Below, piece after piece: positions 1 to 59,654 of a DNA stretch of 59,654 nucleotides. Below the pieces are notes generated by a model, which worked only from the letters and a program-made list of their open reading frames with translations, did not search any database and had not been told where the DNA came from. How positions within the stretch are numbered: position 1 is the stretch's first letter; the number at the start of each line of letters is the position of its first letter. Source of the stretch: an uncultured Candidatus Saccharibacteria bacterium (GTDB lineage Bacteria; Patescibacteriota; Minisyncoccia; Phycocordibacterales; UBA5272). Location: the NCBI GenBank assembly GCA_964510805.1, contig CAZEDG010000004.1, forward strand, positions 1 through 59,654, in the 5' to 3' direction. The position numbers and the translations under genes are program-made.

Positions 1-2105
1 CCAAGAACAACCCAATCTTGATTGGTGAAGCAGGTACCGGTAAAACTGCTGTTGTCGAAGGTCTTGCGATTCGTATGGCAAAAGGAGATGTACCTGAGTC
101 ACTCAAAGGCAAAGAACTAGTCTCTCTTGATCTTGGTATGCTTATTGCTGGAACTAAGTTTAGAGGTGAATTCGAAGAGCGTCTTAAGGCAATCATGAAA
201 GAGATTGAACGATCAGAAGGCGGGTTCATTCTTTTTATTGATGAGATACATACCATTGTTGGAGCAGGGGCAACCGAAGGTTCGGCAGATGCTGCGAATC
301 TTCTCAAGCCGGCACTTTCTCGAGGAGAGATACGTGCAATCGGTGCAACCACGCTTAAGGAGTATCAGAAGCATATAGAAAAAGACCCAGCGCTCGCAAG
401 AAGATTCCAGCCAGTGTTCGTCGAGGAACCTAATGAGTCAGACGCGCTTGCAATCTTGCGTGGACTTAAGGAGAAGTATGAACTTTTCCATGGCGTGCGT
501 ATTACTGATGATGCACTTGTCTCTGCGGTGAACCTTTCGACAAGATATATTACGTCACGATTTCTTCCTGATAAGGCGATAGATCTTATCGATGAAGCGG
601 CGTCATCGCTTCGTATTGCTCTTGAGAATAAGCCACCACTTCTCGAAGAAGCTCATCGTAAGATTATGCGTCTTGAGATTGAGAAAGAGGCGCTTACAAA
701 AGAGCTCGTTGCCGAAGATGATAAGGAAGATCTTGCAACAACTAAGAAGCGTATCTTGGTGATTGATGAAGAAATTGCAAATGTTAAAGAGCGTACACGG
801 GAGCTTGAACTTAAGTGGAAGAATGAGAAAAAAACAGTAAGTGAGATAAGTGAAATTAAGAAGTCACTTGAATCACTTCGTTCAGAAGCGGATAGTGCAG
901 AATTGCGTGCTGATCTTACTCGTGTCGCTGAGATTAGATACGGTCAGATACCAGAGCTTACAAAAGAACTTCATGAACGTCTTGAGAGACTTAAGAAACT
1001 TCAGAAAACAAGAAGAATTCTTAAAGAAGAAGTAACTGAAGAAGAAATCGCTTCAGTCGTTGCGAAGTGGACTGGTATTCCTGTTGTGAAGATGCTTGAA
1101 GAAGAAGAGGAGAAGCTTGCTCGTATGGAAGAAGAACTTGGTAAACGTGTGATTGGTCAAAGAGATCCTATCGTTAAGATTAGTGGTGCAGTAAGACGTA
1201 GTCGTGCTGGCATCAATGATCCGGGAAGACCAATTGGATCATTTATGTTTCTTGGACCAACAGGTGTTGGTAAAACAGAACTTACAAAAGCTCTTGCAGA
1301 GTTTATGTTCAACGATGAGAAAGCACTTATCAAGGTGGACATGAGTGAATACATGGAGAAGCATAGCACTTCCAAGCTTATCGGTTCACCTCCTGGATAT
1401 GTAGGCTATGAAGAGTCGGGGCAACTTACTGAAGCGGTCCGTCATAGACCGTACGCTGTAATTCTCTTTGATGAAGTAGAAAAGGCTCACCCAGAAGTAT
1501 TCAACCTTCTTCTTCAGGTACTTGATGAAGGGCGTCTTACTGATAGTAAAGGTCGGGTGGTTAATTTCAAGAATACTATTATCATCATGACCTCCAATAT
1601 CGGAAGTCAGTATATTCAGAAGATGGAGCAGATAGGTTTTTCTAGTCACCTCACTGAAGGCAATGAATACACTCAAGTAAAGAGTCGTGTCATGGACGCG
1701 GTAAAAGAGTTCTTCAAGCCTGAGTTTATTAACCGTCTCGATGAGACAATCATCTTCGACGTGCTGACGAAGGAAGAGATAACTTCTATTGTCTCGCTTC
1801 AAGTTGCTATTTTAGCTAAACGTCTTCTTGAAAAAGAAATTATTCTTGAAGTTACTGATGACGCGATTAGATATATTGGCGAGAAGTCATTCGATCCTCA
1901 TTATGGAGCGCGACCGATTAAGCGATTTATGCAGACACATATTCTTAACAAGATTGCAACGCTTATGCTTACCAAGAAGTTTGTTAAAGGTGGTATTGCA
2001 GAAGTTTCTCTTGATAAAAAAGGAGAACTTCAGGTGGAAGCTAAGCGTCCTCGCAAGATACTCAGTCCTCTTGCTACCCAGAATCAGATAACAGAGCACA
2101 GATAA
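1..2105 (+). CDS. clpB: Chaperone ClpB (Hsp100), 5'-truncated by the window edge. The reading frame is already open at position 3 ([15 protein letters not shown]).
   Basis: Walker A GEAGTGKT, coiled-coil middle domain, second AAA+ module (GPTGVGKTE) and a C-terminal domain are all present. The stop codon is at 2103-2105. Confidence 0.9.
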
Positions 2106-2137
2106 AAAGATAACAGAGCACAGATAATAAGACGACA

Positions 2138-2180
2138 GACATAACAAGAGCGACGCCTGTGGCGTCGCTCTTGTTATGTC
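2138..2180 (+). terminator. Perfect 20-bp-stem hairpin (GACATAACAAGAGCGACGCC / GGCGTCGCTCTTGTTATGTC) just downstream of clpB, with no clear U-tract. It forms the core of a palindromic intergenic repeat.
   Basis: The inverted repeat was read directly from the sequence. It is flanked by the direct repeats ACAGAGCACAGATAA at 2090-2104 and 2113-2127. Confidence 0.5.
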
Positions 2181-2300
2181 TAGTATCTGTAAACGAAGTG
2201 GTCTGTACTCTGTTGTCTATTTGTTTGCTATACTTACCCTCAAGTGTTCTTTGTTTAAAGAACGTTCGCATAATTTCAACTAAGTTCAAGGAGGATAATC

Positions 2301-3293
2301 GTGGACTTCGGAATCAATTCACCTCTTGATTTTTTATTGTTTGTGGTGACGGTTGCTTTTTATATCATCACCACGGCAACGTTTAATCTTGAAAAAGTAA
2401 CCAAGCATCATCGTGAAGCAATCCGCACTCAAGAAGGTGTAAAAGCCGAGAAGAAAATATTTGCAGGAGAGATGTTCGGTAATTTCCTAAGATGTCTCCT
2501 GATAGTATTCACCTTCCATGCGCTTGCTGTATTTCCTAACTTAGCGTATATCTCTTCCTCCCTGCTTTTCTTTTTTGCTTGGCGTTCAGTGTACAACGTC
2601 GAGTACTCAACGTGGGGGAAAATGGGTAAGATGTACCCTTCTTCGCAAGCGCTTACGGTGATTGCGCTTGCAGAAGTAGCCTGTAACGTGGACACAATTG
2701 TAGCCACCACAGTTGACGCGTCTCTTGCTCCTCTTATTACAGCTCTTCTTGTCTACTTCGTATTTTTTTCTGCGATAGAAGGGCTTGAGGTTGGGAGAAG
2801 GTTGATTACTTACACGCAAGGATTCATTCTTCTTATTGATCATCCAAACAAGAGAACTTCAGAAGGAAGAAAAATAAATCTGCTCACAGGGAGAGTGCTT
2901 CATGTAATGGCGAACTTCCTCCTGCTTCTTGTTATGGTATGCATGATTCCCTCAGTGCGTCCACTTATCGGAATCAAGCGACTCCTTAGTCGTAATGATT
3001 TTGGAGAGCTTATAACAGGGGTATGGACGTTTATCCTTATCATGCTTGGTGTTACGGTTTTGTTCCAAGCGCCATATGTGATCAAGATCACAACGAGCCA
3101 GGCACTCTTTTTGCAACAGTTCTTGAGTGAGTATGTGACAGGGGTGTCACTTGAGATTGCCAGAGGTGTACTCAAGTGGTATGTTGGTTTGTTTGTTGCA
3201 AGCTGTTGTGCGTTCTGGTATGCGCCTGTGATTGAGAGGCGGTCACTTGCAAAACAAAAAAGTAACGTGGTTCCTCTTAGAAAAACTGCATAA
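2301..3293 (+). CDS. Polytopic integral membrane protein of unknown function, starting at a GTG codon.
   Basis: A 330-aa ORF with multiple long hydrophobic segments. AAGGAGG lies 6 nt upstream of the GTG. Confidence 0.6.
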   Translation: MDFGINSPLDFLLFVVTVAFYIITTATFNLEKVTKHHREAIRTQEGVKAEKKIFAGEMFGNFLRCLLIVFTFHALAVFPNLAYISSSLLFFFAWRSVYNVEYSTWGKMGKMYPSSQALTVIALAEVACNVDTIVATTVDASLAPLITALLVYFVFFSAIEGLEVGRRLITYTQGFILLIDHPNKRTSEGRKINLLTGRVLHVMANFLLLLVMVCMIPSVRPLIGIKRLLSRNDFGELITGVWTFILIMLGVTVLFQAPYVIKITTSQALFLQQFLSEYVTGVSLEIARGVLKWYVGLFVASCCAFWYAPVIERRSLAKQKSNVVPLRKTA

Positions 3294-3306
3294 GCATTTT
3301 CTTCGA

Positions 3307-3345
3307 CCGCTCCTTGCATATTAAGGAGCGGTTTTGTTTTTATTT
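3307..3345 (+). terminator. Rho-independent terminator.
   Basis: CCGCTCCTT / AAGGAGCGG stem followed by a T-tract. Confidence 0.7.
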
Positions 3346-3397
3346 TTATGTTATTATGTAAATAAACAGAATATTACTCTGTTCATTATTTATTTTT

Positions 3398-3772
3398 ATG
3401 AAAACAAAAGAAAAAGGAGATCTTGCAGTAGGAAAAGCTATAAGTTTTTTTATTTCAAAAGGATATGAAGTTTGTTTGCCTATAGGAGATAAACGTGACT
3501 ATGATCTCATTGTTGAAAAAAATGGTCATTTACAAAAAGTGCAAGTAAAGTTCGCAGGATTATATACAAGGGGTAATGTGTGTAAGGTTGGTTTAAGGAT
3601 AACAGGAGGGAATCAATCATTTACACATTCAAAAAAATACAAAGATACTTCTTTCGATCTTCTTTTTATTTATACTGAAAAGGGTGAGCAGTACTTAGTT
3701 CCGTGGAAGGAAATCACATTTAGGAATGAGTTGTCAATTGAAACAAAAAAGTATATAATGTACAAGCAATAA
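3398..3772 (+). CDS. Small PD-(D/E)XK-fold endonuclease-like protein (YraN/Hjc-like).
   Basis: The pattern GDLAVGKAISFFISKGYEV...DYDLIVEKNGHLQKVQVK matches the YraN/Hjc layout (G..AE..A...L...GY...DxDLI....+..VEVK). It ends 5 nt before the tRNA. Confidence 0.5.
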   Translation: MKTKEKGDLAVGKAISFFISKGYEVCLPIGDKRDYDLIVEKNGHLQKVQVKFAGLYTRGNVCKVGLRITGGNQSFTHSKKYKDTSFDLLFIYTEKGEQYLVPWKEITFRNELSIETKKYIMYKQ

Positions 3773-3776
3773 AATC

Positions 3777-3863
3777 GCGTAGATGGTGGAGTGGCCAATC
3801 ACAATTGACTGTAAATCAATCGCCCTTCGGGCTTCGCTGGTTCGAATCCAGCTCTACGCACCA
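3777..3863 (+). tRNA. tRNA-Tyr (anticodon GTA). It is class II with a long variable arm, and the CCA end is encoded.
   Basis: Acceptor GCGTAGA/TCTACGC. Anticodon stem ATTGA/TCAAT with loop CTGTAAA. Variable-arm hairpin GCCCTTCGGGC. T-arm GCTGG-TTCGAAT-CCAGC, then discriminator A and CCA. Confidence 0.9.
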
Positions 3864-3866
3864 TAT

Positions 3867-3893
3867 GAAAAAGCGCCATCAAGGCGTCTTTTT
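3867..3893. terminator. Bidirectional hairpin terminator after the tRNA.
   Basis: AAAAAGCGCC-atcaa-GGCGtCTTTTT. Confidence 0.6.
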
Positions 3894-3901
3894 CGTATGA
3901 T

Positions 3902-3955
3902 GCGTAGAGCAGTAACAACATAGGGATGTTGTTACGGTGGGTTCGAACGAAAAAG
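3902..3955 (+). other. tRNA-like remnant. It has a copy of the tRNA-Tyr 5' acceptor strand (GCGTAGAG), an 8-bp hairpin and a T-arm-like GGGTTCGAAC, but no 3' acceptor strand.
   Basis: Sequence similarity to elements of the adjacent tRNA. Confidence 0.3.
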
Positions 3956-4094
3956 CGGTATACGAAAATAATACAAGAAAAGTTTTATTCCTGACTTTTC
4001 TTGTCATATTTTTGTCGCTTTTTCCCGGGGTCGAGGCTACGTGCCGAGATGATAAAAGCAGAGCTTTTAGAAGCGAGCCGTAGCGGTGACCGAA

Positions 4095-4111
4095 AATCCA
4101 GCTCTACGCAC
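4095..4111 (+). repeat. Direct copy of the tRNA-Tyr 3' end (AATCCAGCTCTACGCAC), att-core-like.
   Basis: A 17-nt match to 3846-3862. Confidence 0.7.
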
Positions 4112-4422
4112 ATTAACAAAAATGAACAGGTCTTTTATAGACCTGTCATTTTTGTATGTGCGTAGAGAGAAAGCCAACTGCTTGGCTTTCGTCTGGATTC
4201 GAAGTCCACAGTGATGTTTCGCTAGCAAACGAAACCACGAGGAGCCGGCCCTGGAGAAATTTTTGTGACGACAAAAATTTACTTGTGGGCGAATCCTCCA
4301 TTTTGATTCTGGGTTCGAACCAGGAAAGGGGTCGGGAAAACGTGTTTAGTTTTTCCCGTGGCGGAAGAATGGAAACCGAGGGGTTTCCAAACCGCACGCA
4401 ACGAAGTGAGGAAGGTTGTGAG

Positions 4423-4440
4423 ATTCCCAGCTCTACGCAC
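4423..4440 (+). repeat. Second direct copy of the tRNA-Tyr 3' end (ATTCCCAGCTCTACGCAC).
   Basis: Match to the tRNA T-stem and acceptor 3' strand. Confidence 0.7.
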
Positions 4441-4499
4441 AAAATAAGTTTCACTAAAAATCTCCTAAAACAAGGGTGTTTTTAGTTTTAACAAAATGC

Positions 4500-4528
4500 T
4501 TGACAAAGTTTTTTGTATGCGCTATAAT
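4500..4528 (+). promoter_or_regulatory. Consensus sigma70 promoter: TTGACA, a 17-nt spacer, then TATAAT.
   Basis: Exact hexamers with canonical spacing. Confidence 0.6.
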
Positions 4529-4534
4529 ATGGTG

Positions 4535-4622
4535 GCACGTCAGCCTGATGACCGAAAGAGGGAAACCTCCTGGTTTAAAAAACAGGCCGCCACTTCACCT
4601 TCGGAGTGGCGTTTTCTTTTTT
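4535..4622 (+). ncRNA. Candidate small RNA of about 85 nt running from the promoter above to an intrinsic terminator (GCCACT...AGTGGC plus a U-tract at 4589-4622).
   Basis: The promoter and terminator bracket a region with no ORF. Internal hairpins include GUCA..UGAC and GAGG-GAAA-CCUC. A single-stranded CCUCCU is present. Confidence 0.35.
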
Positions 4623-5012
4623 ATAATTTATTAAATTCGGTATATACGGAATCATTTTAGATTTCATCAATTCAGTTCGAACATTTTCTATTACTGTGCA
4701 CATTAACAAAAATGAACAGGTCTTTTATAGACCTGTCATTTTTGTATGTGCGTAGAGAGAAAGCCAACTGCTTGGCTTTCGTCTGGATTCGAAGTCCACA
4801 GTGATGTTTCGCTAGCAAACGAAACCACGAGGAGCCGGCCCTGGAGAAATTTTTGTGACGACAAAAATTTACTTGTGGGCGAATCCTCCATTTTGATTCT
4901 GGGTTCGAACCAGGAAAGGGGTCGGGAAAACGTGTTTAGTTTTTCCCGTGGCGGAAGAATGGAAACCGAGGGGTTTCCAAACCGCACGCAACGAAGTGAG
5001 GAAGGTTGTGAG

Positions 5013-5030
5013 ATTCCCAGCTCTACGCAT
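5013..5030 (+). repeat. Third direct copy of the tRNA-Tyr 3' end (ATTCCCAGCTCTACGCAT).
   Basis: Match to the tRNA 3' end. Confidence 0.7.
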
Positions 5031-5091
5031 CAAATAGTTTTCACTAAAAATCTCCTGTAAAAGCAGGGGATTTTTAGTTCTAGCAAAATAC

Positions 5092-5119
5092 TTGACAAAT
5101 ATTTTGTATTTGATATAAT
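5092..5119 (+). promoter_or_regulatory. Consensus sigma70 promoter: TTGACA, a 16-nt spacer, then TATAAT.
   Basis: Exact hexamers. Confidence 0.6.
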
Positions 5120-5125
5120 AGAAAT

Positions 5126-5189
5126 ATAAGGTGGCCTGAAGAAAAGTCCACCATAACATGGCCCGCAACTCGTTGCGGGCCTCTTTTTA
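5126..5189 (+). ncRNA. Candidate small RNA of about 60 nt ending at the intrinsic terminator GGCCCGCAA-CUCG-UUGCGGGCC plus a U-tract.
   Basis: Promoter and terminator pair with no ORF between them. It is paralogous in position to 4535-4622. Confidence 0.3.
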
Positions 5190-5316
5190 TCGAAAATTCT
5201 TGAGATTCGGCATATACGGAATCATTTTAGATTTCATCAATTCAGTTCTAACTTCGTCCACTACAGCGAGCATAAAGTAAATTTTCAGTAAGATCTCCTT
5301 TTTCCTGAAGTTTTTA

Positions 5317-5353
5317 CTACACTATAATTGACTTTGTGTCAATTATAGTGTAG
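5317..5353. promoter_or_regulatory. Perfect palindrome with 16-bp arms (CTACACTATAATTGAC, spacer tttgt, GTCAATTATAGTGTAG). Each arm embeds a TATAAT. It is an operator or divergent-promoter candidate.
   Basis: Exact reverse complementarity was read from the sequence. It lies 50 bp upstream of the 5402 gene. Confidence 0.6.
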
Positions 5354-5401
5354 TATATTTTTGTTGTACTTTTGCAACGTACAAGTAATCAGGAGTTGCG
5401 T

Positions 5402-5686
5402 ATGTCTTCCAACAAGCAAGAGCTCTCTACTCGTTCTGTTCGAGTGGGTAATATTTCTTTTCTTGTTCCGCCATATATTTACCGTATGAACAAAGGATGG
5501 TGCTTGATGTATCCGGGGTATCACTCTGTCTTTTTTGCTGATAACACCTACGGAGCGTCACTGTGGTCACTTCGAGCTTGTATTGACTGCAAGCTCGAGT
5601 TGCTCCGACAAAAACATGGTCGTCTTCCTTATGGACAAGGTAAGGCCCACAACGATGCCTTGATGTCGTATAAGAAGATTGCGTAA
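5402..5686 (+). CDS. Hypothetical 94-aa protein.
   Basis: AGGAG sits 7 nt upstream of the ATG at 5402. A terminator follows. Confidence 0.5.
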   Translation: MSSNKQELSTRSVRVGNISFLVPPYIYRMNKGWCLMYPGYHSVFFADNTYGASLWSLRACIDCKLELLRQKHGRLPYGQGKAHNDALMSYKKIA

Positions 5687-5726
5687 CAAGAAAGAGAAAG
5701 TAACACGAGTTCTTTCTCCTTAATTA

Positions 5727-5769
5727 CACCCCTCGAGATTTTTCTTCGGGGGGTGTTTTGCTTTTTTAT
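5727..5769 (+). terminator. Intrinsic terminator (CACCCC...GGGGGGTG plus a T-tract).
   Basis: Hairpin plus T-run. Confidence 0.6.
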
Positions 5770-5810
5770 GCTACACTAAAATTATCTATTAGAAGTAACT
5801 GCGAAACTAT

Positions 5811-6284
5811 ATGATACCAAGAAATCCAATTGGAATGAATCCTGGAAATTTACCAGAAAATCCAGCTAGAGACAATCACGCTTTTGTAAGAGAGGTTCAA
5901 CATATTGAAGATCATGGAGAAGAACCTAATGTGCTTGATAGGGCTCTTATGAGTCCGGAAGTTACTGCAAAAATCTTAACAAGAGAGTTAGATGGAATGG
6001 CTCATGTTGTTGCTAGTATTTTTATATTACTTGGTGAAAAAGGAATCGACTTGTATGACAATTCAAAGGGAGCACAAGAGGCTAGAGAGGTGCTTAGATC
6101 TTTTGAGATAGACGGCGATTTGTTGACACGGTTACTTGAAACAAGAGATGCATTAAGATCTGTCGAAGAGTTTTTACGAAAGCAGATGCCTCATCGAGAG
6201 TATATTGCAAGAGTGTTGCCAGAAGTTGAACGATATCAAAGCGCTGTAACTGCAGATAATAATAGTAGTCGTAAGGCTGGCTAG
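5811..6284 (+). CDS. Hypothetical acidic 157-aa protein, the first gene of a low-GC four-gene operon.
   Basis: ORF with 27-42-bp gaps to the following genes. Confidence 0.5.
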   Translation: MIPRNPIGMNPGNLPENPARDNHAFVREVQHIEDHGEEPNVLDRALMSPEVTAKILTRELDGMAHVVASIFILLGEKGIDLYDNSKGAQEAREVLRSFEIDGDLLTRLLETRDALRSVEEFLRKQMPHREYIARVLPEVERYQSAVTADNNSSRKAG

Positions 6285-6311
6285 TGGTAGAAAGTTGGAT
6301 AGTAGATAACC

Positions 6312-8420
6312 ATGTTCGAAGAATTTTCTCCTAAACCAGATTCGGTAGTTAATGATTCTATTCCTGATCCCCAAGCACAACCACAACTTTCTTATGAAGA
6401 GCGAATGCAACAACTTGAGGAAAGATTTAGTGTTGGTGTTCCTAAGCAAAAAATTAAAGAAGGTTATCAGACAGCAAGTCAGTTATATAAAGTTTTAAAT
6501 TCTTCTCCTGAAACTATTAGATTTATTGTTGAAGGTCTTAGAAAAAATCCCTTACTTGAAGAAGAAATACAAAAAAATGCAAAAAGTGGACCCAATAAAC
6601 CAACAGAAGCATACTCTCCGTTACTTGTTGAAAAGATTAGAGAAAAACTTAAAGAGAAACGTGAAGATAATATAATTAAAGAAGGATACAAGACAGCAAA
6701 TAAGTTTAGTACTATTTTAAAAAAAGATCCGAAGATAATTAAATCAACTGTTGCAACACTGCTTGCTAATGATCCGACACTTGAAGGTCAGATACAAAGA
6801 GGTGCAAGAACCGGAAGTCAAACAGACGATGCATATTCCCCAATATTGTTACAACTCATTGCAGATCAGTTTCCTCTATTAATGAAAAAAGGGTATTTAA
6901 AGTCAAAAAAACTTGGAGAGATTCTCGGGTATCATGACAAGACGATTAAATTAACGGTAAAAAAAATACTTAAGGAAAACCCATTACTTAAATCTGAGAT
7001 ACAAGAAAATGCAAGAGATGGAGGCTCTCCATCAGAAGCCTACTCTCCATTTTTAATCGAAAAAATTAAACAATTGTTAGATGGTTTAAATCCTAAGGAA
7101 GGATATATGACAGCAAGTCAGATACGTTACCATCTTGGCGCTGCCGTGCCTACAATTGAAAGTGCGATAGAAACGGTTAAATTTACAAGACCGGATTTAG
7201 TATCTCATGTACAAGAAATTGTAATGAGTGGAAAGAAAAAACGTAGCGCTTACTCACCTTTGTTTGTAGATGAAATTAGAAAAGTAATTAAATCTAGAGA
7301 TGTTAATCAAGGGTATTTAACTGTAAAAAAAATAGCACCACTTTTAAATTCCACTAGACAAACTATTGAGTTTATTGTTAAAGAGATCCTTAAAGAAGAT
7401 AAATTTCTAGAAAGAGAGATACAAACAAGAAATATAAAATGGGGCTCAGGAAAATCTCCCGATGCGTATTCTCCTTTTTTTATTGAAAGGATTAGAGAGA
7501 AATTAAATCTAAGTCGTAAGCAGAATATGATTAAGGATGGGTATCAGACAGCAAATGGATTACAAAATATTTTAAATAGTAATTCGAAAACCATTAAAAC
7601 AATAGTTGGAAAACTGTGCATAGATGTACCTCAGTATGAACAAGAAGTGCAAAGGAATGCAAAAATCTACAATAGATTTATTTCGGATGCATATTCTCCA
7701 CTTCTGGTTGAAAAAATTAGAGAAAAACTTAAGGAATCTGAACCTAAAATTCTTACTGTAAATCGTGGTTATATATTTCAGTACTCACTAGAACTCATTC
7801 TTAAACTTGTCGGTAATACAAATATTTTTGTTGAAAAAACCATTAAGATACAAGGAAGAAAAGGTAGCCACAGACCAGATCTGATGCACGTATCTTCTGA
7901 TGATCAAAAAGTAACTATCTTTGATATTAAGTTACAGACAACGACAATAGGTATAGAAAATGATATTGAAAATTATTCGCAATATATTAATGACAAATAT
8001 CCACAAGGTGGTAACTTGGTGTTTCTCTGTCTTAATGGGCCAGAAATTGGGAAAGAAGCTCTAGAAGGAAAAGAAAAAGTGACGGTACGGTATTATCATG
8101 CGCTTGATTTTATTGATAGATTGCTTGATAACTCACGCAATAAATTTCTATTACGCACCCTTAGAGGGAAAGAGAATGACAGTTTATCTGACACAGAACC
8201 TCTTACACCAGAAGAGATTACTAAGATAGAAGAAATTAAGTCACGATTACTTCTTCTAAGAGATCAAATACAGGGAAAAACTATTAACGGTGAGAATGGT
8301 GGTCCAGAACAAGTAGCAAAGAATACTCTCGCGTTAAGAACAAAATTAGGCCGTCTTGCAAAGAAGGCAACTAAAGAAGAGTTGTTACAACTTGATTACA
8401 CAACGTTGATGAATGTGTAG
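6312..8420 (+). CDS. 702-aa protein with six tandem ~70-aa repeats (consensus (K/Q)(E/D)GY.TA......TI...V.....E.Q.....G.....AYSP.L...I). The C-terminal domain carries a PD-(D/E)XK-like motif (RPDLMHV...IFDIK).
   Basis: The repeats are evident in the translation. The D...(D/E)xK spacing fits the restriction-endonuclease fold. Confidence 0.6.
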   Translation: MFEEFSPKPDSVVNDSIPDPQAQPQLSYEERMQQLEERFSVGVPKQKIKEGYQTASQLYKVLNSSPETIRFIVEGLRKNPLLEEEIQKNAKSGPNKPTEAYSPLLVEKIREKLKEKREDNIIKEGYKTANKFSTILKKDPKIIKSTVATLLANDPTLEGQIQRGARTGSQTDDAYSPILLQLIADQFPLLMKKGYLKSKKLGEILGYHDKTIKLTVKKILKENPLLKSEIQENARDGGSPSEAYSPFLIEKIKQLLDGLNPKEGYMTASQIRYHLGAAVPTIESAIETVKFTRPDLVSHVQEIVMSGKKKRSAYSPLFVDEIRKVIKSRDVNQGYLTVKKIAPLLNSTRQTIEFIVKEILKEDKFLEREIQTRNIKWGSGKSPDAYSPFFIERIREKLNLSRKQNMIKDGYQTANGLQNILNSNSKTIKTIVGKLCIDVPQYEQEVQRNAKIYNRFISDAYSPLLVEKIREKLKESEPKILTVNRGYIFQYSLELILKLVGNTNIFVEKTIKIQGRKGSHRPDLMHVSSDDQKVTIFDIKLQTTTIGIENDIENYSQYINDKYPQGGNLVFLCLNGPEIGKEALEGKEKVTVRYYHALDFIDRLLDNSRNKFLLRTLRGKENDSLSDTEPLTPEEITKIEEIKSRLLLLRDQIQGKTINGENGGPEQVAKNTLALRTKLGRLAKKATKEELLQLDYTTLMNV

Positions 8421-8454
8421 ATACTATGTGTATCACTTGCTATACTAAAACCAT

Positions 8455-9513
8455 ATGACACTAGGTCAAGAACGCAAAGTAACTAACGATCATAACAAAG
8501 CTCTCATTCTTAATGACAAGCTAGAAGAATTTCGTGAAGCTCATCCGCGATCAAAAAGACCTGACCAAGAAATAGTTGACGGGATGGTTAAAGATGACGC
8601 ACGCAATCTTTTTCCTTATAAACATTTTTCTCCTGATACCCAAGAGTGGCTTAGAAACTTATCAATTTCTGGAATTAAGGTATTAGAAGATGGGTATCTT
8701 GAGGTTCGTAAGTGGGATAATACTGGACGACATTTTGGTAGACCAAGAAGAATGTTCCAAAGAGTTGATGATATAGATGCCGGGATACGAATGCAAGATC
8801 ATATTCTCGAAGGGTATATTACAAGGAAAGATAGCAAAAAAGATAACAAAGAGAAGGCAAGAGAAGACGAAAGTGTTAGATTAGATTCTATCGAGGAAGT
8901 AATAGAAGAAGCAAACTCACTTTTTCTTGCGTGGAAGTTTGCAAAGCAGGAAGATAAAGAAGAAGTGAAGCAGAGACTTGCTCAAGTAATTCTTACTCTT
9001 GAAAAATGTCGCAATGAGTTCAAGGTACGAACAAAAAGACAAGCACAAGCAGTGCTTCGTATGAAGGATAGTAGAGGAAGAGACAATCCGAGCGCGCTCG
9101 CTCTCCGTACGGTCACCGCTCTTAATAATCTGCAAATGAGATTGCAAGAAATTCAGGATATTGCACCAAAAGTTGCTTTGCGAAAAGAGCTACTTGTACT
9201 TGAGAAGCGTCGAAATGAAAAGCTTTGTTTTAAGGCGGTTGCAAAATTACGTTTTATTTTACGACATGTGTTTTTTGGCAAGAGTCCAAAAAGTCTTAGA
9301 GACTCTGATGCTACCGGACTTCTCGGTAAAGTAGGAGAAGCCAAGGAAGCACTTCGCGAAGTCATCATTTCTCCTTATCGAGAAAGACGTAATCAGGTAT
9401 TGTTTTTTCTTGCAACCCTAGAAGATGTAATGAAATCAAAAGAATCAATGACAGAAAACAGAGAGATGATTAAGAAACTATTACTTGATATTATAAAAAT
9501 GTTGGAGGAGTAG
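8455..9513 (+). CDS. Hypothetical 352-aa coiled-coil-rich protein.
   Basis: ORF in the operon with no recognisable motif. Confidence 0.5.
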   Translation: MTLGQERKVTNDHNKALILNDKLEEFREAHPRSKRPDQEIVDGMVKDDARNLFPYKHFSPDTQEWLRNLSISGIKVLEDGYLEVRKWDNTGRHFGRPRRMFQRVDDIDAGIRMQDHILEGYITRKDSKKDNKEKAREDESVRLDSIEEVIEEANSLFLAWKFAKQEDKEEVKQRLAQVILTLEKCRNEFKVRTKRQAQAVLRMKDSRGRDNPSALALRTVTALNNLQMRLQEIQDIAPKVALRKELLVLEKRRNEKLCFKAVAKLRFILRHVFFGKSPKSLRDSDATGLLGKVGEAKEALREVIISPYRERRNQVLFFLATLEDVMKSKESMTENREMIKKLLLDIIKMLEE

Positions 9514-9555
9514 GTGTTGTTTTTGTGACTGGTTATTCCGTGCTACTATATCCTC

Positions 9556-10980
9556 ATGCAATATCTTCTCATTCCTTCCCGTCACATTCTTTATAGCAAA
9601 GAGCAGTATGACGCTTTGCTTAATCATCTTAAGAAAAATTCTTATGAGAAAGTAATTCTCGCGATTACTTCGTCTGATCTTAATAATTGTAAGTACTCAT
9701 CGATCGATATCTTCTATCGCACACTTATGGCAAGCACGCTTGCTGGGCATCTTCTTAGGGAATGTAATGCTACCTGTGTTATTACAACTGTTCCTCATAC
9801 CAGGAAAACAGATTCGTATGCATCGTATGTGGTGAAGCATGTTTTTTGGAAAATAGGGCTTACGCTTACACCAGAAAATACAAGAGTCTTCTCGTATGGA
9901 AAGTACATGTCAGAGTCTTTTTCTTCTGCTTCATATGATACCGTATCTTGTTTTGTTAAAGACCATGTGCATCTTTTTGAAAAACTTTTTAGAGAAGGGG
10001 ATAGTGAGTATTTTTGGAGTATGCTTTCTTTACCAAGTGAGCAAGTGTTTTCTCATCAAAGCGAACTTCTTGGAATAACCAAAAAAATATGGCTTGATCC
10101 TATTCTCAAAGAAATGGGAAGTATCACCGAGACACGTAATTATCATATTTATACGCATGCTATGAGTAATGAGCAGGTGATTGAGTACAAGTACAACGAT
10201 ATTAAGGATTATCTTGTGGAAGGAAAAATTGTTGATGAGGGGTGTGCTGATTGTGCGCTCTTTATTCCTGTTGCGCGAGACTTTCCTGATTCTGATCTTA
10301 TTGGTGTTGAGATCTCAAGTGATTTTATCGCAAGAGCAAATGAAAGAATCAGGGAAGGGTTCTTCGGTGGAAGCTTCGTGACAGTGCTTCAGGCGAATTT
10401 GCTTTTTCCTATTTTCCAAAATGAATCTATTGATACGGTGATTTGTAACTCTACGCTTCATGAGATTTGGTCTTATAATAACAAGATGGAATCTCTTAAG
10501 GGATATCTTACTTACAAATATAATCAGCTAAGGAAAGGTGGAAGACTTATTGCTCGTGATGTAGTTGGCGTGGAAGATCCTCGCAAGGTGGTGCTTCTTA
10601 GAGATGTGACCGATAACAATACGATGTGGAAGAAGTTCTTGAATGACTTTGATCATGTGGGTGATGATGTTTGCGAGGAGGTAGTGGTTAATGGTCAGGT
10701 CTATGCGAAGACTTCGTATAAGCTTGCTTCTGAATATTTGCTTCATAAGGATTATCAAGATAATTGGCAGAGTGAGATGCATGAAGAGTTTTGCCACATG
10801 AATAGTACTTCTTGGAAAGAATTGCTTCTTTCGGTCGGGTTTACAAACGTTATCGTGAATGCGTATCAGAATAGCTGGATTGTTGAGAATCGTTTCAAAG
10901 GTAAAGTGATACTTCTTGATGAGTCATTTCGCGAAGTTGCATATCCTCCAACAAATGTAGTGATTGTCGCGGAGAAGTGA
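9556..10980 (+). CDS. 474-aa protein with a C-terminal class-I SAM-dependent methyltransferase-like fold and an uncharacterised N-terminal half.
   Basis: Motif I-like VDEGCADCALF, post-I acidic LIGVEIS, and motifs II/III at FVTVLQANLLFP...IDTVICNSTLHEI. No D/NPPY motif, so it does not look like an N6/N4 DNA methyltransferase. Confidence 0.5.
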   Translation: MQYLLIPSRHILYSKEQYDALLNHLKKNSYEKVILAITSSDLNNCKYSSIDIFYRTLMASTLAGHLLRECNATCVITTVPHTRKTDSYASYVVKHVFWKIGLTLTPENTRVFSYGKYMSESFSSASYDTVSCFVKDHVHLFEKLFREGDSEYFWSMLSLPSEQVFSHQSELLGITKKIWLDPILKEMGSITETRNYHIYTHAMSNEQVIEYKYNDIKDYLVEGKIVDEGCADCALFIPVARDFPDSDLIGVEISSDFIARANERIREGFFGGSFVTVLQANLLFPIFQNESIDTVICNSTLHEIWSYNNKMESLKGYLTYKYNQLRKGGRLIARDVVGVEDPRKVVLLRDVTDNNTMWKKFLNDFDHVGDDVCEEVVVNGQVYAKTSYKLASEYLLHKDYQDNWQSEMHEEFCHMNSTSWKELLLSVGFTNVIVNAYQNSWIVENRFKGKVILLDESFREVAYPPTNVVIVAEK

Positions 10981-11160
10981 CGTATTAAAGCAAAAAAGCG
11001 TTGATAGATATACATAAAAAGGGAGATTTTATAGATAGAAATAATGGAATTGTAAATATTGACAAATATAATTATATATGATAAATTAATCTTGTCTCAA
11101 AATTGGGTTTCCCAACAAGAGCAAATGTAGTTCATCGTTAATCAATCAGGAGAATTCTCA

Positions 11161-13230
11161 ATGGAAACTGTAGGTGGTATCTTCAACGTGATTTCCGGCC
11201 ATCTTGGCACGATCATCGCTTTCATCGCCTTGGTCGCATTCATCCTCCTCTACAAGTGGACGTTCCGTCTCTTCGGCATCTACATCATCCCCGATGACTC
11301 GCTCGGCACACTGACCAAGAAGTTCGTGCTGTTCGGCGCGAACCGCCAGCTGCCAGCGGGCAAGATCGTGGCGCTCCACGGCGAGGCTGGCTACCAGGCC
11401 GACACCCTCGCTCCCGGCATCCACTTCTTTCTGTGGCCGTGGCAGTACGACGTGAACATCTCGAAGTTCACCGTGATCCCTCCGGGGCAGGTCGGTGTGG
11501 TCGAGGCGTGCGATGGTCTACCTCTTCCGGATGGGCGCATCATCGCCAAGGACGTCGTCTGTGATAACTTCCAGGACGCACGCGCCTTCCTCGAGAATAG
11601 TGGTGAGCGTGGCGTGCAGGTGGGCATCATCCCGCCTGGCGCCTGGCGCATCAACACTCTGCTGTTCACGGTGAAGATGTCCCCGATGATCGTCGTCGGC
11701 CCCAACCAGATCGGTGTGGTCGAAGCGCACGACGGTGCCCCGCTCTCAGGCGGGCGCATCCTCGGCAAACATGTCGACAGCGACATGTTCCAGGATGGTC
11801 AAGCCTTCCTCAACAACGGTGGTGAGCGTGGCCCGCAGATGACCATCATCCCCCAAGGTCAGTACCGGATCAATCCGGCACTGTTCAAGGTCGAGATGGC
11901 CGATGTGGTCGACGTGCCTGATGAGAAGATCGGGGTGGTCACCACCAAGGAAGGCGCTCCGCTTCCCACTGGCGACATCGCCGGCGAAGAGGTCGACGGG
12001 CATAACTCGTTCCAGGACCCGATGGCGTTCGTTGGAAGTGGCGGCACCAAGGGTCTCCAGGTCCAGGTGCTGCGCGCCGGTCGCTACTTCATCAACCCGA
12101 AGTTCGCCATCGTGGAGATGAAGGACATGCTCGAGGTGCCGATCGCGCACGTCGGCGTCGTCATCGCGTTTGTCGGCAAGAAGGGCGAGGACGTCACCGG
12201 TGCCGGGTTCAAGCACGGCAACATGGTGCGCAAGGGCGAACGCGGTGTCTGGATCGACGTGCTCGATCCGGGCAAGTACCCGATGAACCCGTACGCCTTC
12301 AAGGTGATCAACGTTCCGACGGCAAACGTCGTGCTCAACTGGGCCAACAGCAAGACCGAGAGCCACAAGCTCGACGAGAAGCTGTCGACCATCACCGTCC
12401 GCTCTTCCGACGGCTTCCCGCTCAACCTGGACGTCAGCCAGATCATCCACATCCCGACCAGCGAGGCCCCCAAGGTCATCGCCCGGTTCGGCAGCATGCT
12501 GGCGCTGGTCACGCAGGTGCTCGAGCCCACCATCGGCAACTACTTCCGCAACGCGGCGCAGAGCTACGGTTGCATCGACTTCGTCGTCGGCCGTGCGCAG
12601 CGCCAAGCCGAGGCTGAACAGGCCATCAGCGAGGCGCTGAAGGAGTACGACGTGGTGGCTGTCCGCACGCTGATCGGCGACCTCGTTCCGCCCCAGGAAC
12701 TGATGGACACGCTGACTCAGCGCAAGGTGGCCGAGCAACAGAAGCTGACGTACGGCGTACAGCAACAGGCGCAAGAGGCGCGCAAGCTCCTCGAGCAAGC
12801 GCATGCGCAAGCCGAGACCCAGGCGAGCGTGGTGACCGCCGAACGTTCCGTCGAGATCGCTCGCTTCAATGCGAGCGCCGCGGTGGAGACCGCGGAAGGT
12901 GGTGCCAAGGCGAAGAAGATCAACGCCAATGCGGACGCTGAAGTCCTCCGTGTCGTCGGCGAAGCCGAAGGCGCGAAGATCACTGCGGTGGGTTCCGCCG
13001 AAGCTGAGGTCATGACTCGCAAGACGACCGCCATCGGTGCCGACAACTACGCGCGCATTCAGGTCGCCGATTCGCTCGGCAAGGCCGGTATCAAGCTGGT
13101 TCCCGACGTCATGGTCGCAGGTGGTGACGGAACGCGCGGTGGCACCATTGTCGACGCACTGCTCGGCAACATCCTTGCCAAGGGTCTCCCTGGCACGCCC
13201 TCCGCGAAGCCGGCCGAAGCCAAGGCTTGA
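11161..13230 (+). CDS. Flotillin/SPFH (band-7) family membrane protein with an N-terminal TM helix, four ~60-aa internal repeats and an Ala/Glu-rich flotillin-type C-terminus. The CDS is strongly GC-rich.
   Basis: Repeats of the form IIPPGQVGVVEAxDGxPLPxGRI...FQDxxAFLxNGGERG. C-terminal AEAEQ.../EAEGAKI stretches. AGGAG lies 9 nt upstream of the ATG. Confidence 0.7.
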   Translation: METVGGIFNVISGHLGTIIAFIALVAFILLYKWTFRLFGIYIIPDDSLGTLTKKFVLFGANRQLPAGKIVALHGEAGYQADTLAPGIHFFLWPWQYDVNISKFTVIPPGQVGVVEACDGLPLPDGRIIAKDVVCDNFQDARAFLENSGERGVQVGIIPPGAWRINTLLFTVKMSPMIVVGPNQIGVVEAHDGAPLSGGRILGKHVDSDMFQDGQAFLNNGGERGPQMTIIPQGQYRINPALFKVEMADVVDVPDEKIGVVTTKEGAPLPTGDIAGEEVDGHNSFQDPMAFVGSGGTKGLQVQVLRAGRYFINPKFAIVEMKDMLEVPIAHVGVVIAFVGKKGEDVTGAGFKHGNMVRKGERGVWIDVLDPGKYPMNPYAFKVINVPTANVVLNWANSKTESHKLDEKLSTITVRSSDGFPLNLDVSQIIHIPTSEAPKVIARFGSMLALVTQVLEPTIGNYFRNAAQSYGCIDFVVGRAQRQAEAEQAISEALKEYDVVAVRTLIGDLVPPQELMDTLTQRKVAEQQKLTYGVQQQAQEARKLLEQAHAQAETQASVVTAERSVEIARFNASAAVETAEGGAKAKKINANADAEVLRVVGEAEGAKITAVGSAEAEVMTRKTTAIGADNYARIQVADSLGKAGIKLVPDVMVAGGDGTRGGTIVDALLGNILAKGLPGTPSAKPAEAKA

Positions 13231-13396
13231 CTCCTGGCTGGTTGAGTAACACTCACTAGTGCAAGGCTAGTGCGAGCCCTGTCAAACGTTAAATCGTTTC
13301 GGGGCTTTTTTCTTTTCCTAACTTTTACTATTTTTTGTATCGTGTACACATTATTAGCTTTTTTGTTGTGGAACTTTTTGGTAGTATATAAAGTAT

Positions 13397-14056
13397 ATGA
13401 GTACAAAGTCTTCAGATATTCGTTTTGCTATTGTTTCTACTGATATTATTTTGCTTCGAGAAAATGAAGGCGATATCGAATTTGGCGTGATGGATATTGA
13501 TAGACCTCCTTACTATGTTCATATGGAGGGTTTTGTCGGTGGTGTACTCAGACCAGAAGAGACTGCTCTTATGGCGAGTCATCGAATTTTGGAAGAAAAG
13601 ACTTCTATCAAACCTAGCGAAGTGCAGTTCTTTCCTCTTGGTTTTTATGATGACCCTAAGCGAGATGAGAGAGGGCGTGTCGTTGCGCTCGCATATCTTG
13701 GTATTCTTACGGGATCAGGTGAGGAATATGGGCTTACTTGGTACCCACTGTACAAGAAGGCAAAGTTTGCATACGATCACACACTTATGTTACGTGATAC
13801 GATAGAGTACCTTAAGTCACATCTCTATGTCTCAACGATTGCACTCGCGTTTCTCCCTAAACATTTTGTGGTAAGTAAACTCAAAGCTATTTTTGATTAC
13901 ATAGAAGGGGAGGAGATTGATAAGAGAAATTTTTATAAATTCCTAGACACCTATCCGGTAGAAAAAACAAAAGAACTGCAGAGTGAAGGGAGGGGGAGGC
14001 CAGCACTTATTTATAAGAAGAAACAGACTAAAGCTTTCTTTTTATCTAAGAAATAA
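13397..14056 (+). CDS. nrtR: Nudix hydrolase fused to a C-terminal winged-HTH, i.e. an NrtR-like NAD-metabolism regulator.
   Basis: Nudix box GGVLRPEETALMASHRILEEKTSI. C-terminal DKRNFYKFL...GRGRPALIYKK resembles the NrtR DNA-binding domain signature. Confidence 0.6.
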   Translation: MSTKSSDIRFAIVSTDIILLRENEGDIEFGVMDIDRPPYYVHMEGFVGGVLRPEETALMASHRILEEKTSIKPSEVQFFPLGFYDDPKRDERGRVVALAYLGILTGSGEEYGLTWYPLYKKAKFAYDHTLMLRDTIEYLKSHLYVSTIALAFLPKHFVVSKLKAIFDYIEGEEIDKRNFYKFLDTYPVEKTKELQSEGRGRPALIYKKKQTKAFFLSKK

Positions 14057-14140
14057 TGTTAGAACCTACACACTTAAGTGACGTGTAGAGAAAACACCTT
14101 ATTTGTGGGTGTTTTTTGCTTTATTTTGCTTGTACACATG

Positions 14141-14229
14141 TTAATTAGTGTAAAACTTGCACTAATTAATCACCTATGCTAGAGTGTAGATAGATATTAG
14201 TGTAGTTAATACACTAATAAATACAAAAG
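14141..14229. promoter_or_regulatory. Two palindromes upstream of the PP2C gene: TTAATTAGTG-N9-CACTAATTAA (14141-14169) and TATTAGTGTA-gttaa-TACACTAATA (14205-14229). Both share the half-site TTAGTGTA/TACACTAA.
   Basis: Read directly from the sequence. The same half-site appears upstream of nadE. Confidence 0.5.
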
Positions 14230-14289
14230 GAATCAATTAAAAATAATTCCATAAAGTTCTTTGAAATTATAGTTCTGAAAGGAAATCAT

Positions 14290-15153
14290 ATGAACACTGT
14301 TTCGCATCTTGAAGAATTGTTTAGAGTTGGTGCAGGAAAAGTTCCTGGAACTGATCATACAATGCCCGGGCTTCCTGCTTGGAAAAATTGTCAGGACGCG
14401 TACCGTGTAGAAATAAACAAGCACGCCATCGTTATCGTTGTTTGTGACGGTAATGGTAGTGAGTCAAATAGCGAAGTTGGAGCATCTCTTTCGGCGCAAC
14501 TCTTGGCAAGAAAAATTGCTGAAGAGGTGAAGATTAGAGAGGTTTTTGAACCAATCGAAATTCTTGAAGAGGCACGCTGTGCACTCATGCAACTTTTTCT
14601 TGATCTCGGTGAGCATCTTATGGGAAGCTTCACTGAGAACGCAAATCGTTTTATGCTTGCAACTGCGCTTGTTGCGATTGTGACCGAAGAAGAAACAGTA
14701 ATTGCTGGTATTGGTGATGGATATTATGCGGTAAATGGAGAAGTTGTTGAAATTGGCCCATTCCCTGGTAACGCACCACCGTACCCTGTCTATGCAATTA
14801 CCGGATCGTCACTTGCTTCGCATTCGCCTGAACTTGTTCGCTTCACTTTATATCGCAGGATGCCAACTCAAGAAGTTGATACGCTTGCGATTATGAGTGA
14901 TGGGGTGAAATATCTCATTCAAGCAGTTGGCACGCCTCTGCCTAAGAAGCCTCATGAACAAGTTCCTCCTCTTGATACATTTTGGTTGGAAGAGCGGTAT
15001 GTGAAGAATCCTGACAATATTCGTCGTCAGCTTGCGCTTATTAACATCGAAACGATTTCGTACACCGAAGATGGTAAGCCTTACTTACGTACTGGCGTGC
15101 TCAAGGATGATACAACAATTGTCATCATGAGGCGTAATACGTCTAGTACGTAG
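14290..15153 (+). CDS. PP2C-family Ser/Thr protein phosphatase.
   Basis: Metal-binding motifs VCDGNGS, GIGDG and MSDG. Confidence 0.65.
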   Translation: MNTVSHLEELFRVGAGKVPGTDHTMPGLPAWKNCQDAYRVEINKHAIVIVVCDGNGSESNSEVGASLSAQLLARKIAEEVKIREVFEPIEILEEARCALMQLFLDLGEHLMGSFTENANRFMLATALVAIVTEEETVIAGIGDGYYAVNGEVVEIGPFPGNAPPYPVYAITGSSLASHSPELVRFTLYRRMPTQEVDTLAIMSDGVKYLIQAVGTPLPKKPHEQVPPLDTFWLEERYVKNPDNIRRQLALINIETISYTEDGKPYLRTGVLKDDTTIVIMRRNTSST

Positions 15154-15178
15154 TCGTCTTGCTAACCCAAAAGGAGAT

Positions 15179-17056
15179 ATGATGGACGTCATGATTGATG
15201 GGAAGCGTTTTCGGACGAATCCTTCGAAACTTATCGGCCAAGGAGGTGAAGCTCTGATTTATGATATTGGCAACAATACCGTACTCAAGCTTTACAAACT
15301 TCCAACTCATCCTGACTTCGTTGGCAACAAGGAGGCAGTTGATGGCGCTGTTGCAAGAATTGCTGAACACCAAACCAAACTTGCTCTCTTTCCAAAAGGA
15401 ATGCCTAAGCGTGTAGTTGGTCCAAAGTCTCTTGCGCTTGATACAAAAGGGGATGTGGTCGGATACACTATGCCACTTATTTCTCAAGGAGAAGTGTTAC
15501 TTCGTTATGGAGAACGTAGATTCCGTGAGATGGGAGGCATCAAAGAAGAGACTCTTCGTCTGATTTATCTTGACCTTCATACAACGGTGCTTGGTGTACA
15601 TAAGGCTAATGCGGTAATTGGAGACTTCAATGACTTGAATGTGATTGTTGTTGGCGATGAAGCATATCTTGTGGATACTGACAGTATGCAATTTGGTTCA
15701 TTTTATTGTCGTGTCTTTACTGCAAAGTTTCTTGATCCGACTCTTGCAAAAGAGTCAGGTGGTAGTCTGATACTTGCAAAGAAGCACAATCAAAATTCTG
15801 ATTGGTATGCTTACAGTATCATGCTTATGCAAGCGCTCCTGTATGTTGGTCCGTACGGCGGAGTATTTCGCCCACAGGATAAAAATCATACCTTGAGTCA
15901 TGACTTGCGTCCACTTAAACGGATTACTGTTTTTCATCCTGAAGTTAAGTATCCAAAACCGGCACGTCATTTCCGTGTACTTCCGGACGATCTTTTGCAT
16001 CAGTTTGAAAACATCTTTACAAAAGATGTTCGTGGAGTATTTCCAAGACATCTTGTTGAAAGTCTTGTTTGGAAAACCTGTAGCACGTGCGGTATGCTTC
16101 ATATGCGTACATTGTGCCCGGCGTGTGTCCAAATGACACCTCCTATGGTGCAAGAAGTTTCTACAGATACAGTGACAGCACGTAAAGTTTTCAGGACAAC
16201 AGGAACGATTCTCACGGTTGCTTATCAAGGTCGCACTCTTAAGTGGGTGTATCATGAAAGCGATAGATATCTTCGTGAAGATGGAAGTCTTGTCGCACAT
16301 GGAGCTCTTGATCATCTTTTGCGAGTGAAGATTGTCGGTAAAGAAACATTGCTTGCAAAGAGTGGTCGTGGAATGCTTGTTGGTGCAAAAGGTGCACATA
16401 AGCATTACAGCTTCGACATGTTCGGCAATCTTCCGATTGTTGACACTAACAATGAAGCACTTTTCTTTGTCTTGAATGGAAGTCTTGTACGATCTCTAGA
16501 AAGCAGTCTTCTTTCAGGTGAAGAAATTATCGGAAGTGTGCTTGCTAACCGTACTCTTGTATGGGTTGGCGAAGAACTCGGCTTTGGTTTTTATAAAGCA
16601 GGGTCACTTACACGGTACTTGATCTGGAACATAAAGAGTCGCGCAATCAATGATTCGATTATTCTTCCTTCTGTATCTTCACAAATCGTTGATGCAAAAG
16701 CATATTTTGGTCACCGAAATGTTTGGTTCATGATGACCGTAAAAGAAGGAGGAGAAGTGTACAATCGCATGTATTTGATTAGTGATACTGGTCAAGTAGA
16801 AGCACGTGCCGAAGGGAAGGCAGGAGACTCTTCATGGATTGGAGATTTGCGCGGTAAGTGCGCAATCGGTAATGCACTCTTTGTTCCGACTGATGATGGA
16901 ATTGTACGTGTCGAAGCTAGACAAGGAACAATTGTTCCAGTCAAAGAGTTTTCTAGCACTACAAAATTCGTTGATAGCGCTTCAATGCTTTTTCCTGGAA
17001 ACCCAGGAATTGTCTCTGTGCGAAATGGAGAGATCTGGAATTTGGAAATGAAATAA
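15179..17056 (+). CDS. Protein-kinase-like (PKL-fold) protein with a Cys4 zinc ribbon and a long beta-rich C-terminal region.
   Basis: Gly-rich loop GQGGEA, Lys in TVLKLYK, catalytic-loop-like VIGDFNDLNV, DFG-like DTDSMQFG, and CSTCG...CPAC. Confidence 0.55.
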   Translation: MMDVMIDGKRFRTNPSKLIGQGGEALIYDIGNNTVLKLYKLPTHPDFVGNKEAVDGAVARIAEHQTKLALFPKGMPKRVVGPKSLALDTKGDVVGYTMPLISQGEVLLRYGERRFREMGGIKEETLRLIYLDLHTTVLGVHKANAVIGDFNDLNVIVVGDEAYLVDTDSMQFGSFYCRVFTAKFLDPTLAKESGGSLILAKKHNQNSDWYAYSIMLMQALLYVGPYGGVFRPQDKNHTLSHDLRPLKRITVFHPEVKYPKPARHFRVLPDDLLHQFENIFTKDVRGVFPRHLVESLVWKTCSTCGMLHMRTLCPACVQMTPPMVQEVSTDTVTARKVFRTTGTILTVAYQGRTLKWVYHESDRYLREDGSLVAHGALDHLLRVKIVGKETLLAKSGRGMLVGAKGAHKHYSFDMFGNLPIVDTNNEALFFVLNGSLVRSLESSLLSGEEIIGSVLANRTLVWVGEELGFGFYKAGSLTRYLIWNIKSRAINDSIILPSVSSQIVDAKAYFGHRNVWFMMTVKEGGEVYNRMYLISDTGQVEARAEGKAGDSSWIGDLRGKCAIGNALFVPTDDGIVRVEARQGTIVPVKEFSSTTKFVDSASMLFPGNPGIVSVRNGEIWNLEMK

Positions 17057-17122
17057 CAAGAAGAGGTCAGAAGATCTCCAGGTTATTTTTCATCAACGCT
17101 CAACCATGAAAGGAAACTGAGC

Positions 17123-18169
17123 ATGAACCCGTCATTCTACAACGCGAGCAATGCATCCAACTGGGCATATCGCCCCGATCAACGAGCTGTGTTTCTCGAA
17201 GCACAGGAAACCATCAAGCGTGAGAAGATTCGTCCTCACAACACTGACAAAAAGAAGGTACACCTTCTCATGATCGATGTGCAGAAGGACTTCTGTCTCC
17301 CGGAAGGAACTCTGTATGTTGGTGGTCGTTCTGGTACTGGTGCAATCGATGATTCTCGGCGTCTTGCTGAGTTCATCTATCGTGAAGTGAAGAACATTAC
17401 TGAGACAACGGTAACGCTCGACACTCACTTTTCTCACCAGATTTTCTTTCCGTCGTTTTGGGTTGAAACAGCAACCGGGTCTGCACCTCTTCCTCATACT
17501 GAGATTACAACTGAAGAAATTAGGAAGGGTAAGTTCGCACCACATCCGGCAATGGCTTGGCTCTTCAAGCAGTTCGGTGGTCAGTATGCTTGGCTTCAAA
17601 AACAAGTTTTGTACTATTGCCAAGAGCTTGAAAAGGCTGGTAAGTACAAGCTTTATCTGTGGCCTGAGCATTGCATCATTGGATCTGATGGGCACGCGCT
17701 GGTTGGTGTTGTGCATGAAGCACGCATGTTCCATTCGTATGTTCGTAGCGCTTGGTCGAACGCAGAAGTGAAGGGTGGTAATCCTCTGACAGAGAATTAC
17801 TCGATCCTTTCACCTGAAGTCACGACAACCTGGCAAGGTGGCGCGCTTGCACAAAAGAATTCCAATTTTGTGAAAACGCTCCTTGATGCGGATCGAGTGA
17901 TTATTGCAGGTCAAGCTTCGAGTCACTGTGTCGCGTCTTCTACGGACGACCTTTTGCATGAGATCAACGCTCAAGATCCTGAACTTGCAAAGAAGGTATA
18001 CGTTGTGACTGATCTTATGTCAGCTGTGACGGTGCCTGATGGTAAGGGAGGGTTCTATCTCGATTGCACTTCGCAAGCAGAGATGGCGTTTGCTCGCTGG
18101 GAAAAGGCTGGCATGAAGCTCGTCACTTCGACGGTAAGCATGGCAGACTGGCCCGGCATGGATCTCTGA
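17123..18169 (+). CDS. pncA: Nicotinamidase (isochorismatase-family cysteine hydrolase).
   Basis: LLMIDVQKDFC N-terminal motif and the catalytic Cys in SSHCVAS. Confidence 0.65.
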   Translation: MNPSFYNASNASNWAYRPDQRAVFLEAQETIKREKIRPHNTDKKKVHLLMIDVQKDFCLPEGTLYVGGRSGTGAIDDSRRLAEFIYREVKNITETTVTLDTHFSHQIFFPSFWVETATGSAPLPHTEITTEEIRKGKFAPHPAMAWLFKQFGGQYAWLQKQVLYYCQELEKAGKYKLYLWPEHCIIGSDGHALVGVVHEARMFHSYVRSAWSNAEVKGGNPLTENYSILSPEVTTTWQGGALAQKNSNFVKTLLDADRVIIAGQASSHCVASSTDDLLHEINAQDPELAKKVYVVTDLMSAVTVPDGKGGFYLDCTSQAEMAFARWEKAGMKLVTSTVSMADWPGMDL

Positions 18170-18202
18170 ACCTAACCAAGCAACCAAAGAAAGGAGTTCA
18201 TC

Positions 18203-19057
18203 ATGAGCTCAGTTTCCGTTAAGGACCTTTTCGGTGGGGCCGTCAATGTCGGTGATTTGTCGACACAAGCAATGCAACTTGTAACGGTTCCTGATGTTGG
18301 TAATCAGATTCAAGCTGGTCTTGGTATCTCAGTTGATGATGTGACCGCATCTGATGGGGTTACTCTCGTCGGTACTCTGATTGATGATTCTGGTTCTATT
18401 CGTAGTGCGGGTAATTCCCAAGTGGTGCGTGATGGTCACAATCTTGTGATTGATTCACTTGGTGCATCTAAGCAGAAGGATAGCATCCTTGCGCAGTGCA
18501 TGTACTTGAATGGCCACCAACATTATCCGTTTGTGATGTTGGATCAGACTGTTCCTATGACTGTGCAGAACTATAATCCGAACAAAGGCACCCCACTCTA
18601 TGATCAGTCCATCGTTTTTCTCGGGCTTCAGCTTGCAAAGGCACAGGAGTTCCTTGATAACGGAGTTGCTGTTCGTACGGTCGGTGCAATCATTACTGAC
18701 GGTGCTGATGTACATTCTGCAAAGACTGCTTCTGATGTGCGCAAGATTGTCGAAGATATGGTTAGGAGTGAGCGCCATATCGTGCTCTTCATGGGCATTG
18801 ATGATCAGTACACTGACTTTTATGAAGTTGCAAGTGGCTGGACCAAGGCTGAGGTAGAGCAGATGAAACAAGCTGACACGCTATCATCTGCAAAAGCAAA
18901 AGGGGGTATGGGTATTCCTCCGGCTTGGGTGCTCAATCCAGGTAATACGCAAAGTGAGATCCGCAAAGCGTTCGCGCTTGTCTCTCAATCCGCGGTACGC
19001 GCTTCGCAAGGGGGCAAAGCCTTCTCGCAAGTTGCAACTGGCGGGTTTGGTGGGTAG
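18203..19057 (+). CDS. von Willebrand factor A (vWA) domain protein.
   Basis: MIDAS motif DDSGS and the downstream TDG motif (ITDGAD). Confidence 0.55.
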   Translation: MSSVSVKDLFGGAVNVGDLSTQAMQLVTVPDVGNQIQAGLGISVDDVTASDGVTLVGTLIDDSGSIRSAGNSQVVRDGHNLVIDSLGASKQKDSILAQCMYLNGHQHYPFVMLDQTVPMTVQNYNPNKGTPLYDQSIVFLGLQLAKAQEFLDNGVAVRTVGAIITDGADVHSAKTASDVRKIVEDMVRSERHIVLFMGIDDQYTDFYEVASGWTKAEVEQMKQADTLSSAKAKGGMGIPPAWVLNPGNTQSEIRKAFALVSQSAVRASQGGKAFSQVATGGFGG

Positions 19058-19115
19058 TAAGTAAACTGAGTTGTTCTTTTATACGTAGATAAAGACAAAT
19101 ACGTCCCTCTACGCA

Positions 19116-19162
19116 AGCCTCTTAGATACATCTTCGGATGATTTTGTAAGAGGCTTTTTTGT
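19116..19162 (+). terminator. Intrinsic terminator.
   Basis: AAGCCTCTTA...TAAGAGGCTT plus a T-tract. Confidence 0.6.
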
Positions 19163-19251
19163 TTGATTGGTTTTTTGTACAAGAAGTCTACAAAACTCCT
19201 TATAAAACAAGCTTTTTTGTGGAAACTGTGGATAAGGCTTGCATTCTTTTT

Positions 19252-19280
19252 TTAATTAGTGTATAATATACACATATTAA
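19252..19280. promoter_or_regulatory. Palindrome TTAATTAGTGTATAATATACACATATTAA overlapping a TATAAT -10, upstream of nadE. It shares the TTAGTGTA/TACAC half-site with the 14.1-kb sites.
   Basis: Read directly from the sequence. Confidence 0.5.
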
Positions 19281-19296
19281 TATAACATCATCACCT

Positions 19297-21147
19297 ATGA
19301 ACACTTACCCACGCATCACTATCGCTCAACTAGAAGTTAAGCCTCTTGATATTGAAGGTAATCTTAAGCGAATGTTTTCTTGTATACAAAAAGCAAAAGA
19401 TGATCATTCGGAAATCGTTATCTTTCCTGAACTCTGTATTTCTGGGTATCTTCTTGGTGATCGTTTTGAATACGAAGATTTGCTTATGACGCTACGAGAT
19501 GCAAATGAGCGAGTGCGAGAAGCAAGTACTGACATTGTAATTATTTGGGGAAATATTGTTTGTGATGAGAATACAATTGGAGAAGATGGTCGTATGCGTA
19601 AGTATAATGCGGTGTGTATCGCAGAGAACGGACAGTATGTAAGTAACGGTGTTCTTAGTGGGTATATGCCTAAGACACATCTTCCTAAGTATAGAATTTT
19701 TGATGATGCGAGACACTTTTATCCTGCATATAAGTTGGCACAAGAAATGGGGCTTTCTTATGAAAAATTTTTTAGACCATTTTGTATTACAAGAAAAGAT
19801 GGAAGTGTGTATTCATTAGCACTTACCGTGTGTGAGGATATGTGGGAAGATGAGTACCAGATTTCTCTTGCAACTATGTACGCACAAGCACATGTAGATC
19901 TTCTTATCGATATCTCAGCATCTCCATGGACTCTTGGAAAATGGCATGCTCGCGAAACAATGCTTACAAAAAGAAGTAAGACTATAGGTGTTCCTCTTGT
20001 GTATGTGAATTGTGTTGGGCTTCAGAATAATGGCAAGAATCTCGTGCTCTTCGATGGTGCGTCAGTGATTGTTACCGGAGAAGGTGAGTTTGCATATCGT
20101 GCGAAGTTGTATGACCCTACTTGTGATACTATTGATTGTGATCCTTCATGTAAGCTACTTACTCCTTATGTAAGAAAAAGTGAGATAGAGGAGCTTCATG
20201 ATTCTCTTATTCAAGGAATTAAAATTTTTTATACTCCTTTTCAAAAAATCATCATCGGGCTTTCTGGCGGTATTGATTCTGCACTTATGCTTGCTCTCTT
20301 GGTTCGGGCACTTGGAAGTGAAAAGATTCTTGCGATTAATATGCCGACAAGATGGAATTCTGTAACCACAAAACGCCTTGCAGAAGAATGTGCTAAGCGG
20401 TGTGGTGTTGCCTATCAAGTTGTTCCAATTGAAGGATTGTATGAAGAGCAAGTGAGGCTCCTTACAGCAAGTGGTGTACAGGAAGTTACTACTCTTACCA
20501 AAGAAAATATACAAGCACGTCTTCGTGGGTCTGTACTTGCAACATTTGCTTCACAGTATCAAGGAGTCTTTACTTGTAATGGCAATAAGACAGAAGTCGC
20601 AATGAACTATTTTACACTCTATGGCGATGGGGCAGGAGCGTCTGCATTCCTTGGGGATCTTTGGAAAGGACAAGTGTATGCTCTTGCGCGATATATCAAC
20701 AGCAAGTCACAAGTTTCTCTTATTCCAGAAGGAATACTTACTATCGTTCCAAGCGCAGAACTATCTGACGCACAGAACGTAGACGAAGGAAAAGGTGATC
20801 CAATTGTGTATGAATTTCATGATGCCCTTCTTAAGGCGTTTTGTGAGACAAGGCTTGGTGTGAAGACATTACTTAAGCTGTATCTTCGTGGTGATTTTTG
20901 GAAAACAATAGGACTTGCTTCTGGTTCTTTTGAAACGTATTTTAGAACTAAGCAAGCATTTGTAGACGCGATTCTCCATGCATGGAATGCATACAACACT
21001 GAGTACAAGCGGGTACAACTCCCTCCTGTATTCCTTACATCAAGACGTGCATTTGGTTTTGACAGAAGAGATACTATCGCTACTTCAGTCATTGATAGTG
21101 AAACAAAATCTCTTGTAGAATCAATCCTCTCAGAATCTTCACCTTAG
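19297..21147 (+). CDS. nadE: Glutamine-dependent NAD+ synthetase (nitrilase domain plus NAD synthetase domain).
   Basis: N-terminal CN-hydrolase (FPELCISGY) and C-terminal SGGIDS PP-loop. Confidence 0.85.
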   Translation: MNTYPRITIAQLEVKPLDIEGNLKRMFSCIQKAKDDHSEIVIFPELCISGYLLGDRFEYEDLLMTLRDANERVREASTDIVIIWGNIVCDENTIGEDGRMRKYNAVCIAENGQYVSNGVLSGYMPKTHLPKYRIFDDARHFYPAYKLAQEMGLSYEKFFRPFCITRKDGSVYSLALTVCEDMWEDEYQISLATMYAQAHVDLLIDISASPWTLGKWHARETMLTKRSKTIGVPLVYVNCVGLQNNGKNLVLFDGASVIVTGEGEFAYRAKLYDPTCDTIDCDPSCKLLTPYVRKSEIEELHDSLIQGIKIFYTPFQKIIIGLSGGIDSALMLALLVRALGSEKILAINMPTRWNSVTTKRLAEECAKRCGVAYQVVPIEGLYEEQVRLLTASGVQEVTTLTKENIQARLRGSVLATFASQYQGVFTCNGNKTEVAMNYFTLYGDGAGASAFLGDLWKGQVYALARYINSKSQVSLIPEGILTIVPSAELSDAQNVDEGKGDPIVYEFHDALLKAFCETRLGVKTLLKLYLRGDFWKTIGLASGSFETYFRTKQAFVDAILHAWNAYNTEYKRVQLPPVFLTSRRAFGFDRRDTIATSVIDSETKSLVESILSESSP

Positions 21148-21206
21148 AGGAAGATTCTGAGAAGAAAGTGTTGTTCTTTGTTACAAATCGCCTAAAGGAG
21201 GCACAT

Positions 21207-22520
21207 ATGGACACGAATCTGCGCGCGCTCGTCGAAGAAGTGAAGAACTCTGTCTTCGGTAGCACGTTTGTTCCGCCAGTTCAAAGTCTCATGGAGAATG
21301 ACTTCTATAAGTTCACCATGGGACAATGGATTCATAAGTATTATCCGGATGTTGTGGTTACCTTCAAGGTGATCATTCGTGATAAGAAGGTGCGACTGTT
21401 TGAGTTCGTTGATCGTGAAGATCTTGAGCGGGCATTTGATCATCTTCGGTCGCTTCGGTTCCGTCGTACTGATCTTTATTACTTGCGTGGTATTGATCTC
21501 TATGAAAAGTACATGTTCAAGGAAGAGTTTTTGCAATTCCTTTGGAACTTCCAACTTCCTCCGTATCAGATTACTCAATCAGACGGTGTCACTGAGATTT
21601 CGTTCACGGGTAAGTGGTGCGAGGTGAGTCAATGGGAGACGCTTGCGCTTCCTCTCATCATGGAACTGTACTATCGTGGCGTGATGAAGAGACTCTCTTC
21701 TTTCGCAATTGATTCTTTGTTTGAAGTTCTTGACCATAGACTTGTATCTAATCTTTACCGCATTCGTAATTTTTCTTCACCAATTACATTTGCCGACTTC
21801 TCGCTTCGTCGTAGGTTCTTGCATCTGTGGCAAAAGCATGCCGTCAAGACCGCGGTTAAGGTTCTTGGAAACAAATTTGTTGGTACATCCAACACGTGGA
21901 TGGCCTTCAATCAAGATCTTGTTCCGATCGGCACAAATGCTCATGAGATGCCAATGGTTGCTGTTGCTCTGCAGAATCATCCAGATGACATGATCTCTAC
22001 CCAGTATGACATTCTTCGGAAGTGGGAAGAGATGTACGGACAAGCTATGCGCATCATGCTTCCTGATACCTACGGGTCAGAACAGTTCTATCGTAATGCG
22101 CCAGAATTCTTGAAGAATTGGCGTGGACAGCGTCAGGACTCAGGTGATCCAATCGTAGAAGGTGAGCGTTACAAGGCATGGCTTAGGTCGCATGGCATTG
22201 ATCCGAAGACTAAGATCTCCATCTTTTCTGATGGGCTTAATGTTCCTGAGATGGAGAGGCTTGCGTCACATTTCAATGGCAATCATCTCTATACTTTTGG
22301 GTGGGGAACTCTCTTCGCAAATGATACAGAGGGGGTTGTCCCTGGCAACGAAGACATGCGTCCCTTCTCGATTGTATGCAAAGTCGTAGGAGCAAATGGT
22401 CGCCCTTGTGTGAAGCTCTCTAACAATCCGAATAAGGCGACTGGTCCAAAAGAAGAGATTGATCGTTACATGAAGATCTTCCACCCGGAAGGGCTTGTTG
22501 CAAGCGACGTGGTGGTCTAA
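21207..22520 (+). CDS. pncB: Nicotinate phosphoribosyltransferase.
   Basis: DFYKFTMGQ motif. AAGGAGG directly precedes the ATG at 21207. Confidence 0.8.
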   Translation: MDTNLRALVEEVKNSVFGSTFVPPVQSLMENDFYKFTMGQWIHKYYPDVVVTFKVIIRDKKVRLFEFVDREDLERAFDHLRSLRFRRTDLYYLRGIDLYEKYMFKEEFLQFLWNFQLPPYQITQSDGVTEISFTGKWCEVSQWETLALPLIMELYYRGVMKRLSSFAIDSLFEVLDHRLVSNLYRIRNFSSPITFADFSLRRRFLHLWQKHAVKTAVKVLGNKFVGTSNTWMAFNQDLVPIGTNAHEMPMVAVALQNHPDDMISTQYDILRKWEEMYGQAMRIMLPDTYGSEQFYRNAPEFLKNWRGQRQDSGDPIVEGERYKAWLRSHGIDPKTKISIFSDGLNVPEMERLASHFNGNHLYTFGWGTLFANDTEGVVPGNEDMRPFSIVCKVVGANGRPCVKLSNNPNKATGPKEEIDRYMKIFHPEGLVASDVVV

Positions 22521-22531
22521 CCACTATCTCT

Positions 22532-22566
22532 CTGGCGAAGTGTTGTATTACTTCGCCAGTTTTATA
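22532..22566 (+). terminator. Intrinsic terminator.
   Basis: CTGGCGAAG...CTTCGCCAG plus a T-tract. Confidence 0.7.
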
Positions 22567-22651
22567 AAGCATAAAAGTAGTATACTTTCCAAAAATTGCA
22601 TGGAAAGACTTGTATGTTTTTAAAACTCTTATTATTTTTTACTTTTAACAT

Positions 22652-23599
22652 ATGAAAAAAATCGGTGTCATCGTAGCAAGGTTCCAAGTTCCTTCTCTTC
22701 ATGAGGGACATCTTCATTTACTCACTTCTACTGCTCGTGAAGTTGATGTGCTTATTGTTGTGCTTGGGTATAAGGTTAATCAACCGGACAGCAAGAACCC
22801 TCTTTCCCTTTCTGTAAGAACTGCTATGGTGAAGCAAGCTTTTAAAAAACATTGTAATCCAAATGCTAAGCTCATAGTTCTTTCTCTTCAAGATCATCCT
22901 TTATCTAATGAAGCATGGTCACAAGAACTTGATCTTCTTATCGGAGAGGAGGTTGTGCGACTAGAGCAAGAGACACAAGAAACTTTTGCTGTTTGTCTAT
23001 ACGGGTCACGTGACAGCTTCATACGATATTATCATGGGCTTTATCAGCATCAAGTAATTGATGAAATAGAAGCAATTTCTGGTACAAAGGTACGTGAGCA
23101 AGTGAAGTCTCGTGATCCAGAATCATTTGGTGATCAGGAACGAGAAGGTATGGTGTATGCACTTACAACACTCTACAAGACAGGGATGGCTGTTGTTGAT
23201 ATTGCGGTATACAAAGAAGAGTACGGAGAAAAATACGTACTCCTTGGTCGCAAAAAGAGAGAGACGCAATATAGATTTATTGGTGGATTCTTTGATCCAG
23301 AAGTAGATAACTCCCTTGAAGATTCTGCGTTACGAGAACTTAGAGAAGAAGCTGGAGATGATCTTGTTGTTGATTCACTTAGCTATTGCATGAGTCATAA
23401 GATTGACGATTGGCGTTATAGAGATAATGATCACAAGATTGTGAGTGCACTTTTTTTGGCTAAGTATAGACATGGCGAAGTTACTCCGCTTGATGATATC
23501 GAGGCACTTGCTTGGCATAAGCTAACGCATGAGTTACCAGAGAAGGTGGTAGCTAATCATAGACTTTTTGCAGAGAAGATAGCGGGGATGCTTTTGTAG
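22652..23599 (+). CDS. nadM: Bifunctional NMN/NaMN adenylyltransferase (NadM-type) fused to a C-terminal Nudix hydrolase.
   Basis: N-terminal (H/T)xGH nucleotidyltransferase motif FQVPSLHEGH. C-terminal Nudix box GGFFDPEVDNSLEDSALRELREEAG. Confidence 0.7.
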   Translation: MKKIGVIVARFQVPSLHEGHLHLLTSTAREVDVLIVVLGYKVNQPDSKNPLSLSVRTAMVKQAFKKHCNPNAKLIVLSLQDHPLSNEAWSQELDLLIGEEVVRLEQETQETFAVCLYGSRDSFIRYYHGLYQHQVIDEIEAISGTKVREQVKSRDPESFGDQEREGMVYALTTLYKTGMAVVDIAVYKEEYGEKYVLLGRKKRETQYRFIGGFFDPEVDNSLEDSALRELREEAGDDLVVDSLSYCMSHKIDDWRYRDNDHKIVSALFLAKYRHGEVTPLDDIEALAWHKLTHELPEKVVANHRLFAEKIAGMLL

Positions 23600-23831
23600 C
23601 TGTCTTTAGTTATTCTTGTGCCAAGAAAGCATCAGAACTCAATCCAATTGAGGCGCTGAGGTATGAGTAGGGAAAAGAAGGAAGAATGAGGAGTGAGGAA
23701 TGAAGGGGATAAGATTAACTAAACCAAGAAAGAAAGTGTGTAAATATGAAGGAAAAAATTAAATATTTTTTGACTTAGTTACCAACATATTGTAGTATCA
23801 TGTGAGTTGTTTTTTAGAAAGGATTTTGATC

Positions 23832-24725
23832 ATGAACGCAAAGTATCTTATTGCGTTTGCTCTTGTTTTCTTGTTTGCTTGCACACAAGAAGCTCCAGCA
23901 TCGCAGAAGGTGGAACAGGGAGATAAGGATCCATGTCCTTATACCTACATGTCTTGGAATTTGCTTAACTTTGGTAAGTCTAAGTCAGATGACGCACTTC
24001 GTGTCATGGCAAAAGTGCTCGCACCTTCAGATGTTATTGGAGTACAAGAAGTAAATGCTGGTAAGGAGTATGGTGCTCAAGCGATTGCAAAGCTTGTTGG
24101 GTATATGAACGAAGAAGCAAGTAAGCTTCCTGATAAAAAGAAGCACGTAGGTTTCGACTACGTTGTATCTAACCCGACAATGCCACGTAACACTGAGACT
24201 GAGCGGTATGCTTTCATCATAAGAAAAGGACTTACTTTTTCTCGTGATAGTGCTACACTCGTTACTTCGATTGAAAAGAGTGTAAGTAGGGAGCCATATG
24301 CAGTTACTGTTTCTTTTGAAGAGAAATCAGTTACATTCTTCACATTCCATGCAGTACCTTCTAACAAGGCTCCACTCGAAGAAGTGAGGCGACTTACGGA
24401 AGCACAAGAAATTACGTCTCCCTCACATGCAATTTTTTCTGGAGATTTCAATATTCAAGCAGGGAAGATTAATGATCTTTTTGCTAGTATGGGTTATGGT
24501 TATGATGTGGTCAACACAAGAACAACATTACGAAAAGAGTACTCAGCGAATCGCGGATATTTGTTCCAAGAATTTGACCACATCTTTCCAAAAGGGGTGA
24601 AGGTGTGTAAGAGTGGTGCTGTTGATTTCGTCAACGACTACTTCAGAAAAGATGGTAACGTTGATGTGGTCGGTGCACACAAGGTGAGTGATCATCTCCC
24701 TGTTTTTGTTCGTTTTGGTTTTTGA
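23832..24725 (+). CDS. Secreted or lipoprotein endonuclease/exonuclease/phosphatase (EEP) family protein.
   Basis: Lipobox LFAC after a signal peptide. Catalytic motifs of the EEP type (SWNLLNFG, GDFN, SDHLPV). RBS AAAGGA. Confidence 0.6.
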   Translation: MNAKYLIAFALVFLFACTQEAPASQKVEQGDKDPCPYTYMSWNLLNFGKSKSDDALRVMAKVLAPSDVIGVQEVNAGKEYGAQAIAKLVGYMNEEASKLPDKKKHVGFDYVVSNPTMPRNTETERYAFIIRKGLTFSRDSATLVTSIEKSVSREPYAVTVSFEEKSVTFFTFHAVPSNKAPLEEVRRLTEAQEITSPSHAIFSGDFNIQAGKINDLFASMGYGYDVVNTRTTLRKEYSANRGYLFQEFDHIFPKGVKVCKSGAVDFVNDYFRKDGNVDVVGAHKVSDHLPVFVRFGF

Positions 24726-24839
24726 TTTTTTTGCCCTAGGCAAGTGATGGAAGCGCGCTCTATGAGTTACGCTTTCTTTTTTTGTAGAGCTGGCTGTATA
24801 CTAGGTTGCAGTACGTACTTTTTTGGAAGAGAGGTTGTC

Positions 24840-24965
24840 ATGTTCAATCCGTATCTTCTCTTGTGTATGCTTATGAGGCCTTATCTGGTTCTTTTCGCAG
24901 GTTCTCTTGTTCTTGTACTTCCTGTAGAGAGTAAACGCTCTTCGGGTAAGCAAAGGAATTCATAA
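24840..24965 (+). CDS. Candidate 41-aa hydrophobic small membrane peptide.
   Basis: GAGAGG RBS 6 nt upstream of the ATG at 24840, a -10-like TGTATACT near 24795, and a terminator at 24978-25020. Confidence 0.3.
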   Translation: MFNPYLLLCMLMRPYLVLFAGSLVLVLPVESKRSSGKQRNS

Positions 24966-24977
24966 GCAAAAAAAACT

Positions 24978-25020
24978 GCAAGCAACCTTTAATAGTGCTT
25001 GCGGTTTTGCTTTTTGTTTT
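24978..25020 (+). terminator. Intrinsic terminator.
   Basis: GCAAGCA...TGCTTGC followed by a long T-rich tract. Confidence 0.5.
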
Positions 25021-25042
25021 TCTGCTATACACTATAGAGCGT

Positions 25043-25639
25043 ATGCATTCTTATCGAATCGGTATTGATGAAGTTGGTCGTGGTCCTATCGCTGGACCTC
25101 TTGTGGTGTGTGCGTGTGCAGTGAGAGATGATGTCGATATCTTGGATCTTTTCCCAAAGAGAATTCTTAAGGATAGTAAGAAGCTTACCGAAAAGAACCG
25201 TGAAGCAATTATTACTTCACTTGCTGATTTTACAAAAGAAAAGAAAATTCTCTTTGGTATAGGTGAGATTTCAAGTGAGCGTCTTGATGAAATCGGCCTT
25301 ACACCTGCCATCAATGAAGCTATCAAACATGCACTTACTGTTCTTCATAGTAAGGATGTAAGTCCGCATTCATTTGTTTTTCTTGATGGGGCACTTCATG
25401 CTCCAGAAACCTATTCGCAGGAGACGGTGATTAAAGGAGATGAAAAGATCGGAGAGATTGCGCTTGCCTCAATTATTGCTAAGTCATATCGTGACATGTT
25501 CATGAAGACAATGCATGAGGTCTATCCGCTGTATGGTTTTGATTCTCATGTTGGCTATGGTACCAAGGCTCACTATGAAGCGATACATAAGCATGGGCTT
25601 ACCCCGCTTCATAGAAGAAGTTTTTTGAAAAAAATGTAA
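25043..25639 (+). CDS. rnhB: Ribonuclease HII.
   Basis: IGIDEVGRGPIAGPLV N-terminal catalytic motif. The preferred start is the ATG at 25043. Confidence 0.85.
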   Translation: MHSYRIGIDEVGRGPIAGPLVVCACAVRDDVDILDLFPKRILKDSKKLTEKNREAIITSLADFTKEKKILFGIGEISSERLDEIGLTPAINEAIKHALTVLHSKDVSPHSFVFLDGALHAPETYSQETVIKGDEKIGEIALASIIAKSYRDMFMKTMHEVYPLYGFDSHVGYGTKAHYEAIHKHGLTPLHRRSFLKKM

Positions 25640-25680
25640 AATGGTAATTCGTTATTGGTTATTCGTAATTAGCGGTTATA

Positions 25681-25802
25681 GATTTTAGACGTTAGACTTT
25701 AGATAATAGAGAATACAGAGAACGACACCGAAGGTGTCGTTCTTGTGTTGTATTTTTATCTAGAGTCTAAAGTCTAACGTCTAATATCTAGCTTCTAAAA
25801 TC
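25681..25802. repeat. Palindromic intergenic element (family B) with arms containing TAGACGTTAGAC/GTCTAACGTCTA around the terminator hairpin GAACGACACC-gaag-GGTGTCGTTC.
   Basis: Inverted repeats read from the sequence. Related copies lie at 36186-36304 and 36875-37026. Confidence 0.6.
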
Positions 25803-25839
25803 TGCTATACTGAGTACACACAACAAAACACAAAATCAT

Positions 25840-26223
25840 ATGTCGAGTATTTTTTCAAAAATTGCATCCCGTGAGATACCTGGGTACTTTGTGTACGAAG
25901 ATGATACAGTCTTTGCAATTCTCGATATTAATCCGATGCAAAAAGGGCACACCCTCGTAATTCCTAAACAAGAAGTTGATAAACTTTTTCATCTTGATGA
26001 CGAAACCTACACACATTTGATGCAGGTGGCAAAAAAACTTGCTCTTCATATGGAAGAGAAGCTTGGGTGCACGCGTGTCTGTGTTGTTGTCGAAGGGTAT
26101 GCTGTTCCTCATGCTCATGTACATCTTATTCCTACGAATCATCCAGATGATTTCGACAAGCGAAATGTGTATCAGGCAAGTAAAGAAGAACTAGAGGAGG
26201 TATATACTCTTCTCACCGCATAA
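25840..26223 (+). CDS. HIT-family nucleotide hydrolase.
   Basis: Histidine triad HAHVHLIP. Confidence 0.8.
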   Translation: MSSIFSKIASREIPGYFVYEDDTVFAILDINPMQKGHTLVIPKQEVDKLFHLDDETYTHLMQVAKKLALHMEEKLGCTRVCVVVEGYAVPHAHVHLIPTNHPDDFDKRNVYQASKEELEEVYTLLTA

Positions 26224-26237
26224 ATTTTATTACATGT

Positions 26238-26594
26238 ATGTTGCGTCATCTTCTTATACGAACAACAGCAATTCTTATCGCAAGCTATCTTACTAAGGTT
26301 GGTGTACCTCTTGTCTTTGACACTTCGAATCAAGCCTTTCAGACTTTTGGTACAGCTTTTTTTGTATACTTTGGGCTTGCGCTACTTAATCACACCATTA
26401 AGCCAATTCTCGTACTTATTTCTATTCCTATCAACGCCGTAACGTTTGGGCTATTCTCAGTAGTGATTAATACGCTTATGGTGCTTATTGTAAGTCACAT
26501 AGTGAGTGGCTTCATGCTTCCTTCTATTCCAATGGCAATGTTCTTCGCAGTGGTACTCGCTACAGTGAATTGGTTGCTCCATGTGCTTGACTAG
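26238..26594 (+). CDS. Small polytopic membrane protein (YvlD / phage-holin-4-like family).
   Basis: 118 aa with about four TM helices. Confidence 0.45.
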   Translation: MLRHLLIRTTAILIASYLTKVGVPLVFDTSNQAFQTFGTAFFVYFGLALLNHTIKPILVLISIPINAVTFGLFSVVINTLMVLIVSHIVSGFMLPSIPMAMFFAVVLATVNWLLHVLD

Positions 26595-26658
26595 GATATC
26601 TTTGTGTATTAGTATGCAATATTGGTGTTTCAACTTACTTTGATCAAAGGAGATTGTC

Positions 26659-27204
26659 ATGCGTCGTGTTGTCCAAGTGTACGAGCTTCCAATTGAGAAG
26701 GTTGGTTCTTTCATAGAGTTTTTTTCTGGTGAAATTTTTGAAAACGATGAACAAGCTGGCTTATTTATTACAGAAAATGATAAGCCTGGTTATGTTCAGG
26801 TTGAATTACATGCGGAAGCCGATATTCGAACTGTCTCTAGTCTTCATATAAGAGCGAGGCATGGATGGTGGATTGATTTCGCTCAATATGTCAAGAACAG
26901 CGCAATCCCTGATAATGCGGTGTATGTACTGTCAGATTCTTTGATTGCTCCGTTCCTCGAAAGATTCAAGGATTCTGAACTTTCCAGGGTTGCAAGGGTT
27001 GAGGTGTTACCTATTCCTAACACCAACAGTTTTGAAGTTTTGGTGAGTGCACAATCATTCGCTTCCTTTTTGTTAGAAAAATCAGTTACAGGTGGCATGC
27101 TTTCCGTCTATAAAGAGTCCCTTCGGTATCTTTTTGTTGGGAACAAACGTTATCTTGTTTCTGATGGTAAGTTTTCCGAAGCTAATTACGAAGAAAAACT
27201 TTGA
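26659..27204 (+). CDS. Hypothetical 181-aa protein.
   Basis: AAAGGAG RBS and a terminator downstream. Confidence 0.5.
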   Translation: MRRVVQVYELPIEKVGSFIEFFSGEIFENDEQAGLFITENDKPGYVQVELHAEADIRTVSSLHIRARHGWWIDFAQYVKNSAIPDNAVYVLSDSLIAPFLERFKDSELSRVARVEVLPIPNTNSFEVLVSAQSFASFLLEKSVTGGMLSVYKESLRYLFVGNKRYLVSDGKFSEANYEEKL

Positions 27205-27215
27205 AACAGTGTAGC

Positions 27216-27245
27216 AAAGCGCGACCGCGGGTCGCGCTTTCTCTA
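27216..27245. terminator. Bidirectional terminator between convergent genes.
   Basis: AAAGCGCGAC...GTCGCGCTTT. Confidence 0.65.
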
Positions 27246-27277
27246 TATTGATACTTGTTTATTGATACTTTTTTGCT

Positions 27278-27823
27278 CTATTTTTTATTTGAGGTTGAAT
27301 CTTTGTTTTCGTCCTGATCATCGGTAATCTCCTCAACATCTTCTTGAATCTCATCAGCGTCCTTCTGAATCTCTTCAACGTCACCCTGAATCTCATCAAC
27401 GTCCTTCTGAATCTCTTCGATATCTTCCTGAATCTCTTCGTTGGCTTCCTGAATTTCTTCAACATCTTCTTGAATCTCATCCACATCCTTCTGAATCTCT
27501 TCGATATCTTCTTGAATTTCTCCACTTACTTCTTGAATTTCTTCAACATCTTCTGCAATTTCATCGATTTCTTTTTCGACACTTGCAAGTGCTCTCGCTT
27601 GGTAGTTCACACTCATTTGAATAAAGATAGAGAGATAGATTGCTTCGAGCGAGACCAGTGTAGTAAGCACAAGAAGCACTTTTTCGAAATTGATTCCAAA
27701 GAGAACAAGTACAAAAGCAAAGATAAAGACGATTGTATGGATAATTACTGACCAGATAGACCCGATGCCTCGTGTGACACCAAGCGCGAAGGACTCTGCT
27801 TTTGATAATGGAGTAGATTGCAT
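27278..27823 (-). CDS. Membrane protein (DUF1003-like N-terminus) with a C-terminal acidic heptad-repeat tail (EIQEDVE)n.
   Basis: A 21-nt period DNA repeat at 27300-27560 encodes EIQxDxE heptads. The start is probably the internal ATG at 27823. Confidence 0.5.
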   Translation of the reverse strand: MQSTPLSKAESFALGVTRGIGSIWSVIIHTIVFIFAFVLVLFGINFEKVLLVLTTLVSLEAIYLSIFIQMSVNYQARALASVEKEIDEIAEDVEEIQEVSGEIQEDIEEIQKDVDEIQEDVEEIQEANEEIQEDIEEIQKDVDEIQGDVEEIQKDADEIQEDVEEITDDQDENKDSTSNKK

Positions 27824-27864
27824 ATAGTGTCCACTATAGCACAAAAATGCTATACTGTAAGGGT

Positions 27865-29010
27865 ATGGCAGTAACAATTTTTATAGTTGTTGTTCTTTTA
27901 CTCCTTGTGATTCTTGCGGGAGGTGTTAAGTTTTTTTATTCATTAATTAATCCACATTCTATGCATCAAGAGAATAAAACAAAAGCACTCGATGTGTTCG
28001 TATACTTAGGAATTGCAATTTCACTTATTACAAGTGTGACTAATTTATTGCAAATTCTTTTTACTGCGATCGATCGTAGATTTCCAGATATTCTAAGCAC
28101 ACCAGGGTATTATGCAGACACATCAGAATCAACAATGCGTTTTGCGGTTGCTTCTATAGTGGTAATGTTCCCGATTTATACGCTTCTTTCTTGGTACACT
28201 TCTTCTGATATTAAGAAGTTTTTGTACAAGCAGGATATTCCTGTGCGTAAGTTCATGGTGTATCTTACACTTTTTGTAACAGTGCTTACGCTTATCGGCA
28301 CACTTATCTCAGTGATCTATACATACTTAGGAGGTGAGCTTTCGGTAAGGTTCGGCTATAGAGCACTCAGTGTTTTCTTTGTAGCGCTTGCACTTTTTGG
28401 ATACTATTATTACGCACTTAAGCGTGACTATAGCAAGAAGACCAAGGTTCCTGTACTTATTACACTTGCCTCATCTGTAGTCGTTCTTATTGCTGTTGTG
28501 TGGAGTGTAAATATAGTTGGTTCACCAAGTGTCATGAGAGCAAAGAAGATTGACAGTATGAGACTTGGACACATTTCTCAACTACAGCAAGAATTGCTTA
28601 ATAAAGTGAACATGAAGGATATGCTTCCAGAAAAGTTAGATGAGCTTACCAACGCTTTCCAAGGATTCCAAGTACCAGTTGATCCTGTTACCAAAGAACC
28701 GTATGAATATCATTTGATTCAGCAGGCTGTTGTGAAGATGAACTACACTCTCAACAAAAAAGAACTCACTAATCAGGCTATCTTTGAGCTTTGTGCTGTA
28801 TTCGAAACAGAAAGAGATGTTAATGGTTCAGGTATGGGAATGTCAGAGCCTGTAGTTGTCTCGTCAGCCCCAGCATTAAGTAGTATTGATGCTAAGTATT
28901 CAGCACAGAATTACTATTATGATGGAGACCAGACACCGTTTTGGAATCATGGTGTAGGCAAGACTTGTTTCAAGAGAATCATTACTCCGGAAATGTATTA
29001 TGGGAGATAG
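27865..29010 (+). CDS. Polytopic membrane protein of unknown function.
   Basis: AAGGG RBS before the ATG at 27865. Multiple TM helices. Confidence 0.55.
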   Translation: MAVTIFIVVVLLLLVILAGGVKFFYSLINPHSMHQENKTKALDVFVYLGIAISLITSVTNLLQILFTAIDRRFPDILSTPGYYADTSESTMRFAVASIVVMFPIYTLLSWYTSSDIKKFLYKQDIPVRKFMVYLTLFVTVLTLIGTLISVIYTYLGGELSVRFGYRALSVFFVALALFGYYYYALKRDYSKKTKVPVLITLASSVVVLIAVVWSVNIVGSPSVMRAKKIDSMRLGHISQLQQELLNKVNMKDMLPEKLDELTNAFQGFQVPVDPVTKEPYEYHLIQQAVVKMNYTLNKKELTNQAIFELCAVFETERDVNGSGMGMSEPVVVSSAPALSSIDAKYSAQNYYYDGDQTPFWNHGVGKTCFKRIITPEMYYGR

Positions 29011-29031
29011 AAAGATAGACCGCTTTGCTTA

Positions 29032-29154
29032 CAGAACACAGATAAGTAGATAACAGATACATGCAAAGTATAAACCAGAAGAGCGATACCTACGGTATCG
29101 CTCTTCTGGTTTTGTCTATACTCTATTGTCTGTAAGCAAAGCGATCTGTTGTCT
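29032..29154. repeat. Palindromic intergenic element (family A). A 15-bp outer inverted repeat CGCTTTGCTTACAGA / TCTGTAAGCAAAGCG encloses the terminator hairpin AAACCAGAAGAGCGATACC-tacg-GGTATCGCTCTTCTGGTTTT (29083-29124).
   Basis: Read directly from the sequence. The hairpin core AGAGCGA..CC/GG..TCGCTCT is shared with 2138-2180. Confidence 0.6.
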
Positions 29155-29208
29155 AGACAACGTTTTTCTTTTCTTCTTATTCTTCATCTGGTAGTATAGG
29201 AAGTATCT

Positions 29209-31656
29209 ATGGCATCATATAATCACAACGACATTGAGAAAAAATGGCAAAAGAAATGGGAAGAAAATAACCTTTACAAAACACAAGAAGGAGGAGACAA
29301 AAAGTTCTACATTCTAGATATGTTTCCGTACCCGTCCGGTGAAGGGCTTCATGTGGGACATCCTAAGGGGTATATTGCAACTGATGTATATAGTCGTCTT
29401 AAGAGGATGCAGGGATACGATGTGCTTCATCCGATGGGGTTCGATGCTTTTGGTCTTCCTGCTGAGCAGTATGCACTTAAGAATAAGGTTAACCCTAACG
29501 TGTCCACTGCTAAGAATGTTGCGAGGTATAAGGCACAATTACAGATGCTTGGTCTTAATTATGATTGGGAAAGAGAAGTGAATACTACTGACCCTAAGTT
29601 TTACAAATGGACCCAGTGGATGTGGAAACAAATGTATAAAAAAGGTCTTGCTTATGAGAGTTATGATCCTATTGTTTGGTGTCCTTCATGTAAGACAGGA
29701 CTTGCAAATGAGGATCTTGAGGATGGTAAGTGTGAGCGTTGTGGAAGTGATGTTGAAAAGAAGCCACTTCGTCAATGGACTATTCGTATTACTGATTATG
29801 CGAAGCGTCTTGTTGATGATCTTGATAAGCTTAACTGGGAGCCTCATATTAAGGAGCTTCAGCGTAATTGGATAGGACTCTCAGAAGGAAGTGAGATAGA
29901 TTTTAGAGTAGAGACGACAGGTACTAAGCTTGATGCGAAGTTCACTGTGTTTACCACAAGAGCGGATACACTCTTTGGTTGTACGTACTGTGTACTTGCA
30001 CCAGAGCATACTCTTGTTGAAAAATTTCTCACAGAGGGTGTGATTACTAATGGTGATGAAGTAAAAAAGTATCAAGAAGAGGTCAAGAAAAAAACTGATA
30101 TTGATCGTTCTGCAGAAGGAAAAGAAAAAACTGGGGTGAAGTTAGAAGGAATCTTTGCAGTTAATCCTGTTAATAATGAACAAGTTCCGGTATTTATTGC
30201 TGATTATGTACTTCCTCAGTATGGAACAGGGGCAATTATGGCAGTGCCAGCTCATGATGAACGTGATTATGAGTTTGCAATGAGATTTAATCTTGTTGTT
30301 AAACAGGTAATTGCAACAGATACTGGTTCAGTAACTGACGACGGAATACTCATTAACTCAGATCTATTCACAGGACTTACTTCAGAAGAAGCTCGTAAGA
30401 AGATTACTGAGAAAGTTGGTGGAAAAATTGTTACTAAGACCAAGCTTCGTGACTGGGTATTCGCGCGACAGAGATATTGGGGAGAGCCGTTTCCAATCGT
30501 GTTTGATGAGAATCATAAGTCTTATGCAGTTGCTGACAGTGAACTTCCTGTAGAGCTTCCTATGGTGGACGCATACGAACCAACGGGGACAGGGGAGAGC
30601 CCTCTTGCTACTATTAAGGACTGGGTCGAAGTGTATGGATATATTAATGAAGAAGGGGAGTTTGTGAGTTGTGATAAAGGCGACGAAAAAGCGAAGCTTT
30701 TTCGTCGCGAAACCAACACTATGCCACAATGGGCGGGCTCATCATGGTATTACCTTCGCTATATCGACCCTAAGAATGATACAGTCTTTGCGGATAAAGA
30801 AAAAGAAAAGAAATGGTCCCCTGTTGATTTTTATGTTGGTGGCGCAGAACACGCAACACGGCATTTGATCTATGCACGATTTTGGCATAAGTTCCTCTAC
30901 GATCTTGGGTATGTGCATTACGATGAGCCTTTTACCAAGCTTCAAACGGTCGGCCTTATTATTGCAGAAGATGGTCGCAAGATGAGTAAGAGATGGGGCA
31001 ATATTGTGAATCCTGATGAAATTATTCATGAGTATGGAGCAGATACACTCCGTATGTATGAGATGTTTATGGGGCCTTTTGATCAAGCGGTTGCATGGAG
31101 CACAAAAGGAGTTCAGGGTGTGAAGCGTTTTCTTGATCGATTTGTAAGACTTGGCGAGTCGCTTAAAGAGGGTGTTTTACTTAGTAAAGAAAACGAAACA
31201 TTGCTTCATCAAACAGTCAAAAAAGTTGGAGAAGATATTGAAAGCTTTAAGTTCAATACCGCTGTTTCTTCACTCATGATTCTCCTTAATGCTCTTGAAA
31301 AGGAAGAAGGAGTGGCAAGAGAAGTTTACAGGACTACAGTCCTTCTTATTGCGCCTTTTGCCCCTCATCTTGCTGAGGAATTGTGGGAAATGTACGGTTT
31401 TAAGGAAGGAGATCGTTCAATTCATGAGGAAAAATGGCCTTCGTATGATGTGGAAAAACTCACCTTAGATACGGTGGTATATGCAGTGCAGGTTAATGGC
31501 AAGTTACGAGGTGAACTTTCTGCTAAACATGACGAGAGTGAGGATGTCCTAAAAAACGCTTTAAAATCAAGTGAAATTTACAAAAAGTACGTGCATGAGA
31601 GTGAACCAAAGAAGCTTATTATTATCAAAAACAAAATTATCAATATCGTTATTTGA
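29209..31656 (+). CDS. leuS: Leucyl-tRNA synthetase.
   Basis: HVGH and KMSKR class-I motifs. 815 aa. Confidence 0.95.
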   Translation: MASYNHNDIEKKWQKKWEENNLYKTQEGGDKKFYILDMFPYPSGEGLHVGHPKGYIATDVYSRLKRMQGYDVLHPMGFDAFGLPAEQYALKNKVNPNVSTAKNVARYKAQLQMLGLNYDWEREVNTTDPKFYKWTQWMWKQMYKKGLAYESYDPIVWCPSCKTGLANEDLEDGKCERCGSDVEKKPLRQWTIRITDYAKRLVDDLDKLNWEPHIKELQRNWIGLSEGSEIDFRVETTGTKLDAKFTVFTTRADTLFGCTYCVLAPEHTLVEKFLTEGVITNGDEVKKYQEEVKKKTDIDRSAEGKEKTGVKLEGIFAVNPVNNEQVPVFIADYVLPQYGTGAIMAVPAHDERDYEFAMRFNLVVKQVIATDTGSVTDDGILINSDLFTGLTSEEARKKITEKVGGKIVTKTKLRDWVFARQRYWGEPFPIVFDENHKSYAVADSELPVELPMVDAYEPTGTGESPLATIKDWVEVYGYINEEGEFVSCDKGDEKAKLFRRETNTMPQWAGSSWYYLRYIDPKNDTVFADKEKEKKWSPVDFYVGGAEHATRHLIYARFWHKFLYDLGYVHYDEPFTKLQTVGLIIAEDGRKMSKRWGNIVNPDEIIHEYGADTLRMYEMFMGPFDQAVAWSTKGVQGVKRFLDRFVRLGESLKEGVLLSKENETLLHQTVKKVGEDIESFKFNTAVSSLMILLNALEKEEGVAREVYRTTVLLIAPFAPHLAEELWEMYGFKEGDRSIHEEKWPSYDVEKLTLDTVVYAVQVNGKLRGELSAKHDESEDVLKNALKSSEIYKKYVHESEPKKLIIIKNKIINIVI

Positions 31657-31706
31657 CGTTTTTGGCAAGTTCTGGTAGAATGGAATAACTTAATTTAATA
31701 AATCAT

Positions 31707-32735
31707 ATGTCAGGTATTACTTTTAAACCCAAAGCCGTTTCCAAAAAGCTTCTTTCGACGCTTAACCCAAGAACACGAGAAATCGTGATCAATCGTTATG
31801 GTCTAGAGAAAGAAAATAGAATGACCCTTGAAGCAATCGGGAAGACATATGATATTACTCGTGAACGAGTAAGACAGATCGAAAACTTTGCACTCACTTC
31901 TATCAAGAAGTCTAAGGAGTACAAAGAGCATCTTTTTGTATTCGAAGAACTCAAGAAGATTGTTGAAGATCTCGGTGCTGTTGTCTCAGAGGATCATCTT
32001 ATGCGTCATATCTCTAAGGATCCTGTGATTCAGAATCATATCAATCTCTATCTTGCACTTGGTGAAGATTTTAAGAAGCATAAAGAAGACGATCATTTCC
32101 ACGCTCACTTCACAACTAACGATAAGACTGCTGAACATGTACGTCAAGCACTCCATAAGCTCTATGGATCTATAAGTGAAGAAGATCTTATTGGAGAAGA
32201 AGAGGTGTTCTCAAGATTTATGAGTCATCTTAACGAGCTTATTGCTGAGTATAAGGAGAACAAGGAGATTATTTATCGTTACCTTGCGCTCTCTAAGGTT
32301 GTTGGCAAGAATCAGTTAAGTGAATGGGGTCGCACTTCATCTCCTCATGTAAAGGCTCGTGGTATTAAGGATTATGCATACCTTATTATGCGTCGCGCTA
32401 ATCGTCCTATGCACTTCAAGGAAGTTGCGCAAGAGATTAACAAGACTTTTGGTAAGAAGGCACATGTTGCGACATGTCATAATGAACTTATCAAGGATTC
32501 TCGTTTTGTTCTTGTTGGTCGCGGAATGTACGGCCTTAAGGATTGGGGTCATACAGGTGGCGTTGTCCGTGATGTGATTACTGAAGTTCTTAAGGAGGCA
32601 GGTCGCCCTCTTCCAAAAGATGAAATCATTAAGCGTGTACTACAGAAGCGCATCGTAAAGCCTAACACTGTGCTTGTAAACCTTCAAAATACTAAACATT
32701 TCCGTAAGGTTGCTGGAGATTATACAGTTGTGTAG
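31707..32735 (+). CDS. Sigma-70 region-4-like HTH protein with a C-terminal HARE-HTH domain.
   Basis: TLEAIGKTYDITRERVRQIENFAL, then a C-terminal MHFKEVAQEI...RFVLVGRGMYGLKDW. Confidence 0.5.
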   Translation: MSGITFKPKAVSKKLLSTLNPRTREIVINRYGLEKENRMTLEAIGKTYDITRERVRQIENFALTSIKKSKEYKEHLFVFEELKKIVEDLGAVVSEDHLMRHISKDPVIQNHINLYLALGEDFKKHKEDDHFHAHFTTNDKTAEHVRQALHKLYGSISEEDLIGEEEVFSRFMSHLNELIAEYKENKEIIYRYLALSKVVGKNQLSEWGRTSSPHVKARGIKDYAYLIMRRANRPMHFKEVAQEINKTFGKKAHVATCHNELIKDSRFVLVGRGMYGLKDWGHTGGVVRDVITEVLKEAGRPLPKDEIIKRVLQKRIVKPNTVLVNLQNTKHFRKVAGDYTVV

Positions 32736-32763
32736 CAGATCTACAAATTGCAGTTTTAAAAAA

Positions 32764-32806
32764 TAATCACCCTACACATTGAAAATGTAGGGTGATTATT
32801 TTTCTA
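32764..32806 (+). terminator. Intrinsic terminator.
   Basis: AATCACCCTACAC...GTGTAGGGTGATT plus a T-tract. Confidence 0.7.
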
Positions 32807-32893
32807 TTGCTTTTTTGTATTTTTTATGGTAGTGTTTTTTTGGATGATACTTGACATGGTGTCAAGTTCCGTTTTCCTGAAAGGGGAAAGTTA

Positions 32894-33556
32894 ATGAGTT
32901 CTCTTAATGCAGAAGAAATGATGCAGGCTCTCATGTTGTTGCATACTCCTCCAAAACATACCGCAGATGCAATTTTCATTCACGGTTCATCAATTAGGAG
33001 TGACGAGCTCGATAAAGCACTCATTTCTCACGCATGTTCTTTGGTTCGTCGGCGAGTTGCTCCTGTCGTGGTTGTGAATGGTTTGTCCGATAAGGTGTGT
33101 CGAGAAAAGAATTTGGCGTATGCCGGAGCAGATTCCTGGAGAGATATGTTGCATAAGCGTAATGTTCCTGTTCTTCAGATCCCCGCGTCCCCACACACTC
33201 CTGCGGAGTGTGATAATTTGATCAAGTTTGCATCTGAACAAGGATGGAAACGCGTTGAAGTCTTGTCTTTGCCTCATCATTTGCTTCGGTGTGCAGCTCA
33301 GATGGTATTTTGTTTGAAGCGGGCCGAGTCTCCTCTTGAAGCTTTTTACTCTTCTTTTGTGTTCGCCTCGTGGAATATGCACGCAGTCAAACCAGTTCTT
33401 GGTGGCGGTGTTGAAGAAGGGAGTTTCTTTGACCACATCGGAATTGAACACTCTCGTTTTGAGAAGTATTCTGATCAGAGCGGAAGCGGGTATACTCCGA
33501 ATGCTTCACTTGGTGACCTGGTCGAGTATCTCAAAAAACTTTACAAGGTTTCATAA
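32894..33556 (+). CDS. DUF218 (YdcF/ElyC/SanA-like) family protein.
   Basis: Pattern resemblance (VVVNG and the SPHTPAECDN region). Assigned with low confidence. Confidence 0.4.
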   Translation: MSSLNAEEMMQALMLLHTPPKHTADAIFIHGSSIRSDELDKALISHACSLVRRRVAPVVVVNGLSDKVCREKNLAYAGADSWRDMLHKRNVPVLQIPASPHTPAECDNLIKFASEQGWKRVEVLSLPHHLLRCAAQMVFCLKRAESPLEAFYSSFVFASWNMHAVKPVLGGGVEEGSFFDHIGIEHSRFEKYSDQSGSGYTPNASLGDLVEYLKKLYKVS

Positions 33557-33571
33557 AAAGAGTTTTGTTCT

Positions 33572-33606
33572 AGCCACGGATATGTCGTATGTCCGTGGCT
33601 TTTTTG
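33572..33606 (+). terminator. Intrinsic terminator.
   Basis: AGCCACGGATAT-gtcg-TATGTCCGTGGCT plus TTTTTT. Confidence 0.7.
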
Positions 33607-33640
33607 ATCCACTATTTTTTTGTACTGAAGAATAAGGGAC

Positions 33641-35242
33641 ATGGTATACTTTCTAAGTATGCAGATACTTATCGACATAGGTCTTCTTTTTGTTTATATT
33701 ACTTTACTTTCTTTACTCTTCATTTGGTTTGTTAGATTTTGGATGATGTATAGGAACCAGGAATATAATAATAGTTTGAAATGGACAATGCTTGAAATTA
33801 AACTTCCTGCCGAAATCAATAAATCTCCGTACGCTACAGAGCTTGCTATTTCTTCATTATTACAAAATGGTGGAGTAAGTACAAAATATGATACAAAAAT
33901 TCTTGGCAAGCAGGCAGTGTTTTCTTCACTTGAAATAGCTTCAATAGAAGGTGTCGTTCATTTTTATGTTCGTATTCAGTCAAGGTTTAAGAATTTAGTA
34001 GAAGCAAGTTTTTATGCTCAGTATCCCGGGATAGAAATTGTGGAAGCTGATGATTACACAAAACTTATTAGATACCATCATTTGTCTAATGATGTTTCTA
34101 TGTTCGGAGCAATGTATAAACCTTCAGCTAAATGGATACCAACTAATCCAAAAACAGGCAAACCTTATAAGAAAGGTGGTTCAGAGAGTGATGTTCCCGG
34201 AGAAAAAGATGATAAAGTATCTCTGCCTGCTGATTTTTTACCATTTAAGACGTATGTTGATTATGGTCTCGATAAAGATCCAAAAGAAGAATATAAGATA
34301 GATCCTATTGTTCCAATATTGGAAGCTATGGGGACTCTCGGAAAAGGTGAGCATATGTGGTATCAGATTCTTTTTTCTGATGAAAGTGTTTATAACGATA
34401 AGAAAATGCCAAAACTGTATGTTAATCCGGTGACGCATAAACATCTTAATCTAAAAGAAATGGCTGACTCGAGAAAAGAACAAATAAGAACAGCTTCTTG
34501 GAATATAAAAGGTTCAGTTAAGGCAGATGAATTTGGTGTTCCTTCTGTTGTGGATGCTTATAAAAAAAATGAAGACGGATCTTATGAGCAATTATTTGAT
34601 ATAGAAACAGATAAGGATGGTAAGCAAATTAAAAAACCAAAAAAGAAATTTGCTCAATTTCTGGAGACGAAGCCGGTTTTTAAACCAGAAATGAGTTTAA
34701 CGCAAGATGAAAAAGATGAACTTGAAGCTATTAATAGAAAATTTTCTAAACATCTTGCTCTGACTAATATTCGTCTTGTTTATATTGCTAAAAGAGAGAA
34801 TTTTAAAGGGAGCAATGTCCCCCCTTTAATAGTTTTCCCGAGAAATTTTAAAGGAGTTAACTCTTTTGGTCTTGGAACTTCTGATCCTTATGATTATCCT
34901 TGGCAAAAGAGATTCCATGGTGTTGAGTGGAGAACAGAAGAAATGTTTGAAGCTTACGTGGAACGCGAAGCTTTTTTCCCGCACATAGGAGGAAGAAAAG
35001 TCTTGGATCAATGGGAGGACCGGTTTTTCTGGTCTTCCCCAATGAAGCATCGCAAAATTTTCAGAATGATCTATGAAGGTATCTTTCATCCGTTTGGTCA
35101 CCCTCAACCCGAGTGGGTTTTTACAGCGAACCTAGAAGAAATTGCAACTCTTTGGCATCTTCCTGGAGCAACCGCAGCTACTCCGACGCTTCCTCGTATT
35201 AACAGTACTAAAGGGGTGGCGCCTGTTAATCTTCCACTGTAG
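33641..35242 (+). CDS. Membrane-anchored hypothetical protein, 533 aa.
   Basis: N-terminal TM helix. Which ATG is the start is uncertain. Confidence 0.5.
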   Translation: MVYFLSMQILIDIGLLFVYITLLSLLFIWFVRFWMMYRNQEYNNSLKWTMLEIKLPAEINKSPYATELAISSLLQNGGVSTKYDTKILGKQAVFSSLEIASIEGVVHFYVRIQSRFKNLVEASFYAQYPGIEIVEADDYTKLIRYHHLSNDVSMFGAMYKPSAKWIPTNPKTGKPYKKGGSESDVPGEKDDKVSLPADFLPFKTYVDYGLDKDPKEEYKIDPIVPILEAMGTLGKGEHMWYQILFSDESVYNDKKMPKLYVNPVTHKHLNLKEMADSRKEQIRTASWNIKGSVKADEFGVPSVVDAYKKNEDGSYEQLFDIETDKDGKQIKKPKKKFAQFLETKPVFKPEMSLTQDEKDELEAINRKFSKHLALTNIRLVYIAKRENFKGSNVPPLIVFPRNFKGVNSFGLGTSDPYDYPWQKRFHGVEWRTEEMFEAYVEREAFFPHIGGRKVLDQWEDRFFWSSPMKHRKIFRMIYEGIFHPFGHPQPEWVFTANLEEIATLWHLPGATAATPTLPRINSTKGVAPVNLPL

Positions 35243-35277
35243 AGTGTGAGTGTTTTGTATTTTTTTATTTTTCTTGT

Positions 35278-36183
35278 ATGCAAAAAAATAACCACATAAC
35301 AGCATTCTCAGTTATCGCTACCGTTTTTGCTGTAAGTTCTGCATATCTTTATTATGCTTTTTTTGTCCCGACAAAACACTTTCCGAAGAGTAAACAATTC
35401 ACTGTTAACGAAAATGAATCATTAAAGACAATTAGTGAAAGACTTTTTCGAGAAGGATTTATCTCATCGCCACTTCTTTTTAGGGCGGGGGTGTCTTTTC
35501 TGAACAAAGACACATCGGTGCAACTTGGTGGGTATGTTTTTGACAGAGAAATGAGTCTCCTTCAGGTGATTCATTCGCTTACTTCAGGTAACGAAAGATT
35601 ACCGCTCCTCTCTGTAACAATTCCAGAAGGAAGTACTTCGTATGAGGTTGCTTCAATTATCGTAAAAGCATTTCCTTCATTTTCTCAGGAAGTGCTTCAA
35701 AGACTTATTGAACAATATCATGCGAAAGGTAAGCTGTTCCCTTCTACGTACTACCTACTTCCTTCTTACAAAGAAGAAGATGTTATTAAGTTGATGCTTA
35801 CAACTTTTTCTAAAAAAGCAGAAAAAGAAATCTCTGAGACCAACGTTGCTTCACCTCTTACATCGCTTGATGATGTGCTTACTCTTGCTTCTATCTTAGA
35901 AGGGGAAGCAAAGACAGAAAAAGATATGAAGATAGTGTCAGGTATTCTTCTAAAAAGACTTACGCTTGGTATGCCTCTTCAAGTTGATGTTGCAAAAGAG
36001 ACATATAAAGAAAGAGGTTTACCAAAAGAACCACTCAATAATCCAGGTCTTGTGGCAATACGAGCAGTGCTTTTCCCTACAGCTACCGAGTATCTTTATT
36101 ATATTACAGGGAAAGACGGGCAGATGTATTATGCGAAAACTTTTGAAGAGCATAAGAAAAATATACAGAAATACTTGAGATAG
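35278..36183 (+). CDS. mltG: Endolytic murein transglycosylase MltG (YceG-like).
   Basis: N-terminal TM helix and the C-terminal YceG signature (LPKEPLNNPGLVAIRAVLFP...YYITGKDG). Confidence 0.75.
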   Translation: MQKNNHITAFSVIATVFAVSSAYLYYAFFVPTKHFPKSKQFTVNENESLKTISERLFREGFISSPLLFRAGVSFLNKDTSVQLGGYVFDREMSLLQVIHSLTSGNERLPLLSVTIPEGSTSYEVASIIVKAFPSFSQEVLQRLIEQYHAKGKLFPSTYYLLPSYKEEDVIKLMLTTFSKKAEKEISETNVASPLTSLDDVLTLASILEGEAKTEKDMKIVSGILLKRLTLGMPLQVDVAKETYKERGLPKEPLNNPGLVAIRAVLFPTATEYLYYITGKDGQMYYAKTFEEHKKNIQKYLR

Positions 36184-36185
36184 GT

Positions 36186-36304
36186 ATTAGATATTAGACT
36201 TCAGATATTAGAAAAAAAATACATTCAATGATAAAATTTAAGCTTAAGACTTGTGAGTTTGTGCTTTTTCCAAAGTCTACTGTCTAATATCTAACCTCTA
36301 ATTA
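36186..36304. repeat. Palindromic intergenic element (family B copy) with arms TTAGATATTAGAC / GTCTAATATCTAA.
   Basis: Read from the sequence. Confidence 0.5.
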
Positions 36305-36305
36305 T

Positions 36306-36857
36306 ATGAAAATTCACAACCTTGCTTTTATCGATACAGAAACAACAGGAACCAACCCGCAGTATCATGAGATTATTGAACTTGCGGTTATCATTGCAAG
36401 ACAAGTTCCAAGAGAGGGCCGTGGACCTAAACTTGAGATAATAGAAGAGTGTGAATGGAAGATAAAGATGCAGAGACCTGAACGTGCAGAAGAGCAAGCG
36501 CTTCGTGTTAACGGATATAATGAAGTAGATTGGATGTTTGCAGTTGACCGCAAGAAGGCAATGGAAGAGTTCGCAAAAAAGACACAAAGTTGTTCATTTG
36601 TTTCTCATAACCTTGTGTTTGATTACCAGTTCTTGATGCAAGCTTTTGAAGAAACTGGTGTTGAGAATCGTATGCATTACGCTAAGATCGATACTATTTC
36701 TCTTGCTTTTGGAAGACTCTATGATGCACCTCAAGCTGATAAGTTTTCTCTTCGAGCGCTATGTGATCTTCTTAAGGTGGAGAACGCTAAGGCTCACACT
36801 GCGCTTGCAGACACAAGAGCGCTTGTTGAGGTGTATAAGAAGATTATGAATGCGTAA
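36306..36857 (+). CDS. DEDDh 3'-5' exonuclease (DnaQ/epsilon-like).
   Basis: Exo I FIDTETTG, Exo II HNLVFDYQFL, Exo III HTALADTRAL. Confidence 0.8.
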   Translation: MKIHNLAFIDTETTGTNPQYHEIIELAVIIARQVPREGRGPKLEIIEECEWKIKMQRPERAEEQALRVNGYNEVDWMFAVDRKKAMEEFAKKTQSCSFVSHNLVFDYQFLMQAFEETGVENRMHYAKIDTISLAFGRLYDAPQADKFSLRALCDLLKVENAKAHTALADTRALVEVYKKIMNA

Positions 36858-36874
36858 AGACAGATAATAGATAG

Positions 36875-37026
36875 TAGACGTTAGATATTAGAATTTGTTT
36901 CAAAATGTAAGGTTATAGTAAAATCATTGCACAGCTTTTGAAATTGTTTGTCAATTATGGTATACTGCATCAACTGTAGAGGGGTAGACGGATATATTTT
37001 TCTAATACCTAACGTCTAATATCTAT
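36875..37026. repeat. Palindromic intergenic element (family B copy). Arms TAGACGTTAGATATTAGAA / TTCTAATACCTAACGTCTAATATCTA surround an extended -10 (TGGTATACT).
   Basis: Read from the sequence. Confidence 0.55.
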
Positions 37027-37038
37027 CTTCTAGTCCTT

Positions 37039-39651
37039 ATGAAAAAACCAGAGCAAATAGAAAAAATAATCGTCAAAGGTGCACGAACACATAATCTCAA
37101 GAATATTACTGTAGAGATGCCACGTCATAAGATGATTGTGTTCACTGGGCTTTCTGGATCTGGGAAGTCTTCTCTTGCATTTGATACTATCTTTGCAGAA
37201 GGTCAACGCCGTTACGTGGAGTCTCTTTCTGCTTATGCTCGTCAATTTTTGAACCAGATGCAAAAGCCTGATGTTGATGAAATTGTCGGACTTTCTCCTG
37301 CGATCTCGATTGATCAGAAGTCGGCTGGGCGTAATCCTCGTTCAACAGTTGCAACAATAACAGAGATCTATGATTATCTTCGTGTACTCTATGCTCGTGT
37401 CGGTAAGCCGTATTGTGTTGAATGTGGCGCAAAGATACAAAAACTCTCAAATGAAGAGATTATGCACTTTATTTTAGATCGCGTAAAATCAGTTGACTAT
37501 AAAAAGGTTAAGACAGATGTGCTTGGGGTTGAGTTCTCTCATGCAGAAGTCCATATTCTTTCACCTCTTGTTCGTGGTAGAAAAGGTGAGTACTATCAGA
37601 TGCTCTACGATATGCTTGGCAAAGGGTACACCGAAGCCGTGGTTGATGGTGAACGTAAAAGTCTTCGAGAGCAGATTATTCTTTCTAAAAATAAAAAGCA
37701 TGAGATCTCTGTAGTTGTTGACTCTATTACACTCGACGAGCTTCGTCAGAAGGCAACACAAAAGGACGCCTACACACGTCTCTCAGAAGCAATTGAGCGA
37801 GCGCTTCATGAGTCAGAAGGGCTTCTTGAGGTTGAGATTCTTGGAGAAAAAACAATTATGAGTAACAAGTTTTCGTGTGCCTCATGTGGTTTTTCTTTTC
37901 CGGAAATAGAACCAAGACTTTTTTCTTTTAACTCACCATATGGCGCATGCCCTACTTGTAATGGTCTTGGTACAAAGTACTTCGGAGGACTTGATGAATG
38001 TGAGTCATGTAATGGTAAGCGACTTCGTAAGGAAGCGCTTCATGTGTATCTCGATGATACCGAGAAGATTAACATTGTTGATATTACGGCGCTCAGTATC
38101 AAGGATGCACAAGAGTATTTTGCCCGTATCCCTCTCACCAAGAAGGAGCAAGAGATTGCGTCGGTTGTGATTAAGGAGATTGAATCGAGACTTATTTTTA
38201 TGTTAAATGTCGGCCTTGATTATCTTGCACTTAACCGAAAAGCGGACACTCTCTCAGGAGGGGAGGCTCAGCGTATTCGCCTTGCGTCACAGCTCGGTTC
38301 TCAGCTTGTGGGGGCACTCTATGTACTTGATGAACCGACTATTGGTCTTCATCAGCGTGATAATGATCGTTTGATTAAGACACTTACTCATCTTCGTGAT
38401 ATTGGAAATACTATTATCGTAGTTGAGCATGACGAAGATACTATTTTTGCTTCGGATTATATTATTGATATTGGGCCAAAGGCTGGAGTACATGGAGGTG
38501 AAGTGGTGGTTGCTGGATATCTTGATGAACTTTTAACTGCGCCTAAAAATAAGTCAGGAAGCCTCACCCTCTCATATCTTCGTGGTGAAAAAATGATTCC
38601 TGTACCAAAACGTAGAGATGCGGACAAAGGGACACTTCGAGTAACTGGAGGAAATATTTTTAATATTAAAGATCTTTCTGCAAATGTTCCACTTGGAAGA
38701 TTCAACGTGATCACTGGAGTGTCGGGTTCAGGGAAGAGTTCTTTTATGTATGAAATTCTTTACAAAAATCTTCTTGCGCGTCTTGAGCGAAAACATCGCA
38801 CGGTAAAGATATTTAACTGTGAGACATTCTCTGGTACGGAGTACGTTTCTCGTGTTGTGCTTATCGATCAGTCTCCAATTGGTAGAACACCACGATCTAA
38901 TCCGGCAACGTACACCGGAGCATGGACACATATCCGTGATCTGTTTGCGGAGACAGAGGAAGCTCGTGTGCGAGGATGGAAGTCTTCTCGATTTTCTTTC
39001 AACGTAAAAGGTGGAAGATGTGAAGCCTGCCAAGGTAATGGCGAGATTGCGGTGGAGATGCATTTCCTTCCAACGGTATATGTTGAATGTGATGTCTGCC
39101 AAGGTAAGCGCTTCATGAAAGAAACACTTGAGGTAAAGTGGAAAGGTAAGAGTATCTACGACATTCTTAGAATGACTGTTGAAGAAGCGCTCACATTCTT
39201 CTACGAAATACCTGCAGTGTATGATCGTATCAAAACACTTAATGATGTAGGACTTTCATATCTTGAGCTCGGACAATCCGCAACAACGCTTTCAGGAGGA
39301 GAAGCTCAACGCGTTAAGATTTCGAGCGAACTCTATCGTCCACATGTCGAGAAGACTATCTATCTTCTTGATGAGCCTTCTATCGGTCTTCATTATGAAG
39401 ATATTGCAAAGCTTATCGAGATACTTAATAAGTTAGTGGATAAAGGCAACACAGTTGTTCTCATCGAACATAATCTTGATATTGTGAAGTGTGCAGACCA
39501 TATTATTGATATTGGACCAGAAGGAGGAGTTGGTGGTGGCCGGGTTGTTGCGTCAGGATCACCTGAGCAAGTGGCAAGTAACCCAAAGAGTTACACAGGT
39601 GCATATCTTAAGAAGGTGCTCAAAAAAGCAAAAGAGTATCAAGGGGAATAA
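37039..39651 (+). CDS. uvrA: Excinuclease ABC subunit A.
   Basis: Two ABC ATPase modules (GLSGSGKSSL, GVSGSGKSS), LSGGE signatures and zinc-finger cysteines. Confidence 0.95.
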   Translation: MKKPEQIEKIIVKGARTHNLKNITVEMPRHKMIVFTGLSGSGKSSLAFDTIFAEGQRRYVESLSAYARQFLNQMQKPDVDEIVGLSPAISIDQKSAGRNPRSTVATITEIYDYLRVLYARVGKPYCVECGAKIQKLSNEEIMHFILDRVKSVDYKKVKTDVLGVEFSHAEVHILSPLVRGRKGEYYQMLYDMLGKGYTEAVVDGERKSLREQIILSKNKKHEISVVVDSITLDELRQKATQKDAYTRLSEAIERALHESEGLLEVEILGEKTIMSNKFSCASCGFSFPEIEPRLFSFNSPYGACPTCNGLGTKYFGGLDECESCNGKRLRKEALHVYLDDTEKINIVDITALSIKDAQEYFARIPLTKKEQEIASVVIKEIESRLIFMLNVGLDYLALNRKADTLSGGEAQRIRLASQLGSQLVGALYVLDEPTIGLHQRDNDRLIKTLTHLRDIGNTIIVVEHDEDTIFASDYIIDIGPKAGVHGGEVVVAGYLDELLTAPKNKSGSLTLSYLRGEKMIPVPKRRDADKGTLRVTGGNIFNIKDLSANVPLGRFNVITGVSGSGKSSFMYEILYKNLLARLERKHRTVKIFNCETFSGTEYVSRVVLIDQSPIGRTPRSNPATYTGAWTHIRDLFAETEEARVRGWKSSRFSFNVKGGRCEACQGNGEIAVEMHFLPTVYVECDVCQGKRFMKETLEVKWKGKSIYDILRMTVEEALTFFYEIPAVYDRIKTLNDVGLSYLELGQSATTLSGGEAQRVKISSELYRPHVEKTIYLLDEPSIGLHYEDIAKLIEILNKLVDKGNTVVLIEHNLDIVKCADHIIDIGPEGGVGGGRVVASGSPEQVASNPKSYTGAYLKKVLKKAKEYQGE

Positions 39652-39716
39652 ATAAGGTAAAAAGTTGGATGACATAGCTACACCAAAATATTTTTGGTCG
39701 CTCTATAGCAAAATGA

Positions 39717-39742
39717 AAAGGCGCACATCAGTGCGCCTTTGC
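39717..39742. terminator. Bidirectional terminator.
   Basis: AAAGGCGCAC-atca-GTGCGCCTTT. Confidence 0.6.
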
Positions 39743-39746
39743 TCGA

Positions 39747-39965
39747 TCAGTACCTGCTGATGACATTGCCACCTTGACGGCGTTGTCCTTCGCAGATTGG
39801 AATCTTGAAGATTTTTTCTTGTTGCTGGAAGCAAACCGGTGTTGCTGGTTTGTCTTCCGTGAGTGATACATCATCACCTGGCACATAGGTTGGTGCATGC
39901 ATTGTGCACTCGTCTCCGTGTGCACACTTTTTGCACCAGCCATCTTTTTTTGTCTCCGGCATCAT
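39747..39965 (-). CDS. Candidate 72-aa Cys-rich small protein (possible zinc ribbon).
   Basis: ORF with GAAAGG a few nt upstream of the ATG. GWCKKCAHGDEC and later cysteines. It lies between convergent and divergent genes in a locally GC-elevated patch. Confidence 0.3.
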   Translation of the reverse strand: MMPETKKDGWCKKCAHGDECTMHAPTYVPGDDVSLTEDKPATPVCFQQQEKIFKIPICEGQRRQGGNVISRY

Positions 39966-40228
39966 TATACCTTTCCATGGCTCCTAGTTGGTTGCTGGGG
40001 TGTATTCTTTCAGTTCCTTTCGAAGTTGCTCTGCAACTTCTTCTGGGAAATGGCAATCCGCACCACCTGCACCATGCTCTTTTTCTCCAAAGAGAGGGTG
40101 CATATTTTTTTGACCTCTTCGGAAAAGGAGGTCGACAACCTTTTGAATCACTTAAGAACTCCTCGGTCTAGTTGTGAACCCTTTATTCATCCTTGAACAA
40201 GGGAAGTTTCTATTGTACAATACTATAA

Positions 40229-41443
40229 ATGAAAAAGCAAGACCTGACTTCTCTTTCGCTTCCTGATACACCCGGAGTCTATTTTTTTAGAGGGGAACAG
40301 GACGAGATTCTCTATATTGGCAAGGCTACGTCGCTTCGTGATCGGGTGAGGAGTTATTTTGGTGATGATCTTATTACCACAAGAGGACTTCGACTTGTAA
40401 GTATGGTTACTGTTGCTAAAACAGTTACGTACCAAGAGACAGGAAGTGTTCTTGAAGCACTTCTTCTTGAAAGTAAGCTGATCAAGGAGCACACTCCTTC
40501 GTATAATGTACGTGAGAAGGATGATAAGAGTTTTAGTTGTGTGGTAATAACCAAAGAGAGGTATCCCAGAGTGCTTGTAATGCGTATTCGTGATTTTGAA
40601 AAACGTTTTTCAAAAAAAGATATTCAATCTGTATATGGGCCGTTCGCCTCACTTTCGCAACTTAAAGAGGCAATGAAAATAATAAGAAAAATGTTTCCTT
40701 ATCGTGACACGTGTGAAGAAGGGGCTAAAAGACCTTGCTTCAATGCTCAGTTACGACTTTGTCCTGGTATTTGTGTTGGTCTTATTTCGGAAGAGGAGTA
40801 CAAAAAAACGATTAAGAATATACAAAAGTTTTTTGAGGGGAAGAAGGAAGAAATTAAGAGATCTCTCGAAAAAGAGATGAAAGAACTTGCTAAGAAAAAT
40901 CTTTTTGAGAAGGCAAGTCTTGTTCGTAATACTCTATTTACGCTTGATCATATAAAAGATATAACTTTAATTAAAGAAGAAAAAGTACTTTCTTTTAAAG
41001 ATAAGTCGTTCAGAATTGAGGGGTACGACGCATCTCATATTTCAGGCACGGGAAGAGTGGGAGTAATGACAGTTCTTGTAGGCGGAGAAAAAGAGAAAAA
41101 TGAATATCGTAAGTTTAAATTAGAAGAAGGAGTTAATGATGATTACGAAGGATTACGAGAAATACTTCTTCGGCGTTTTTCTCACAAAGAATGGACCTTT
41201 CCAGATCTTATTGTGATTGACGGTGGTCTTGCGCACAAACAGACGGCAGAAAGAGTAATTGCAGGACTTTCTCTTCTTATTCCTTGTGTTTCTGTTGTTA
41301 AAGACGAGCGACATAAACCAAAAGACATACTAGGGGATAAAGTACATGTGGATTACCATAAAAAGGATATTCTTTTGGTTAATGCAGAAGCGCACAGATT
41401 TGCAATTGGGTATCATAAAACCTTACGAGATAAGCGTCGCTAG
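40229..41443 (+). CDS. uvrC: UvrC homolog, short form. It has the GIY-YIG domain and the C-terminal RNase-H-like endonuclease domain but no UvrB-interaction or (HhH)2 region.
   Basis: GVYFFRGEQDEILYIGKATSLRDRV at the N-terminus. IDGGLAHKQTAERV near the C-terminus. 404 aa against about 600 for canonical UvrC. Confidence 0.7.
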   Translation: MKKQDLTSLSLPDTPGVYFFRGEQDEILYIGKATSLRDRVRSYFGDDLITTRGLRLVSMVTVAKTVTYQETGSVLEALLLESKLIKEHTPSYNVREKDDKSFSCVVITKERYPRVLVMRIRDFEKRFSKKDIQSVYGPFASLSQLKEAMKIIRKMFPYRDTCEEGAKRPCFNAQLRLCPGICVGLISEEEYKKTIKNIQKFFEGKKEEIKRSLEKEMKELAKKNLFEKASLVRNTLFTLDHIKDITLIKEEKVLSFKDKSFRIEGYDASHISGTGRVGVMTVLVGGEKEKNEYRKFKLEEGVNDDYEGLREILLRRFSHKEWTFPDLIVIDGGLAHKQTAERVIAGLSLLIPCVSVVKDERHKPKDILGDKVHVDYHKKDILLVNAEAHRFAIGYHKTLRDKRR

Positions 41444-41571
41444 AGATGTGGTCTTATGATAGTCAAGGGTAACTATTGACACTACCATCTCGGACAAAAA
41501 TAATGGCTTTTATGTAATAAATGTGTACACTCTATATATTAGTAATCTTATAAATAATCGATAGAGTTTGT

Positions 41572-44499
41572 ATGGCAATTCTGCAAATAATCAAGAAAAG
41601 AAATGGGGAGATGGTTCCTTTTGATGTAGACAAGATTGAGAAGGCGATTAATAAAGCTTTTATAAGTACCATTAGAGAAGAAAAACCAGAGATTGCAAAG
41701 CATATAGCAGAACTGGTTGCTAAGGAGCTTGAGCTTGAAGCAATCACTAAGGAAGGGTACACTCCTTCGGTTGAGCATACCCAAGACCTTGTAGAGAAGC
41801 ACCTCATGAGTGCTGGCTTTTTTGATGTTGCCAAAGCGTATATTATCTATCGATATGAACGATCAAAAGAGCGTGAAGAGGAGAAACTTGAAGCGCTAGA
41901 AAAGGTTGAAGAAGGGGGCCTCTTTATCACAAAGAAGAATGGCAAAAAGGAGCGTTTTAGTATCGAAAAAGTAAAGAAGACTGTAGAGAGAGTTGTACAT
42001 GGATACGAAAAAGACGTAGATGTGATGCAGGTTGTTAATCAGGTGAAGCTTGAGATTTATGAAGGTATGCCTACTACAGAAATCACCAAAGCTCTTGTAA
42101 TGACGCTTCGTTCCATGATTGAGCGTGACCCTGCATATTCTTATGTTGCTTCTCGTATGGTACTCTCACAGGTTAACCAAGATCTTCTTGGTGATTCACT
42201 TAACTATAATGCAATTGAAGTGCAGTACCGAGATAGTTTTGTAAACGGAATCAAAAAAGGTGTAGAGCGAGGACTGCTTGATGCTCGTATGGTTAATTTT
42301 GATCTTGATCGTCTTTCTAAATCTCTTGTAAGAGAGCGTGATGATCTCTTTATGTACCTCGGCACACAAACTCTCTATGAGCGTTATCTTGTGCGCGATG
42401 TAGAAGGTAACGGGAAGATCATTGAACATATTCAAGGATTTTGGATGCGTATTGCTATGGGGATTGCACTTGCAGAGAAAGAACTTGAAAGAACTTCAAA
42501 AGCAATAGAATTCTATGAGGTTATGTCGACGCTTCGTTTTGTTCCTTCATCTCCTACGCTTTTTCACGCAGGAACAAAACACCCACAACTCTCTTCTTGT
42601 TACCTTAACACTGTAGGAGATTCACTCGAGTCTATTTTCAAAGTATATGCAGATAATGCACAACTCTCTAAATGGGCTGGAGGTATTGGAACTAACTGGA
42701 CTTCTGTTCGTGCATCAGGTTCTCTTGTAAAGCGGTCAGGAATTAAGTCAAACGGTACAGTTCCTTTCCTTAAGATTGCCAACGACGTTACTGTTGCAAT
42801 CAATCGCTCAGGTCGTCGTCGAGGTGCTACTTGTGTTTACCTTGAGAACTGGCACTATGATATTGATGAGTTTTTGGAACTTCGTAAGAATACAGGAGAT
42901 GATCGTCGCCGTACTCATGATATGGATACTGCGCTATGGATTTCTGATCTTTTCATGAAGCGCGCCCAAGCTGATCTTGAATGGACTCTCTTTTCTCCAG
43001 ATGAGGTTCCTGAACTTCCAGAGACCTATGGCGATATATTCGAAAAGCATTATGCACGATATGAAGCGCTTGCCAAGGAAGGTAAAATAAAAGTATATAA
43101 GACTATTAAGGCTCGTGATCTTTGGCGTAAGATGATTACCATGCTTTACGAAACCGGTCATCCTTGGATTACTTTTAAAGATCCTTCCAATCTTCGTTCA
43201 CCTCAAGATCATGTAGGTGTTGTCCATAATTCAAATCTCTGTACAGAGATTACACTTAATAACTCTCTCGATGAAACCGCAGTATGTAATCTCGGTTCAC
43301 TTAATTACCAGAGACTTATGCGCGGAGGTAAGTTCGATGTTGACCTTGTTGCATCAACGGTTCGTGTTGCAATGAGAATGCTCGATAATGTGATTGATGT
43401 AAACTACTACCCTACAGTTGAGGCAGAGAGAAGTAATATGCGTCACCGACCTGTTGGTCTTGGCATTATGGGATTCCATGATGCGCTCTATATGATGAAT
43501 ATTAATTTTGATTCTGATGAGGCTGTTACTTTTGCAGATGAATCTATGGAGCTTATTTCGTACCATGCAATACTTTCTTCTTCAGAGCTTGCGAGAGAGC
43601 GAGGGGCGTACTCAACCTTCAAAGGAAGTAAATGGGACAGAGGAATATTTCCAGTTGATACGATTGCACTTCTTGAAAAAAGTAGAGGATCTGAAATTCC
43701 TGTTCGAAAAGGCGGTAAGCTTGACTGGTCTTCTGTTCGTGCGTCAGTAAAGGAATACGGTATGCGTAACTCTAACTGTATGGCGATGGCTCCAACTGCA
43801 ACGATCTCTAATATTGTTGGATCTGTTCCATGTATCGAACCAATATATAAGAACATCTATGTTAAGTCGAACATGAACGGAGAGTTTATTATTATTAACC
43901 CTTACTTAGTTTCAGACCTTAAGGCGCTCAATCTTTGGGATTTTGAAATGATAGGTCTTCTTAAGTATAATGATGGCTCTGTTAAAGATATTCCTTCTAT
44001 ACCTTCTCATCTTAAGGATAAGTATAAAGAGGTGTTCCAAATTGATCCTTCATGGATTCTTAAGTCTGCAGCATATCGAGGTAAGTGGGTTGATCAATCA
44101 CAGTCCCTTAATATTTATTTTGCAGGAACTTCAGGAAGAGAGCTTGCTTCTGTGTATGAGTATGCGTGGTCACTTGGGCTTAAGACCACCTACTACTTAC
44201 GTTCACTCGGTGCCTCACAAGTAGAGAAGAGTACCGTCAATGCCTCAGAGTATGGGTCTACTCATAAGCGTACTCAGGTGACACAAGGGCAAGACGCTCA
44301 ATCTCAACAAGTAATCACTTCTCCGCTTTCACAAGCCGTAGCACAGGCAGTAGAGTCTACTCCGAGTACTTTTGTAAGTCAGCCGATTCCTTCGATGGTT
44401 CAGCCTACCCATATTCCTGTAGCTGTTCCACAGGAAGTACCAAAAATGAAATACAAGATTACTGTTATGCCAGAAGCAACCTGTGACGGATGTCAGTAG
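41572..44499 (+). CDS. nrdA: Ribonucleotide reductase class I alpha subunit with an N-terminal ATP-cone.
   Basis: ATP-cone at the N-terminus, catalytic-core motifs (NLCTEI), and a C-terminal CDGC pair. Confidence 0.9.
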   Translation: MAILQIIKKRNGEMVPFDVDKIEKAINKAFISTIREEKPEIAKHIAELVAKELELEAITKEGYTPSVEHTQDLVEKHLMSAGFFDVAKAYIIYRYERSKEREEEKLEALEKVEEGGLFITKKNGKKERFSIEKVKKTVERVVHGYEKDVDVMQVVNQVKLEIYEGMPTTEITKALVMTLRSMIERDPAYSYVASRMVLSQVNQDLLGDSLNYNAIEVQYRDSFVNGIKKGVERGLLDARMVNFDLDRLSKSLVRERDDLFMYLGTQTLYERYLVRDVEGNGKIIEHIQGFWMRIAMGIALAEKELERTSKAIEFYEVMSTLRFVPSSPTLFHAGTKHPQLSSCYLNTVGDSLESIFKVYADNAQLSKWAGGIGTNWTSVRASGSLVKRSGIKSNGTVPFLKIANDVTVAINRSGRRRGATCVYLENWHYDIDEFLELRKNTGDDRRRTHDMDTALWISDLFMKRAQADLEWTLFSPDEVPELPETYGDIFEKHYARYEALAKEGKIKVYKTIKARDLWRKMITMLYETGHPWITFKDPSNLRSPQDHVGVVHNSNLCTEITLNNSLDETAVCNLGSLNYQRLMRGGKFDVDLVASTVRVAMRMLDNVIDVNYYPTVEAERSNMRHRPVGLGIMGFHDALYMMNINFDSDEAVTFADESMELISYHAILSSSELARERGAYSTFKGSKWDRGIFPVDTIALLEKSRGSEIPVRKGGKLDWSSVRASVKEYGMRNSNCMAMAPTATISNIVGSVPCIEPIYKNIYVKSNMNGEFIIINPYLVSDLKALNLWDFEMIGLLKYNDGSVKDIPSIPSHLKDKYKEVFQIDPSWILKSAAYRGKWVDQSQSLNIYFAGTSGRELASVYEYAWSLGLKTTYYLRSLGASQVEKSTVNASEYGSTHKRTQVTQGQDAQSQQVITSPLSQAVAQAVESTPSTFVSQPIPSMVQPTHIPVAVPQEVPKMKYKITVMPEATCDGCQ

Positions 44500-44629
44500 A
44501 AAAGGGAAGAAAGGATACAAGGATACCTTAAAAACTCTATACTTACCGACTTGCGTCTTTTAGATCCTTTCGGTACACTCTTTAGTACAAAGTCTTTTTG
44601 CCTACATTTATTAACCTAAAAATTACAGT

Positions 44630-45706
44630 ATGGATTACCAGAATCAATCTACTCCAAATAGTACCCCTAAGCCTATTATTGATAGGTCTGCTGGGCGTGT
44701 TGATGTGAACAAAAGAAAAATCATTAACGGGCAAGATGCTGATGTTGTACAGCTTTGGCCTATTAAGCATACATTTGCATGGGATGCATACAATGTAGGT
44801 AATGCCAACCACTGGCTCCCGACAGAGATTAGTATGCAGGCAGATATTGAGCAGTGGAGATCCAAGACTGTCTTGAGTGATGATGAACGACATGCATTTC
44901 GAATGGTTCTTGGCTTCTTTACGACAGCAGACTCGATTGCTGCAAATAACATTGTGCTTGCTTTCTATAAGCATATTACTTCACCTGAGACAAGATTATA
45001 TCTTCTTCGTCAGGCATATGAGGAAGCAATTCATACTCAAGCGTACCAGTATATTGTTGAGTCACTTGGTCTTGATGGAACAGAGATCTTTAACATGTAT
45101 CGCGAAGTTGATGCGATTTATAACAAAGATGAATTCATCCTTTCGTTTAATGAGGGAATTTTTGATCCTCACTTTAAGACCGGAACGTTTGAAGCTGATC
45201 AGAAGTTTCTTGAGAACATGTGTGTCTTTTCGCTTATTCTAGAAGGTGTCTTCTTCTACTCTTCCTTTGCAGTGATGTTTGGTTTCCAGAGACAGAATAA
45301 GCTTGTTGGTTCTGCAGAGCAAATTCAATATATTATGCGTGATGAGAGTACTCACATGAATTTTGGTATTGATATGATTAATACAATCAAGCAAGAACAG
45401 CCAGAACTCTGGACACCTGCTTTTGTCGAGAGGTTCACTAACCTTATGAAAAAAGCAGTAGAGCTTGAGTACCGCTTCGCTGTAGATGTATTCCCAAAGG
45501 GTATCTTTGGGCTTAATGCTGAGGGTTTTAAGCAGTATATAGAACATATTGCAGATAGAAGACTTGCTCGTGTTGGTATAGAGCCGATTTATGGATCTTC
45601 TAACCCATTTCCATGGATGAGTGAAGCTGTTGATCTTAACAAGGAAAAGAATTTCTTTGAGACACGTGTGACGGAATATAAGACAGGAGGGACGCTTTCT
45701 TGGTAA
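44630..45706 (+). CDS. nrdB: Ribonucleotide reductase class I beta subunit.
   Basis: Diiron ligand motifs EEAIHTQAY and DESTHMNF, and the radical tyrosine region. Confidence 0.9.
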   Translation: MDYQNQSTPNSTPKPIIDRSAGRVDVNKRKIINGQDADVVQLWPIKHTFAWDAYNVGNANHWLPTEISMQADIEQWRSKTVLSDDERHAFRMVLGFFTTADSIAANNIVLAFYKHITSPETRLYLLRQAYEEAIHTQAYQYIVESLGLDGTEIFNMYREVDAIYNKDEFILSFNEGIFDPHFKTGTFEADQKFLENMCVFSLILEGVFFYSSFAVMFGFQRQNKLVGSAEQIQYIMRDESTHMNFGIDMINTIKQEQPELWTPAFVERFTNLMKKAVELEYRFAVDVFPKGIFGLNAEGFKQYIEHIADRRLARVGIEPIYGSSNPFPWMSEAVDLNKEKNFFETRVTEYKTGGTLSW

Positions 45707-45732
45707 GATATTTTTTAAAAAACAAAGACAAA

Positions 45733-45761
45733 AAAACCTCTCACTGTAAGAGGTTTTTTTG
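45733..45761 (+). terminator. Intrinsic terminator.
   Basis: AAACCTCTCAC-tgt-AAGAGGTTTTTTT. Confidence 0.75.
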
Positions 45762-45806
45762 CTATACACTCTACCCTAGTTACGATAGCTTTGTTATACT
45801 TACAGT

Positions 45807-46745
45807 ATGCTCAAAGTCTCTAGCAGTTTACCTGACATTGCAGTAATAAGAGGTGGTAATGTAGCCTTCAAGGATTCTCTTTCAGAAGGGGCTGATATTC
45901 TTAATTCTCTATCAAAAATAGGTTATGAACCGGTCGATGTTCTTGTTGATAAAGACGGAACTTGGACTTCAAAAGGTTTCCCTACAGACGCTCACAAAAT
46001 ATTTTCTCAGTCACATACGATTGTTGATACAACAAGAACAAAAGATACACAGTTCCATCATCTGGCAAAGAAGATGGGGATCCCTCTTCTTTTTTCTCAT
46101 GACACACATCGTTATGATAGAGAAACAATATATAGACTTTTAAGACAGCAAGACATCCGAGTCCCTGAGACTTTTGTTGTAAGGGCTTTGGAGCCAATTC
46201 AAGATTCATTATTTAGAGAAGTATGGCTTCGCTTTCATACACCACTTCTCATACGACCTCTTCTTAGAAATCCTACCGTTTCTTCTAAAATTGTTCGTAC
46301 TTTTCATGAATTTGAAGCAACAGTAAGATCATACCATGGTCAAGGAGTTGATCTTCACATTCTGACATATCGTAAAAAGCCGACAACGTCTATCGCTGTT
46401 CTGCCTCACTTTAGAAATGAAGAAGTGTATACACCTTTGTGGGTTGATGTGTTTCCTGATGATGATTTACCAAACAAAGATTCACCGCATAGACCTCATC
46501 TTCAAGCTCCTCAATTTAAAAAAGAACACATGAACTCAGTCACCAAAAAGGTCTACCGGACGCTTGGTGTAGCTACTCCTCTTTGTATTGATTTTATTTA
46601 TCATAACAATGAGTACGTTGTGGTCAATATTGATCTCAATCCTTCACTCAGAAAAGAAGGTCGTTTTATGCAATCTCTTATGACAACGGGTGTAGATATA
46701 GGCCAGTATGTTCATGAATATATTCTTCATGACATCGAACGATAA
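45807..46745 (+). CDS. ATP-grasp protein, D-Ala-D-Ala ligase-like and divergent.
   Basis: The N-terminal IAVIRGGNVAFKDSLSEGADIL...GYEPVDVLVDKDGTW resembles the Ddl N-domain. Confidence 0.4.
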   Translation: MLKVSSSLPDIAVIRGGNVAFKDSLSEGADILNSLSKIGYEPVDVLVDKDGTWTSKGFPTDAHKIFSQSHTIVDTTRTKDTQFHHLAKKMGIPLLFSHDTHRYDRETIYRLLRQQDIRVPETFVVRALEPIQDSLFREVWLRFHTPLLIRPLLRNPTVSSKIVRTFHEFEATVRSYHGQGVDLHILTYRKKPTTSIAVLPHFRNEEVYTPLWVDVFPDDDLPNKDSPHRPHLQAPQFKKEHMNSVTKKVYRTLGVATPLCIDFIYHNNEYVVVNIDLNPSLRKEGRFMQSLMTTGVDIGQYVHEYILHDIER

Positions 46746-46833
46746 AAAAATCATTAGTCTTGTTATTGGTTTACCGTTTCTTTTACTTATTTTTATTTAC
46801 CTCTTTTTAATACAAGGGAAGTAAAGAAAAAGT

Positions 46834-46867
46834 AAAAACCGCCCCTCTGGTAAGTATGGCGGTTTTT
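46834..46867. terminator. Bidirectional terminator.
   Basis: AAAAACCGCC...GGCGGTTTTT. Confidence 0.7.
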
Positions 46868-46924
46868 ACTTTGTTCTTATATTAGAAATAAGAGACGTCT
46901 TTGTTTGATGCGTACGGTTGCTTC

Positions 46925-47233
46925 TTAAGCTTCCAATGGAACAACTTTTTTGGTAGCTGTCTTCTTGGAAACATTAGACGCTCCCGGTTTGTTGGCAACT
47001 TTTTTTGAAGGTTGCTTCCCAGTTGTTTTTGAAGCCGCATCTGCTTTTTTATCGGCATCGACAAGGACTGCCTTTGATACCCATTCAGCTAACTTTTTAG
47101 CAGCAGTCATGGCACCTGATTTTTTTGCATATCCTTCGGATGCGCATACAGGCTCTCCATTCTTTGCTAACAGTTTGAATCGGTATTGGCCTTTCTTGTC
47201 TTGATAGACTTCAAGGATTGTCGTCTTTGACAT
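46925..47233 (-). CDS. DUF1508 (YegP-like) domain protein with a Lys/Ala-rich basic C-terminal tail.
   Basis: YQDKKGQYRFKLLAKNGEPVCASEGYAKKSGA matches the DUF1508 pattern. The start was taken at an internal ATG. Confidence 0.5.
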   Translation of the reverse strand: MSKTTILEVYQDKKGQYRFKLLAKNGEPVCASEGYAKKSGAMTAAKKLAEWVSKAVLVDADKKADAASKTTGKQPSKKVANKPGASNVSKKTATKKVVPLEA

Positions 47234-47349
47234 TCTTTTTTCTATTAAAAGCTGATAATGAAACAACTGCCTACTTACTAGTGTAGCAATACTCTGTGTT
47301 ATACTCAAGAAGTAAAAGAGAAGTTATTCACACCTCGCATTTTCTCGTC

Positions 47350-48147
47350 ATGAAAGAAAGGAAAGATGATTTATTTATTGATGAGGTTGTTAGTTTCTAT
47401 CAAAGAGAAGGGAGACATGATTTGCCTTGGAGGAAAAAGCGTACACCTTATCGTATTCTTGTGAGTGAAATAATGCTACAACAAACACAAGTAGGAAGGG
47501 TGTTGTATAAGTTCAATGAGTGGATGCAAAAGTTTCCTCAACTTAAAGACTTACGAGAAGCTTCTTTTGTTAATGTGTTGCATCTCTGGCAAGGCCTTGG
47601 ATATCAGCGAAGAGCTCGTGCGCTCCATGCAATAGCAAAAACTCAAACTACTCTTCCGAGAACATTTGAAGGACTGCAGAATCTTCCAGGCATAGGAGTA
47701 TACACAGCGTCAGCGATAATGGCTTTTGCATATAATAAATATTCTCACCCAGTGCTTGAGACTAATATTCGTACAGCACTTATTTTTTATTATTACGAAG
47801 ATACTCACGAAAAAATAAAAGACACCACTTTGTACGACATTCTTTTTAGAATAGAAAAAAAAGCGCAAGAGAAAAAAGTTGAAGCGAGAGATCTATATTA
47901 TGCACTCATGGATTACGGTGCTTGGTTAAAATCCCAAGGTGTTTCTTATAATGAGAAGAGTGCCCACTATCATAAGCAAACAAAGTATAAAGGGTCTCTC
48001 AGAGAGTTGCGAGCAAAAGCACTTTTTGCTATTGCGCACAATAAGCCTTTACCTTGCGATGAGAGGCTGGAGGAGGTTCTACAACAACTTACAGCAGAAG
48101 ATTTTATTGTGAAAGAAAAAAATCATTTCGTTATTAAGAACAGGTAG
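47350..48147 (+). CDS. HhH-GPD DNA glycosylase, MutY-like, with no obvious FeS-cluster cysteines or C-terminal domain.
   Basis: LPWRKKRTPYRILVSEIMLQQTQV and LPGIGVYTASAIMAFA (HhH-GPD). Confidence 0.6.
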   Translation: MKERKDDLFIDEVVSFYQREGRHDLPWRKKRTPYRILVSEIMLQQTQVGRVLYKFNEWMQKFPQLKDLREASFVNVLHLWQGLGYQRRARALHAIAKTQTTLPRTFEGLQNLPGIGVYTASAIMAFAYNKYSHPVLETNIRTALIFYYYEDTHEKIKDTTLYDILFRIEKKAQEKKVEARDLYYALMDYGAWLKSQGVSYNEKSAHYHKQTKYKGSLRELRAKALFAIAHNKPLPCDERLEEVLQQLTAEDFIVKEKNHFVIKNR

Positions 48148-48165
48148 ACTCGTGTGACATCTTAT

Positions 48166-48864
48166 CTATTCAAAAGGGGTAAGGTTACACTCTTTAAGCA
48201 GTGTAGCTGTTTGTGTGCTTGAGAGAGGGTGTACTGCTCCTTGACGTAGACCATGGATTACAAAAGAAAGAATCCTGACTCTTTTAAGAGAAAGAACGGT
48301 AAGGTTGAGAGCGTTTAACATGCGTCTGATCTCATGTTTTTTTCCTTCAGTAAGAATAATCTTAAGAGAGTGACCTTCATTATAAATAGAGACAGCTTTT
48401 ACAGGAGCGTAACTAGCTTCTTGCGTAGAAATTCCTCGTTTAAGAATTGTAACAACCCTTGGTGTAGCTTTTTCACGTATTGTCACTTCGTATTCTTTTT
48501 CTCTTTTGAATTTTGGGTTAAGAAGAGCATCAACTAAACGATAGTCGTTAGAGTAAAGAAGTAAACCTTCGCTTTCCTTATCTAATCTTCCGAGTGGTTC
48601 ACAACCTTCTAGTTTCTCTAGTTTGCCAGTTACTTCTCCTCTTGGTTTGTGATAAAGTGCATAGATTGGTTTTTTGTACAAAGTTTTAATTGACACAACG
48701 TCTCCTTTTTTTACTTTTGAACCAAGAGTCGCTATTTTTTTATTAATAGTTACCAGGTTACTCTCTATTGCGTTGTCGATAGATCTTCGAGATCCAAATC
48801 CTTGATCACGTAAAAAAGCGTTAATGCGAACCTCTTCTTTATTTGTAACGTTGATTTCTTTCAT
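48166..48864 (-). CDS. Pseudouridine synthase, RsuA/RluB family, with an S4 domain.
   Basis: N-terminal S4 region (RINAFLRDQGFGSRR) and the catalytic GRLD motif. Confidence 0.8.
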   Translation of the reverse strand: MKEINVTNKEEVRINAFLRDQGFGSRRSIDNAIESNLVTINKKIATLGSKVKKGDVVSIKTLYKKPIYALYHKPRGEVTGKLEKLEGCEPLGRLDKESEGLLLYSNDYRLVDALLNPKFKREKEYEVTIREKATPRVVTILKRGISTQEASYAPVKAVSIYNEGHSLKIILTEGKKHEIRRMLNALNLTVLSLKRVRILSFVIHGLRQGAVHPLSSTQTATLLKECNLTPFE

Positions 48865-48871
48865 ATAATTG

Positions 48872-50044
48872 TTAGCGTGTATCCTTCATTGGAAGTATAT
48901 AAGCAATACTCCATAGTATAGCGCATCCAAGAATAATAAACATGAGTTGAGGACGAGTTGTTAGAAAAGGTGCAACAATAACACCAACTACACCAACAAT
49001 AAATGTTCCAAGTCCGTGCATGTTAATAAAAAGTGCAGTAAGAGAAGGGTCATTATCTCCAACTTTTTTAAAATAGTAACTAAAAGACATTGTTTCTACA
49101 AAAGAAGCACCAATACGAGAAACAAGAAAAAGAAGAGTCCAGAGAAGGATATTTTGTGTCGTGAGAACAACACAAAGAAATGTCGTTACAGTGAGAATAA
49201 GTAATCCAATTACAAGCATTTCTTTTTCTCCAAATTTGCGATCAGCAAGGAGACCAAGCTCGTAAGGAAGAACAACAAGAGGAATTAATGCTATTGGAAG
49301 AATAATACTAAGATAGCTTGTTAAAGAAACCCCAATAGAATCAAGATAAAGAGGTGAATAAATAATCATGACCGCATAAAAGGATTGAACGATGAGCTCA
49401 GCAATAACCGCAGCTTTTAGATTTTTATTTTTAATGACATTAGTGATAGCGCCAAAGACATCGATCTTACGGTACACGGGGTCTTTAACATGTTGAAGGT
49501 AGGTATGCATGAAATAAAGATAGGGAACAAGGGTGAGCGCAGATACTGTGTAAAGCACAGGAAAAGAAGAGGTGAGTTTAAGAATGAATCCACCGATAAG
49601 AGGAGAAACAAGAATGCCGAGATTAAGAATAGCTAAGAACATTCCTCGAATACTTCCTGTTTTTGTGTGAACGCTAAAGCTTTCAACAAAAATATTAAGA
49701 CAAATAAAAAGAAGTATTTGTAGAATAAAATGAATAATAAAAAGGACAGGGAGAATATAAGGATCTTGGGAATAGCCAAATAAAATGACGGTAATAATCT
49801 CTGCAAGAGCAATACCGAAAGTAAATTGGTAGGTGTGGAATTTTTTTATAGACTGAGAAACACTAAGAGAAGCAAGAAGAGAGAGTACGCTTCCAACTAA
49901 GTAAACAGCACTCACAAGAGAAGAACTAAAGTATTGATGAAGATAGGAAGATGTGGCGTATACCGGAATGGCATAATGAAGCGCATACAAAAAAGTCATT
50001 GCATACGTAACAAGGAGTAATTTATGTCGAACAAAAAAATCCAT
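48872..50044 (-). CDS. MFS-type transporter.
   Basis: 390 aa with about 12 TM helices. Confidence 0.6.
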   Translation of the reverse strand: MDFFVRHKLLLVTYAMTFLYALHYAIPVYATSSYLHQYFSSSLVSAVYLVGSVLSLLASLSVSQSIKKFHTYQFTFGIALAEIITVILFGYSQDPYILPVLFIIHFILQILLFICLNIFVESFSVHTKTGSIRGMFLAILNLGILVSPLIGGFILKLTSSFPVLYTVSALTLVPYLYFMHTYLQHVKDPVYRKIDVFGAITNVIKNKNLKAAVIAELIVQSFYAVMIIYSPLYLDSIGVSLTSYLSIILPIALIPLVVLPYELGLLADRKFGEKEMLVIGLLILTVTTFLCVVLTTQNILLWTLLFLVSRIGASFVETMSFSYYFKKVGDNDPSLTALFINMHGLGTFIVGVVGVIVAPFLTTRPQLMFIILGCAILWSIAYILPMKDTR

Positions 50045-50112
50045 AAAGATACTAGAAGTATAGCAACAAAAATCCTCTTCTTATAGAGGTTTTCTGTTAA
50101 TAGAGGCTTATA

Positions 50113-51966
50113 TTACACAGTAATGATTACTGGGATAATGACAGGGCGTTTTGCTGTCTTTTGTAATAAGAATTTAGAAGTTGCGTCTGCAATGTCTTGT
50201 TTAATTTGATCAAGGTTCGTGTACCCTCCACGAGAAAGGGCATCGTCAATAATTTTTTTGGTAAGAAGTCTTGTTTGGTAGAGAAGTTCTTGAGATTCTT
50301 TAAGATAGACGAAACCTCTAGAAATAAGATCTGGAGATTTTTTAAGTTGATGGGTATGACTATCAATAACACCAATCACTACGAACATTCCGTCTTCTGC
50401 AAGCGCTTGACGATCTCTCATTACAACATCTTGAATCTTGCCAACAGAAGTTCCGTCAACAACAATCATCTCACTAGGAGCTTTTTCTTTGATTGAAGTA
50501 ATAGTTCTACCTTCATTCTGTATCTCAATAATCATTCCGTTATCAGGTATCACAATGTTCTCTTCTGGTGTGCCTAGTTTTCTCTCGAGATCTGCATGGA
50601 CTCGTAGCATATAGTGGTAACCATGAACAGGAATAAAGAACTTAGGGTGAATTTTTCTATGAATCCATAGAAGTTCATCTGCGTTCGCGTGACCAGAAGA
50701 GTGGACATCTGATGTTTTATAGTGAATAAGATGTGCACCTTGTCGAGAAAGCTTGTCTTTAAGATTCTGTACTGCTCGTTCATTTCCAGGAACAACAGAC
50801 GAAGACATAAGAATGGTATCTCTTGGAGTAAGTCGAATAAACTTATGTGTTTTGTTGGCAATCCTTCCAAGTGCAGCGAACTCCTCTCCTTGTTGACCTG
50901 TTGCAAGAATAATCATTTTATTTTCTGGGTATCTGACCATCTCTTCAAGAGGGATAAGGGTTTCTGGGCGGACTTTAAGCATTTCGGCAAGTTTTGCAAT
51001 TTCAACATTTGTTTTCATGCTACGTCCCTCAACCACAACCTTTTTACCATAACGTTCAGCTGTCTCTAGCATAAAGAGCATGCGCTCTACTTGTGAGGCG
51101 AAGGTGCTAATAATAAGTCTGCCTTGAGTTTCTCGTATAATTGTTTCGATATTTCGGTACACAACACTATCAGAAATAGAGAATCCAGGATTTTCACAGT
51201 TGGTAGAGTCTGCCATAAGAAGCAGTGTCTTTCTATTTTCAAAAACTTTATAGCGATCCTCTTCATCGTCGGTCGGAACACCATCAGTATGCTCAAGGCG
51301 AAGATCCCCCGTGTGAACAATGTCTCCATAAGGTGTTTCGATAATAATTCCCATACTGTCAGGAATAGCATGAGTAACACCAAAAAAACGTACTCGCAAG
51401 TCACCAAGAGTAACAGTGTCTCCACGTTCAACAACATTAATTGTAAGAGGGGGAAGATGAGGAAATTCTTCTTGGCGCTTCTTAATCATAAGAGAAGTGA
51501 AGAGTCTTGCGTAGATTTGAGGGCTACCTATACGTGGCATAATGTAAGGCACTGAACCTATGTGATCAAGATGGCCGTGCGTTACAAGCATGCCTTTTAT
51601 TTTATGCTTATGTTCCTCGAGATATCTTGTGTTCGGAAGAATAAAATCAATACCCGGGGTGCTGGTTTCTGTAAATTGAACACCACAGTCAACAATCAAG
51701 ATAGTGTCTTTATACTCAACCATACTCATATTTCTACCAATTTCCTCAACACCACCAAGATGAATGATTCGGATGTCACCGTCTTTAAGTGGAGGGATAT
51801 GATCAGTTTCTCTTTTTGTTGCAACTGTTGTGTCAAATTTTGGACCAACGACAGGGCGAGACTGTCGTCCTCCTCGTGGTTTATTTTGTCTTATGTTATT
51901 TTTTTGCATAGGCGGTTGACTAGTAGTGTTTTGGTAAGATGTTTCTTGTTGTTGATCGTTGTTCAT
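50113..51966 (-). CDS. rnj: Ribonuclease J (metallo-beta-lactamase / beta-CASP).
   Basis: HGHLDH motif, beta-CASP region, 617 aa. Confidence 0.85.
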   Translation of the reverse strand: MNNDQQQETSYQNTTSQPPMQKNNIRQNKPRGGRQSRPVVGPKFDTTVATKRETDHIPPLKDGDIRIIHLGGVEEIGRNMSMVEYKDTILIVDCGVQFTETSTPGIDFILPNTRYLEEHKHKIKGMLVTHGHLDHIGSVPYIMPRIGSPQIYARLFTSLMIKKRQEEFPHLPPLTINVVERGDTVTLGDLRVRFFGVTHAIPDSMGIIIETPYGDIVHTGDLRLEHTDGVPTDDEEDRYKVFENRKTLLLMADSTNCENPGFSISDSVVYRNIETIIRETQGRLIISTFASQVERMLFMLETAERYGKKVVVEGRSMKTNVEIAKLAEMLKVRPETLIPLEEMVRYPENKMIILATGQQGEEFAALGRIANKTHKFIRLTPRDTILMSSSVVPGNERAVQNLKDKLSRQGAHLIHYKTSDVHSSGHANADELLWIHRKIHPKFFIPVHGYHYMLRVHADLERKLGTPEENIVIPDNGMIIEIQNEGRTITSIKEKAPSEMIVVDGTSVGKIQDVVMRDRQALAEDGMFVVIGVIDSHTHQLKKSPDLISRGFVYLKESQELLYQTRLLTKKIIDDALSRGGYTNLDQIKQDIADATSKFLLQKTAKRPVIIPVIITV

Positions 51967-51976
51967 ATATTTTTAT

Positions 51977-53698
51977 TTAATGGATAATATTCTCTATAAT
52001 TTCTATTGCTTTTTTATAATATGTTTTTGGCCATACAGTGTCCGTGAATCTATACCACTCTTGAACAGATTGGAATCTAGAGGAATTATCATAGCTATAT
52101 TGAGGAAGTATTGTTGTTACTTTATCTTTCACTATATATAAAAGTTTTGGTGAGTAAAGAAATATCCCGGGCGTCTCCTCTTCAAATTCTTTAAGCACAG
52201 AAGTATAAGCATCTTTTTGCTCATCTTTATCTCTTGAATTACGAAGGATTTCTAGGTTTTCATCAAGAGTCTTGCTTACATAATTAGAAACGTTAAGCCC
52301 TGGATATGATCGTTGTGAAGAATGCCAAAATGCGTACAAATCAGAAGGGGTTTCGGTTATAGCACCAAAAAGAAGTGCCTGGAATTCTCTATCTTTAATA
52401 ATTGACTGATTAAGGTCGGAAACGTCGTAGATAGAAATAGTGGTATGTACCCCGACGGCTTCCCAGTCTGCTTTTATAAGTTCTGCCACCTTCTTCATCT
52501 CGTCGGTATTGGCAGTTACTAGAGTAATATCTAGAGTACTCGAGGCATTTTTTATTAATTTACTTTTAGAAATAAGATCTCTTGCTTCTTCTTTATTATA
52601 TTCTGATGAAGTGGCATTCGCATCGAAAGGGTAAGGACCACTTAACGGTTTTCCGTATCCATATAACACAGTATCAACAATGGCTTTTTTATTAATCGCA
52701 AGCTCAAGAGCTTTTCTTATATTTTTATCTGCGAGAGGTTGAAGCTTATTTGGGTTAAAAAAGACTGCAAATGTTCGAGGGAGAAGGGATGTTTTTATCG
52801 CAGTTTCTGGTAACTGAAGCGTCGCTATTTTTTCTGGAGAAAGACCGTGAACTCTTGTAATATCACCATCTTGGAATGCTTTTATTAAGTATTTTTCGTT
52901 TTGATAGCTTGAGATAAATATGTTTTGAATATAAGGCCTACCTAATGTGTATTCTTCGTGAGCGGTAAGTTCAAAAGCAACAGGGATCCCTGATTCTGTC
53001 ACTACCTGAGTAAGCGCATAAGGTCCACAACCAATAGCATGAATATTAAGATCACTTAGGCTAAATTGGTCCTCATTTAAATTTTTCCAAACATGTTTAG
53101 GAAGAATACCAAGGGTAAGGGTTTCCATAAACAAAGGAAAAGGTTTTTTGAGTGTTAAGGTGAGTTCGCGTTCTCCTTTCTTTTGTACTTCAACACCTTC
53201 CCATAGTATTCTGTAAGGACTTTTAATAGTAGGGTTTTGCACCATGTTAATTGTATAGATGAGATCATCTGCGGTGACGCTACTGTCATCATGGAATACT
53301 GCATCTTTTTTAATAACAATGTCGTACTGGAGTCCGTCTTCACTTTCAGAAATACTTTCTGCAACATCTGGAACAATTGTCCCATCCTCTGTTTTTTTTG
53401 TAAGCCCTGCAAAAAGAAGAGATGTGAGATCTTTATCTTGTTCCGATGTTGCAAGTACAGGATTGATAAAACGTGGAGTGCCGACTATTCCTTCACGGAC
53501 ACTTCCACCATAGATAGGGACTTTGATAAGGAATGATTTATTAATACTTACAAGGCAAAAGAAAAAACTCAGCGTCGACAAAAAAACAAGAGCGTAGAGC
53601 GTTAAAACCTTTTCCGGAGAAAAAGTTTTAACTATAGAATGAATAGATGTGTAGAATCGCGTGATTCTTTCTTTGATCTTTGGTAATAATGTACCCAT
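51977..53698 (-). CDS. Membrane-anchored solute-binding protein, family 5 (peptide/oligopeptide-type).
   Basis: N-terminal TM anchor followed by an SBP_bac_5-like sequence. Confidence 0.55.
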   Translation of the reverse strand: MGTLLPKIKERITRFYTSIHSIVKTFSPEKVLTLYALVFLSTLSFFFCLVSINKSFLIKVPIYGGSVREGIVGTPRFINPVLATSEQDKDLTSLLFAGLTKKTEDGTIVPDVAESISESEDGLQYDIVIKKDAVFHDDSSVTADDLIYTINMVQNPTIKSPYRILWEGVEVQKKGERELTLTLKKPFPLFMETLTLGILPKHVWKNLNEDQFSLSDLNIHAIGCGPYALTQVVTESGIPVAFELTAHEEYTLGRPYIQNIFISSYQNEKYLIKAFQDGDITRVHGLSPEKIATLQLPETAIKTSLLPRTFAVFFNPNKLQPLADKNIRKALELAINKKAIVDTVLYGYGKPLSGPYPFDANATSSEYNKEEARDLISKSKLIKNASSTLDITLVTANTDEMKKVAELIKADWEAVGVHTTISIYDVSDLNQSIIKDREFQALLFGAITETPSDLYAFWHSSQRSYPGLNVSNYVSKTLDENLEILRNSRDKDEQKDAYTSVLKEFEEETPGIFLYSPKLLYIVKDKVTTILPQYSYDNSSRFQSVQEWYRFTDTVWPKTYYKKAIEIIENIIH

Positions 53699-53765
53699 GG
53701 AGATAGAAATAATACTTATAAGTATATCTCAGCTATCATGTTTAGTGTAGTCGTATTTTGTTGCG

Positions 53766-53990
53766 TTAGTGGAAAAAAACAGGGAGTAACAAAGAAAGTG
53801 CAAAAAGGGTTACAACTATTATCGTAACTTGATGAAGAACTTTCTCTCCTCCTCTTTTTTTAAGTGCAACCGCGGTACCTCCGTCAGTACTGAAAGCGCC
53901 AGAAGCGTCAGTATTTGCTCGTTGAACGAGTACAAGTGTGATAAGAATTACCGCAAGAACGATGTGCACAATAGATAGCATTTGAAACAT
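53766..53990 (-). CDS. secG: Preprotein translocase subunit SecG.
   Basis: Two TM helices flanking a Gly-rich loop (SGAFSTDGGTA). A TATAAT lies immediately upstream of the ATG, so the mRNA is possibly leaderless. Confidence 0.6.
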   Translation of the reverse strand: MFQMLSIVHIVLAVILITLVLVQRANTDASGAFSTDGGTAVALKKRGGEKVLHQVTIIVVTLFALSLLLPVFFH

Positions 53991-54125
53991 GTGGAGATTA
54001 TACCAAAAAAATAACCAGAACGCAAACAAGGAATAGGTGAGTCTTTCTTTTGGTAAAAGAGTCTAGCGTGGCTAAATGTATAGTAATTTTGAGCTATTTT
54101 TACAGATAATTACTTCTATCTCATT

Positions 54126-57100
54126 TTATTGAGGTGTTTGTTCTGAAAGTTGACGTATCTCGTCTATGACTATTGTTTTTTCATTGTTTCGTGTGGAGAC
54201 TTTTCCTCTAAAAATAAGAGGGGAATCAATGATACATAAGTCTTTATAACGCCTATATGTCTCAGGGAATACAGCAACTTCTATAAAATCTTCGTAGTCT
54301 CGTAATCTAAGGAGTGCCATCTTATCTCCTTTTTTAGTTACTGTTATTTTGCATACCTCTATGATCGAAGCAAGAGTCACTTCAGTCCCATCTTTAATAT
54401 CGTGATGTACTTTTGAAATAGTAACACCTCTTTCTTGTATTTTTTCTTTCCAAGGATCAAGAGGAAAACCCGAAACAAAAAGACCAAGAAGTTCTTTTTC
54501 CCATGAAAGTCTTTGTTTTTTTGTTGCAGGAGTAGTTTTTTTCATAGAAAAAGTTCCAGCACCACCTATATCACCAAAAAGACTTCCTTGGAGAACGTTT
54601 TCTTTGACAACATGTTTATGATAGTCGAGAATGCCTTCTAAGTTAAAGAGTATTTGATTTCTTTCACCAAAAGCGTCAAGAGCTCCACACATAGTGAGGG
54701 CTTCTAAAGACTTTCTATTGAGATTTTTATGAGTGACTCGTTTAATAAAATTTTCAAAAGAGGTGTATGGGCCAGCTTTTTTTCGTTCTTCGATAATTGC
54801 ATCAGAGATGTCTGTCCCTAGGTTTTTTATTGTATAAAGCCCGAATCTAATCTCCTCTTTTCCATCGGTAGTGATGATACTGAAGCCTCCTTCGCTTGTA
54901 TTGATATCTGGAGGTAAAACGTTCACACCCATTCTTTTACATTCAGAAACTATTTCTGATATTTTTTCCACATCACCACTCTCATTGGTGAGAATTGCGG
55001 TCATGTATGCAACAGGGAAGTGTGCTTTCATATATGCGGTCTGATACGCAACTCTACCATAGCTGGCAGCGTGAGCTTTGTTAAAACCATATGCAGCAAA
55101 AGGCTCGATCAACGACCAGAGTTCCTGACTCTTTTTCTCTGAGAGTCCGTGCTCTAGGAAACCTTCGTGAAGTTTCTCTTTTTGTGCCTGCATTTCAGCT
55201 GGGATTTTCTTACCCATAGCCTTGCGTAATTTGTCTGCCTCAAGCCAGGAATATCCTGCAAGGTGGATAGCAATAAGCATCACGTCATCTTGGTATACGA
55301 TCACACCAAAAGATTGATCTAGTATTGGCTCTAGGCGCTGGTCAAGATAGGTTACCAAGGAAGGATTTTGTTTTCTTCTTATATACTCAGGTATCATTTC
55401 TAGAGGTCCCGGACGGTAAAGGGCAACCATAGCGTTGATATCAAAAATAGTCGTAGGCTTAAGCTCTTTAAGGAATCTGGTCATACCTGAACCATTAAGC
55501 TGGAAAAGACCCATCGTCTCTCCTCGTGCAAGCATCTCGAATGTTTTTTTGTCATCAAGAGGGATTGCTTCTATATCTACGTCAACGTTATAACGTTCTT
55601 TTGTAATCTTAATTGCATCACCAAGAATTGTTAGGTTTCTGATACCAAGAAAGTCAAATTTTAGAAGACCTGCATCTTCGATGGTGTACATGTCGTACTG
55701 AGTAATAATTTTTCCTCCTTTAGGGTCTTTTTGGACAGGGGTAAAATCCCATAAAGGTGAAGGAGAAATCACTGTGCCTGCAGCGTGCACCGAAATATGG
55801 CGAGCACACCCTTCCACTCTTTGTGCCATATCAAGAATCTCTTGAGCCTCTCTGTCGGTGTCGTGAAGGGCTTTTAGTTCAGGGACTTCTTCGATTGCTC
55901 CCGCTATAGTAACAGGGAACCCTTGCCTTGGAGGAGGAATAAGTTTACTTATTCTGTCGCCTACGATATAAGGATATTTCAAAGCTCTTGCAACGTCTCT
56001 TACGGCACCTCTTGCCATCATGGTTCCAAAAGTACCTATTTGTGCCACGTTGTTTATACCATATTTTCTTCTTGCGTAATCAATAACATCATCACGCCTT
56101 GTATCAGCATAATCCATGTCTATATCAGGGGCAGAAGGTCTTTCAGGGTTTAAAAATCTTTCAAAAGGGAGCTTGTAAACAAAAGGGTCACATTTTGTAA
56201 TTTGAAGAAGGTACGTGACAAGAGACCCAGCAACGGAACCACGGATATTTGTAAGGATTGAGTTCTCTCTTGCAAAGCGAAGAAGGTCGTATACGACAAG
56301 GAAGTACGGGGAATACCCTTTGTCTGCAATAACTTTTAATTCGTAATCAAGACGTGTCTTAACTGCCTCGGTAAGAGACATGTTACGTACCTGAAGGCCT
56401 TTGTATGCCAGATCTCTAAGATCGTCATCATAACCATTTTTTGACTCTATTGCAGGAAATACCCATTTTCCAAGAGGTATTTCTAGTGTGCAGGAGTCTG
56501 CTATCAAGGAAGTATTTGTGATAGCTTCGGGGACATCTTTGAAAAGTTCTTGTGCTTCTCTATCAGTAAGATAGGCAAAAGTATCTTTTTGAAAAAGTTC
56601 TGCGTATTCAAGTTTAGATTGCTCATCGCCGTGAACAAGGAAAAGCACTTTTTGTGCAGACTTGTCGTTGATATCTAAATAATGTGAATTGGCTGTAGCC
56701 ACAAGAGGGATATTTTCTTGTTTTGCAAATACAATAGTTTTTTCTCTAAGAATCGAGGAGTTATCAAGAAGACGTTGAGGGTTTATTTCTAGGTAGTAAT
56801 TTGATTTGAAAATTTCTTTATAAAAATCAATTCTTTTTTTTGCTAGATCATTGTCGATTAATAAAAAATTATTAACATCACCCCAATAGCCACCTGAGAG
56901 CGCTATGATTCCTTCTGCGTATTTTTTAAGAATTTCATCGGTAGCAAAAGGATTCAAAGGGTCCTCGACATTTATTACTGAAATAAGTTCCATTAAATTT
57001 TTGTAACCCTCAGATGTTTTTGCGATCAATACGAGTTTAAAGAAACGGTCTTGGACTTTAATAGTAATCTCTGAACCAATAATTGGTTTAATATTTTCTT

Positions 57101-57263
57101 TTTTACAAGTGCTAAAGAATTCAATAGTCCCGTACATATTATTGTAGTCTGTAAGCGCAAGAGCAGTAGCATTGTTTGTTTTTGCATACTTAACAAGCTC
57201 CGAAATTTTTGGGAGAGCCTTAAGGAGAGAGTAGTGTGAATGGTTCCTTAAATTGATAAACAT
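54126..57263 (-). CDS. dnaE: DNA polymerase III alpha subunit (compact form).
   Basis: N-terminal PHP domain (HSHYSLL), polymerase core motifs, 1045 aa. Confidence 0.9.
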   Translation of the reverse strand: MFINLRNHSHYSLLKALPKISELVKYAKTNNATALALTDYNNMYGTIEFFSTCKKENIKPIIGSEITIKVQDRFFKLVLIAKTSEGYKNLMELISVINVEDPLNPFATDEILKKYAEGIIALSGGYWGDVNNFLLIDNDLAKKRIDFYKEIFKSNYYLEINPQRLLDNSSILREKTIVFAKQENIPLVATANSHYLDINDKSAQKVLFLVHGDEQSKLEYAELFQKDTFAYLTDREAQELFKDVPEAITNTSLIADSCTLEIPLGKWVFPAIESKNGYDDDLRDLAYKGLQVRNMSLTEAVKTRLDYELKVIADKGYSPYFLVVYDLLRFARENSILTNIRGSVAGSLVTYLLQITKCDPFVYKLPFERFLNPERPSAPDIDMDYADTRRDDVIDYARRKYGINNVAQIGTFGTMMARGAVRDVARALKYPYIVGDRISKLIPPPRQGFPVTIAGAIEEVPELKALHDTDREAQEILDMAQRVEGCARHISVHAAGTVISPSPLWDFTPVQKDPKGGKIITQYDMYTIEDAGLLKFDFLGIRNLTILGDAIKITKERYNVDVDIEAIPLDDKKTFEMLARGETMGLFQLNGSGMTRFLKELKPTTIFDINAMVALYRPGPLEMIPEYIRRKQNPSLVTYLDQRLEPILDQSFGVIVYQDDVMLIAIHLAGYSWLEADKLRKAMGKKIPAEMQAQKEKLHEGFLEHGLSEKKSQELWSLIEPFAAYGFNKAHAASYGRVAYQTAYMKAHFPVAYMTAILTNESGDVEKISEIVSECKRMGVNVLPPDINTSEGGFSIITTDGKEEIRFGLYTIKNLGTDISDAIIEERKKAGPYTSFENFIKRVTHKNLNRKSLEALTMCGALDAFGERNQILFNLEGILDYHKHVVKENVLQGSLFGDIGGAGTFSMKKTTPATKKQRLSWEKELLGLFVSGFPLDPWKEKIQERGVTISKVHHDIKDGTEVTLASIIEVCKITVTKKGDKMALLRLRDYEDFIEVAVFPETYRRYKDLCIIDSPLIFRGKVSTRNNEKTIVIDEIRQLSEQTPQ

Positions 57264-57958
57264 GTTTGTCAGCGGTTATGTTTCTTAAGTATACATTCTT
57301 ATTCAAAAAATACATGTCGAAAACTCAGTAGATGTTTAGTAAAAATTAGTTATTTGTTTTGTAATAATTTTTTAAATATTAATTAGATAAAACAAAAAAT
57401 TAAAATATATTATTATATAACAATATATAATAAACTTTTATAAAAAACAGAAAGTATAATTTAAAATTAAAAAATAAAAATAGGGGGTTATTCTAGAATT
57501 AGACAAAAAACCAACTAGATTAGTAAAAAAGATTTAATAAACGATATCTATTAAATTTAAATCTTGATCTAATATATTTTAAAAAATAAAACTAAATAAA
57601 TAGTTTATTTTATAAAAAAGCTTATTTTTCAATAATATTAAACTATTAGATTTAACTAAATAGATTATTGTCATGTTTATGCCATGTTCTAAAATAGGGG
57701 TAAGAGGTAAATAAAATAAGTATTTTTTGTTTTAAAATAAACCCAAATAAAGCACCTGACTAGTCTCTTAAATTAGGTTAAAAATAAAGAGCATTTTTTA
57801 TTTCTTTTTGCATCATTTTGTAAATTCTAATTTGTTTCTAAATTTTCAAAATTACTATTCTAAAATAAGGATTTTTTTTATGTACTTTATCCACAATTTT
57901 TTTATATTTTAGACTATGTTTTAGTGGATTTTATTTTATACTTAATGTATAAGATTTC
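57264..57958. other. About 700-bp extremely AT-rich non-coding region lying between divergent dnaE and the collagen-like gene. It contains one perfect DnaA box (TTATCCACA) at 57881-57889.
   Basis: Composition and motif read directly. No ORF is present. Confidence 0.7.
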
Positions 57959-59654
57959 ATGCAGATTTCCTTTAAACGAATCCGACGTTCATTGTCTATA
58001 TTTGTGTCTGTATTTTTAATACAGTCCCTTTCGTTTTCAACAGCTTATTCAGCTGTTATTGGAACTGACTTTCTTTCTCCTTCTTTCGGTAAGAAAAATG
58101 AGATCTTTTCTCATTTTGATATCAAGAATCTTTTTATTTTTAGGAATGATAAGCTTAATACTAAAAATATAAGCGTACTTCCTCTTTTTTCTTCTACGTT
58201 ATTGAGTTCTGGTAACTCTACTTTTGTTAACATTGATGTGCTTGGCGCTCCTTCAAGAGAGGTGAGTGTTGCCGGGGTATATATTGCTCCACCTATACTT
58301 CTTTCTTTGGTAAAAATTATTTCACAGCATAATTCAGTTCCTTTCAGTGATTCAAATAATTTTGTTATAACACCAAAAAACCTTGTTCATTTTTATAGTG
58401 TTAATACTACACAAAAAACCTTCGCAGATACAAAAATCGATAACGAAAAAAACATAGAAGGAAGCATTATTTCTTCTCAAGCGTTTGATAAAATATCCTT
58501 AAATTTCTACTGTTTTTCAGCATCCCTCTTTTACGCTTTAGATAAAGCAAAGTGTGTTTATGGTTCTGACTTTGCACCAAAAGTAACTTCAGAAGACGTC
58601 GCTTCTTCTTCAGAAATTTCAAAAAATAATTCAGGTATTTTTGGAGTAAATAATTATTACTACTCAACAAGTACGGTAACTTACGTAACTCGCTTCATTA
58701 CTGTTCCTGGATCTAATGGTAAGGATGGTAAGGACGGTAAAGATGGGCGAGACGGTAAGGACGGGTCGACCGGCGCTTCGTTCTTTTCTGTGGTTAATTC
58801 TGGTACAGGATCTACTGGTCAGTTTTCTGGTCCTCTTAACAATATCTCAATCTCAAGCTCTACTTTTAATGGTCAAAGTGTGTTTAGTGGAGACGTTATT
58901 TTTGCTGGCAATATTACTGCAACAGGAACTTCGCAGTTAGCAACAACAACAATAACAGCACTTCACCTTCTAGGGCCTGTCTATGATGTGACAAGTTCTT
59001 CTGGACTGTCGGGCCAAGTACTTGTTTCTAATGGGACTTCAACTTATTGGGCTAATGCAACAGGTACGATAATAGGTGGATCGGCGACAGGGTCAACTTT
59101 GTATTGGAATGGTAATACATGGATTGAAAATAATGGTTTTTTTGTAGACGGTGTAGGTAATGCAACTTCAACAGGGAACCTGGCAGTTCTTGGTAGTTTA
59201 ACTATTTCAACATCAACCATAAATGATCTTTATGTGGCCAGCTCTACCATGGGTAGTTCGGTAATAGGTAATTTAGTGGTTAATAATTCAACCACGACTA
59301 GTGCCTTTGTTTCTAATTTAGAGGCTTCAAATGCCACAGCAACCTCATTTTTTGCATCCTCTGGGACTATTTCTAGTCTTAGTAGTGATTTTTTGAATGC
59401 ACAAAACGCTATATTTACAAATAGTACGAGCACTAACGGTTTCTTTAATTCTCTTATAGCTACTCTTTTGCAAGCTATTGATGCTATCTTTACTAACCTT
59501 ACAGCAACTAATGCAACCTTAACTAACGCTACTTCAACCAACTTCTTCTCAACTACAGGTACAATCACCAACTTCTTCTCTACCTTAGCTACCATCTCTG
59601 ACCTTATCGTCACTAACTCAACTACTACTAATGCTGTAGTAACTAACTTAACTG
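57959..59654 (+). CDS. Secreted repetitive surface protein with a collagen-like GKDGKDGKDGRDGKDG segment and long Thr/Asn/Ser-rich NATxTN repeats. It is 3'-truncated by the window edge and is absent from the ORF track because it has no stop codon.
   Basis: Manual translation from the ATG at 57959. Signal peptide MQISFKRIRRSLSIFVSVFLIQSLSFSTAYSA. The frame stays open to the end of the window. Confidence 0.6.
   Translation, partial: MQISFKRIRRSLSIFVSVFLIQSLSFSTAYSAVIGTDFLSPSFGKKNEIFSHFDIKNLFIFRNDKLNTKNISVLPLFSSTLLSSGNSTFVNIDVLGAPSREVSVAGVYIAPPILLSLVKIISQHNSVPFSDSNNFVITPKNLVHFYSVNTTQKTFADTKIDNEKNIEGSIISSQAFDKISLNFYCFSASLFYALDKAKCVYGSDFAPKVTSEDVASSSEISKNNSGIFGVNNYYYSTSTVTYVTRFITVPGSNGKDGKDGKDGRDGKDGSTGASFFSVVNSGTGSTGQFSGPLNNISISSSTFNGQSVFSGDVIFAGNITATGTSQLATTTITALHLLGPVYDVTSSSGLSGQVLVSNGTSTYWANATGTIIGGSATGSTLYWNGNTWIENNGFFVDGVGNATSTGNLAVLGSLTISTSTINDLYVASSTMGSSVIGNLVVNNSTTTSAFVSNLEASNATATSFFASSGTISSLSSDFLNAQNAIFTNSTSTNGFFNSLIATLLQAIDAIFTNLTATNATLTNATSTNFFSTTGTITNFFSTLATISDLIVTNSTTTNAVVTNLT

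Follow-up and report, generated by a model that had tools for sequence, protein, structure and literature searches.

The 59,654-nt stretch of DNA analysed here (the window) belongs to an uncultured ultra-small CPR/Saccharibacteria-like bacterium and carries, directly 3' of a tRNA-Tyr gene, five small non-coding cassettes in the order U1, U2a, B1, U2b and B2, with their boundaries at ...GCAC| (Table 1). The last bases of the tRNA gene are ...TTCGAATCCAGCTCTACGCAC (D0), running through C74 at position 3861. Every U cassette contains a perfect terminator-like palindrome, M (the tRNA 3' end copied in reverse complement) and D (a direct copy of the same end), and M pairs with D around conserved hairpins. 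The hairpins that open the cassettes are strong, bidirectional and terminator-like, and have no sequence in common. According to a consensus scan, there is no promoter between terminator and unit in the U cassettes, and the promoter-like site predicted upstream of tRNA-Tyr is the sole candidate that could drive read-through into them. The array is also present in two further assemblies, with 100% identity over 3300-6400 in L001 and 99.9% identity in L005.

Table 1. Positions of the tRNA-Tyr gene, the cassettes and the adjoining variable region in the window
Feature	Position	Strand	Composition	Basis
Promoter-like site upstream of tRNA-Tyr (predicted)	3731-3759	+	TTGTCA-17-TATAAT, 11/12	consensus scan
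tRNA-Tyr (anticodon GTA)	3777-3863	+		ARAGORN; Rfam tRNA, 59.4 bits
Cassette 1 (U1)	3862-4111	+		sequence, repeats, fold
U1 terminator-like palindrome	3862-3900	+		sequence
U1 mirror copy M	3901-3910 and 3938-3948	+	TGCGTAGAGC and TGGGTTCGAAC	sequence, repeats
U1 direct copy D	4095-4111	+	AATCCAGCTCTACGCAC	repeats
Cassette 2 (U2a)	4112-4440	+	palindrome (4112-4157), delta unit, beta unit	
U2a delta unit	4158-4306	+	M = GTGCGTAGAG + CTGC-loop hairpin + CTGGATTCGAA; D end decayed	
U2a beta unit	4307-4440	+	terminates in D = CCAGCTCTACGCAC	
Cassette 3 (B1)	4441-4701	+	hairpin, predicted promoter, short predicted transcript and terminator, conserved tail	
Cassette 4 (U2b)	4702-5030	+	exact second copy of U2a; last base T, not C	
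Cassette 5 (B2)	5031-5290	+	hairpin, predicted promoter, short predicted transcript and terminator, degenerate tail	
Gene-carrying part of variable region	5291-23800			Pfam; tblastx against six relatives
Possible vestigial unit	19084-19163	+	ACGTAGA ... CCCTCTACGCA, then directly a terminator-like hairpin	intergenic gap

The two halves of M in U1 are separated by a 27-nt stretch with a hairpin, and a structured insert lies between M and D. The computed fold of 3902-4111 (-89.5 kcal/mol, z = -8.7) is closed by the M-D stem and is 13 kcal/mol more stable on the + strand than on the - strand, and the 3' module of U1 is alignable with the alpha units of relatives. For U2a the fold has z = -5.3; the alpha-family covariance model R1 matches 4155-4306 of this cassette with 32.9 bits, and its beta core is near-identical to that of L181. 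The B cassettes are of another kind. A perfect sigma-70 promoter (4500-4528, 12/12 in the consensus scan) is predicted in B1, together with a hairpin transcript of ~85 nt with a terminator (stem 4588-4611; fold z = -3.5), and the tail of this cassette is conserved, unstructured (z = -0.05) and ends in ...CTATTACTGTGCAC (the 'Y end'). B2 has a perfect promoter at 5092-5119, a predicted transcript of ~60 nt and a terminator at 5160-5181. It is nearer to the B module of L130 (87% identity) than to B1, and the homologous module of L130 is a discrete 240-bp insertion between the GCAC of tRNA-Tyr and a native-type trailer (CATGAAAAAA...). Two open reading frames in the array were rejected: a 109-aa ORF over U2 is not coding, since it has no homologs except its own copy, and the ATG of a 41-aa ORF in B2 is lost in L130 (ACAAGG vs ACATGG).

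The initial annotation of this locus rested on direct repeats of the tRNA-Tyr end, which are real and beyond chance. The 13-mer CCAGCTCTACGCA occurs at 3848, 4098, 4427 and 5017, all four on the + strand, against 0.05 copies expected by chance in the window, and none of 100 shuffles gave four. The copy at 4095-4111 has 17 of 17 nt identical to the tRNA end, and in the other two the identity extends over 14 nt (4427-4440) and 13 nt (5017-5029). The 332-bp core is confirmed as an exact duplicate (4108-4439 and 4698-5029, 100% identity), and because the B1 and B2 cassettes that flank the U2 copies are merely 76-81% identical, the identical block corresponds to exactly one cassette. The complement of the tRNA end, TGCGTAGAG, is present at 3901, 4159 and 4749, with eight matches on both strands together against 0.22 expected. 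The tRNA-like remnant described at 3902-3955 (5' acceptor strand, hairpin and a T-loop-like GGGTTCGAAC) does exist but is accordingly not unique, and it corresponds to the reverse complement of the tRNA 3' strand and not to the 5' half of a partial tRNA, since its sequence is ACTCGAAC or ATTTGAAC in hosts whose T-loop is asymmetric.

Beyond the cassettes, the variable region contains unknown ORFs, a methyltransferase gene, a GC-rich SPFH gene and NAD-salvage genes, and shows no recombinase and no gene order in common with the relatives. This accessory block, previously taken to end at 13.3 kb, continues further: the gene order of the relatives picks up again only at about 23.8 kb, with Exo_endo_phos and RNase HII genes (23.9-25.6 kb) and then HIT, DUF5671 and LeuRS genes, all of which are found just 1.6-5.6 kb past the tRNA in L181, L169 and L160. 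PADLOC and NCBIfam searches of the accessory ORFs yielded only a weak match to a mad2-like methyltransferase. The possible vestigial unit within the region holds the sole further CTCTACGCA of the window. A lone 9-mer is not significant by itself, and this unit is suggestive of an old distal boundary only because its layout, too, is that of a D end followed by a hairpin.

The idea that the tRNA-Tyr 3' end is an integration hotspot is supported by the relatives. L004, which belongs to the same species, shares 99.3% identity with the window over the 562 nt that run to the tRNA end, and switches exactly past ...CTCTACGCAC (...GCAC) into the gene of a large serine recombinase (LSR). L159, L161 and L162 carry an LSR and Prim-Pol element at the tRNA-Tyr junction, whereas L160 and L166, with an identical ClpB protein, are without such an element; the sequences of L159 and L160 are 100% identical through GCACAG and unrelated beyond. 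The LSRs of L159 and L004 are 65% identical. A truncated LSR abuts the junction in L133-135, and in L129 and L146 only ~80 nt of the end of an LSR element are left 3' of the tRNA, representing a genuine scar. Other tRNA 3' ends are also abutted by LSR homologs (tRNA-Gln in L136, and L132). In a search for the distal ends of LSR elements, a second copy of its own tRNA end was not found in L136, and the element of L159 extends past the stretch examined there. At least ten different sequences follow the tRNA-Tyr ...GCAC among related contigs, and D0 is the putative primary attachment site, since all downstream contexts in the relatives diverge immediately 3' of GCAC. Presence/absence polymorphism at the exact junction occurs between close relatives (L004 and the window, L159 and L160, L193 and L194-198, L172 and L171), and the tRNA-Tyr 3' end is a hotspot common to a clade of CPR bacteria. 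The absence of a recombinase, noted earlier for the vicinity of the array, holds across the whole 59.6-kb window, in which none was detectable by Pfam on the large ORFs or by tblastn with an LSR fragment; a Phage_integrase domain was likewise absent from the ORFs scanned.

Unit families of the same kinds (alpha, beta, gamma and delta) lie 3' of tRNA-Tyr at LSR-free sites in at least six related genomes (L160, L169, L172, L177, L181 and L193). In the alpha family there are 35 pairs, 12 of them changed on both sides, with 95% of cells paired; for four of the five measures none of 500 shuffles reached the observed value, for the fifth (pair types) two of 500 did, and slid controls never had more than two pairs changed on both sides. 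The delta family has 48 pairs, of which 10 are compensated (homologs in L193/L194), and the + (tRNA) strand folds better in all 12 units. The M and D arms follow the sequence of the host tRNA, being TTCGAATCCAG in the window, TTCAAATCC in L160/L177 and TTCGAGTCCAG in L181/L193, with M compensated each time; in L181, M is perfectly antisense to the tRNA 3' end over 22 nt. Genomes with only 84% ClpB identity have a near-identical beta core. Among strains with identical ClpB, L193 has one additional cassette of ~227 nt in comparison with L194-198, with the junction within D, and L172 has a unit that ends in a foreign-type tRNA-Tyr end, CAAATCCAGCCCGGCGCAC, and is absent from L171 and L173. An alpha/gamma array without an adjoining detected tRNA was also recognized at 550-870 of L160. 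No Rfam family reached the gathering threshold (E-value thresholds gave only spurious miRNA-hairpin matches), and ARAGORN and Rfam detected only the true tRNA-Tyr, the units having no cloverleaf or tmRNA. The cassettes are thus conserved, structured and strand-specific modules, with established boundaries and strain-level gain and loss. The repeats, which had been regarded as bounds of possibly degraded elements, mark where cassettes end, and these cassettes belong to conserved, structured families that exist also at LSR-free tRNA-Tyr sites in other species, and the description of the locus as a plain scar array is too simple for a tRNA-Tyr gene followed by five structured cassettes.

Searches outside these genomes added little. 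A blastn search of a phage collection with the region gave tRNA-level matches only, scans of viral contigs for the tRNA end, the beta core and the alpha core turned up chance matches only, and a genome scan with a 330-aa neighbour protein gave no match. The metagenome pattern scan returned one relevant locus (L146), the remainder being coincidence in coding sequences. Several candidate explanations of single features were discarded. Ends of the IS200/IS605 type are ruled out because the cassette-start hairpins have no common sequence, and the palindromes are not LSR half-sites because the strain junctions are at GCAC| and not at palindrome centres. The reverse-complemented LSR P' arm resembles 4290-4312; this was judged coincidental, as that stretch overlaps the mirrored T-arm.

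We consider it probable that the cassettes are non-autonomous and accumulate, in the manner of SCC/ECC elements, at an attachment site regenerated by each of them, and that they form the tRNA-proximal part of a variable island of ~20 kb. Inserted DNA always begins directly after ...GCAC (C74), the junction that large LSR-encoding integrative elements use in sister strains, and the initial terminator-like hairpin of each cassette would replace the tRNA's own terminator. Each cassette ends with either D or the degenerate 'Y end', both of them copies of the tRNA 3' end, so that insertion would regenerate the attachment site and lead to head-to-tail build-up, and whole cassettes may be added, deleted or duplicated by recombination of D with D. 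M and D of the U units are predicted to pair, closing a multi-hairpin fold on the tRNA strand, and this fold may act on a single strand, either in a read-through RNA from the tRNA promoter or in single-stranded DNA. Because the recombinase is present only in sister strains (L004, L159) and not in the window, we infer the recombination step and assume that it would be catalysed in trans, most plausibly by LSRs specific to the tRNA end.

Several observations do not fit this scheme easily. The first bases of the cassettes are unlike the P' side of the LSR-element junction (AACCCAGTATGAATGGAGG...), and use of the same LSR is therefore conjecture. M and D are inverted, but a palindrome of ~45 nt lies between them, which would probably make them too distant for the half-sites of a normal LSR site (a serine recombinase att site being dyad-symmetric over 40-50 bp around the crossover). 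Since U units exist at LSR-free tRNA-Tyr sites in several species, much of the array could be vertically inherited. Moreover, the array of L160 is away from detected tRNAs, and the U units are without a promoter of their own, downstream of terminators.

Some of these points may be read in favour of another function. It is possible, but in our opinion doubtful, that the U units are chiefly functional ncRNAs of the tRNA-Tyr transcription unit, vertically inherited, and that the repeats arose from local duplication and not from mobility. Such read-through RNAs would be closed by a helix mimicking the tRNA acceptor/T-arm and perhaps be processed by RNase P or RNase Z, or M would act as antisense to tRNA-Tyr, and this would be compatible with the accretion of cassettes proposed above. 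The compensatory changes, the invariant G.U pairs, the consistent strand preference of the folds, the occurrence of units directly 3' of tRNA-Tyr in many species without an LSR element there, the sharing of a near-identical beta core despite divergent ClpB, and the antisense match of M in L181 all agree with it. However, the interval from terminator to unit has no promoter, every unit lies behind a strong, bidirectional hairpin of the terminator type, whole cassettes present in one strain are missing from another, L172 has a foreign type of D end, the duplication in the window is exactly one cassette, and matches in Rfam and ARAGORN are absent. An integron-like cassette system of CPR bacteria appears unlikely; here the tRNA-Tyr 3' end would be the primary site, and the M-insert-D modules would be either recombination sites recognised as single-stranded hairpins that rebuild the tRNA-end duplex, comparable with attC sites and the folded attP of CTX phage, or RNAs in which a recombinase would encounter the tRNA end as both of its strands. 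If true, such integron-like or RNA-presenting modules would be a previously undescribed way to target a tRNA gene.

Scars should decay freely, yet the unit families are retained in different genomes and their stems show compensation; LSR elements are inserted between the tRNA and the first unit, so that the units are older than these elements; and duplication of att leaves the inverted M copy unexplained. It is hence very improbable that the array consists, as the initial annotation supposed, of plain attR scars, the decay products of successive large elements without function or mobility of their own, even though a genuine scar (L129/L146) and a truncated LSR (L133-135) do occur at this site and the tRNA-end copies are direct repeats. 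A spread of the units as MITE/REPIN/BIME-like repeats, with M...D as terminal inverted repeats, by a transposase or HUH enzyme encoded elsewhere, and their tolerance near the tRNA because of its terminator-rich gaps, would account for the modular alpha/beta/gamma/delta mosaic, the inverted termini, the second array in L160 away from any tRNA and the single-strand folds rich in hairpins. We regard this as very improbable, because the inverted termini vary and copy the tRNA-Tyr end of each host, target-site duplications are absent, the cassette-start hairpins differ in sequence, the 59-kb window has no dispersed copies except one dubious 9-mer, and a transposase was not found. Finally, the unit in the window opens with GCGTAGAG, like the 5' acceptor strand of the tRNA, and contains TTCGAA, like a T-loop, as if pseudo-tRNAs with enlarged loops had arisen by tandem duplication and decay of tRNA-Tyr. 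This origin, to which we assign hardly any likelihood, is refuted by the orientation of the 5' arm: in hosts with an asymmetric T-loop it is the reverse complement of the 3' strand (CTGGACTCGAAC in L181; CTGGATTTGAAC in L177) and does not match the tRNA 5' half (GCTGGTTCGAGT or GCTGGTTCAAAT), and ARAGORN and Rfam recognize no tRNA in the units.

The genomes of CPR/Saccharibacteria are tiny, and how genes are gained in them is little known. The locus is a fixed entry point common to a clade, which combines serine-recombinase elements, an accessory block of 20 kb and tiny non-coding cassettes. If the folds are recombination sites or RNAs acting on tRNA-Tyr, they would constitute a new class of tRNA-mimicking element and would also offer a way to engineer these bacteria, most of which are uncultured; if the cassettes are mere passengers, the locus would still be a clear case from nature of elements that accrete at a tRNA gene and regenerate their site.

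The fold recalls tRNA-like structures (the tmRNA domain, viral 3' ends), in which the two ends form a helix of acceptor/T-arm sequence with each other and enclose a large structured insert. The units differ from these in having no cloverleaf, no encoded CCA and no tag reading frame, with negative results in ARAGORN and Rfam, and in a 5' arm that is a continuous antisense of the tRNA 3' strand including the T-loop bases. The array resembles integrons in architecture only: a primary site (attI) is followed by cassettes, each ending in an imperfect-palindromic site whose structure is conserved while its sequence varies; the primary site is matched by the outer arms (R''/R', corresponding to M/D here); the folding is strand-specific; and whole cassettes are gained, lost and duplicated. 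However, no IntI tyrosine recombinase was found in the ORFs scanned here, the cassettes do not code for proteins, a tRNA end serves as the primary site, and the GTTRRRY core is lacking, because D ends in ...TCCAGCTCTACGCAC and GTTCGAA does not fit GTTRRRY.

Pavlovic, Bellanger and colleagues reportedly worked on the ICESt1/ICESt3 elements and CIMEs of Streptococcus. CIMEs accrete in tandem at the 3' ends of tRNA genes, and are kilobase-sized, gene-carrying and dependent on tyrosine integrases. Like the cassettes, they are non-autonomous, have an att copy of the tRNA 3' end on either side and gather beside autonomous elements, with the integrase acting in trans, but they are without a conserved hairpin fold and without an inverted copy of the tRNA end.

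The closest parallel is seen in the LSR-driven SCC/ECC elements at the 3' end of rlmH, in which the direct repeats have inverted repeats within them, several attR sites occur and some remnants lack a recombinase (PMC6222049). The present target is a tRNA gene instead of rlmH; the cassettes are 250-330 bp and non-coding, compared with 20-80 kb; the inverted copy is set off from the crossover by the ~45-nt palindrome; a conserved fold, in which changes are compensatory, makes up the cassette body; and the window has no ccr-like gene, the tie of LSRs to the small cassettes being conjectural. Nevertheless, as in the composite SCCmec/ECC arrays, whose movement depends on the large serine recombinases CcrAB, the site is fixed at the 3' end of a conserved gene, the elements end in a direct repeat, regenerate the site and stack, and an LSR is found at the same junction, here in sister strains.

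The 3' end of the tRNA-Tyr gene is repeated in the window in both orientations. Four direct copies (CCAGCTCTACGCA, at 3848, 4098, 4427 and 5017) were found where chance would give 0.05 matches, and the + strand also has the complement, TGCGTAGAG, three times (3901, 4159 and 4749). Because the copies are far above chance, an exact 332-bp duplication exists (4108-4439 = 4698-5029) and the identical array layout is present in two further assemblies (L001 and L005), the repeats reported in the initial annotation are real. With limits set at the GCAC boundaries, the array consists of five cassettes.

Features around tRNA-Tyr and the five cassettes of the array
Feature	Position (nt)	Strand	Remark
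330-aa ORF	2301-3293	+	between ClpB and endonuclease gene
124-aa PD-(D/E)XK protein gene	3398-3772	+	Pfam PDDEXK_5, E = 3.8e-24
Promoter-like site	3731-3759		upstream of tRNA-Tyr
tRNA-Tyr(GTA)	3777-3863
U1	3862-4111
U2a	4112-4440
B1	4441-4701
U2b	4702-5030
B2	5031 to ~5290

The 100%-identical block is exactly one cassette, U2, and points to an event that copied a single cassette. Simple tandem duplication was rejected, since the U2 copies are identical but the adjoining B1 and B2 have diverged (merely 76–81% identity, B2 being nearer to the B module of contig L130, at 87%, than to B1). In L130, a B module of 240 bp stands as a separate insertion, with the tRNA GCAC on one side and a native-type trailer (CATGAAAAAA...) on the other, and a gene-carrying cassette ends in the same degenerate "Y end" (...CTATTACTGTGCAC). 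Contig L193 has one additional cassette of ~227 nt relative to L194–198, which have identical ClpB, and the junction lies within the direct copy of the tRNA 3' end (D); a unit with a foreign-type tRNA-Tyr end in L172 is missing in L171 and L173 despite identical ClpB. These three comparisons show change at the cassette level.

At least ten different sequences lie 3' of tRNA-Tyr in related contigs, and all split directly after ...GCAC, namely after C74. Contig L004 and the window share 99.3% identity over 562 nt ending at the tRNA end; from there, L004 runs into a large serine recombinase (LSR) gene on the minus strand, entered at its 3' end. L159, L161 and L162 carry at the junction a full-length LSR (Resolvase, Recombinase and Zn_ribbon domains) and a Prim-Pol gene, yet L160 and L166, with identical ClpB, lack both; the two forms are 100% identical through GCACAG and then unrelated. 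The recombinases of L159 and L004 share 65% identity, a truncated LSR is retained in L133–135, and just ~80 nt of the element end is left in L129 and L146. More distant LSR homologs adjoin tRNA-Gln (L136) and a different tRNA end (L132). By these comparisons, the integration hotspot proposed in the initial annotation is confirmed at the tRNA-Tyr 3' end.

The 3' half of the tRNA was matched exactly in no genome bins other than those of Candidatus Saccharibacteria or "Parcubacteria", and every ClpB relative at 80–91% identity is labelled CPR. These relatives have in common the gene order Fe-SOD, ClpB, (PDDEXK_5), tRNA-Tyr, with different DNA 3' of the tRNA in each genome compared. The common order (Exo_endo_phos, RNase HII, HIT, DUF5671, LeuRS), located 1.6–5.6 kb 3' of the tRNA in L181, L169 and L160, returns in the window only at ~23.8–25.6 kb, and therefore the variable region spans ~20 kb, not the 9.5-kb accessory block ending at ~13.3 kb that was first described. 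No recombinase was found in this region of the window. An 18-bp perfect inverted repeat at 5315-5355 (TACTACACTATAATTGAC / GTCAATTATAGTGTAGTA), which overlaps a promoter-like site directly 5' of a 104-aa ORF (5372-5686), could be an operator or terminator. A SAM-dependent methyltransferase (9556-10980, +) weakly matches mad2 of the MADS defence system in PADLOC (E = 5.6e-13), and no family was found for either of its neighbours (6312-8420 and 8455-9513). The stretch with an SPFH/Band 7 gene (11161-13230, +; 55–64% GC against ~40% elsewhere) is clearly foreign DNA within the variable region. An NAD-related cluster (13397-23599; NrtR-like Nudix regulator, PP2C, NAD synthase, NAPRTase and NadM-Nudix-like protein) also lies in the variable region; none of the compared relatives has it at this site. 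At 19084-19163, in an intergenic gap, ACGTAGA...CCCTCTACGCA is followed at once by a terminator-like hairpin and may be what is left of a mirror/direct pair at a former distal boundary, the lone 9-mer being insignificant by itself. Outside this region, GC content falls to 0.23 over 1 kb at 57001-58000.

The DNA upstream of the tRNA is variable too, since the 330-aa ORF, which has no Pfam family and no relative in the genome collection, is missing in L129, L130 and L131. The PDDEXK_5 gene, which ends 4 nt upstream of tRNA-Tyr, is shared by the window, L129 and L169/170; L130, L131, L160, L177, L181 and L193 lack it. The sole solved relative of its product is 2OST (E = 2.4e-09), the homing endonuclease I-Ssp6803I, which a group I intron within a tRNA gene encodes. 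Such a free-standing homing-endonuclease-like gene next to the hotspot could itself drive recombination there.

U cassettes all open with a near-perfect palindrome (~39–50 nt) and a T-run; then come the tRNA 3' end in reverse complement (M), conserved hairpins and D, which spans the tRNA from T-loop to C74. The palindrome has a different sequence at each locus. With Watson-Crick symmetry on both strands, it resembles a bidirectional intrinsic terminator. In L181, M forms a perfect 22-mer; in U1 and U2 it is broken at the acceptor/T-stem boundary by a 25–27-nt stretch with a hairpin. In hosts with an asymmetric T-loop, M reads ACTCGAAC (L181, L193) or ATTTGAAC (L160, L177) and was not copied from the tRNA 5' half, so that decayed tRNA duplicates are ruled out as the origin of the U units. 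B cassettes comprise a hairpin, a perfect sigma-70-type promoter, a predicted 60–85-nt hairpin transcript with its own terminator and a conserved, unstructured tail; no conserved reading frame was found in them.

The same kinds of units occur 3' of tRNA-Tyr at sites free of LSR elements (L130, L160/166, L169/170, L172, L177–180, L181/182 and L193–198). Five aligned alpha units (mean column identity 78%) gave 35 pairs in RNAalifold, 12 of which stay paired with both sides changed, and invariant G.U pairs; 95.3% of the cells of the named structure are paired. None of 500 shuffles matched the observed value on four of five measures (two did on pair types), and slid controls gave at most two compensated pairs. 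In U2, a delta unit (4158-4306; homologs in L193 and L194; 48 pairs, 10 compensated) is fused to a beta unit (4307-4440), whose core, GGAAAGGGGTCGGGAAAACGTGTTTAGTTTT(T)CCCGTGGCGGA, has a near-identical counterpart in L181 though the ClpB proteins are just 84% identical. The tRNA strand gives the stabler fold in all 12 units, most with more G.U pairs there, and an Rfam search of the units matched no family. An alpha-based covariance model also detected an alpha/gamma array at 550-870 of L159–162. Within the stretch 500-870 of these contigs, which lies between two convergent genes and away from any detected tRNA, a palindrome precedes three alpha/gamma-type units with arms (AAGGACTTG...CAAGTCCTT) unlike tRNA-Tyr. 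On the compensated stems and the recurrence in relatives, what had been called scars is reinterpreted as a conserved family of structured cassettes that mimic the tRNA end.

The M/D arms track the host's own tRNA-Tyr (TTCGAATCCAG..CTCTACGCAC, TTCAAATCC..CCCTACGCAC, TTCGAGTCCAG..CCCGGCGCAC). Template switching in long D-palindrome-M hairpins could keep M in step with D without selection, but it leaves the compensated internal stems unexplained. The array data fit site-regenerating accretion, in which each cassette would bring a terminator for upstream DNA and end in an attachment-site copy, so that later insertions and D-D recombination could add, remove or duplicate cassettes. The small-cassette starts are dissimilar to the element-side junction sequence (P' arm) of LSR elements, and ~45 nt separate M from the crossover. 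The conserved fold might act as single-stranded DNA or, if transcription from the tRNA promoter reads through, as RNA; an integron-like or RNA-guided reading of the cassettes seems improbable. Among documented systems, the SCC/ECC family comes closest: its elements enter at the rlmH 3' end through large serine recombinases, with inverted repeats inside the att repeats, multiple attR sites and lasting recombinase-less remnants (PMC6222049). In both cases the insertions are at the 3' end of a gene, tRNA-Tyr here and rlmH there.

Follow-up and report, generated by a model that had tools for sequence, protein, structure and literature searches.

Two short non-coding RNAs (RNA1 and RNA2) are predicted downstream of tRNA-Tyr in a 59,654-bp stretch of bacterial DNA (the window, i.e., the whole stretch that was analysed). 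They are interpreted here, on balance, as by-product transcripts of the cargo-less remnants of a tRNA-targeting integrative element. The bodies of the two RNAs are the least constrained part of the module that encodes them and are without homologues, Rfam match, evident target or shared structure beyond the terminator, and for these reasons they are read as by-products. In related loci the same promoter-bearing shell drives protein cargo and ends in the tail (D2) of a recombinase gene. This supports the guess of an earlier reading made from the letters of the DNA (the sequence-only reading) that the RNAs are element-encoded; for its further suggestion of a regulatory sRNA or antitoxin, no support was found. 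RNA1 and RNA2 are weak as sRNA candidates, and perfect pairs of promoter and terminator are easily over-read as sRNA genes. Decayed integrative elements are already known to contain orphan promoters. The tRNA-3'-end junctions together with a serine-recombinase tail, the self-promoted mini-modules, and the rtT-like units in CPR genomes appear to be undescribed.

The tRNA-Tyr locus and its modular array

The window is, by its gene content, part of a Patescibacteria (CPR) bacterial chromosome. It contains genes encoding ClpC, LeuRS, UvrA/C, ribonucleotide reductase, DnaE and RNase J, and its ClpC is 84-91% identical to the ClpC of uncultured Patescibacteria (Parcubacteria/Paceibacteria) genomes. 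The order ClpC then tRNA-Tyr was seen again in most of the relatives retrieved. The tRNA-Tyr gene, whose 3' end reads …CCAGCTCTACGCACCA, has a promoter (TTGTCA-17-TATAAT, 3731-3759) located inside the 3' end of an upstream PDDEXK_5 open reading frame (ORF). The genes hsp20 and groESL are absent from the window, no tyrosine recombinase was found among its ORFs, and the tRNA was the sole match in a blastn search of a phage database. The 330-aa protein adjoining the array gave no synteny, being an orphan, and exact-protein look-ups led back only to the same strain.

The tRNA 3' end CCAGCTCTACGCA occurs four times, with cores at 3848, 4098, 4427 and 5017. All junctions of the array are located at the tRNA 3'-end sequence ...ACGCA|C, and the two D2 ends read ...GTGCAC and ...GCGAGCAT. 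The segments 4108-4439 and 4698-5029 are the same at 332/332 positions and their identity stops exactly at the ...ACG|CAC core junctions, whereas the interleaved promoter-bearing P modules are only ~75% identical. The apparent 590-bp tandem repeat is thus not one uniform duplication. From the junctions and block identities, the order of the array is tRNA, U1, U2, P-module 1, U2 and P-module 2 (Table 1). A module flanked by direct repeats of the tRNA 3' end was therefore found, as would be expected of a tRNA-targeting element remnant, and tRNA 3' ends in CPR genomes may be viewed as modular insertion sites. The P module consists, in order, of an A/T hairpin, a consensus promoter, a short insert, a terminator and the 65-nt conserved D2 block. 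The hairpin of P-module 1 is homologous to the hairpin that follows the genuine tRNA-Tyr in the related locus L004; its probable role is therefore to end transcription of the tRNA or U unit ahead of it.

Table 1. Features of the tRNA-Tyr array in the window (positions are those of the window)
Feature	Position	Strand	Description
tRNA-Tyr(GTA)	3777..3863	+	CCA encoded; 3' end CCAGCTCTACGCA is the repeated junction ('core') of the array
U1	3896..4110	+	5' arm TGCGTAGAG, reverse-complementary to the closing tRNA 3' end copy; -90.2 kcal/mol, z=-8.5
U2 copy a	4108..4439	+	Bidirectional terminator 4126-4146, then ~290-nt structured unit ending CCAGCTCTACGCA; z=-6.2
A/T-rich hairpin after core	4453..4486	+	Homologous to the L004 hairpin that immediately follows the genuine tRNA-Tyr
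Promoter P1, TTGACA-17-TATAAT	4500..4528	+	12/12 hexamer score; homologous to L004 11257-11360 (nhmmer 1.4e-23)
Predicted RNA1, ~86 nt, non-coding	~4535..4621	+	Ends with terminator stem 4588-4611 and T tract
D2 copy 1	4617..4703	-	Last ~29 codons of a large-serine-recombinase-like gene (…CTVIENVRTELMKSKMIPYIPNL…); open frame 4575-4703 enters the RNA1 terminator
U2 copy b	4698..5029	+	Identical to 4108-4439
A/T-rich hairpin after core	5043..5078	+	Paralogue of 4453-4486
Promoter P2, TTGACA-16-TATAAT	5092..5119	+	Extended -10 TG; 12/12 hexamer score
Predicted RNA2, ~64 nt, non-coding	~5126..5189	+	GGUGG/CCACC hairpin; terminator 5160-5181 and T tract
D2 copy 2	5190..5273	-	Recombinase-tail remnant (MLAVVDEVRTELMKSKMIPYMPNLKNFR); stop codon abuts the RNA2 terminator
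Perfect palindrome, 18-bp arms	5315..5355	.	Promoter-like hexamers; ahead of ORF 5402-5686; array end

Promoters, terminators and predicted transcripts

The sequence-only reading had described P1 and P2 as exact consensus promoters of a kind rare in this DNA, each followed by a strong intrinsic terminator with no plausible ORF in between, and located beside an integration hotspot. All of this was borne out. P1 and P2 are the only exact consensus sigma70 sites in 59,654 bp, where 0.06 are expected from shuffles, and two or more such sites were found in 0/100 shuffled windows. The terminator stems of RNA1 and RNA2 are both 9 bp long, with 6 GC pairs in the former, which is followed by TTTTCTTTTT, and 7 GC pairs in the latter, which is followed by TCTTTTTAT. 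No ORF is contained within either RNA when their ends are predicted with a start assumed ~7 nt past each -10. The ORFs listed at these places straddle the promoter or the terminator and have no ribosome-binding site. Small peptides encoded in RNA1 or RNA2 were rejected because their frames are without ribosome-binding sites and run through the terminators. The two units are insulated and located at core junctions. A promoter of its own, an intrinsic terminator and no ORF are also what an independent small-RNA gene would have. P1 and P2 are predicted from their sequence to fire.

Each copy has kept its terminator and every one of the 12 hexamer positions, despite flanks that are ~25% diverged. 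The chance of such preservation was estimated by us at ~0.03-0.07 if sites evolve independently, which hints at selection for expression. Each terminator has a promoter pointing right on one side and a gene remnant (D2) reading left on the other.

Conservation, folding and targets of the RNA bodies

The bodies of RNA1 and RNA2 align with a score of 21, compared with -5.8 +/- 6.5 in shuffles (0/500), and the alignment contains many indels. By this alignment the two are true paralogues. The paralogous position claimed by the sequence-only reading therefore stands, and the divergence that it saw in the bodies does not extend to their being unrelated. Because the bodies are homologous, the cargo-less short form is older than the duplication and has persisted for some time. 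Within the module, conservation is lowest in the bodies, with 30 of 63 columns identical and 29 gapped, whereas the promoter and D2 flanks are ~75% identical; the reverse, a body better conserved than its flanks, would be expected of a small-RNA gene.

No homologue of RNA1 or RNA2 was found in 80 related loci. Rfam searches at the gathering threshold and, for positions 3300-5800, at E<=10 matched only the tRNA and returned nothing for RNA1 or RNA2. Antisense targets were searched for in the window by blastn-short and RNAduplex, and no complementarity above shuffles was found for either RNA. No structure other than the terminator is common to the two.

Other details of the sequence-only reading fared less well. 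The stable hairpins that it reported are reflected in fold z-scores of -2.2 (RNA1) and -4.7 (RNA2), but by our reading of the predicted folds most of this stability comes from the terminators. The CCUCCU stretch described as exposed in RNA1 is predicted not to be exposed, with CCUC bound to GAGG in a GAAA-capped hairpin. Both RNAs had been said to begin with (A/U)GGUGG. In the RNA1 region, GGUGG lies 3-7 nt after the -10, thus probably at or before the start site, and is not positionally equivalent to that of RNA2. The GGUGG/CCACC hairpin of RNA2 is not preserved in RNA1.

The D2 block as a probable recombinase tail

D2 is, judging by its codon usage, a protein-coding remnant on the minus strand. 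The minus-strand peptide (M/L)C(A/G)VLENVRTELMKSxVxPY(I/V)PNL is kept in 14/14 D2 copies while the codons turn over. Leu is encoded via six codons, Ser alternates between TCN and AGY, and the pairwise differences at codon positions 1/2/3 are 384/198/578 (14 copies). Besides the copies in the window, L004, L082 and L058, eight were detected in contigs of JGI metagenomes; a pattern scan gave seven of these and a protein look-up the eighth. Pattern scans of viral sequences and a first scan of metagenomes with D2 and the promoter gave no matches, and the D2 peptide was assigned to no family in Pfam or PHROGs.

A profile search of 1.84 billion representatives identified 26 proteins with the D2 motif. 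In the longer matches that are not obvious read-through (P0026, P0025, P0005 and P0007), the motif is the extreme C-terminus; the recombinase C-terminal tail motif reads …LCAVLENVRTELMKS…. P0026 has a Zn_ribbon_recom domain, its relatives P0029 and P0030 have Resolvase, Recombinase and Zn_ribbon domains, and P0025 and P0005 align with P0026 across ~100 aa. A 65-nt conserved block that looked 'non-coding' is thereby tied to the tail of a serine-recombinase-like gene. Nearly all D2 copies of the arrays keep only the last ~28-30 codons, and their first residue is the same and coincides with the ...GCAC core junction. A cut at the same residue is the pattern that would be expected of an integration scar, and a recombinase fragment, here the ~28-codon tail alone, is located at the end of the element as in an element remnant. 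No recombinase body was found in the 59.6-kb window or beside the D2 copies examined. On the simplest reading, D2 would be what is left of the 3' end of a large-serine-recombinase-like gene after integration into a tRNA 3' end had cut that gene at the attachment site within it.

Several other identities of D2 were considered and rejected. No consensus structure was obtained for D2 as a structured RNA, no tRNA was detected by ARAGORN or Rfam for D2 as a decayed tRNA, and plus-strand coding was dropped since the L058a copy contains, by eye, an in-frame stop on that strand. The idea that P0029 is an 'integrated' recombinase fused to an antisense tRNA was likewise dropped, as there is no tRNA at that place. 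The D2 frame is hydrophilic (…ENVRTELMKSKMIPYIPNL…) and encodes a charged, amphipathic peptide; inspection by eye showed neither a promoter nor a ribosome-binding site for it.

Cargo-carrying relatives

The hairpin and promoter of P1 and P2 match positions 11257-11360 of L004, the closest relative, directly after its genuine tRNA-Tyr (nhmmer E=1e-23). The L004 promoter precedes a small ORF and the genes encoding Hsp20, Cpn10 and Cpn60 (hsp20-groES-groEL), a chaperone gene set found in no other of the 80 loci. Downstream of this cargo come a terminator, D2, a U unit and, at +3269, the second copy of the tRNA 3' end. L082 contains TTGACA-17-TATAAT, a 112-aa ORF, a terminator and D2. L058 carries two modules, one with a helicase gene and the other with a 326-aa ORF, and each ends in D2. 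L085 and L090 have three ORFs in common beside their D2 copies. None of the cargo modules found (L004, L082, L058 and L085/L090) has a full recombinase joined to D2; the 3' part of the recombinase gene is present on short contigs in L093 and L095. As the same shell carries genes in relatives, the modules of the window are interpreted as that shell, empty.

Proposed origin of the two transcripts

In the proposed mechanism, the P module would be the surviving shell of a small integrative element that had inserted where tRNA-Tyr, or a U unit that mimics a tRNA, has its 3' end. Read in the direction of the tRNA, a complete P module would consist of the core ...ACGCA|C, the A/T hairpin, a near-consensus sigma70 promoter, cargo genes and a terminator, the last being common to the convergent gene and followed by D2 on the opposite strand up to the next core. 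The attachment site of the recombinase would lie inside its own 3' coding region, and after integration the tail would be found at the distal end of the element. Neither module of the window has cargo or a recombinase body. Polymerase would start at P1 or P2, copy a degenerate leader of 50-60 nt and stop at the former terminator of the cargo and recombinase, giving RNAs of ~86 nt and ~64 nt, respectively. The recombinase is presumed to have made the core junctions, and some route of loss is presumed for the cargo and the recombinase body.

Several observations weigh against the by-product interpretation. The role of the recombinase is deduced from its tail, with no body found, and no intact element with a recombinase contiguous to a P module was recovered. 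The hairpin and promoter of L004 abut a genuine tRNA, so they could be native tRNA flank and not element DNA. The intact hexamers and terminators hint at selection, and the short form has persisted.

If the recombinase model is true, it would describe a new route by which gene-poor symbionts gain self-expressing genes, including chaperonins and defence genes, and a serine integrase with a defined tRNA target. A more far-reaching version, which we regard as speculative and rather improbable, is an undescribed cassette-like system of CPR (Paceibacteria) in which a large serine recombinase with its attachment site in its own 3' coding region inserts promoter-equipped modules at tRNA 3' ends and at rtT-like U units, the latter being landing pads or processing signals. 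The modules of the window would then be RNA-only cassettes with functional RNAs, e.g., RNAs controlling the recombinase or competing elements.

Alternative explanations

RNA1 and RNA2 might be genuine trans- or cis-acting sRNAs, that is, the cargo of RNA-only cassettes, which could regulate or be antisense to the recombinase-tail transcript or incoming related elements. The 3' end of RNA1 (4575-4621) runs antisense to the open frame extending out of D2, in a convergent layout that resembles some type I toxin-antitoxin loci, and each RNA has an entire, insulated transcription unit to itself, in which the promoter is perfect and the terminator strong. The preservation of both promoters and terminators in diverged paralogues, together with a short form that predates the duplication, keeps this possibility alive, yet we consider it unlikely. 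The body evolves fastest of all parts and is riddled with indels, and the hairpin of RNA2 is not retained in RNA1, where GGUGG abuts the -10. Homologues were absent from the 80 loci and from the viral and metagenome scans, Rfam gave no match, and complementarity did not exceed that of shuffled controls. The RNA does not cover the conserved part of D2, which is situated past the terminator, and the D2 peptide, for which no promoter was seen by eye, is charged and amphipathic and not a membrane toxin.

Two further explanations are less likely than that of functional sRNAs. RNA1 and RNA2 could be leaders or attenuators, with P1 and P2 driving U3, or ORF 5402-5686 and beyond, and with the terminators acting as switches of the riboswitch, T-box or thermometer type. 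The U units are without a promoter of their own, both bodies have hairpins that sequester a Shine-Dalgarno-like sequence, as the 5' UTR of L004 does, and GGUGGC (4531-4536) could pair with GCCGCC (4586-4591), which overlaps the 5' arm of the terminator and gives a possible antiterminator. GGUGGC is, however, at or before the likely start site, and a riboswitch-type P1/terminator competition in RNA1 was rejected because its 5' strand is so placed. P1 is separated from U3 by a second terminator (4716-4736), and P2 is separated from the next ORF by the terminator, D2 and the 18-bp palindrome with its own promoter-like site. The terminator is followed by a gene remnant on the opposite strand; a sensor with a choice between terminator and antiterminator ahead of a co-oriented gene was not found, nor was any conservation of an aptamer kind or any match in Rfam. 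We consider a leader function improbable. A similarly low probability is given to a plain tandem duplication of the native tRNA flank, by replication slippage or unequal crossing-over and with no mobile element, in which the promoters would be copies of a native downstream-gene promoter. The homology of hairpin and promoter to the native-looking tRNA-Tyr flank of L004 fits such a duplication, as does the lack of a recombinase gene nearby. One duplication predicts uniform divergence, however, and here 332 nt are 100% identical while the other half is ~75% identical, with the switch exactly at the cores. At least 12 further contigs also have D2 closing unrelated cargo on the right, and D2 is read as the tail of a recombinase that was cut at one and the same codon in nearly all copies.

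Comparison with known systems

Degraded tRNA-targeting elements are known to form arrays, among them the tycheposon islands of Prochlorococcus and remnants of cis-mobilisable elements. Tycheposons integrate at tRNA genes, have partial copies of the tRNA between modules, push older modules outward as new ones arrive, and include variable cargo and integrase-less remnants (bioRxiv 10.1101/2020.12.28.424599). The array described here resembles them in its integration at a tRNA gene and its direct repeats of the tRNA-Tyr 3' end. It differs from them in host (CPR), in its tiny (250-330 bp), gene-free modules, in a repeated core formed by only the last 13-19 nt of the tRNA, and in the structured tRNA-mimic units interleaved between the modules. 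Of a recombinase, the only trace here consists of ~28 codons from the tail of a serine-recombinase-like gene, which is cut where the junction falls.

The array also shares features with integron cassettes, i.e., discrete modules, some of them ORF-less, stacked at one site with sharp sequence-defined junctions. It is not an integron cassette array, since a promoter and a terminator come with each P module, the tyrosine integrase IntI is missing, a tRNA 3' end forms the junction, and attC sites with GTTRRRY cores were not seen by eye.

In SSV1-type integrases, the attP site is located inside the integrase gene, and integration into a tRNA splits the gene. These enzymes are archaeal tyrosine recombinases that are split near the N-terminus. 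D2 is similarly a recombinase fragment that ends at a tRNA-derived junction, and the cut at the same codon in nearly all copies is what an attachment site inside the gene predicts. In contrast to the SSV1-type, the gene is serine-recombinase-like and cut ~30 codons before its stop, and as the other half was not found, we infer the split.

Convergent loci of type I toxin-antitoxin systems include par (fst/RNAII) and txpA/RatA. As in these, a strong promoter in the window is predicted to drive a short RNA towards a small frame that faces it, the two having one terminator in common, and RNA1 overlaps the 3' end of that frame. The small frame is, in contrast, a hydrophilic recombinase tail and not a membrane peptide, with no promoter or ribosome-binding site seen, and in relatives the same promoter drives ordinary genes. 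The overlap is present in copy 1 and absent in copy 2, and the terminator abuts the frame start, so the locus does not qualify as a convergent type I system.

Structured U units downstream of tRNA genes

Approximately 30 U units were identified in related loci, 3' of tRNA-Tyr, Trp, Leu, Cys and Lys. Recurrent hairpins make up these mosaic units, which are 100-330 nt in length, and their 5' arm, where recognisable, matches the tRNA of the same genome. The U units resemble the 178-bp repeats (rtT; RttR, RF00391) of the E. coli tyrT operon, which are also tandem, located 3' of tRNA-Tyr and terminated by an exact copy of the tRNA 3' end. The closing arm of E. coli rtT is formed by GGGGAAGGAT and ATCCTTCCCC, and the U units likewise have a 5' arm complementary to the tRNA copy. 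The U units after several tRNAs offer a distant structural counterpart for the long-unexplained rtT repeat. Unlike rtT, the U units are mosaic and variable in length and also occur after tRNA-Trp, Leu, Cys and Lys, whereas the E. coli repeats are without promoter/terminator modules or recombinase tails between them. The U units are covered by no Rfam family, and the RF00391 covariance model did not match them at E<=10 in 3300-5800 or at the gathering threshold in 10 related loci. Searches with ARAGORN and Rfam were negative for a tmRNA-like RNA or a group I intron, and both identities were rejected. Nothing specific was found in the literature on CPR tRNA-linked RNAs.

U1 and U2 are far more stable in their folds than shuffled sequences. 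The recurrent U-unit hairpin TACTG-stem-CTGTAAG-stem shows 16 double (compensatory) changes, and the observed score was reached in 0/500 shuffles. The tRNA-sense strand folds better in 25/30 U units (p = 1e-5). At the end of the array, the perfect palindrome at 5315-5355 probably belongs to the next gene.

Structured units linked to tRNA genes

A family of structured units of 100-330 nt lies immediately 3' of the tRNA genes for Tyr, Trp, Leu, Cys and Lys in Paceibacteria. In the window, these units (U units) form part of the modular array that follows tRNA-Tyr. The 3' end of the unit's own tRNA is copied at the terminus of every unit, and the 5' arm, where discernible, is the reverse complement of that copy. 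The tRNA-sense strand gave the better fold in 25 of 30 units (p=1e-5). No Rfam family was detected for the units, searched in the window (3300-5800) at E<=10 and in 10 related loci at the gathering threshold.

Coordinates of the array-associated features and their counterparts
Feature	Location	Strand	Remarks
PD-(D/E)XK endonuclease ORF	window 3398-3772		PF11645
Structured units, window	3896-4110, 4150-4439, 4740-5029	+	
Structured units, related loci	L005, L018, L019, L022, L036, L042, L050, L064, L071, L082 and others		
D2	window 4617-4703 and 5193-5273	minus	also L004 14276-14380; L085-L092
Perfect palindrome	window 5315-5355		18-bp arms around a 5-nt loop; includes TTGAC and TATAAT-like hexamers
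Small ORF and hsp20-groES-groEL	L004 11257-14530		flanked by two tRNA-Tyr 3'-end copies
E. coli K-12 rttR/tyrV region	NC_000913.3 1286000-1288200		locus L084

The closing-helix design of the rtT repeats of E. coli matches that of the CPR units. Every 178-bp rtT repeat in the rttR/tyrV region contains GGGGAAGGAT, the reverse complement of ATCCTTCCCC, which is the tRNA-Tyr 3'-end copy that terminates the rtT unit.

A sub-hairpin of the form TACTG-stem-CTGTAAG-stem recurs within the units (L036, L050, L058, L067, L077, L080 and others), and its stem shows covariation (16 double changes; 0/500 shuffles). The loop, CUGUAAG (7 nt), resembles an anticodon loop whose anticodon would be GUA, and is present even in units linked to tRNA-Leu or tRNA-Trp.

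D2 and the cargo of the modules

The P modules of the array consist of an A/T hairpin, a consensus promoter, a short insert (in relatives, cargo genes), a terminator and the conserved block D2. D2 codes for the last ~28 residues, at the C-terminus, of a protein that is large-serine-recombinase-like. Nearly all copies are truncated at one common codon. The complete block is ~113 nt long, with the inverted repeats GTGTGGGGTA and TACCCCGCAC at its ends.

In the closest relative, L004, the chaperonin genes appear to be module cargo, and D2 and a U unit come after them; chaperonin genes as such cargo were absent from the other 79 of the 80 loci compared. A ResIII/DEAD helicase is the cargo of one module in L058 (10332-12254), and its C-terminus bears three copies of the "Integrase repeat unit" (PF14882). 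The metagenome contigs L085 (391-6134) and L090 (4366-6337) have three ORFs in common, of 206, 217 and 206 aa; the third encodes an ART-PolyVal ADP-ribosyltransferase. In L090, D2 and a U unit precede these ORFs; in L085, D2 lies after a group made up of these three and two further ORFs.

Regions flanking the array

The PD-(D/E)XK ORF stops 5 nt upstream of tRNA-Tyr and contains the tRNA-Tyr promoter (3731-3759) inside its 3' end. One member of the PF11645 family is a tRNA-intron homing endonuclease. Similar DNA is found upstream of tRNA-Tyr in L007, L014, L067 and L072.

The palindrome may serve as an operator-promoter or as a terminator, and is located just 5' of an ORF at 5402-5686. Beyond the array, no copy of the tRNA end that would mark a right-hand boundary was detected. 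The region 5402-13230 contains mainly orphan genes (94, 157, 702 and 352 aa), and also encodes a methyltransferase and an SPFH-domain protein. The GC content of its genes swings from 0.33 to 0.55, which suggests further foreign DNA. Elsewhere in the window, one ORF (31707-32735) joins a sigma-70 region 4 domain to a HARE-HTH domain.

Follow-up and report, generated by a model that had tools for sequence, protein, structure and literature searches.

Within the window (the whole 59,654-nucleotide stretch of DNA that was analysed), four open reading frames of the + strand, here called g1 to g4, follow one another with gaps of 27, 34 and 42 bp, which confirms the tight spacing described in an earlier note on this DNA. 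The genes and the features that bear on them are as follows:

3777..5035, + strand: tRNA-Tyr and three downstream att-like copies of its 3′ end (ARAGORN, Rfam, direct-repeat family D7)
5726..5766, + strand: intrinsic-terminator-like hairpin (12-bp stem, 7 G-C pairs, T-run)
5811..6284, + strand: g1, 157 aa, acidic, first open reading frame of the block
6312..8420, + strand: g2, 702 aa, repeat array, predicted PD-(D/E)XK domain and helical tail
6453..7730, + strand: six type A repeats of g2, ∼66 aa each (repeat HMM domains, internal BLASTP)
7746..8171, + strand: predicted PD-(D/E)XK nuclease core of g2, aa 479-620 (E494, P522-D523, D538, K540)
8172..8417, + strand: conserved C-terminal alpha-helical tail of g2, aa 621-702 (predicted helices, family conservation)
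8455..9513, + strand: g3, 352 aa, recurrent partner, Patescibacteria-specific family
9556..10980, + strand: g4, 474 aa, N-terminal 215 aa without assignment, C-terminal half class-I SAM-methyltransferase-like

The hairpin lies directly before g1, where it ends the upstream unit and sets the 5′ boundary of the block; no terminator-like site was found on the + strand within the four genes. Further upstream, the tRNA-Tyr occupies positions 3777-3863 (ARAGORN, Rfam), and its 3′ end, CCAGCTCTACGCAC, is found in three extra copies at 4098, 4427 and 5017 (direct-repeat family D7, positions 3848, 4098, 4427 and 5017), the whole lying 0.8-2 kb from the block. Such att-like duplications of a tRNA suggest an integration site, in keeping with the remark that the block sits in an integration hotspot. 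The foreign, AT-rich composition attributed to the block held for a single gene. GC contents are 39.0% for g1, 33.2% for g2, 38.3% for g3 and 38.5% for g4 (36.3% for the whole block), compared to 40.0% for the window and 41.1 ± 4.1% for its 19 other genes. Only g2 is a low outlier among the four, at about 1.9 SD, and g4 is typical of its host (GC3 of 35%, for a mean of 34%). The range of about 25-35% GC first proposed for these genes has to be replaced by the measured 33.2-39.0%.

The 702-aa product of g2, a single-copy gene in the window, does contain the six tandem repeats first noticed by eye, far above chance expectation. The repeat HMM matched 6 out of 6 (domain E = 1e-6 to 7e-13), at aa 48-113, 122-187, 191-256, 261-326, 331-398 and 407-473, and internal BLASTP alignments gave E = 6e-46 to 1e-25. 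The period is 69-75 aa, with GY at aa 51, 125, 194, 264, 334 and 410, and AYSP at aa 100, 174, 243, 313, 385 and 460. Identity to repeat 1 is 38-56%, and TRF found no DNA-level tandem repeat. We conclude that they are old and diverged, and that they hold no simple variable-residue code; to call the array “programmable-looking” was too strong.

The helix-turn-helix character proposed for these repeats received tentative support from profile comparisons. The type A family consensus yielded sub-threshold matches to HTH_29 (24.0 bits, below the cut-off of 28.1), HTH_28, HTH_11, HTH_23, HTH_7 and NUMOD1 (weak, E 0.02), as well as matches at E 1e-4 to 0.1 to numerous further helix-turn-helix families, and many of these independent sub-threshold matches converge on the same repeat segment. 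Profile matches in the PDB include PurR, BirA and RacA, and hhalign placed the repeat on the PurR helix-turn-helix with 83% probability. The repeats of g2 itself, searched singly against Pfam, gave no match. From these sequence profiles, type A repeats appear helix-turn-helix-like and are a putative nucleic-acid recognition array. The g2 array is strongly basic (net charge +21, pI 9.6). That of P0009, also of type A, is acidic (net -24), meaning that DNA binding is not required of every array. Overall, 432 copies of the type A repeat were counted in 66 proteins, among them SNF2 and DEAD helicase fusions: the repeats are joined to a SNF2 helicase and a methyltransferase in P0011 and P0016, and to a ResIII/DEAD helicase in P0023. 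In these three proteins the fusion partners are DNA enzymes throughout.

At the C-terminus of g2, the sequence RPDLMHV...IFDIK had been read as a D...(D/E)xK arrangement. The motif is present (P522-D523, D538-I539-K540) and its residues are conserved across the nuclease family: E494, P522, D523 and K540 are invariant in the alignment, while position 538 is Asp in 12 of the 13 sequences and Glu in P0035. Residues 479-620 are predicted to adopt the core alpha-beta-beta-beta-alpha-beta fold, with the catalytic signature E...PD...(D/E)xK on helix 1, strand 2 and strand 3, and a profile aligns the signature residues with PD74 and D90-I-K92 of EcoRV. Conservation, predicted fold and structure search agree on the proposed nuclease domain, and we assign aa 479-620, on the modelled fold, to the PD-(D/E)XK superfamily; such a domain would be expected to cleave DNA. 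Beyond it, the tail is predicted to form helices at model residues 155-176 and 187-207, plus shorter ones, and has a consensus across the family (LS..QI.KI.EI...L..LK...LAK...EEIM.TDF..LLDF). It is possibly a dimerisation or partner-binding element. Judging from the sequences of P0003, a full-length homologue with 31% identity over aa 45-700, and of P0012, the fusion of repeats and nuclease in g2 is genuine.

The g2-type C-terminal domain was present in 17 of 78 matches (about 17 proteins), all metagenomic. The family is rare, with 17 representatives among 1.84 billion, every one a singleton. Pattern-based scans, of limited sensitivity, found no member in GTDB species representatives, and neither the g2 nor the g3 family on IMG/VR viral contigs. 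The N-terminal arrays fall into types A, B, C and D, at least four unrelated repeat types. One cleavage domain joined to at least four unrelated arrays means that recognition modules were exchanged and the catalytic module kept. Type C arrays, which seem to resemble the PF18780 repeat of Pfam, were considered as homing-endonuclease-associated repeats of that type, and this assignment was rejected as neither two type C repeats nor full-length P0006 matched the model. Most homologues were found in housekeeping or small-ORF regions, so that the gene-neighbourhood check did not bear out a defence-island context. Several nuclease loci lie amid core genes, devoid of mobile-element markers: locus L032 has tandem nuclease paralogues, the upstream one also with ExK, between rbfA and the ribosomal operon, and the L002 nuclease stands among housekeeping genes. 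tRNAs adjoin several loci, and runs of small ORFs surround some of them; together with the att-like repeats at the tRNA-Tyr of the window, such settings are of a mobile type.

The g3 family has 58 members, all from Patescibacteria, and no known domain. The protein is helical, without an enzymatic signature, and matched the PADLOC oMTase profile weakly (E 0.025). A nuclease gene adjoins a g3 homologue in three independent lineages (the window, L011/L004 and L012-14), and probably also in the P0003 contig. In these paired loci it is always found directly 5′ of g3, the two genes being in tandem at L012 and in the window, and divergent at L011. At L012, a 72%-identical g3 adjoins a nuclease with a type B array, the nuclease domain of which is 45% identical to that of g2; no other gene of the window is found there. 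The nuclease occurs without g3 at L002, L008-10, L032 and in the P0006 contig. Most g3 genes stand alone (L016-L031), and a diverged subfamily is syntenic with rpoD-dnaG, so that g3 is not dedicated to the nuclease. Genes for DUF559 (L016, L017, L020) or GIY-YIG (L018) proteins flank other g3 loci, and a LAGLIDADG-like gene flanks the L012 g3. The g3 protein stands out as abundant, specific to Patescibacteria and recurrently encoded next to nucleases.

The two outer genes behave differently from this pair. No family match was found for g1 in Pfam, NCBIfam or PADLOC (zero matches in the latter); its cluster has 2 members from one strain, and that of g4 a single member. Among the 32 related loci that were fetched, tblastn matched neither gene; the nuclease and g3 pair alone recurs. 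The earlier proposal of a conserved four-gene module is therefore abandoned: the conserved unit is made of two genes, g2 and g3, a four-gene system is unsupported, g1 and g4 being local neighbours specific to the lineage. As announced, the C-terminal half of g4 has class-I SAM-methyltransferase motifs, scoring above the gathering thresholds of Methyltransf_31 (45.7 bits, cut-off 27), _25, _12 and _11 in Pfam, and aa 197-474 matched NCBIfam NF005379 at 5e-16. Curated models place a Rossmann-like methyltransferase domain at aa ∼215-360. Its motif I, VDEGCADC, is degenerate, with GxGxG reduced to the first Gly, and SAM binding is putative. The lack of (D/N)PPY was also correctly noticed, since a regular-expression search of g4 for (D/N/S)PP(Y/F/W) found none. 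An amino-(N6/N4) DNA methyltransferase was rejected on the absence of motif IV and because the nearest solved relatives, small-molecule or protein methyltransferases, do not act on DNA. Without the amino-DNA-methyltransferase motif, and with motif I degenerate, g4 gives no support to a restriction-modification-like logic. We conclude that this methyltransferase is a bystander.

The reading we favour, and to which we give about an even chance, is that g2 encodes a DNA endonuclease of modular build, probably sequence-specific, whose recognition arrays can be exchanged, and that it makes up a sporadic accessory unit of two genes together with g3. The six diverged repeats of ∼70 aa, of helix-turn-helix type, would be the target-recognition array; the conserved PD-(D/E)XK domain would cleave DNA, given its predicted fold and conserved active site, and the helical tail would probably mediate dimerisation or partner binding. 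Among family members, recognition modules would be swapped and the catalytic module retained. The helical-bundle protein g3 most likely controls the nuclease or cooperates with it. In candidate-phyla-radiation bacteria, the g2-g3 unit would be a rare accessory element of sporadic occurrence. Its nuclease would serve either selfish homing or defence, in the latter case with a target long enough to make a methyltransferase unnecessary.

An unlikely alternative, though one with several observations on its side, is a free-standing homing-type endonuclease for which g3 is a conserved landing gene, next to which selfish nuclease genes would settle and spread, rather than a functional partner. The constant position of the nuclease gene directly 5′ of g3, whichever way it points, the many g3 loci empty of nuclease, as expected of a selfish sporadic element, the DUF559, GIY-YIG and LAGLIDADG-like genes next to other g3 loci, and a multi-module recognition fit for long target sites all speak for it. 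However, the window and L012 share the g2-g3 pair and no flanks, meaning that the pair moves together and not the nuclease alone; the nucleases adjacent to g3 have differing arrays (A and B), so that a common target in g3 is not evident; others are found far from any g3, and neither an intron nor an intein context was observed. A toxin-antitoxin-like pair, in which g3 would keep a toxic g2 in check and so stabilise the element or trigger abortive infection, seems distinctly improbable. It would account for the adjacency recurring in both orientations, for a helical g3 without enzymatic signature, and for the confinement of both genes to one phylum-level group. Against it, g3 is large for an antitoxin (352 aa) and usually solo, several genomes carry the nuclease without a g3, tandem paralogues being among these cases, and no known toxin-antitoxin family was matched.

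Loci among core genes (L032, L002), together with the g3 subfamily at rpoD-dnaG, would suit a chromosomal DNA-repair or chromatin factor (e.g. NucS/EndoMS-like) whose repeats make protein or structure-specific DNA contacts instead of recognising sequence. We hold this to be very unlikely, as the family is extremely rare (all 17 representatives are singletons) and close relatives have had their whole N-terminal arrays exchanged, which is atypical of housekeeping repair enzymes. Finally, a four-gene defence or addiction operon, with g4 marking self DNA, g2 attacking unmarked DNA, and g1 and g3 as accessories, appears highly unlikely. It would agree with the co-directional spacing without internal terminator, the tRNA-adjacent site and a match of g4 to the PADLOC mad2 profile, but g1 and g4 are missing from every nuclease or g3 locus fetched, no motif IV of the (D/N)PPY type is found in g4, whose motif I is degenerate, the solved proteins closest to g4 methylate small molecules or proteins, the composition of g4 is host-like, and PADLOC found no other component of MADS or of any other system.

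A bolder version of the modular endonuclease would make g2 a natural counterpart of TALENs and zinc-finger nucleases, with a FokI-like domain dimerising via the tail, exchangeable repeat cassettes and g3 as a dedicated regulator; we consider it rather doubtful. Each ∼70-aa repeat would then read a few base pairs, and the enzyme would be retargeted to long asymmetric sites by the swapping of arrays (A-D), by amplification of repeats in particular lineages and by tandem paralogues acting as two arms (L032). If the modular reading is true, candidate-phyla-radiation bacteria possess nucleases built like designer nucleases, from one cutting domain and interchangeable repeat families. This would be a new architecture among selfish or defensive nucleases, would give a function to the large unannotated type A repeat family, and would offer a possible source of modular DNA-recognition scaffolds.

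The architecture had not been recognised as a described system, and our searches concur: neither the repeats nor the nuclease domain nor g3 are accounted for by any match in Pfam, NCBIfam, PADLOC or the literature. With PADLOC-DB 2.0, no multi-component system was matched at the locus; g2 matched PDC-S05 weakly (best E 0.0023), and the one single-gene match was that of g4 (aa 86-343) to mad2 (5.6e-13), the methyltransferase of the MADS defence system (bioRxiv 10.1101/2023.03.30.534895). Other MADS genes are absent, g4 has neither motif IV nor an intact motif I, and elsewhere it is unlinked to the nuclease.

A Type II/IIS restriction-modification system was rejected for want of a conserved cognate DNA methyltransferase: no methyltransferase or g4 homologue adjoins the nuclease at L002, L008-12, L032 or in the P0003 and P0006 contigs. 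Type IIS enzymes (FokI; N.BspD6I/R.BspD6I) have three distinct recognition subdomains, whereas recognition in the g2 family would rely on 4-6 units or more, all homologous and ∼70 aa long. The g2 family also has a conserved helical tail that is extra to the Type IIS plan and, in g3, a recurrent partner that is not a methyltransferase; no similarity between the two groups can be detected in sequence. NucS/EndoMS, a widespread housekeeping repair enzyme, shows an identity of 12-15% and differs in its N-terminal domain, while the g2 family is rare with swapped arrays.

Modular homing endonucleases (I-TevI and I-HmuI with NUMOD/HTH; the PD-(D/E)XK enzyme I-Ssp6803I) are also sporadic and also combine small DNA-binding modules with a nuclease. 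The weak NUMOD1 match, the homing-endonuclease families near g3 loci and the patchy occurrence of the nuclease next to g3 are suggestive in this respect, but the catalytic and repeat families are others, and g2 is a homing candidate only. TALEs and TALE-like proteins (BurrH, Bat) likewise have tandem homologous modules, which in g2 are presumed to read DNA. TALE-like repeats are 33-35-aa helical hairpins, near-identical outside the specificity residues; those of g2 are ∼70 aa long, apparently helix-turn-helix-like, old and diverged, with no two-residue code and no evidence in sequence or fold of kinship with TALEs. A TALE-like repeat protein was rejected on the period, the identity to repeat 1 and the empty TRF result. 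Natural TALEs are not known to be nuclease fusions. It is with engineered TALENs and zinc-finger nucleases that g2 shares its overall plan, an array joined to a PD-(D/E)XK domain, which in the engineered enzymes is of FokI type.

The block comprises four consecutive genes, g1 to g4, preceded by a hairpin:

5726-5766, + strand: strong terminator-like hairpin, 5' of g1
5811-6284, + strand: g1, ORF of 157 aa
6312-8420, + strand: g2, ORF of 702 aa
8455-9513, + strand: g3, ORF of 352 aa
9556-10980, + strand: g4, ORF of 474 aa

Given the short intergenic gaps (27, 34 and 42 bp for g1/g2, g2/g3 and g3/g4), the hairpin before g1 and the absence of any + strand terminator-like site inside the block, co-transcription of the four genes is plausible. 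The block had been described in the earlier note as noticeably AT-rich, which was overstated: GC contents are 39.0% for g1, 33.2% for g2, 38.3% for g3 and 38.5% for g4, compared to 40.0% for the window and a mean of 41.1 ± 4.1% for 19 other genes. Only g2 is low, by about 1.9 SD (GC3 21%), and the composition of g4 matches that of the contig.

The g2 protein contains six repeats, spaced at 69-75 aa, with the GY motif starting at aa 51, 125, 194, 264, 334 and 410, and the AYSP motif at aa 100, 174, 243, 313, 385 and 460. Internal BLASTP alignments gave E values from 6e-46 to 1e-25, and identity to repeat 1 is 38-56%. These repeats are old; Tandem Repeats Finder detected no DNA-level array in g2, where nucleotide echoes of 64-84% remain. 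A word-indexed homologue search with g2 returned the same strain only, and the family was recovered when HMMER was run exhaustively against 1.84 billion representatives, yielding 78 relatives. Iterated HMM searches on these 78 proteins found 432 copies of the g2-type repeat (type A, consensus APEGWMTASALAKELGVSEKTIKKIAEKYREEHPEWFKEYLDKSGRVAEHYSPELVEIIKEEL) in 66 proteins, with 3 to 15 copies each.

No model in Pfam, NCBIfam or PHROG covers the type A repeat. Its consensus scored just below threshold against HTH_29 (24 bits, cut-off 28.1), with further sub-threshold matches to HTH_28, HTH_11, HTH_23, HTH_7 and NUMOD1. Searched against the PDB, the profile retrieved the helix-turn-helix proteins PurR (E 0.013), BirA and RacA, and hhalign aligned it with the PurR helix-turn-helix over 49 columns at 83% probability. 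The g2 array is basic (net charge +21), and in other proteins type A repeats are joined to helicases, as set out below. These weaker lines together point, with moderate confidence, to a helix-turn-helix-type nucleic-acid-binding array; our confidence is held at that level because the type A array of the relative P0009 is acidic, and because g2 repeats taken singly gave no Pfam hit. A search near the locus for iteron-like DNA repeats, as possible array binding sites, turned up only tRNA-end copies and coding repeats.

Type A arrays form a large uncharacterised repeat superfamily of candidate-phyla-radiation bacteria. Mostly they lie C-terminal to an unannotated domain of ~250 aa with the motifs PRT, MMR..SYR and DEEGNATFVV (P0009, P0013-15, P0019 and ~25 others). 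In P0023 the array is C-terminal to a ResIII/DEAD helicase; it is N-terminal to a SNF2 helicase in P0011 and P0016, the latter also carrying a methyltransferase, and to a C-terminal extension of ~1,000 aa in P0036 and P0054.

The C-terminal ~220 aa of g2 are common to 17 of the 78 relatives. In an alignment of 13 sequences, G486, Q490, E494, P522, D523 and K540 are invariant, and position 538 is Asp in 12 sequences and Glu in one; the pattern is the classical E...PD...(D/E)xK signature. AlphaFold2, run on the alignment of the domain, produced a model (pLDDT 89.3, pTM 0.87) in which a helical bundle follows an alpha-beta-beta-beta-alpha-beta core; Foldseek matched this model to NucS and Card1 with a probability of 0.99-1.00. 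A sequence profile also aligned the PD...DIK of g2 with the catalytic residues of EcoRV (E about 0.05). The proposal that g2 ends in a PD-(D/E)XK nuclease thus holds for the fold and the active site, from which cleavage activity is predicted. The family is rare, and all its members are metagenome-derived singletons. A word-indexed search with the domain alignment found no homologue, pattern-limited scans found none in GTDB representative genomes or IMG/VR, and a pattern scan of metagenome contigs found five loci, two of them informative.

This conserved domain is joined to at least four unrelated repeat arrays.

Proteins with the nuclease domain, by type of N-terminal repeat array
Type A: g2, P0003, P0012
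Type B (YTLEDY..EW..HPEWHG...FFP): P0002, P0004, P0005, P0027 and the 670-aa protein of locus L012
Type C (WTEE.I...W...KFN..YI...): P0006, P0007, P0008, P0010, P0045
Type D: P0033, P0035

Type C arrays were considered as homing-endonuclease-associated repeats of Pfam, and had no Pfam match. Repeats of g2 resemble one another more closely than they resemble any from P0003 or P0012, which rules out position-by-position orthology of the g2 and P0003 repeats and means that each lineage amplified or homogenised its arrays independently.

One JGI contig, L001, is identical to window 2781-7786, and from its position 5296 (window 7786, g2 aa ~492) continues into unrelated sequence, a beta-helix-like ORF and then high-GC DNA. 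The break falls exactly at the junction between array and nuclease domain; either the assembly is chimeric or recombination took place at this point. An assembly artefact as the origin of the g2 fusion was dismissed, since the same fusion occurs independently in P0003 and P0012; the P0003-g2 alignment, which spans aa 45-700, indicates that it is genuine. A further locus, L032, carries at 6598-13537, between rbfA and the S9/L13/L17/rpoA operon, two tandem paralogues (1128 and 1178 aa) with a 16-bp gap between them. Both combine a long repeat array of their own with the same PD-(D/E)XK domain, and the pair may form a heterodimeric two-arm nuclease.

Among the neighbours of g2, g3 is the recurrent one. 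In L012-14 the type B nuclease is directly followed by a g3 homologue of 72% identity, and nuclease and g3 are the only genes common to the window and L012. In L011/L004 a 356-aa homologue (39% identity) lies upstream of P0005 in divergent orientation, and the P0003 contig has a 361-aa gene in the equivalent place, a candidate counterpart by position. The nuclease stands without g3 in L002, L008-10, L032 and the P0006 contig. The adjacency is therefore recurrent but facultative. We collected 58 g3 homologues, the named ones from Moranbacteria or Patescibacteria; none has a Pfam domain, and a pattern scan of IMG/VR contigs found no g3. The g3 model (pLDDT 78.9) consists of a small N-terminal alpha/beta domain and a long helical bundle; structural matches were generic bundles only, and no solved structure matched by sequence. 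A HEPN-like Rx4-6H motif was rejected: conservation is limited to an RH pair, and the fold search matched no HEPN protein.

In its C-terminal half g4 resembles class-I methyltransferases; it lacks a (D/N/S)PP(Y/F/W) motif, in agreement with the first reading of this gene. Its motif I is degenerate (VDEGCADC), and its nearest relatives of solved structure are methyltransferases that do not act on DNA. PADLOC gave an isolated single-gene match to mad2, which is predicted to be the MADS methyltransferase (bioRxiv 10.1101/2023.03.30.534895). The N-terminal 215 aa matched no family model and nothing in the PDB; an NMNAT/cytidylyltransferase-like identity, suggested by the NAD-salvage cluster downstream, was dropped after BLASTP against the NadM-Nudix protein of the window and the PDB search both came back blank.

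The contig resembles a Patescibacteria chromosome, with genes for ClpB, LeuRS and UvrA and a cluster of NrtR, NadE, PncB and NadM-Nudix. On its upstream side the block is preceded by a PDDEXK_5 endonuclease gene, by tRNA-Tyr and by three more copies of the tRNA 3' end, which look like integration scars; tRNA genes are also found 0.2-2 kb from several related loci. The endonuclease gene (3398-3772, 124 aa, 31% GC; Pfam 3.8e-24, PADLOC 'homing endonuclease' 1.4e-11) ends 4 nt before tRNA-Tyr. Downstream of the tRNA are two 424-bp direct repeats (4108-4529 and 4698-5120; 95.8% identity overall, first 300 nt identical), each with a ~290-nt segment (cores 4157-4441 and 4747-5031) that starts with GTGCGTAGAG and finishes with CTCTACGCAC, ends which mimic the acceptor stem of tRNA-Tyr. 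Folding, run on the first copy only (4150-4445), gave -117.6 kcal/mol (z = -6.2 versus shuffles). The segment has no match in Rfam or by ARAGORN. It could represent an uncharacterised structured RNA or, alternatively, a small integrative element. Each copy is followed (4499-4620 and 5091-5200) by a sigma-70 promoter close to consensus, TTGACAAA-N17-TATAAT, and then by a short unit rich in hairpins and a T-run; these are possibly small RNA transcription units. At 5315-5355 a perfect 18-nt inverted repeat (TACTACACTATAATTGAC / GTCAATTATAGTGTAGTA) shares sequence with a promoter-like site immediately 5' of a 104-aa ORF (5372-5686), and looks like an operator.

Directly 3' of g4, and separated from it by a promoter-like site at 11059-11087, is a 689-aa SPFH/Band-7 gene (11161-13230; GC 62.7% and GC3 82%, contig 40%), which was either acquired recently from a high-GC organism or misassembled. 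The NAD-salvage cluster (13397-23599) encodes an NrtR-type regulator (NUDIX and winged helix), NadE, PncB and a NadM-like cytidylyltransferase-NUDIX protein, together with a PP2C phosphatase and three ORFs lacking a Pfam match. The GC minimum of the window over 1 kb, 22.9%, is at 57001-58000, far below the g1-g4 region.

The repeat array, the PD-(D/E)XK fold with its conserved active site, the exchange of arrays and the repeated, non-obligate presence of g3 beside the nuclease are the established parts of this system. We infer that the array would bind DNA and position a FokI/NucS-like cleavage domain, that the conserved helical tail would serve in dimerisation or g3 binding, and that nuclease and g3 would constitute a mobile accessory nuclease, selfish or defensive. 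Such a unit would need no methyltransferase because its site would be long. The rival that retains one is a restriction-modification-like model of all four genes; tblastn found no g1 or g4 homologue in the 32 related loci, and the 90% clusters of both are confined to this strain.

Further rivals give g3 another part to play, as the antitoxin of a pair with the nuclease, or as the landing site of a homing nuclease. In most of its loci g3 stands without the g2-type nuclease. Other copies adjoin DUF559, GIY-YIG, Fic, type I restriction-modification or serine-recombinase genes, and a diverged subfamily adjoins rpoD-dnaG. Small endonuclease genes of the DUF559 kind flank solo homologues in L016/L017 (10001-11519, by Pfam) and L020 (83-1601, by sequence resemblance only), a GIY-YIG gene flanks one in L018 (7352-9272), and the solo g3 of L016 and L020 adjoins type I restriction-modification or Fic genes. 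A repair factor is the remaining rival to the mobile accessory nuclease.

The repeats, the nuclease subfamily, g3 and their pairing were found described neither in Pfam, NCBIfam, PHROGs or PADLOC nor in the papers searched, so that the initial impression of an architecture outside described systems stands. Its components belong to familiar classes, putative helix-turn-helix modules on the one hand and a PD-(D/E)XK nuclease on the other, and their layout is Type IIS-like.

Follow-up and report, generated by a model that had tools for sequence, protein, structure and literature searches.

A single flotillin gene with a strongly GC-rich coding sequence lies in an AT-rich Patescibacteria contig, and the question is how it came to be there: by misassembly, by a recent transfer, by an older one or by descent within the group. 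The window, here the whole 59,654-nt stretch that was analysed, comes from a Patescibacteria (CPR) bacterium of the Paceibacteria type. It carries housekeeping genes and DUF5671. Named relatives of its LeuRS are Parcubacteria, Paceibacterota, Yonathbacteria and Minisyncoccia (58–69%), and named relatives of its methyltransferase are mostly of the Patescibacteria group (Nomurabacteria, Parcubacteria and Kaiserbacteria), one being labelled Nanoarchaeota. CPR bacteria are generally regarded as dependent on host cells and as recipients of foreign DNA. The locus has the following features.

11059–11087, + strand: sigma-70-type promoter with TTGACA, a 17-nt spacer and a TG-extended −10 TAAATT (consensus scan, 10/12 plus TG).
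11094–11160, + strand: AT-rich conserved 5′ leader with a small hairpin, the motif GTTCATCGT and the RBS AGGAG (comparison with two related loci, L001 and L004).
11161–13230, + strand: flotillin/SPFH (YqiK-like) CDS of 689 aa, GC 0.63 and GC3 0.82 (ORF list, composition and Pfam Band_7).
11164–11271, + strand: predicted N-terminal membrane anchor, residues ~2–37 (hydrophobicity and AF2 helices 2–37).
11195–13283, no strand: GC-rich block (maximum-likelihood change points).
11437–12315, + strand: four tandem ~73-aa beta-rich repeats, residues 93–385 (pairwise alignment, z 7.6–35.7 vs shuffles).
11746–12810, − strand: antisense 354-aa ORF, read as a GC-driven shadow ORF and not a gene (no Pfam match).
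12199–12786, + strand: SPFH/Band 7 domain, residues 347–542 (PF01145, E 7.8e-25).
12694–13083, + strand: predicted long Ala-rich helices, residues 512–641, a putative flotillin-type coiled-coil region (AF2 helices).
13254–13272, + strand: conserved 3′ hairpin CACTAG / CTAGTG with a GCAA-type loop (fold).
13274–13312, + strand: predicted intrinsic terminator GCCCTGTCAAACG / CGTTTCGGGGC followed by a T-run (fold).

The GC1, GC2 and GC3 of the flotillin CDS are 0.65, 0.41 and 0.82, respectively, and its GC3 compares with a mean of 0.32 in host ORFs (z = 7.3; the reference is 31 non-overlapping window ORFs with 14,544 codons, sd 0.068). All other window ORFs of at least 150 aa have GC3 of 0.21–0.49. 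In 60-nt steps, GC goes from 0.17–0.37 (11040–11159) to 0.48–0.72 within the gene and down to 0.25 by 13320. A two-change-point fit places the edges at 11195 and 13283, that is, ~11 codons into the CDS and 53 nt beyond its stop, with GC of 0.63 inside and 0.34 outside; codons 2–6 (gaa act gta ggt ggt) are AT-ending. Thus, the foreign, high-GC composition described in the initial annotation stands, its contrast staying large in a window-based calculation and its edges falling where they had been seen by eye. Minus-strand ORFs over the gene, already regarded as artefacts, gave no match in a Pfam search, and antisense stop-free stretches are found in all homologues (204 to 677 aa, broadly longer with higher GC), which is consistent with GC-driven shadow ORFs.

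A composition step this sharp in a metagenome-assembled source could come from an assembly or binning chimera, with proteobacterial flotillin reads joined to a CPR contig. However, both junctions are reproduced in other contigs. L018, from the Logan assembly of SRR12487046, is 100% identical over window positions 8563–11821 and spans the left junction, and it may have been assembled from the reads that underlie the deposited assembly. L023 (ENA ERZ4216102) is 99.63% identical over 12016–14723 and spans the right junction; because of its three mismatches and one gap, it represents another strain or sample. Positions 11822–12015 are spanned by neither, which leaves some room for a chimera. On the other hand, orthologous loci have the same GC step at the same boundaries, as in L001, L004, L005 and L022 homologous AT-rich flanks enclose an orthologue that is, or once was, GC-rich. 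With 11 kb of contig on one side of the gene and 46 kb on the other, binning is irrelevant. We regard a chimera as extremely unlikely, against what the initial annotation had allowed. A GC island made of one gene can thus be genuine even in a CPR contig assembled from a metagenome, and independent contigs together with orthologous loci can validate it where reads are not used.

The gene encodes a YqiK-like flotillin of the SPFH/Band-7 type, with a predicted N-terminal transmembrane helix. In Pfam, the whole protein matches Band_7 alone (PF01145, residues 347–542, 88.4 bits vs a cutoff of 23.6), besides a sub-threshold Met_asp_mut_E match, and no NCBIfam model matches it. Foldseek matches of the SPFH part include prohibitin, HflK/C, stomatin, erlin, flotillin and QmcA (E 1e-9 to 1e-5), and the phmmer match to flotillin-2 is weak (residues 512–672, E 1.8e-3). 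Kyte–Doolittle values of 19-residue windows exceed 1.6 at positions 4–25. The AF2 model has an SPFH alpha/beta domain at 410–505 (strands 410–430 and 499–505, helices 436–494), then helices at 512–553, 559–625 and 627–641 and a disordered tail ending in PAEAKA, the pLDDT of this SPFH and helix part being just 60–79. The PAEAKx tail is confined to the window group, L022 having PAEVKA. The Ala-rich C-terminus was correctly recognised at the outset (22% Ala and 8% Glu in residues 546–689).

Four internal repeats had also been recognised, and the number holds; their length had been put at ~60 aa, and the period is ~73 aa, or 219 nt in DNA. The first three repeats are strongly alike (39/70, 32/72 and 25/70 identities; z 19–36 vs shuffles), and the fourth is weaker (z 8–10) and merges into the SPFH domain. 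They are modelled at pLDDT 85–93 and align in Foldseek to repeats of major vault protein, MVP (3gf5, E 6e-6). Self-BLASTP reported no internal repeats, whereas explicit local alignments did, and Pfam gave no match on the repeat segment at E up to 10.

By analogy with the solved assemblies of HflK/C, prohibitin, stomatin and flotillin, the N-terminal helix would most likely insert in the cytoplasmic membrane, and the SPFH domain and long C-terminal helices would most likely oligomerise as a ring or cage and thereby organise a microdomain of the membrane. The four beta repeats may extend the cage wall in an MVP-like manner, as the modelled fold match suggests.

The flotillin protein has at least 8000 homologues, the best being 86% identical among the matches listed. 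The named homologues listed are all Proteobacteria (Niveibacterium, Uliginosibacterium, Aquabacterium and Steroidobacteraceae; Beta-/Gammaproteobacteria, 63–68% identity), in line with one of the two donor types first suggested (Actinobacteria or Proteobacteria-like), and many close homologues are named 'uncharacterized membrane protein YqiK' by JGI. The search of 5.8 billion proteins gave no copy above 86% among the matches listed, besides same-strain fragments. Scans with the single flotillin protein gave 4 metagenome loci and 2 genome loci. A look-up by exact sequence gave no gene record for the protein, and a cluster look-up showed that NCBI has it on deposit.

The closest copies, L001 and L004 (86% and 75%), are GC-rich islands in AT-rich contigs with other neighbours. 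The window, L001 and L004 share conserved sequence over ~130 bp upstream and ~85 bp downstream of the gene, while the neighbouring genes differ. L001, L002 and L003 are 100% identical and may share one sample. L006 alone is labelled Patescibacteria in its record, and the hosts of L001, L004, L005 and L013 are assigned to CPR from their low GC and gene content. The L006/L009 locus comes from a groundwater metagenome with the record label Hain-H41. In the high-GC genomes L007, L012, L015 and L017, flotillin matches its flanks in overall GC; the closest copy seen in a high-GC context is 65–68% identical to the window protein. Because several Patescibacteria-type loci carry the gene, the earlier description of it as unusual cargo for a reduced genome is weakened.

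Sister genomes were checked for the gene with a divided outcome. L022, whose methyltransferase is ~61% identical (tblastx; product P0123, 60%), has flotillin two genes downstream of that same methyltransferase, 64% identical to the window copy, and L019–L021 (methyltransferase 61% identical) have no flotillin inside their recovered 9–16 kb loci. The GC3 of L022 flotillin is 0.45, inside the range of its own host, and L013 is likewise within host range. The N-terminal transmembrane segment is of the 'GH.G' type in the window, as in high-GC non-CPR contexts, and of the 'YWW' type in L022 and L013. L013 and L014 were considered as a breakpoint at the cassette boundary and rejected, as homology runs 411 nt upstream into the neighbouring gene, which points to an ordinary strain rearrangement.

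The flotillin gene forms a monocistronic unit that runs from its own promoter to its own terminator (11059–13312). The TTGACA and AGGAG noticed earlier in the AT-rich upstream region are indeed in place, at 11059–11064 and at 11148–11152 (8 nt upstream of ATG), and the −10 TAAATT at 11082–11087 carries a TG extension. The −35 context CAATATTGACAAAT is common to 6 of the 7 CPR-context copies, and a weaker leader motif, GTTCNTYGT, is found in all 7. The leader is ~80% identical to those of L001 and L004, though their upstream genes differ. Pairing of the leader hairpin (TTGGG at 11104–11108 and CCCAA at 11112–11116) is kept among these three through changes on both arms. Relative to shuffles, the leader folding energy is no better in the window (z = 0.59) and modestly better in L001 (−1.8) and L004 (−1.5).

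Downstream, the 3′ hairpin is kept in L001, L004, L005 and L022, and its stem covaries in L013. The terminator folds with z of −2.2 to −3.4, and its stem differs in L001 and L004 by compensatory changes; a simple terminator scan missed it, probably because the stem has a bulge, and folding recovered it. The 3′ element is ~92% identical 3′ of flotillin in L001, L004, L005 and L022, has a single occurrence in the window, and was not found at the high-GC loci compared. No Rfam family matches in the leader or 3′ region. Thus, the AT-rich flanking signals are native, as had been proposed, the leader and 3′ element recurring beside CPR-context copies. The start codon, on the other hand, is not the grafted local part it had been taken for, as the start and the 'ME' N-terminus belong to the gene family itself and are present in high-GC copies too.

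As for a vehicle, neither the flotillin protein nor the 3′ element was found in viral contigs, so a phage vector is not supported. Pfam scans of the flotillin neighbours revealed no mobility genes, PADLOC matched neither the gene nor its neighbours to a defence system, and the only window tRNA gene (3777–3863) lies 7 kb from flotillin.

According to the model of Lawrence and Ochman, compositionally atypical genes acquired horizontally reportedly undergo amelioration. Between the window and L001, dS is 0.79, dN 0.08 and omega 0.10, and the range against the cassette relatives is 0.6–0.8 for dS and 0.10–0.29 for dN/dS. A dN/dS of about 0.1 shows that flotillin is kept by purifying selection, as would be expected of a functional gene. 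When third-position changes were polarised by parsimony, which is biased under skewed composition and has few AT-ancestral sites to count, S>W versus W>S changes were 45 versus 9 on the window branch and 45 versus 8 on the L001 branch. GC-to-AT changes thus outnumber AT-to-GC changes five to one between the window and its closest relative, and the substitution pattern shows an allele apparently drifting toward host composition. Amino-acid composition and GC1/GC2 hardly vary among alleles, the protein being too constrained, and are uninformative on whether the window allele is 'young'.

The initial annotation had offered, beside the chimera, a very recent acquisition from a high-GC donor precisely grafted onto a local promoter, RBS and start. 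As an event specific to this genome, this would mean that a gene from a high-GC proteobacterium or actinobacterium landed by chance behind a local promoter and RBS. A GC3 excess over the host of +0.50, the proteobacterial homologues and the flotillin-free L019–L021 loci would fit such an event. However, the same promoter, leader, AT-ending codons 2–6, CDS and terminator recur, beside different neighbours, in at least two more AT-rich genomes, L001 and L004, and 75–87% protein identity excludes that these are the same species as the window. The dS of 0.6–0.8, the 3′ flank found even beside fully ameliorated copies, and the 86% ceiling among the matches listed also speak against it. We consider the very recent transfer very unlikely. 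The shared cassette, the dS and the 3′ flank of ameliorated copies would instead place the acquisition earlier, before the lineages split, and a foreign allele in a pre-existing conserved cassette explains the precision of the apparent graft better than a local promoter captured by chance.

Another reading is that the gene was never foreign at all; it could be an old vertical CPR gene whose GC richness was made inside CPR by codon or mRNA selection or by biased gene conversion. Every flotillin copy, whatever the genome, has a C3 excess of ~+0.08 to +0.14 over its own host, which suggests a gene-specific preference for C-ending codons, and the flanks and the locus position shared with L022 are conserved. 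However, G3 is raised in the window as well (0.33 vs 0.18 in the host), the positional orthologue L022 and L013 stay within host range, and the GC-richest alleles sit in the AT-richest hosts. Moreover, GC is lost on each of the recent branches (window, L001, L004 and L005), S>W far exceeding W>S, so no GC-raising force is acting now. An origin without any foreign phase is very unlikely.

Here 'cassette' refers to the promoter, leader, last codons and two-hairpin terminator, which would form a unit conserved among related AT-rich CPR genomes. We favour, as the probable history, that the GC-rich CDS came from a high-GC bacterium into this CPR flotillin cassette, was acquired before the lineages split and is now ameliorating. 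The source would be of the Proteobacteria type, judging from the sampled relatives, and the ancestor shared by the window, L001 and L004 cassette lineages would already have carried the GC-rich allele. Because the flanking regulatory DNA is common to ameliorated and un-ameliorated alleles, allele replacement is indicated rather than insertion of a new island; most likely, the GC-rich allele replaced an older, ameliorated resident allele by recombination. Purifying selection and slow loss of the foreign composition would have followed.

The direct donor could instead be a high-GC Patescibacterium, in which the same cassette reached high GC3 before homologous recombination, with promoter/leader and terminator as conserved flanks, carried the CDS into AT-rich relatives, making a recent inter-phylum transfer unnecessary for the window allele. 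The flanks, 80–92% conserved between copies whose CDSs are 64–87% identical, could act as homology arms, and the GC step coincides with the CDS ends. Alleles are also mosaic: L004 is window-like in codons 1–240 and from ~626 onward and L005/L012-like in codons 250–525, with 100% and 93% bootstrap in segment trees (all trees being NJ, with deep nodes at 32–47%). The window protein is, moreover, as far from the sampled proteobacterial copies (65–68%) as from ameliorated L022 (64%). On the other hand, no high-GC CPR locus with the cassette was among the loci fetched, the window transmembrane segment is of the high-GC non-CPR 'GH.G' type and not the 'YWW' type of L022 and L013, and L005 shares 82% identity (98% in the core) with L012, a copy set amid chemotaxis and response-regulator genes untypical of CPR. 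A high-GC CPR donor is, on balance, unlikely. Since L012, a high-GC-context copy, nests with CPR-context copies by NJ, the direction of at least one transfer is unsettled.

Extending the favoured history of a foreign allele in a conserved cassette, we tentatively raise the possibility that the clade keeps its cassette while the CDS has been overwritten more than once by alleles from high-GC bacteria, possibly the cells it lived on. If so, there would be an allele series from un-ameliorated (GC3 0.82–0.85) to fully ameliorated (0.45–0.52) between near-identical flanks, with mosaic intermediates, and one gene would document repeated allele exchange between phyla and could hint at which hosts these uncultured episymbionts have. 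A membrane-scaffold gene under strong purifying selection would give a rare view of gene renewal in reduced CPR genomes, as would its exchange between CPR genomes, and apparently with high-GC bacteria, in which the gene keeps its own regulatory flanks. Flotillin exchange might show which organisms CPR bacteria swap DNA with.

The locus resembles ameliorating acquired genes in its single-gene GC/GC3 anomaly and GC-to-AT excess. It may also do so in its named relatives from another phylum, although the closest copies lie in AT-rich CPR-like contigs, and in a possibly patchy presence in sister genomes. Unlike the usual acquired islands, it lacks a mobility gene nearby and its flanking regulatory DNA is native. 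Transfer into Patescibacteria from other phyla has been described in groundwater communities, where ancient transfers escape detection because of amelioration (PMC12455944). The present case agrees with those in having Patescibacteria as gene recipients, the related L006/L009 locus also being from groundwater, and differs in that a graded amelioration series of one gene is visible. That paper makes no mention of flotillin, SPFH, Band 7 or YqiK, and a literature search gave no paper tying Patescibacteria to flotillin or SPFH transfer. Lateral transfer of SPFH genes as such has been reported (Hinderhofer et al. 2009, PMC2636767).

Among known families, the protein is like the SPFH2 / COG2268 flotillins (E. 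coli YqiK and B. subtilis FloT/YuaG) in its membrane anchor and SPFH/Band 7 domain, and possibly in its long Ala/Glu-rich C-terminus with predicted helices. Unlike them, it has ~290 extra residues, the four beta repeats, between anchor and SPFH. SPFH2 genes are usually in an operon with an NfeD-family partner, and 17 genomes were reported in which no NfeD2 partner of the SPFH2 gene could be identified (Hinderhofer et al. 2009, PMC2636767). The window gene lacks an NfeD (YqiJ/YuaF) partner, its neighbours being a SAM methyltransferase and an NrtR-like regulator, and no NfeD gene is among the called genes of the related loci.

The order of modules, tandem small beta repeats, an SPFH-like 'shoulder' and a long helix, is that of MVP, and no other full-length matches in Foldseek are better than those to MVP (E 1.7e-14 to 8e-11 over 700–850 columns; E 6e-6 for the R1–R7 fragment), at a sequence identity of 13–15% and low global TM-scores (0.16–0.27). 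The Pfam Vault-repeat and MVP shoulder models do not match the flotillin protein. MVP has nine repeats against four here, and it is soluble, whereas the window protein has a predicted N-terminal transmembrane helix. Bacterial Band-7 proteins that fold like MVP have already been reported (Daly et al. 2013, PMC3762200). An SPFH protein anchored in the membrane and bearing a putative vault-like repeat wall would add a data point on how SPFH cages compare with eukaryotic vaults.

The mean GC content of the window is ~39% and rises to 55–64% over 11001–13000. The flotillin coding sequence, 11161–13230 on the + strand (689 aa), has a GC of 0.63, with 0.65, 0.41, and 0.82 at the three codon positions. 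All other window ORFs of at least 150 aa, shadow ORFs inside the flotillin gene excepted, have a GC3 of 0.21–0.49. Against 31 non-overlapping host ORFs (mean 0.32, sd 0.068), the flotillin GC3 stands at z = 7.3, with both C3 (0.49 vs 0.14 in the host) and G3 (0.33 vs 0.18) elevated. A two-change-point likelihood fit limits the GC-rich block to 11195–13283. Thus, the single gene of foreign, GC-rich composition described in the initial annotation is borne out, and the contrast remains large in a window-wide GC3 calculation, where a much smaller one would have refuted it. The promoter and ribosome-binding site noted upstream of the gene were both found.

11059–11087, + strand: promoter with TTGACA at 11059, a 17-nt spacer and a TG-extended TAAATT ending at 11087, located by consensus scan and sequence; the RBS is also there

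An assembly or binning chimera had been offered as one explanation of this composition. The contig is not chimeric, as both junctions are present in other contigs, and orthologous loci show this GC step too, between flanks of the same kinds. Over the left junction, a 3,259-bp Logan contig (L018, run SRR12487046), which may share reads with the deposited assembly, is 100% identical to 8563–11821 and runs from the native methyltransferase gene across AT-rich intergenic DNA into the flotillin gene, covering its first 661 nt. Over the right junction, an ENA contig from another assembly (L023, ERZ4216102) is 99.63% identical to 12016–14723 with 3 mismatches and 1 gap, and joins the last 1.2 kb of the gene to the terminator, NrtR, and PP2C; the two contigs leave 11822–12015 uncovered. 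A single 59,654-bp NCBI contig, that of the window, is the recorded source of the flotillin protein, the neighbouring methyltransferase, and LeuRS.

The host belongs to the CPR/Patescibacteria and is of the Paceibacteria type, judging from the gene set (ClpB, tRNA-Tyr, NadE, NAPRTase, LeuRS, UvrA, class I/II RNR, DnaE, and a DUF5671 protein) and from the named relatives of LeuRS, which are Candidatus Parcubacteria (69%), Paceibacterota, Yonathbacteria, Minisyncoccia, and ‘Patescibacteria group’. The window LeuRS (29209–31656, 815 aa) is unfused, unlike many of its closest CPR homologues, which have 890–1170 aa with an extra NUDIX domain (PF00293) and in some cases also PF04266.

Other features of the window were observed on their own account. 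An NrtR-like NUDIX/winged-helix regulator gene (13397–14056) lies directly 3′ of the flotillin gene, and an NAD salvage cluster (NadE, NAPRTase, and NMNAT-NUDIX; 19297–23599) 5 kb beyond it; at two sister loci (L019 and L022), the methyltransferase is flanked by the same NAD genes in rearranged order. At 14290–17056, a 625-aa ORF without a Pfam match comes after a PP2C phosphatase gene; the N-terminus of the ORF (GQGGEALIYDIG...LKLYK) resembles the glycine loop and lysine of protein kinases, and by this resemblance the two could form a putative kinase/phosphatase pair. Two large ORFs at 6312–9513 (702 and 352 aa) have the lowest GC3 of the window (0.21 and 0.28) and no convincing match in Pfam or PADLOC. 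The most AT-rich kilobase (57001–58000, GC 0.229) is immediately upstream of dnaE (54126–57263, − strand). Nearly all long genes lie on the + strand as far as ~48 kb and, from 48166, on the − strand. The cumulative GC skew climbs steadily and levels off at about this position, suggesting a strand switch related to replication.

The homology search returned at least 8000 matches to the flotillin protein. The named homologues among the matches listed (63–65% identity) are from Niveibacterium, Uliginosibacterium, Aquabacterium, Burkholderiaceae, and Steroidobacteraceae. The closest relatives sit in AT-rich contigs, where the recovered neighbours are small housekeeping genes.

Relatives of the flotillin gene (identity to the window protein; gene GC over flanks), followed by loci of high-GC context
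L001/2/3 (P0001): 86%; +0.21
L004 (P0002): 75%; +0.27
L005 (P0006): 69%; +0.09
L006/L009 (Patescibacteria group bacterium by record): 66%; +0.09
L013/14 (P0051): 66%; +0.06
L022: 64%; +0.08
L007: high-GC, Pseudomonadota MAG
L012 (P0054): high-GC, MCP and response-regulator neighbours
L015 (P0010): high-GC
L017 (P0021): high-GC

The GC3 excess over ORFs of the same locus is +0.50 in the window, +0.43 in L001, +0.22 in L005, +0.14 in L006, +0.11 in L022, and +0.07 in L013; the flotillin GC3 of the last two falls inside the host range. In L006, L022, and L013, C3 alone is elevated. At the high-GC loci, overall GC equals that of the flanks (difference ~0), and GC3 is still 0.03–0.20 over neighbouring ORFs. 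The C3 excess recurs at these loci and so seems to reflect a preference of this gene for C-ending codons.

In the window, L001, and L004, the neighbouring genes differ but the flotillin flanks are common. The common 5′ ~130 bp contain both promoter elements (−35 and −10), a leader that forms a small hairpin, the RBS, and AT-ending codons 2–6, and the pairing of the leader hairpin is kept despite changes on both arms. Within the common 3′ ~85 bp are a hairpin and an intrinsic terminator whose stem changes are compensatory. The three also have in common a C-terminal peptide PAEAKx, confined to this group, with PAEVKA in L022. The 3′ element, which occurs once in the window, is found at ~92% identity 3′ of the L005 and L022 genes and is recognisable in L013, where its first stem covaries; L006 has a generic terminator only. 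The element was found neither at the high-GC loci nor in viral contigs. All seven AT-context copies have in common a weaker −35 context and a leader motif.

L013 and L014 encode an identical flotillin protein (P0051) and are 99.7% identical from 411 nt upstream of its gene onward; further upstream (comparison of L013 7135–7590 with L014 4430–4921), the two differ, L014 having LexA and an IS1595 transposase there. This difference was considered as a cassette boundary and rejected as a strain-level rearrangement, since homology reaches 411 nt upstream of the gene.

The L022 locus has its flotillin gene two genes 3′ of the same methyltransferase, which is ~61% identical to that of the window by tblastx (60% for the product, P0123), and its NadE/NAPRTase segments are 51–57% identical to the window's. 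By our estimate, assuming roughly 1000 genes, such proximity would arise by chance a few times per thousand. In three other loci with a 61% methyltransferase (L019–L021), no flotillin gene was present within the recovered 9–16 kb.

The window and L001 copies (87% aa identity) have a dS of 0.79, a dN of 0.08, and an omega of 0.10, and the window and L004 copies a dS of 0.64 and an omega of 0.29. These values mark the gene as functional and its copies as anything but recent duplicates. Amelioration of foreign genes is a known process, and third-position changes were polarised with an outgroup by parsimony. GC-to-AT and AT-to-GC changes numbered 45 and 9 on the window branch, 45 and 8 on the L001 branch, 84 and 3 on the L005 branch, and 12 and 36 on the branch of the high-GC L012. 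Parsimony is biased in skewed composition and AT-ancestral sites are few, so the counts can be trusted for the direction of change but not for the equilibria they imply. By these counts, the AT-context alleles are losing GC now, from a common ancestor with a GC3 near 0.9.

The L004 copy (143–2233) is a mosaic. Its codons 1–240 and those from ~codon 626 are window-like (up to 95% nt identity), and codons 250–525 are L005/L012-like (up to 96–98% aa identity). Trees of the N-terminal segment place L004 and P0004 with the window and L001 (100% bootstrap), and trees of the middle segment place them with L005 and L012 (93%). The pairs window–L001 and L005–L012 are firm (100% each), and deeper nodes are weak (32–47%). 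The L005 (4891–6978) and L012 (8001–10079) copies are 82% identical overall and 98% in the SPFH core, indicating exchange between very different genomes, which may have run in either direction. The L005 copy is on an AT-rich contig with the CPR-type 3′ element, and the L012 copy on a 67% GC contig with chemotaxis/response-regulator neighbours.

A single acquisition with uniform amelioration was rejected, as it cannot yield alleles of GC3 0.45 to 0.85 behind the same flanks. First, this spread amounts to a ~nine-fold difference in amelioration by our calculation. Second, all AT-context alleles have roughly the same protein distance to the high-GC copies. Third, the GC-richest alleles sit in the AT-richest hosts. 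In the best reading, this CPR clade has long had the flotillin locus, and a GC-rich allele from a high-GC bacterium would have been placed there, probably replacing the resident allele, in the ancestor of the cassette lineage that comprises the window, L001, and L004; the window copy has been maintained since then and is ameliorating. A second event of this kind may underlie the allele class of L005 and the L004 middle, to which the non-CPR L012 is closest. A serious rival is a high-GC CPR donor, with the conserved flanks serving as homology arms. The donor of the GC-rich allele lies outside the sampled sequences.

The protein runs from an N-terminal hydrophobic helix through four beta repeats and an alpha/beta SPFH domain to long helices and a disordered tail. 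Its Pfam Band_7/SPFH match spans residues 347–542, and it has no match in NCBIfam or PADLOC.

Residues 93–385, + strand: four tandem beta-rich repeats, z 19–36 for R1–R3 and 8–10 for R4 against shuffles
Residues 512–641, + strand: long helices in an Ala-rich region (AF2 model), followed by the disordered tail

The four internal repeats of the initial annotation stand, and only their length needed correction, from ~60 aa to a period of 73 aa (219 nt). The AF2 model has a mean pLDDT of 73.9 (85–93 in the repeats). [quoted passage not shown] By sequence search, QmcA and flotillin-2 were the only relatives detected, and weakly. On the Pfam match, the layout, and the fold matches, the protein is a YqiK-like flotillin of the SPFH superfamily with a membrane anchor and an extension of vault-like repeats. 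By analogy with solved SPFH assemblies, its expected form is an oligomeric ring or cage attached to the membrane, which would organise a microdomain or enclose client proteins, and the repeats would lengthen the cage wall in vault fashion. The neighbours (methyltransferase, NrtR-like regulator, PP2C, and NAD-salvage genes) hint at no specific client.

Residues 93–641 (11437–13083) follow the module order of MVP, in which tandem beta repeats lead into an SPFH-like shoulder and then a long helix; unlike in MVP, a TM helix is present at the N-terminus, and Pfam detects no vault repeat in its repeat segment. The MVP-like fold of bacterial Band-7 proteins was noted earlier by Daly et al. (PMC3762200), and the whole 675–705-aa family, widespread in Proteobacteria, has the same layout. 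Typical SPFH2 genes have an NfeD partner (PMC2636767), whereas the window flotillin has none. Horizontal transfer of SPFH genes (PMC2636767) and into Patescibacteria (PMC12455944) is already known, and our literature search found no paper linking Patescibacteria with flotillin or SPFH transfer. The finding adds a well-documented case to a known kind; less ordinary, and worth follow-up, is the occurrence of foreign and ameliorated alleles in one native cassette, together with mosaic alleles.
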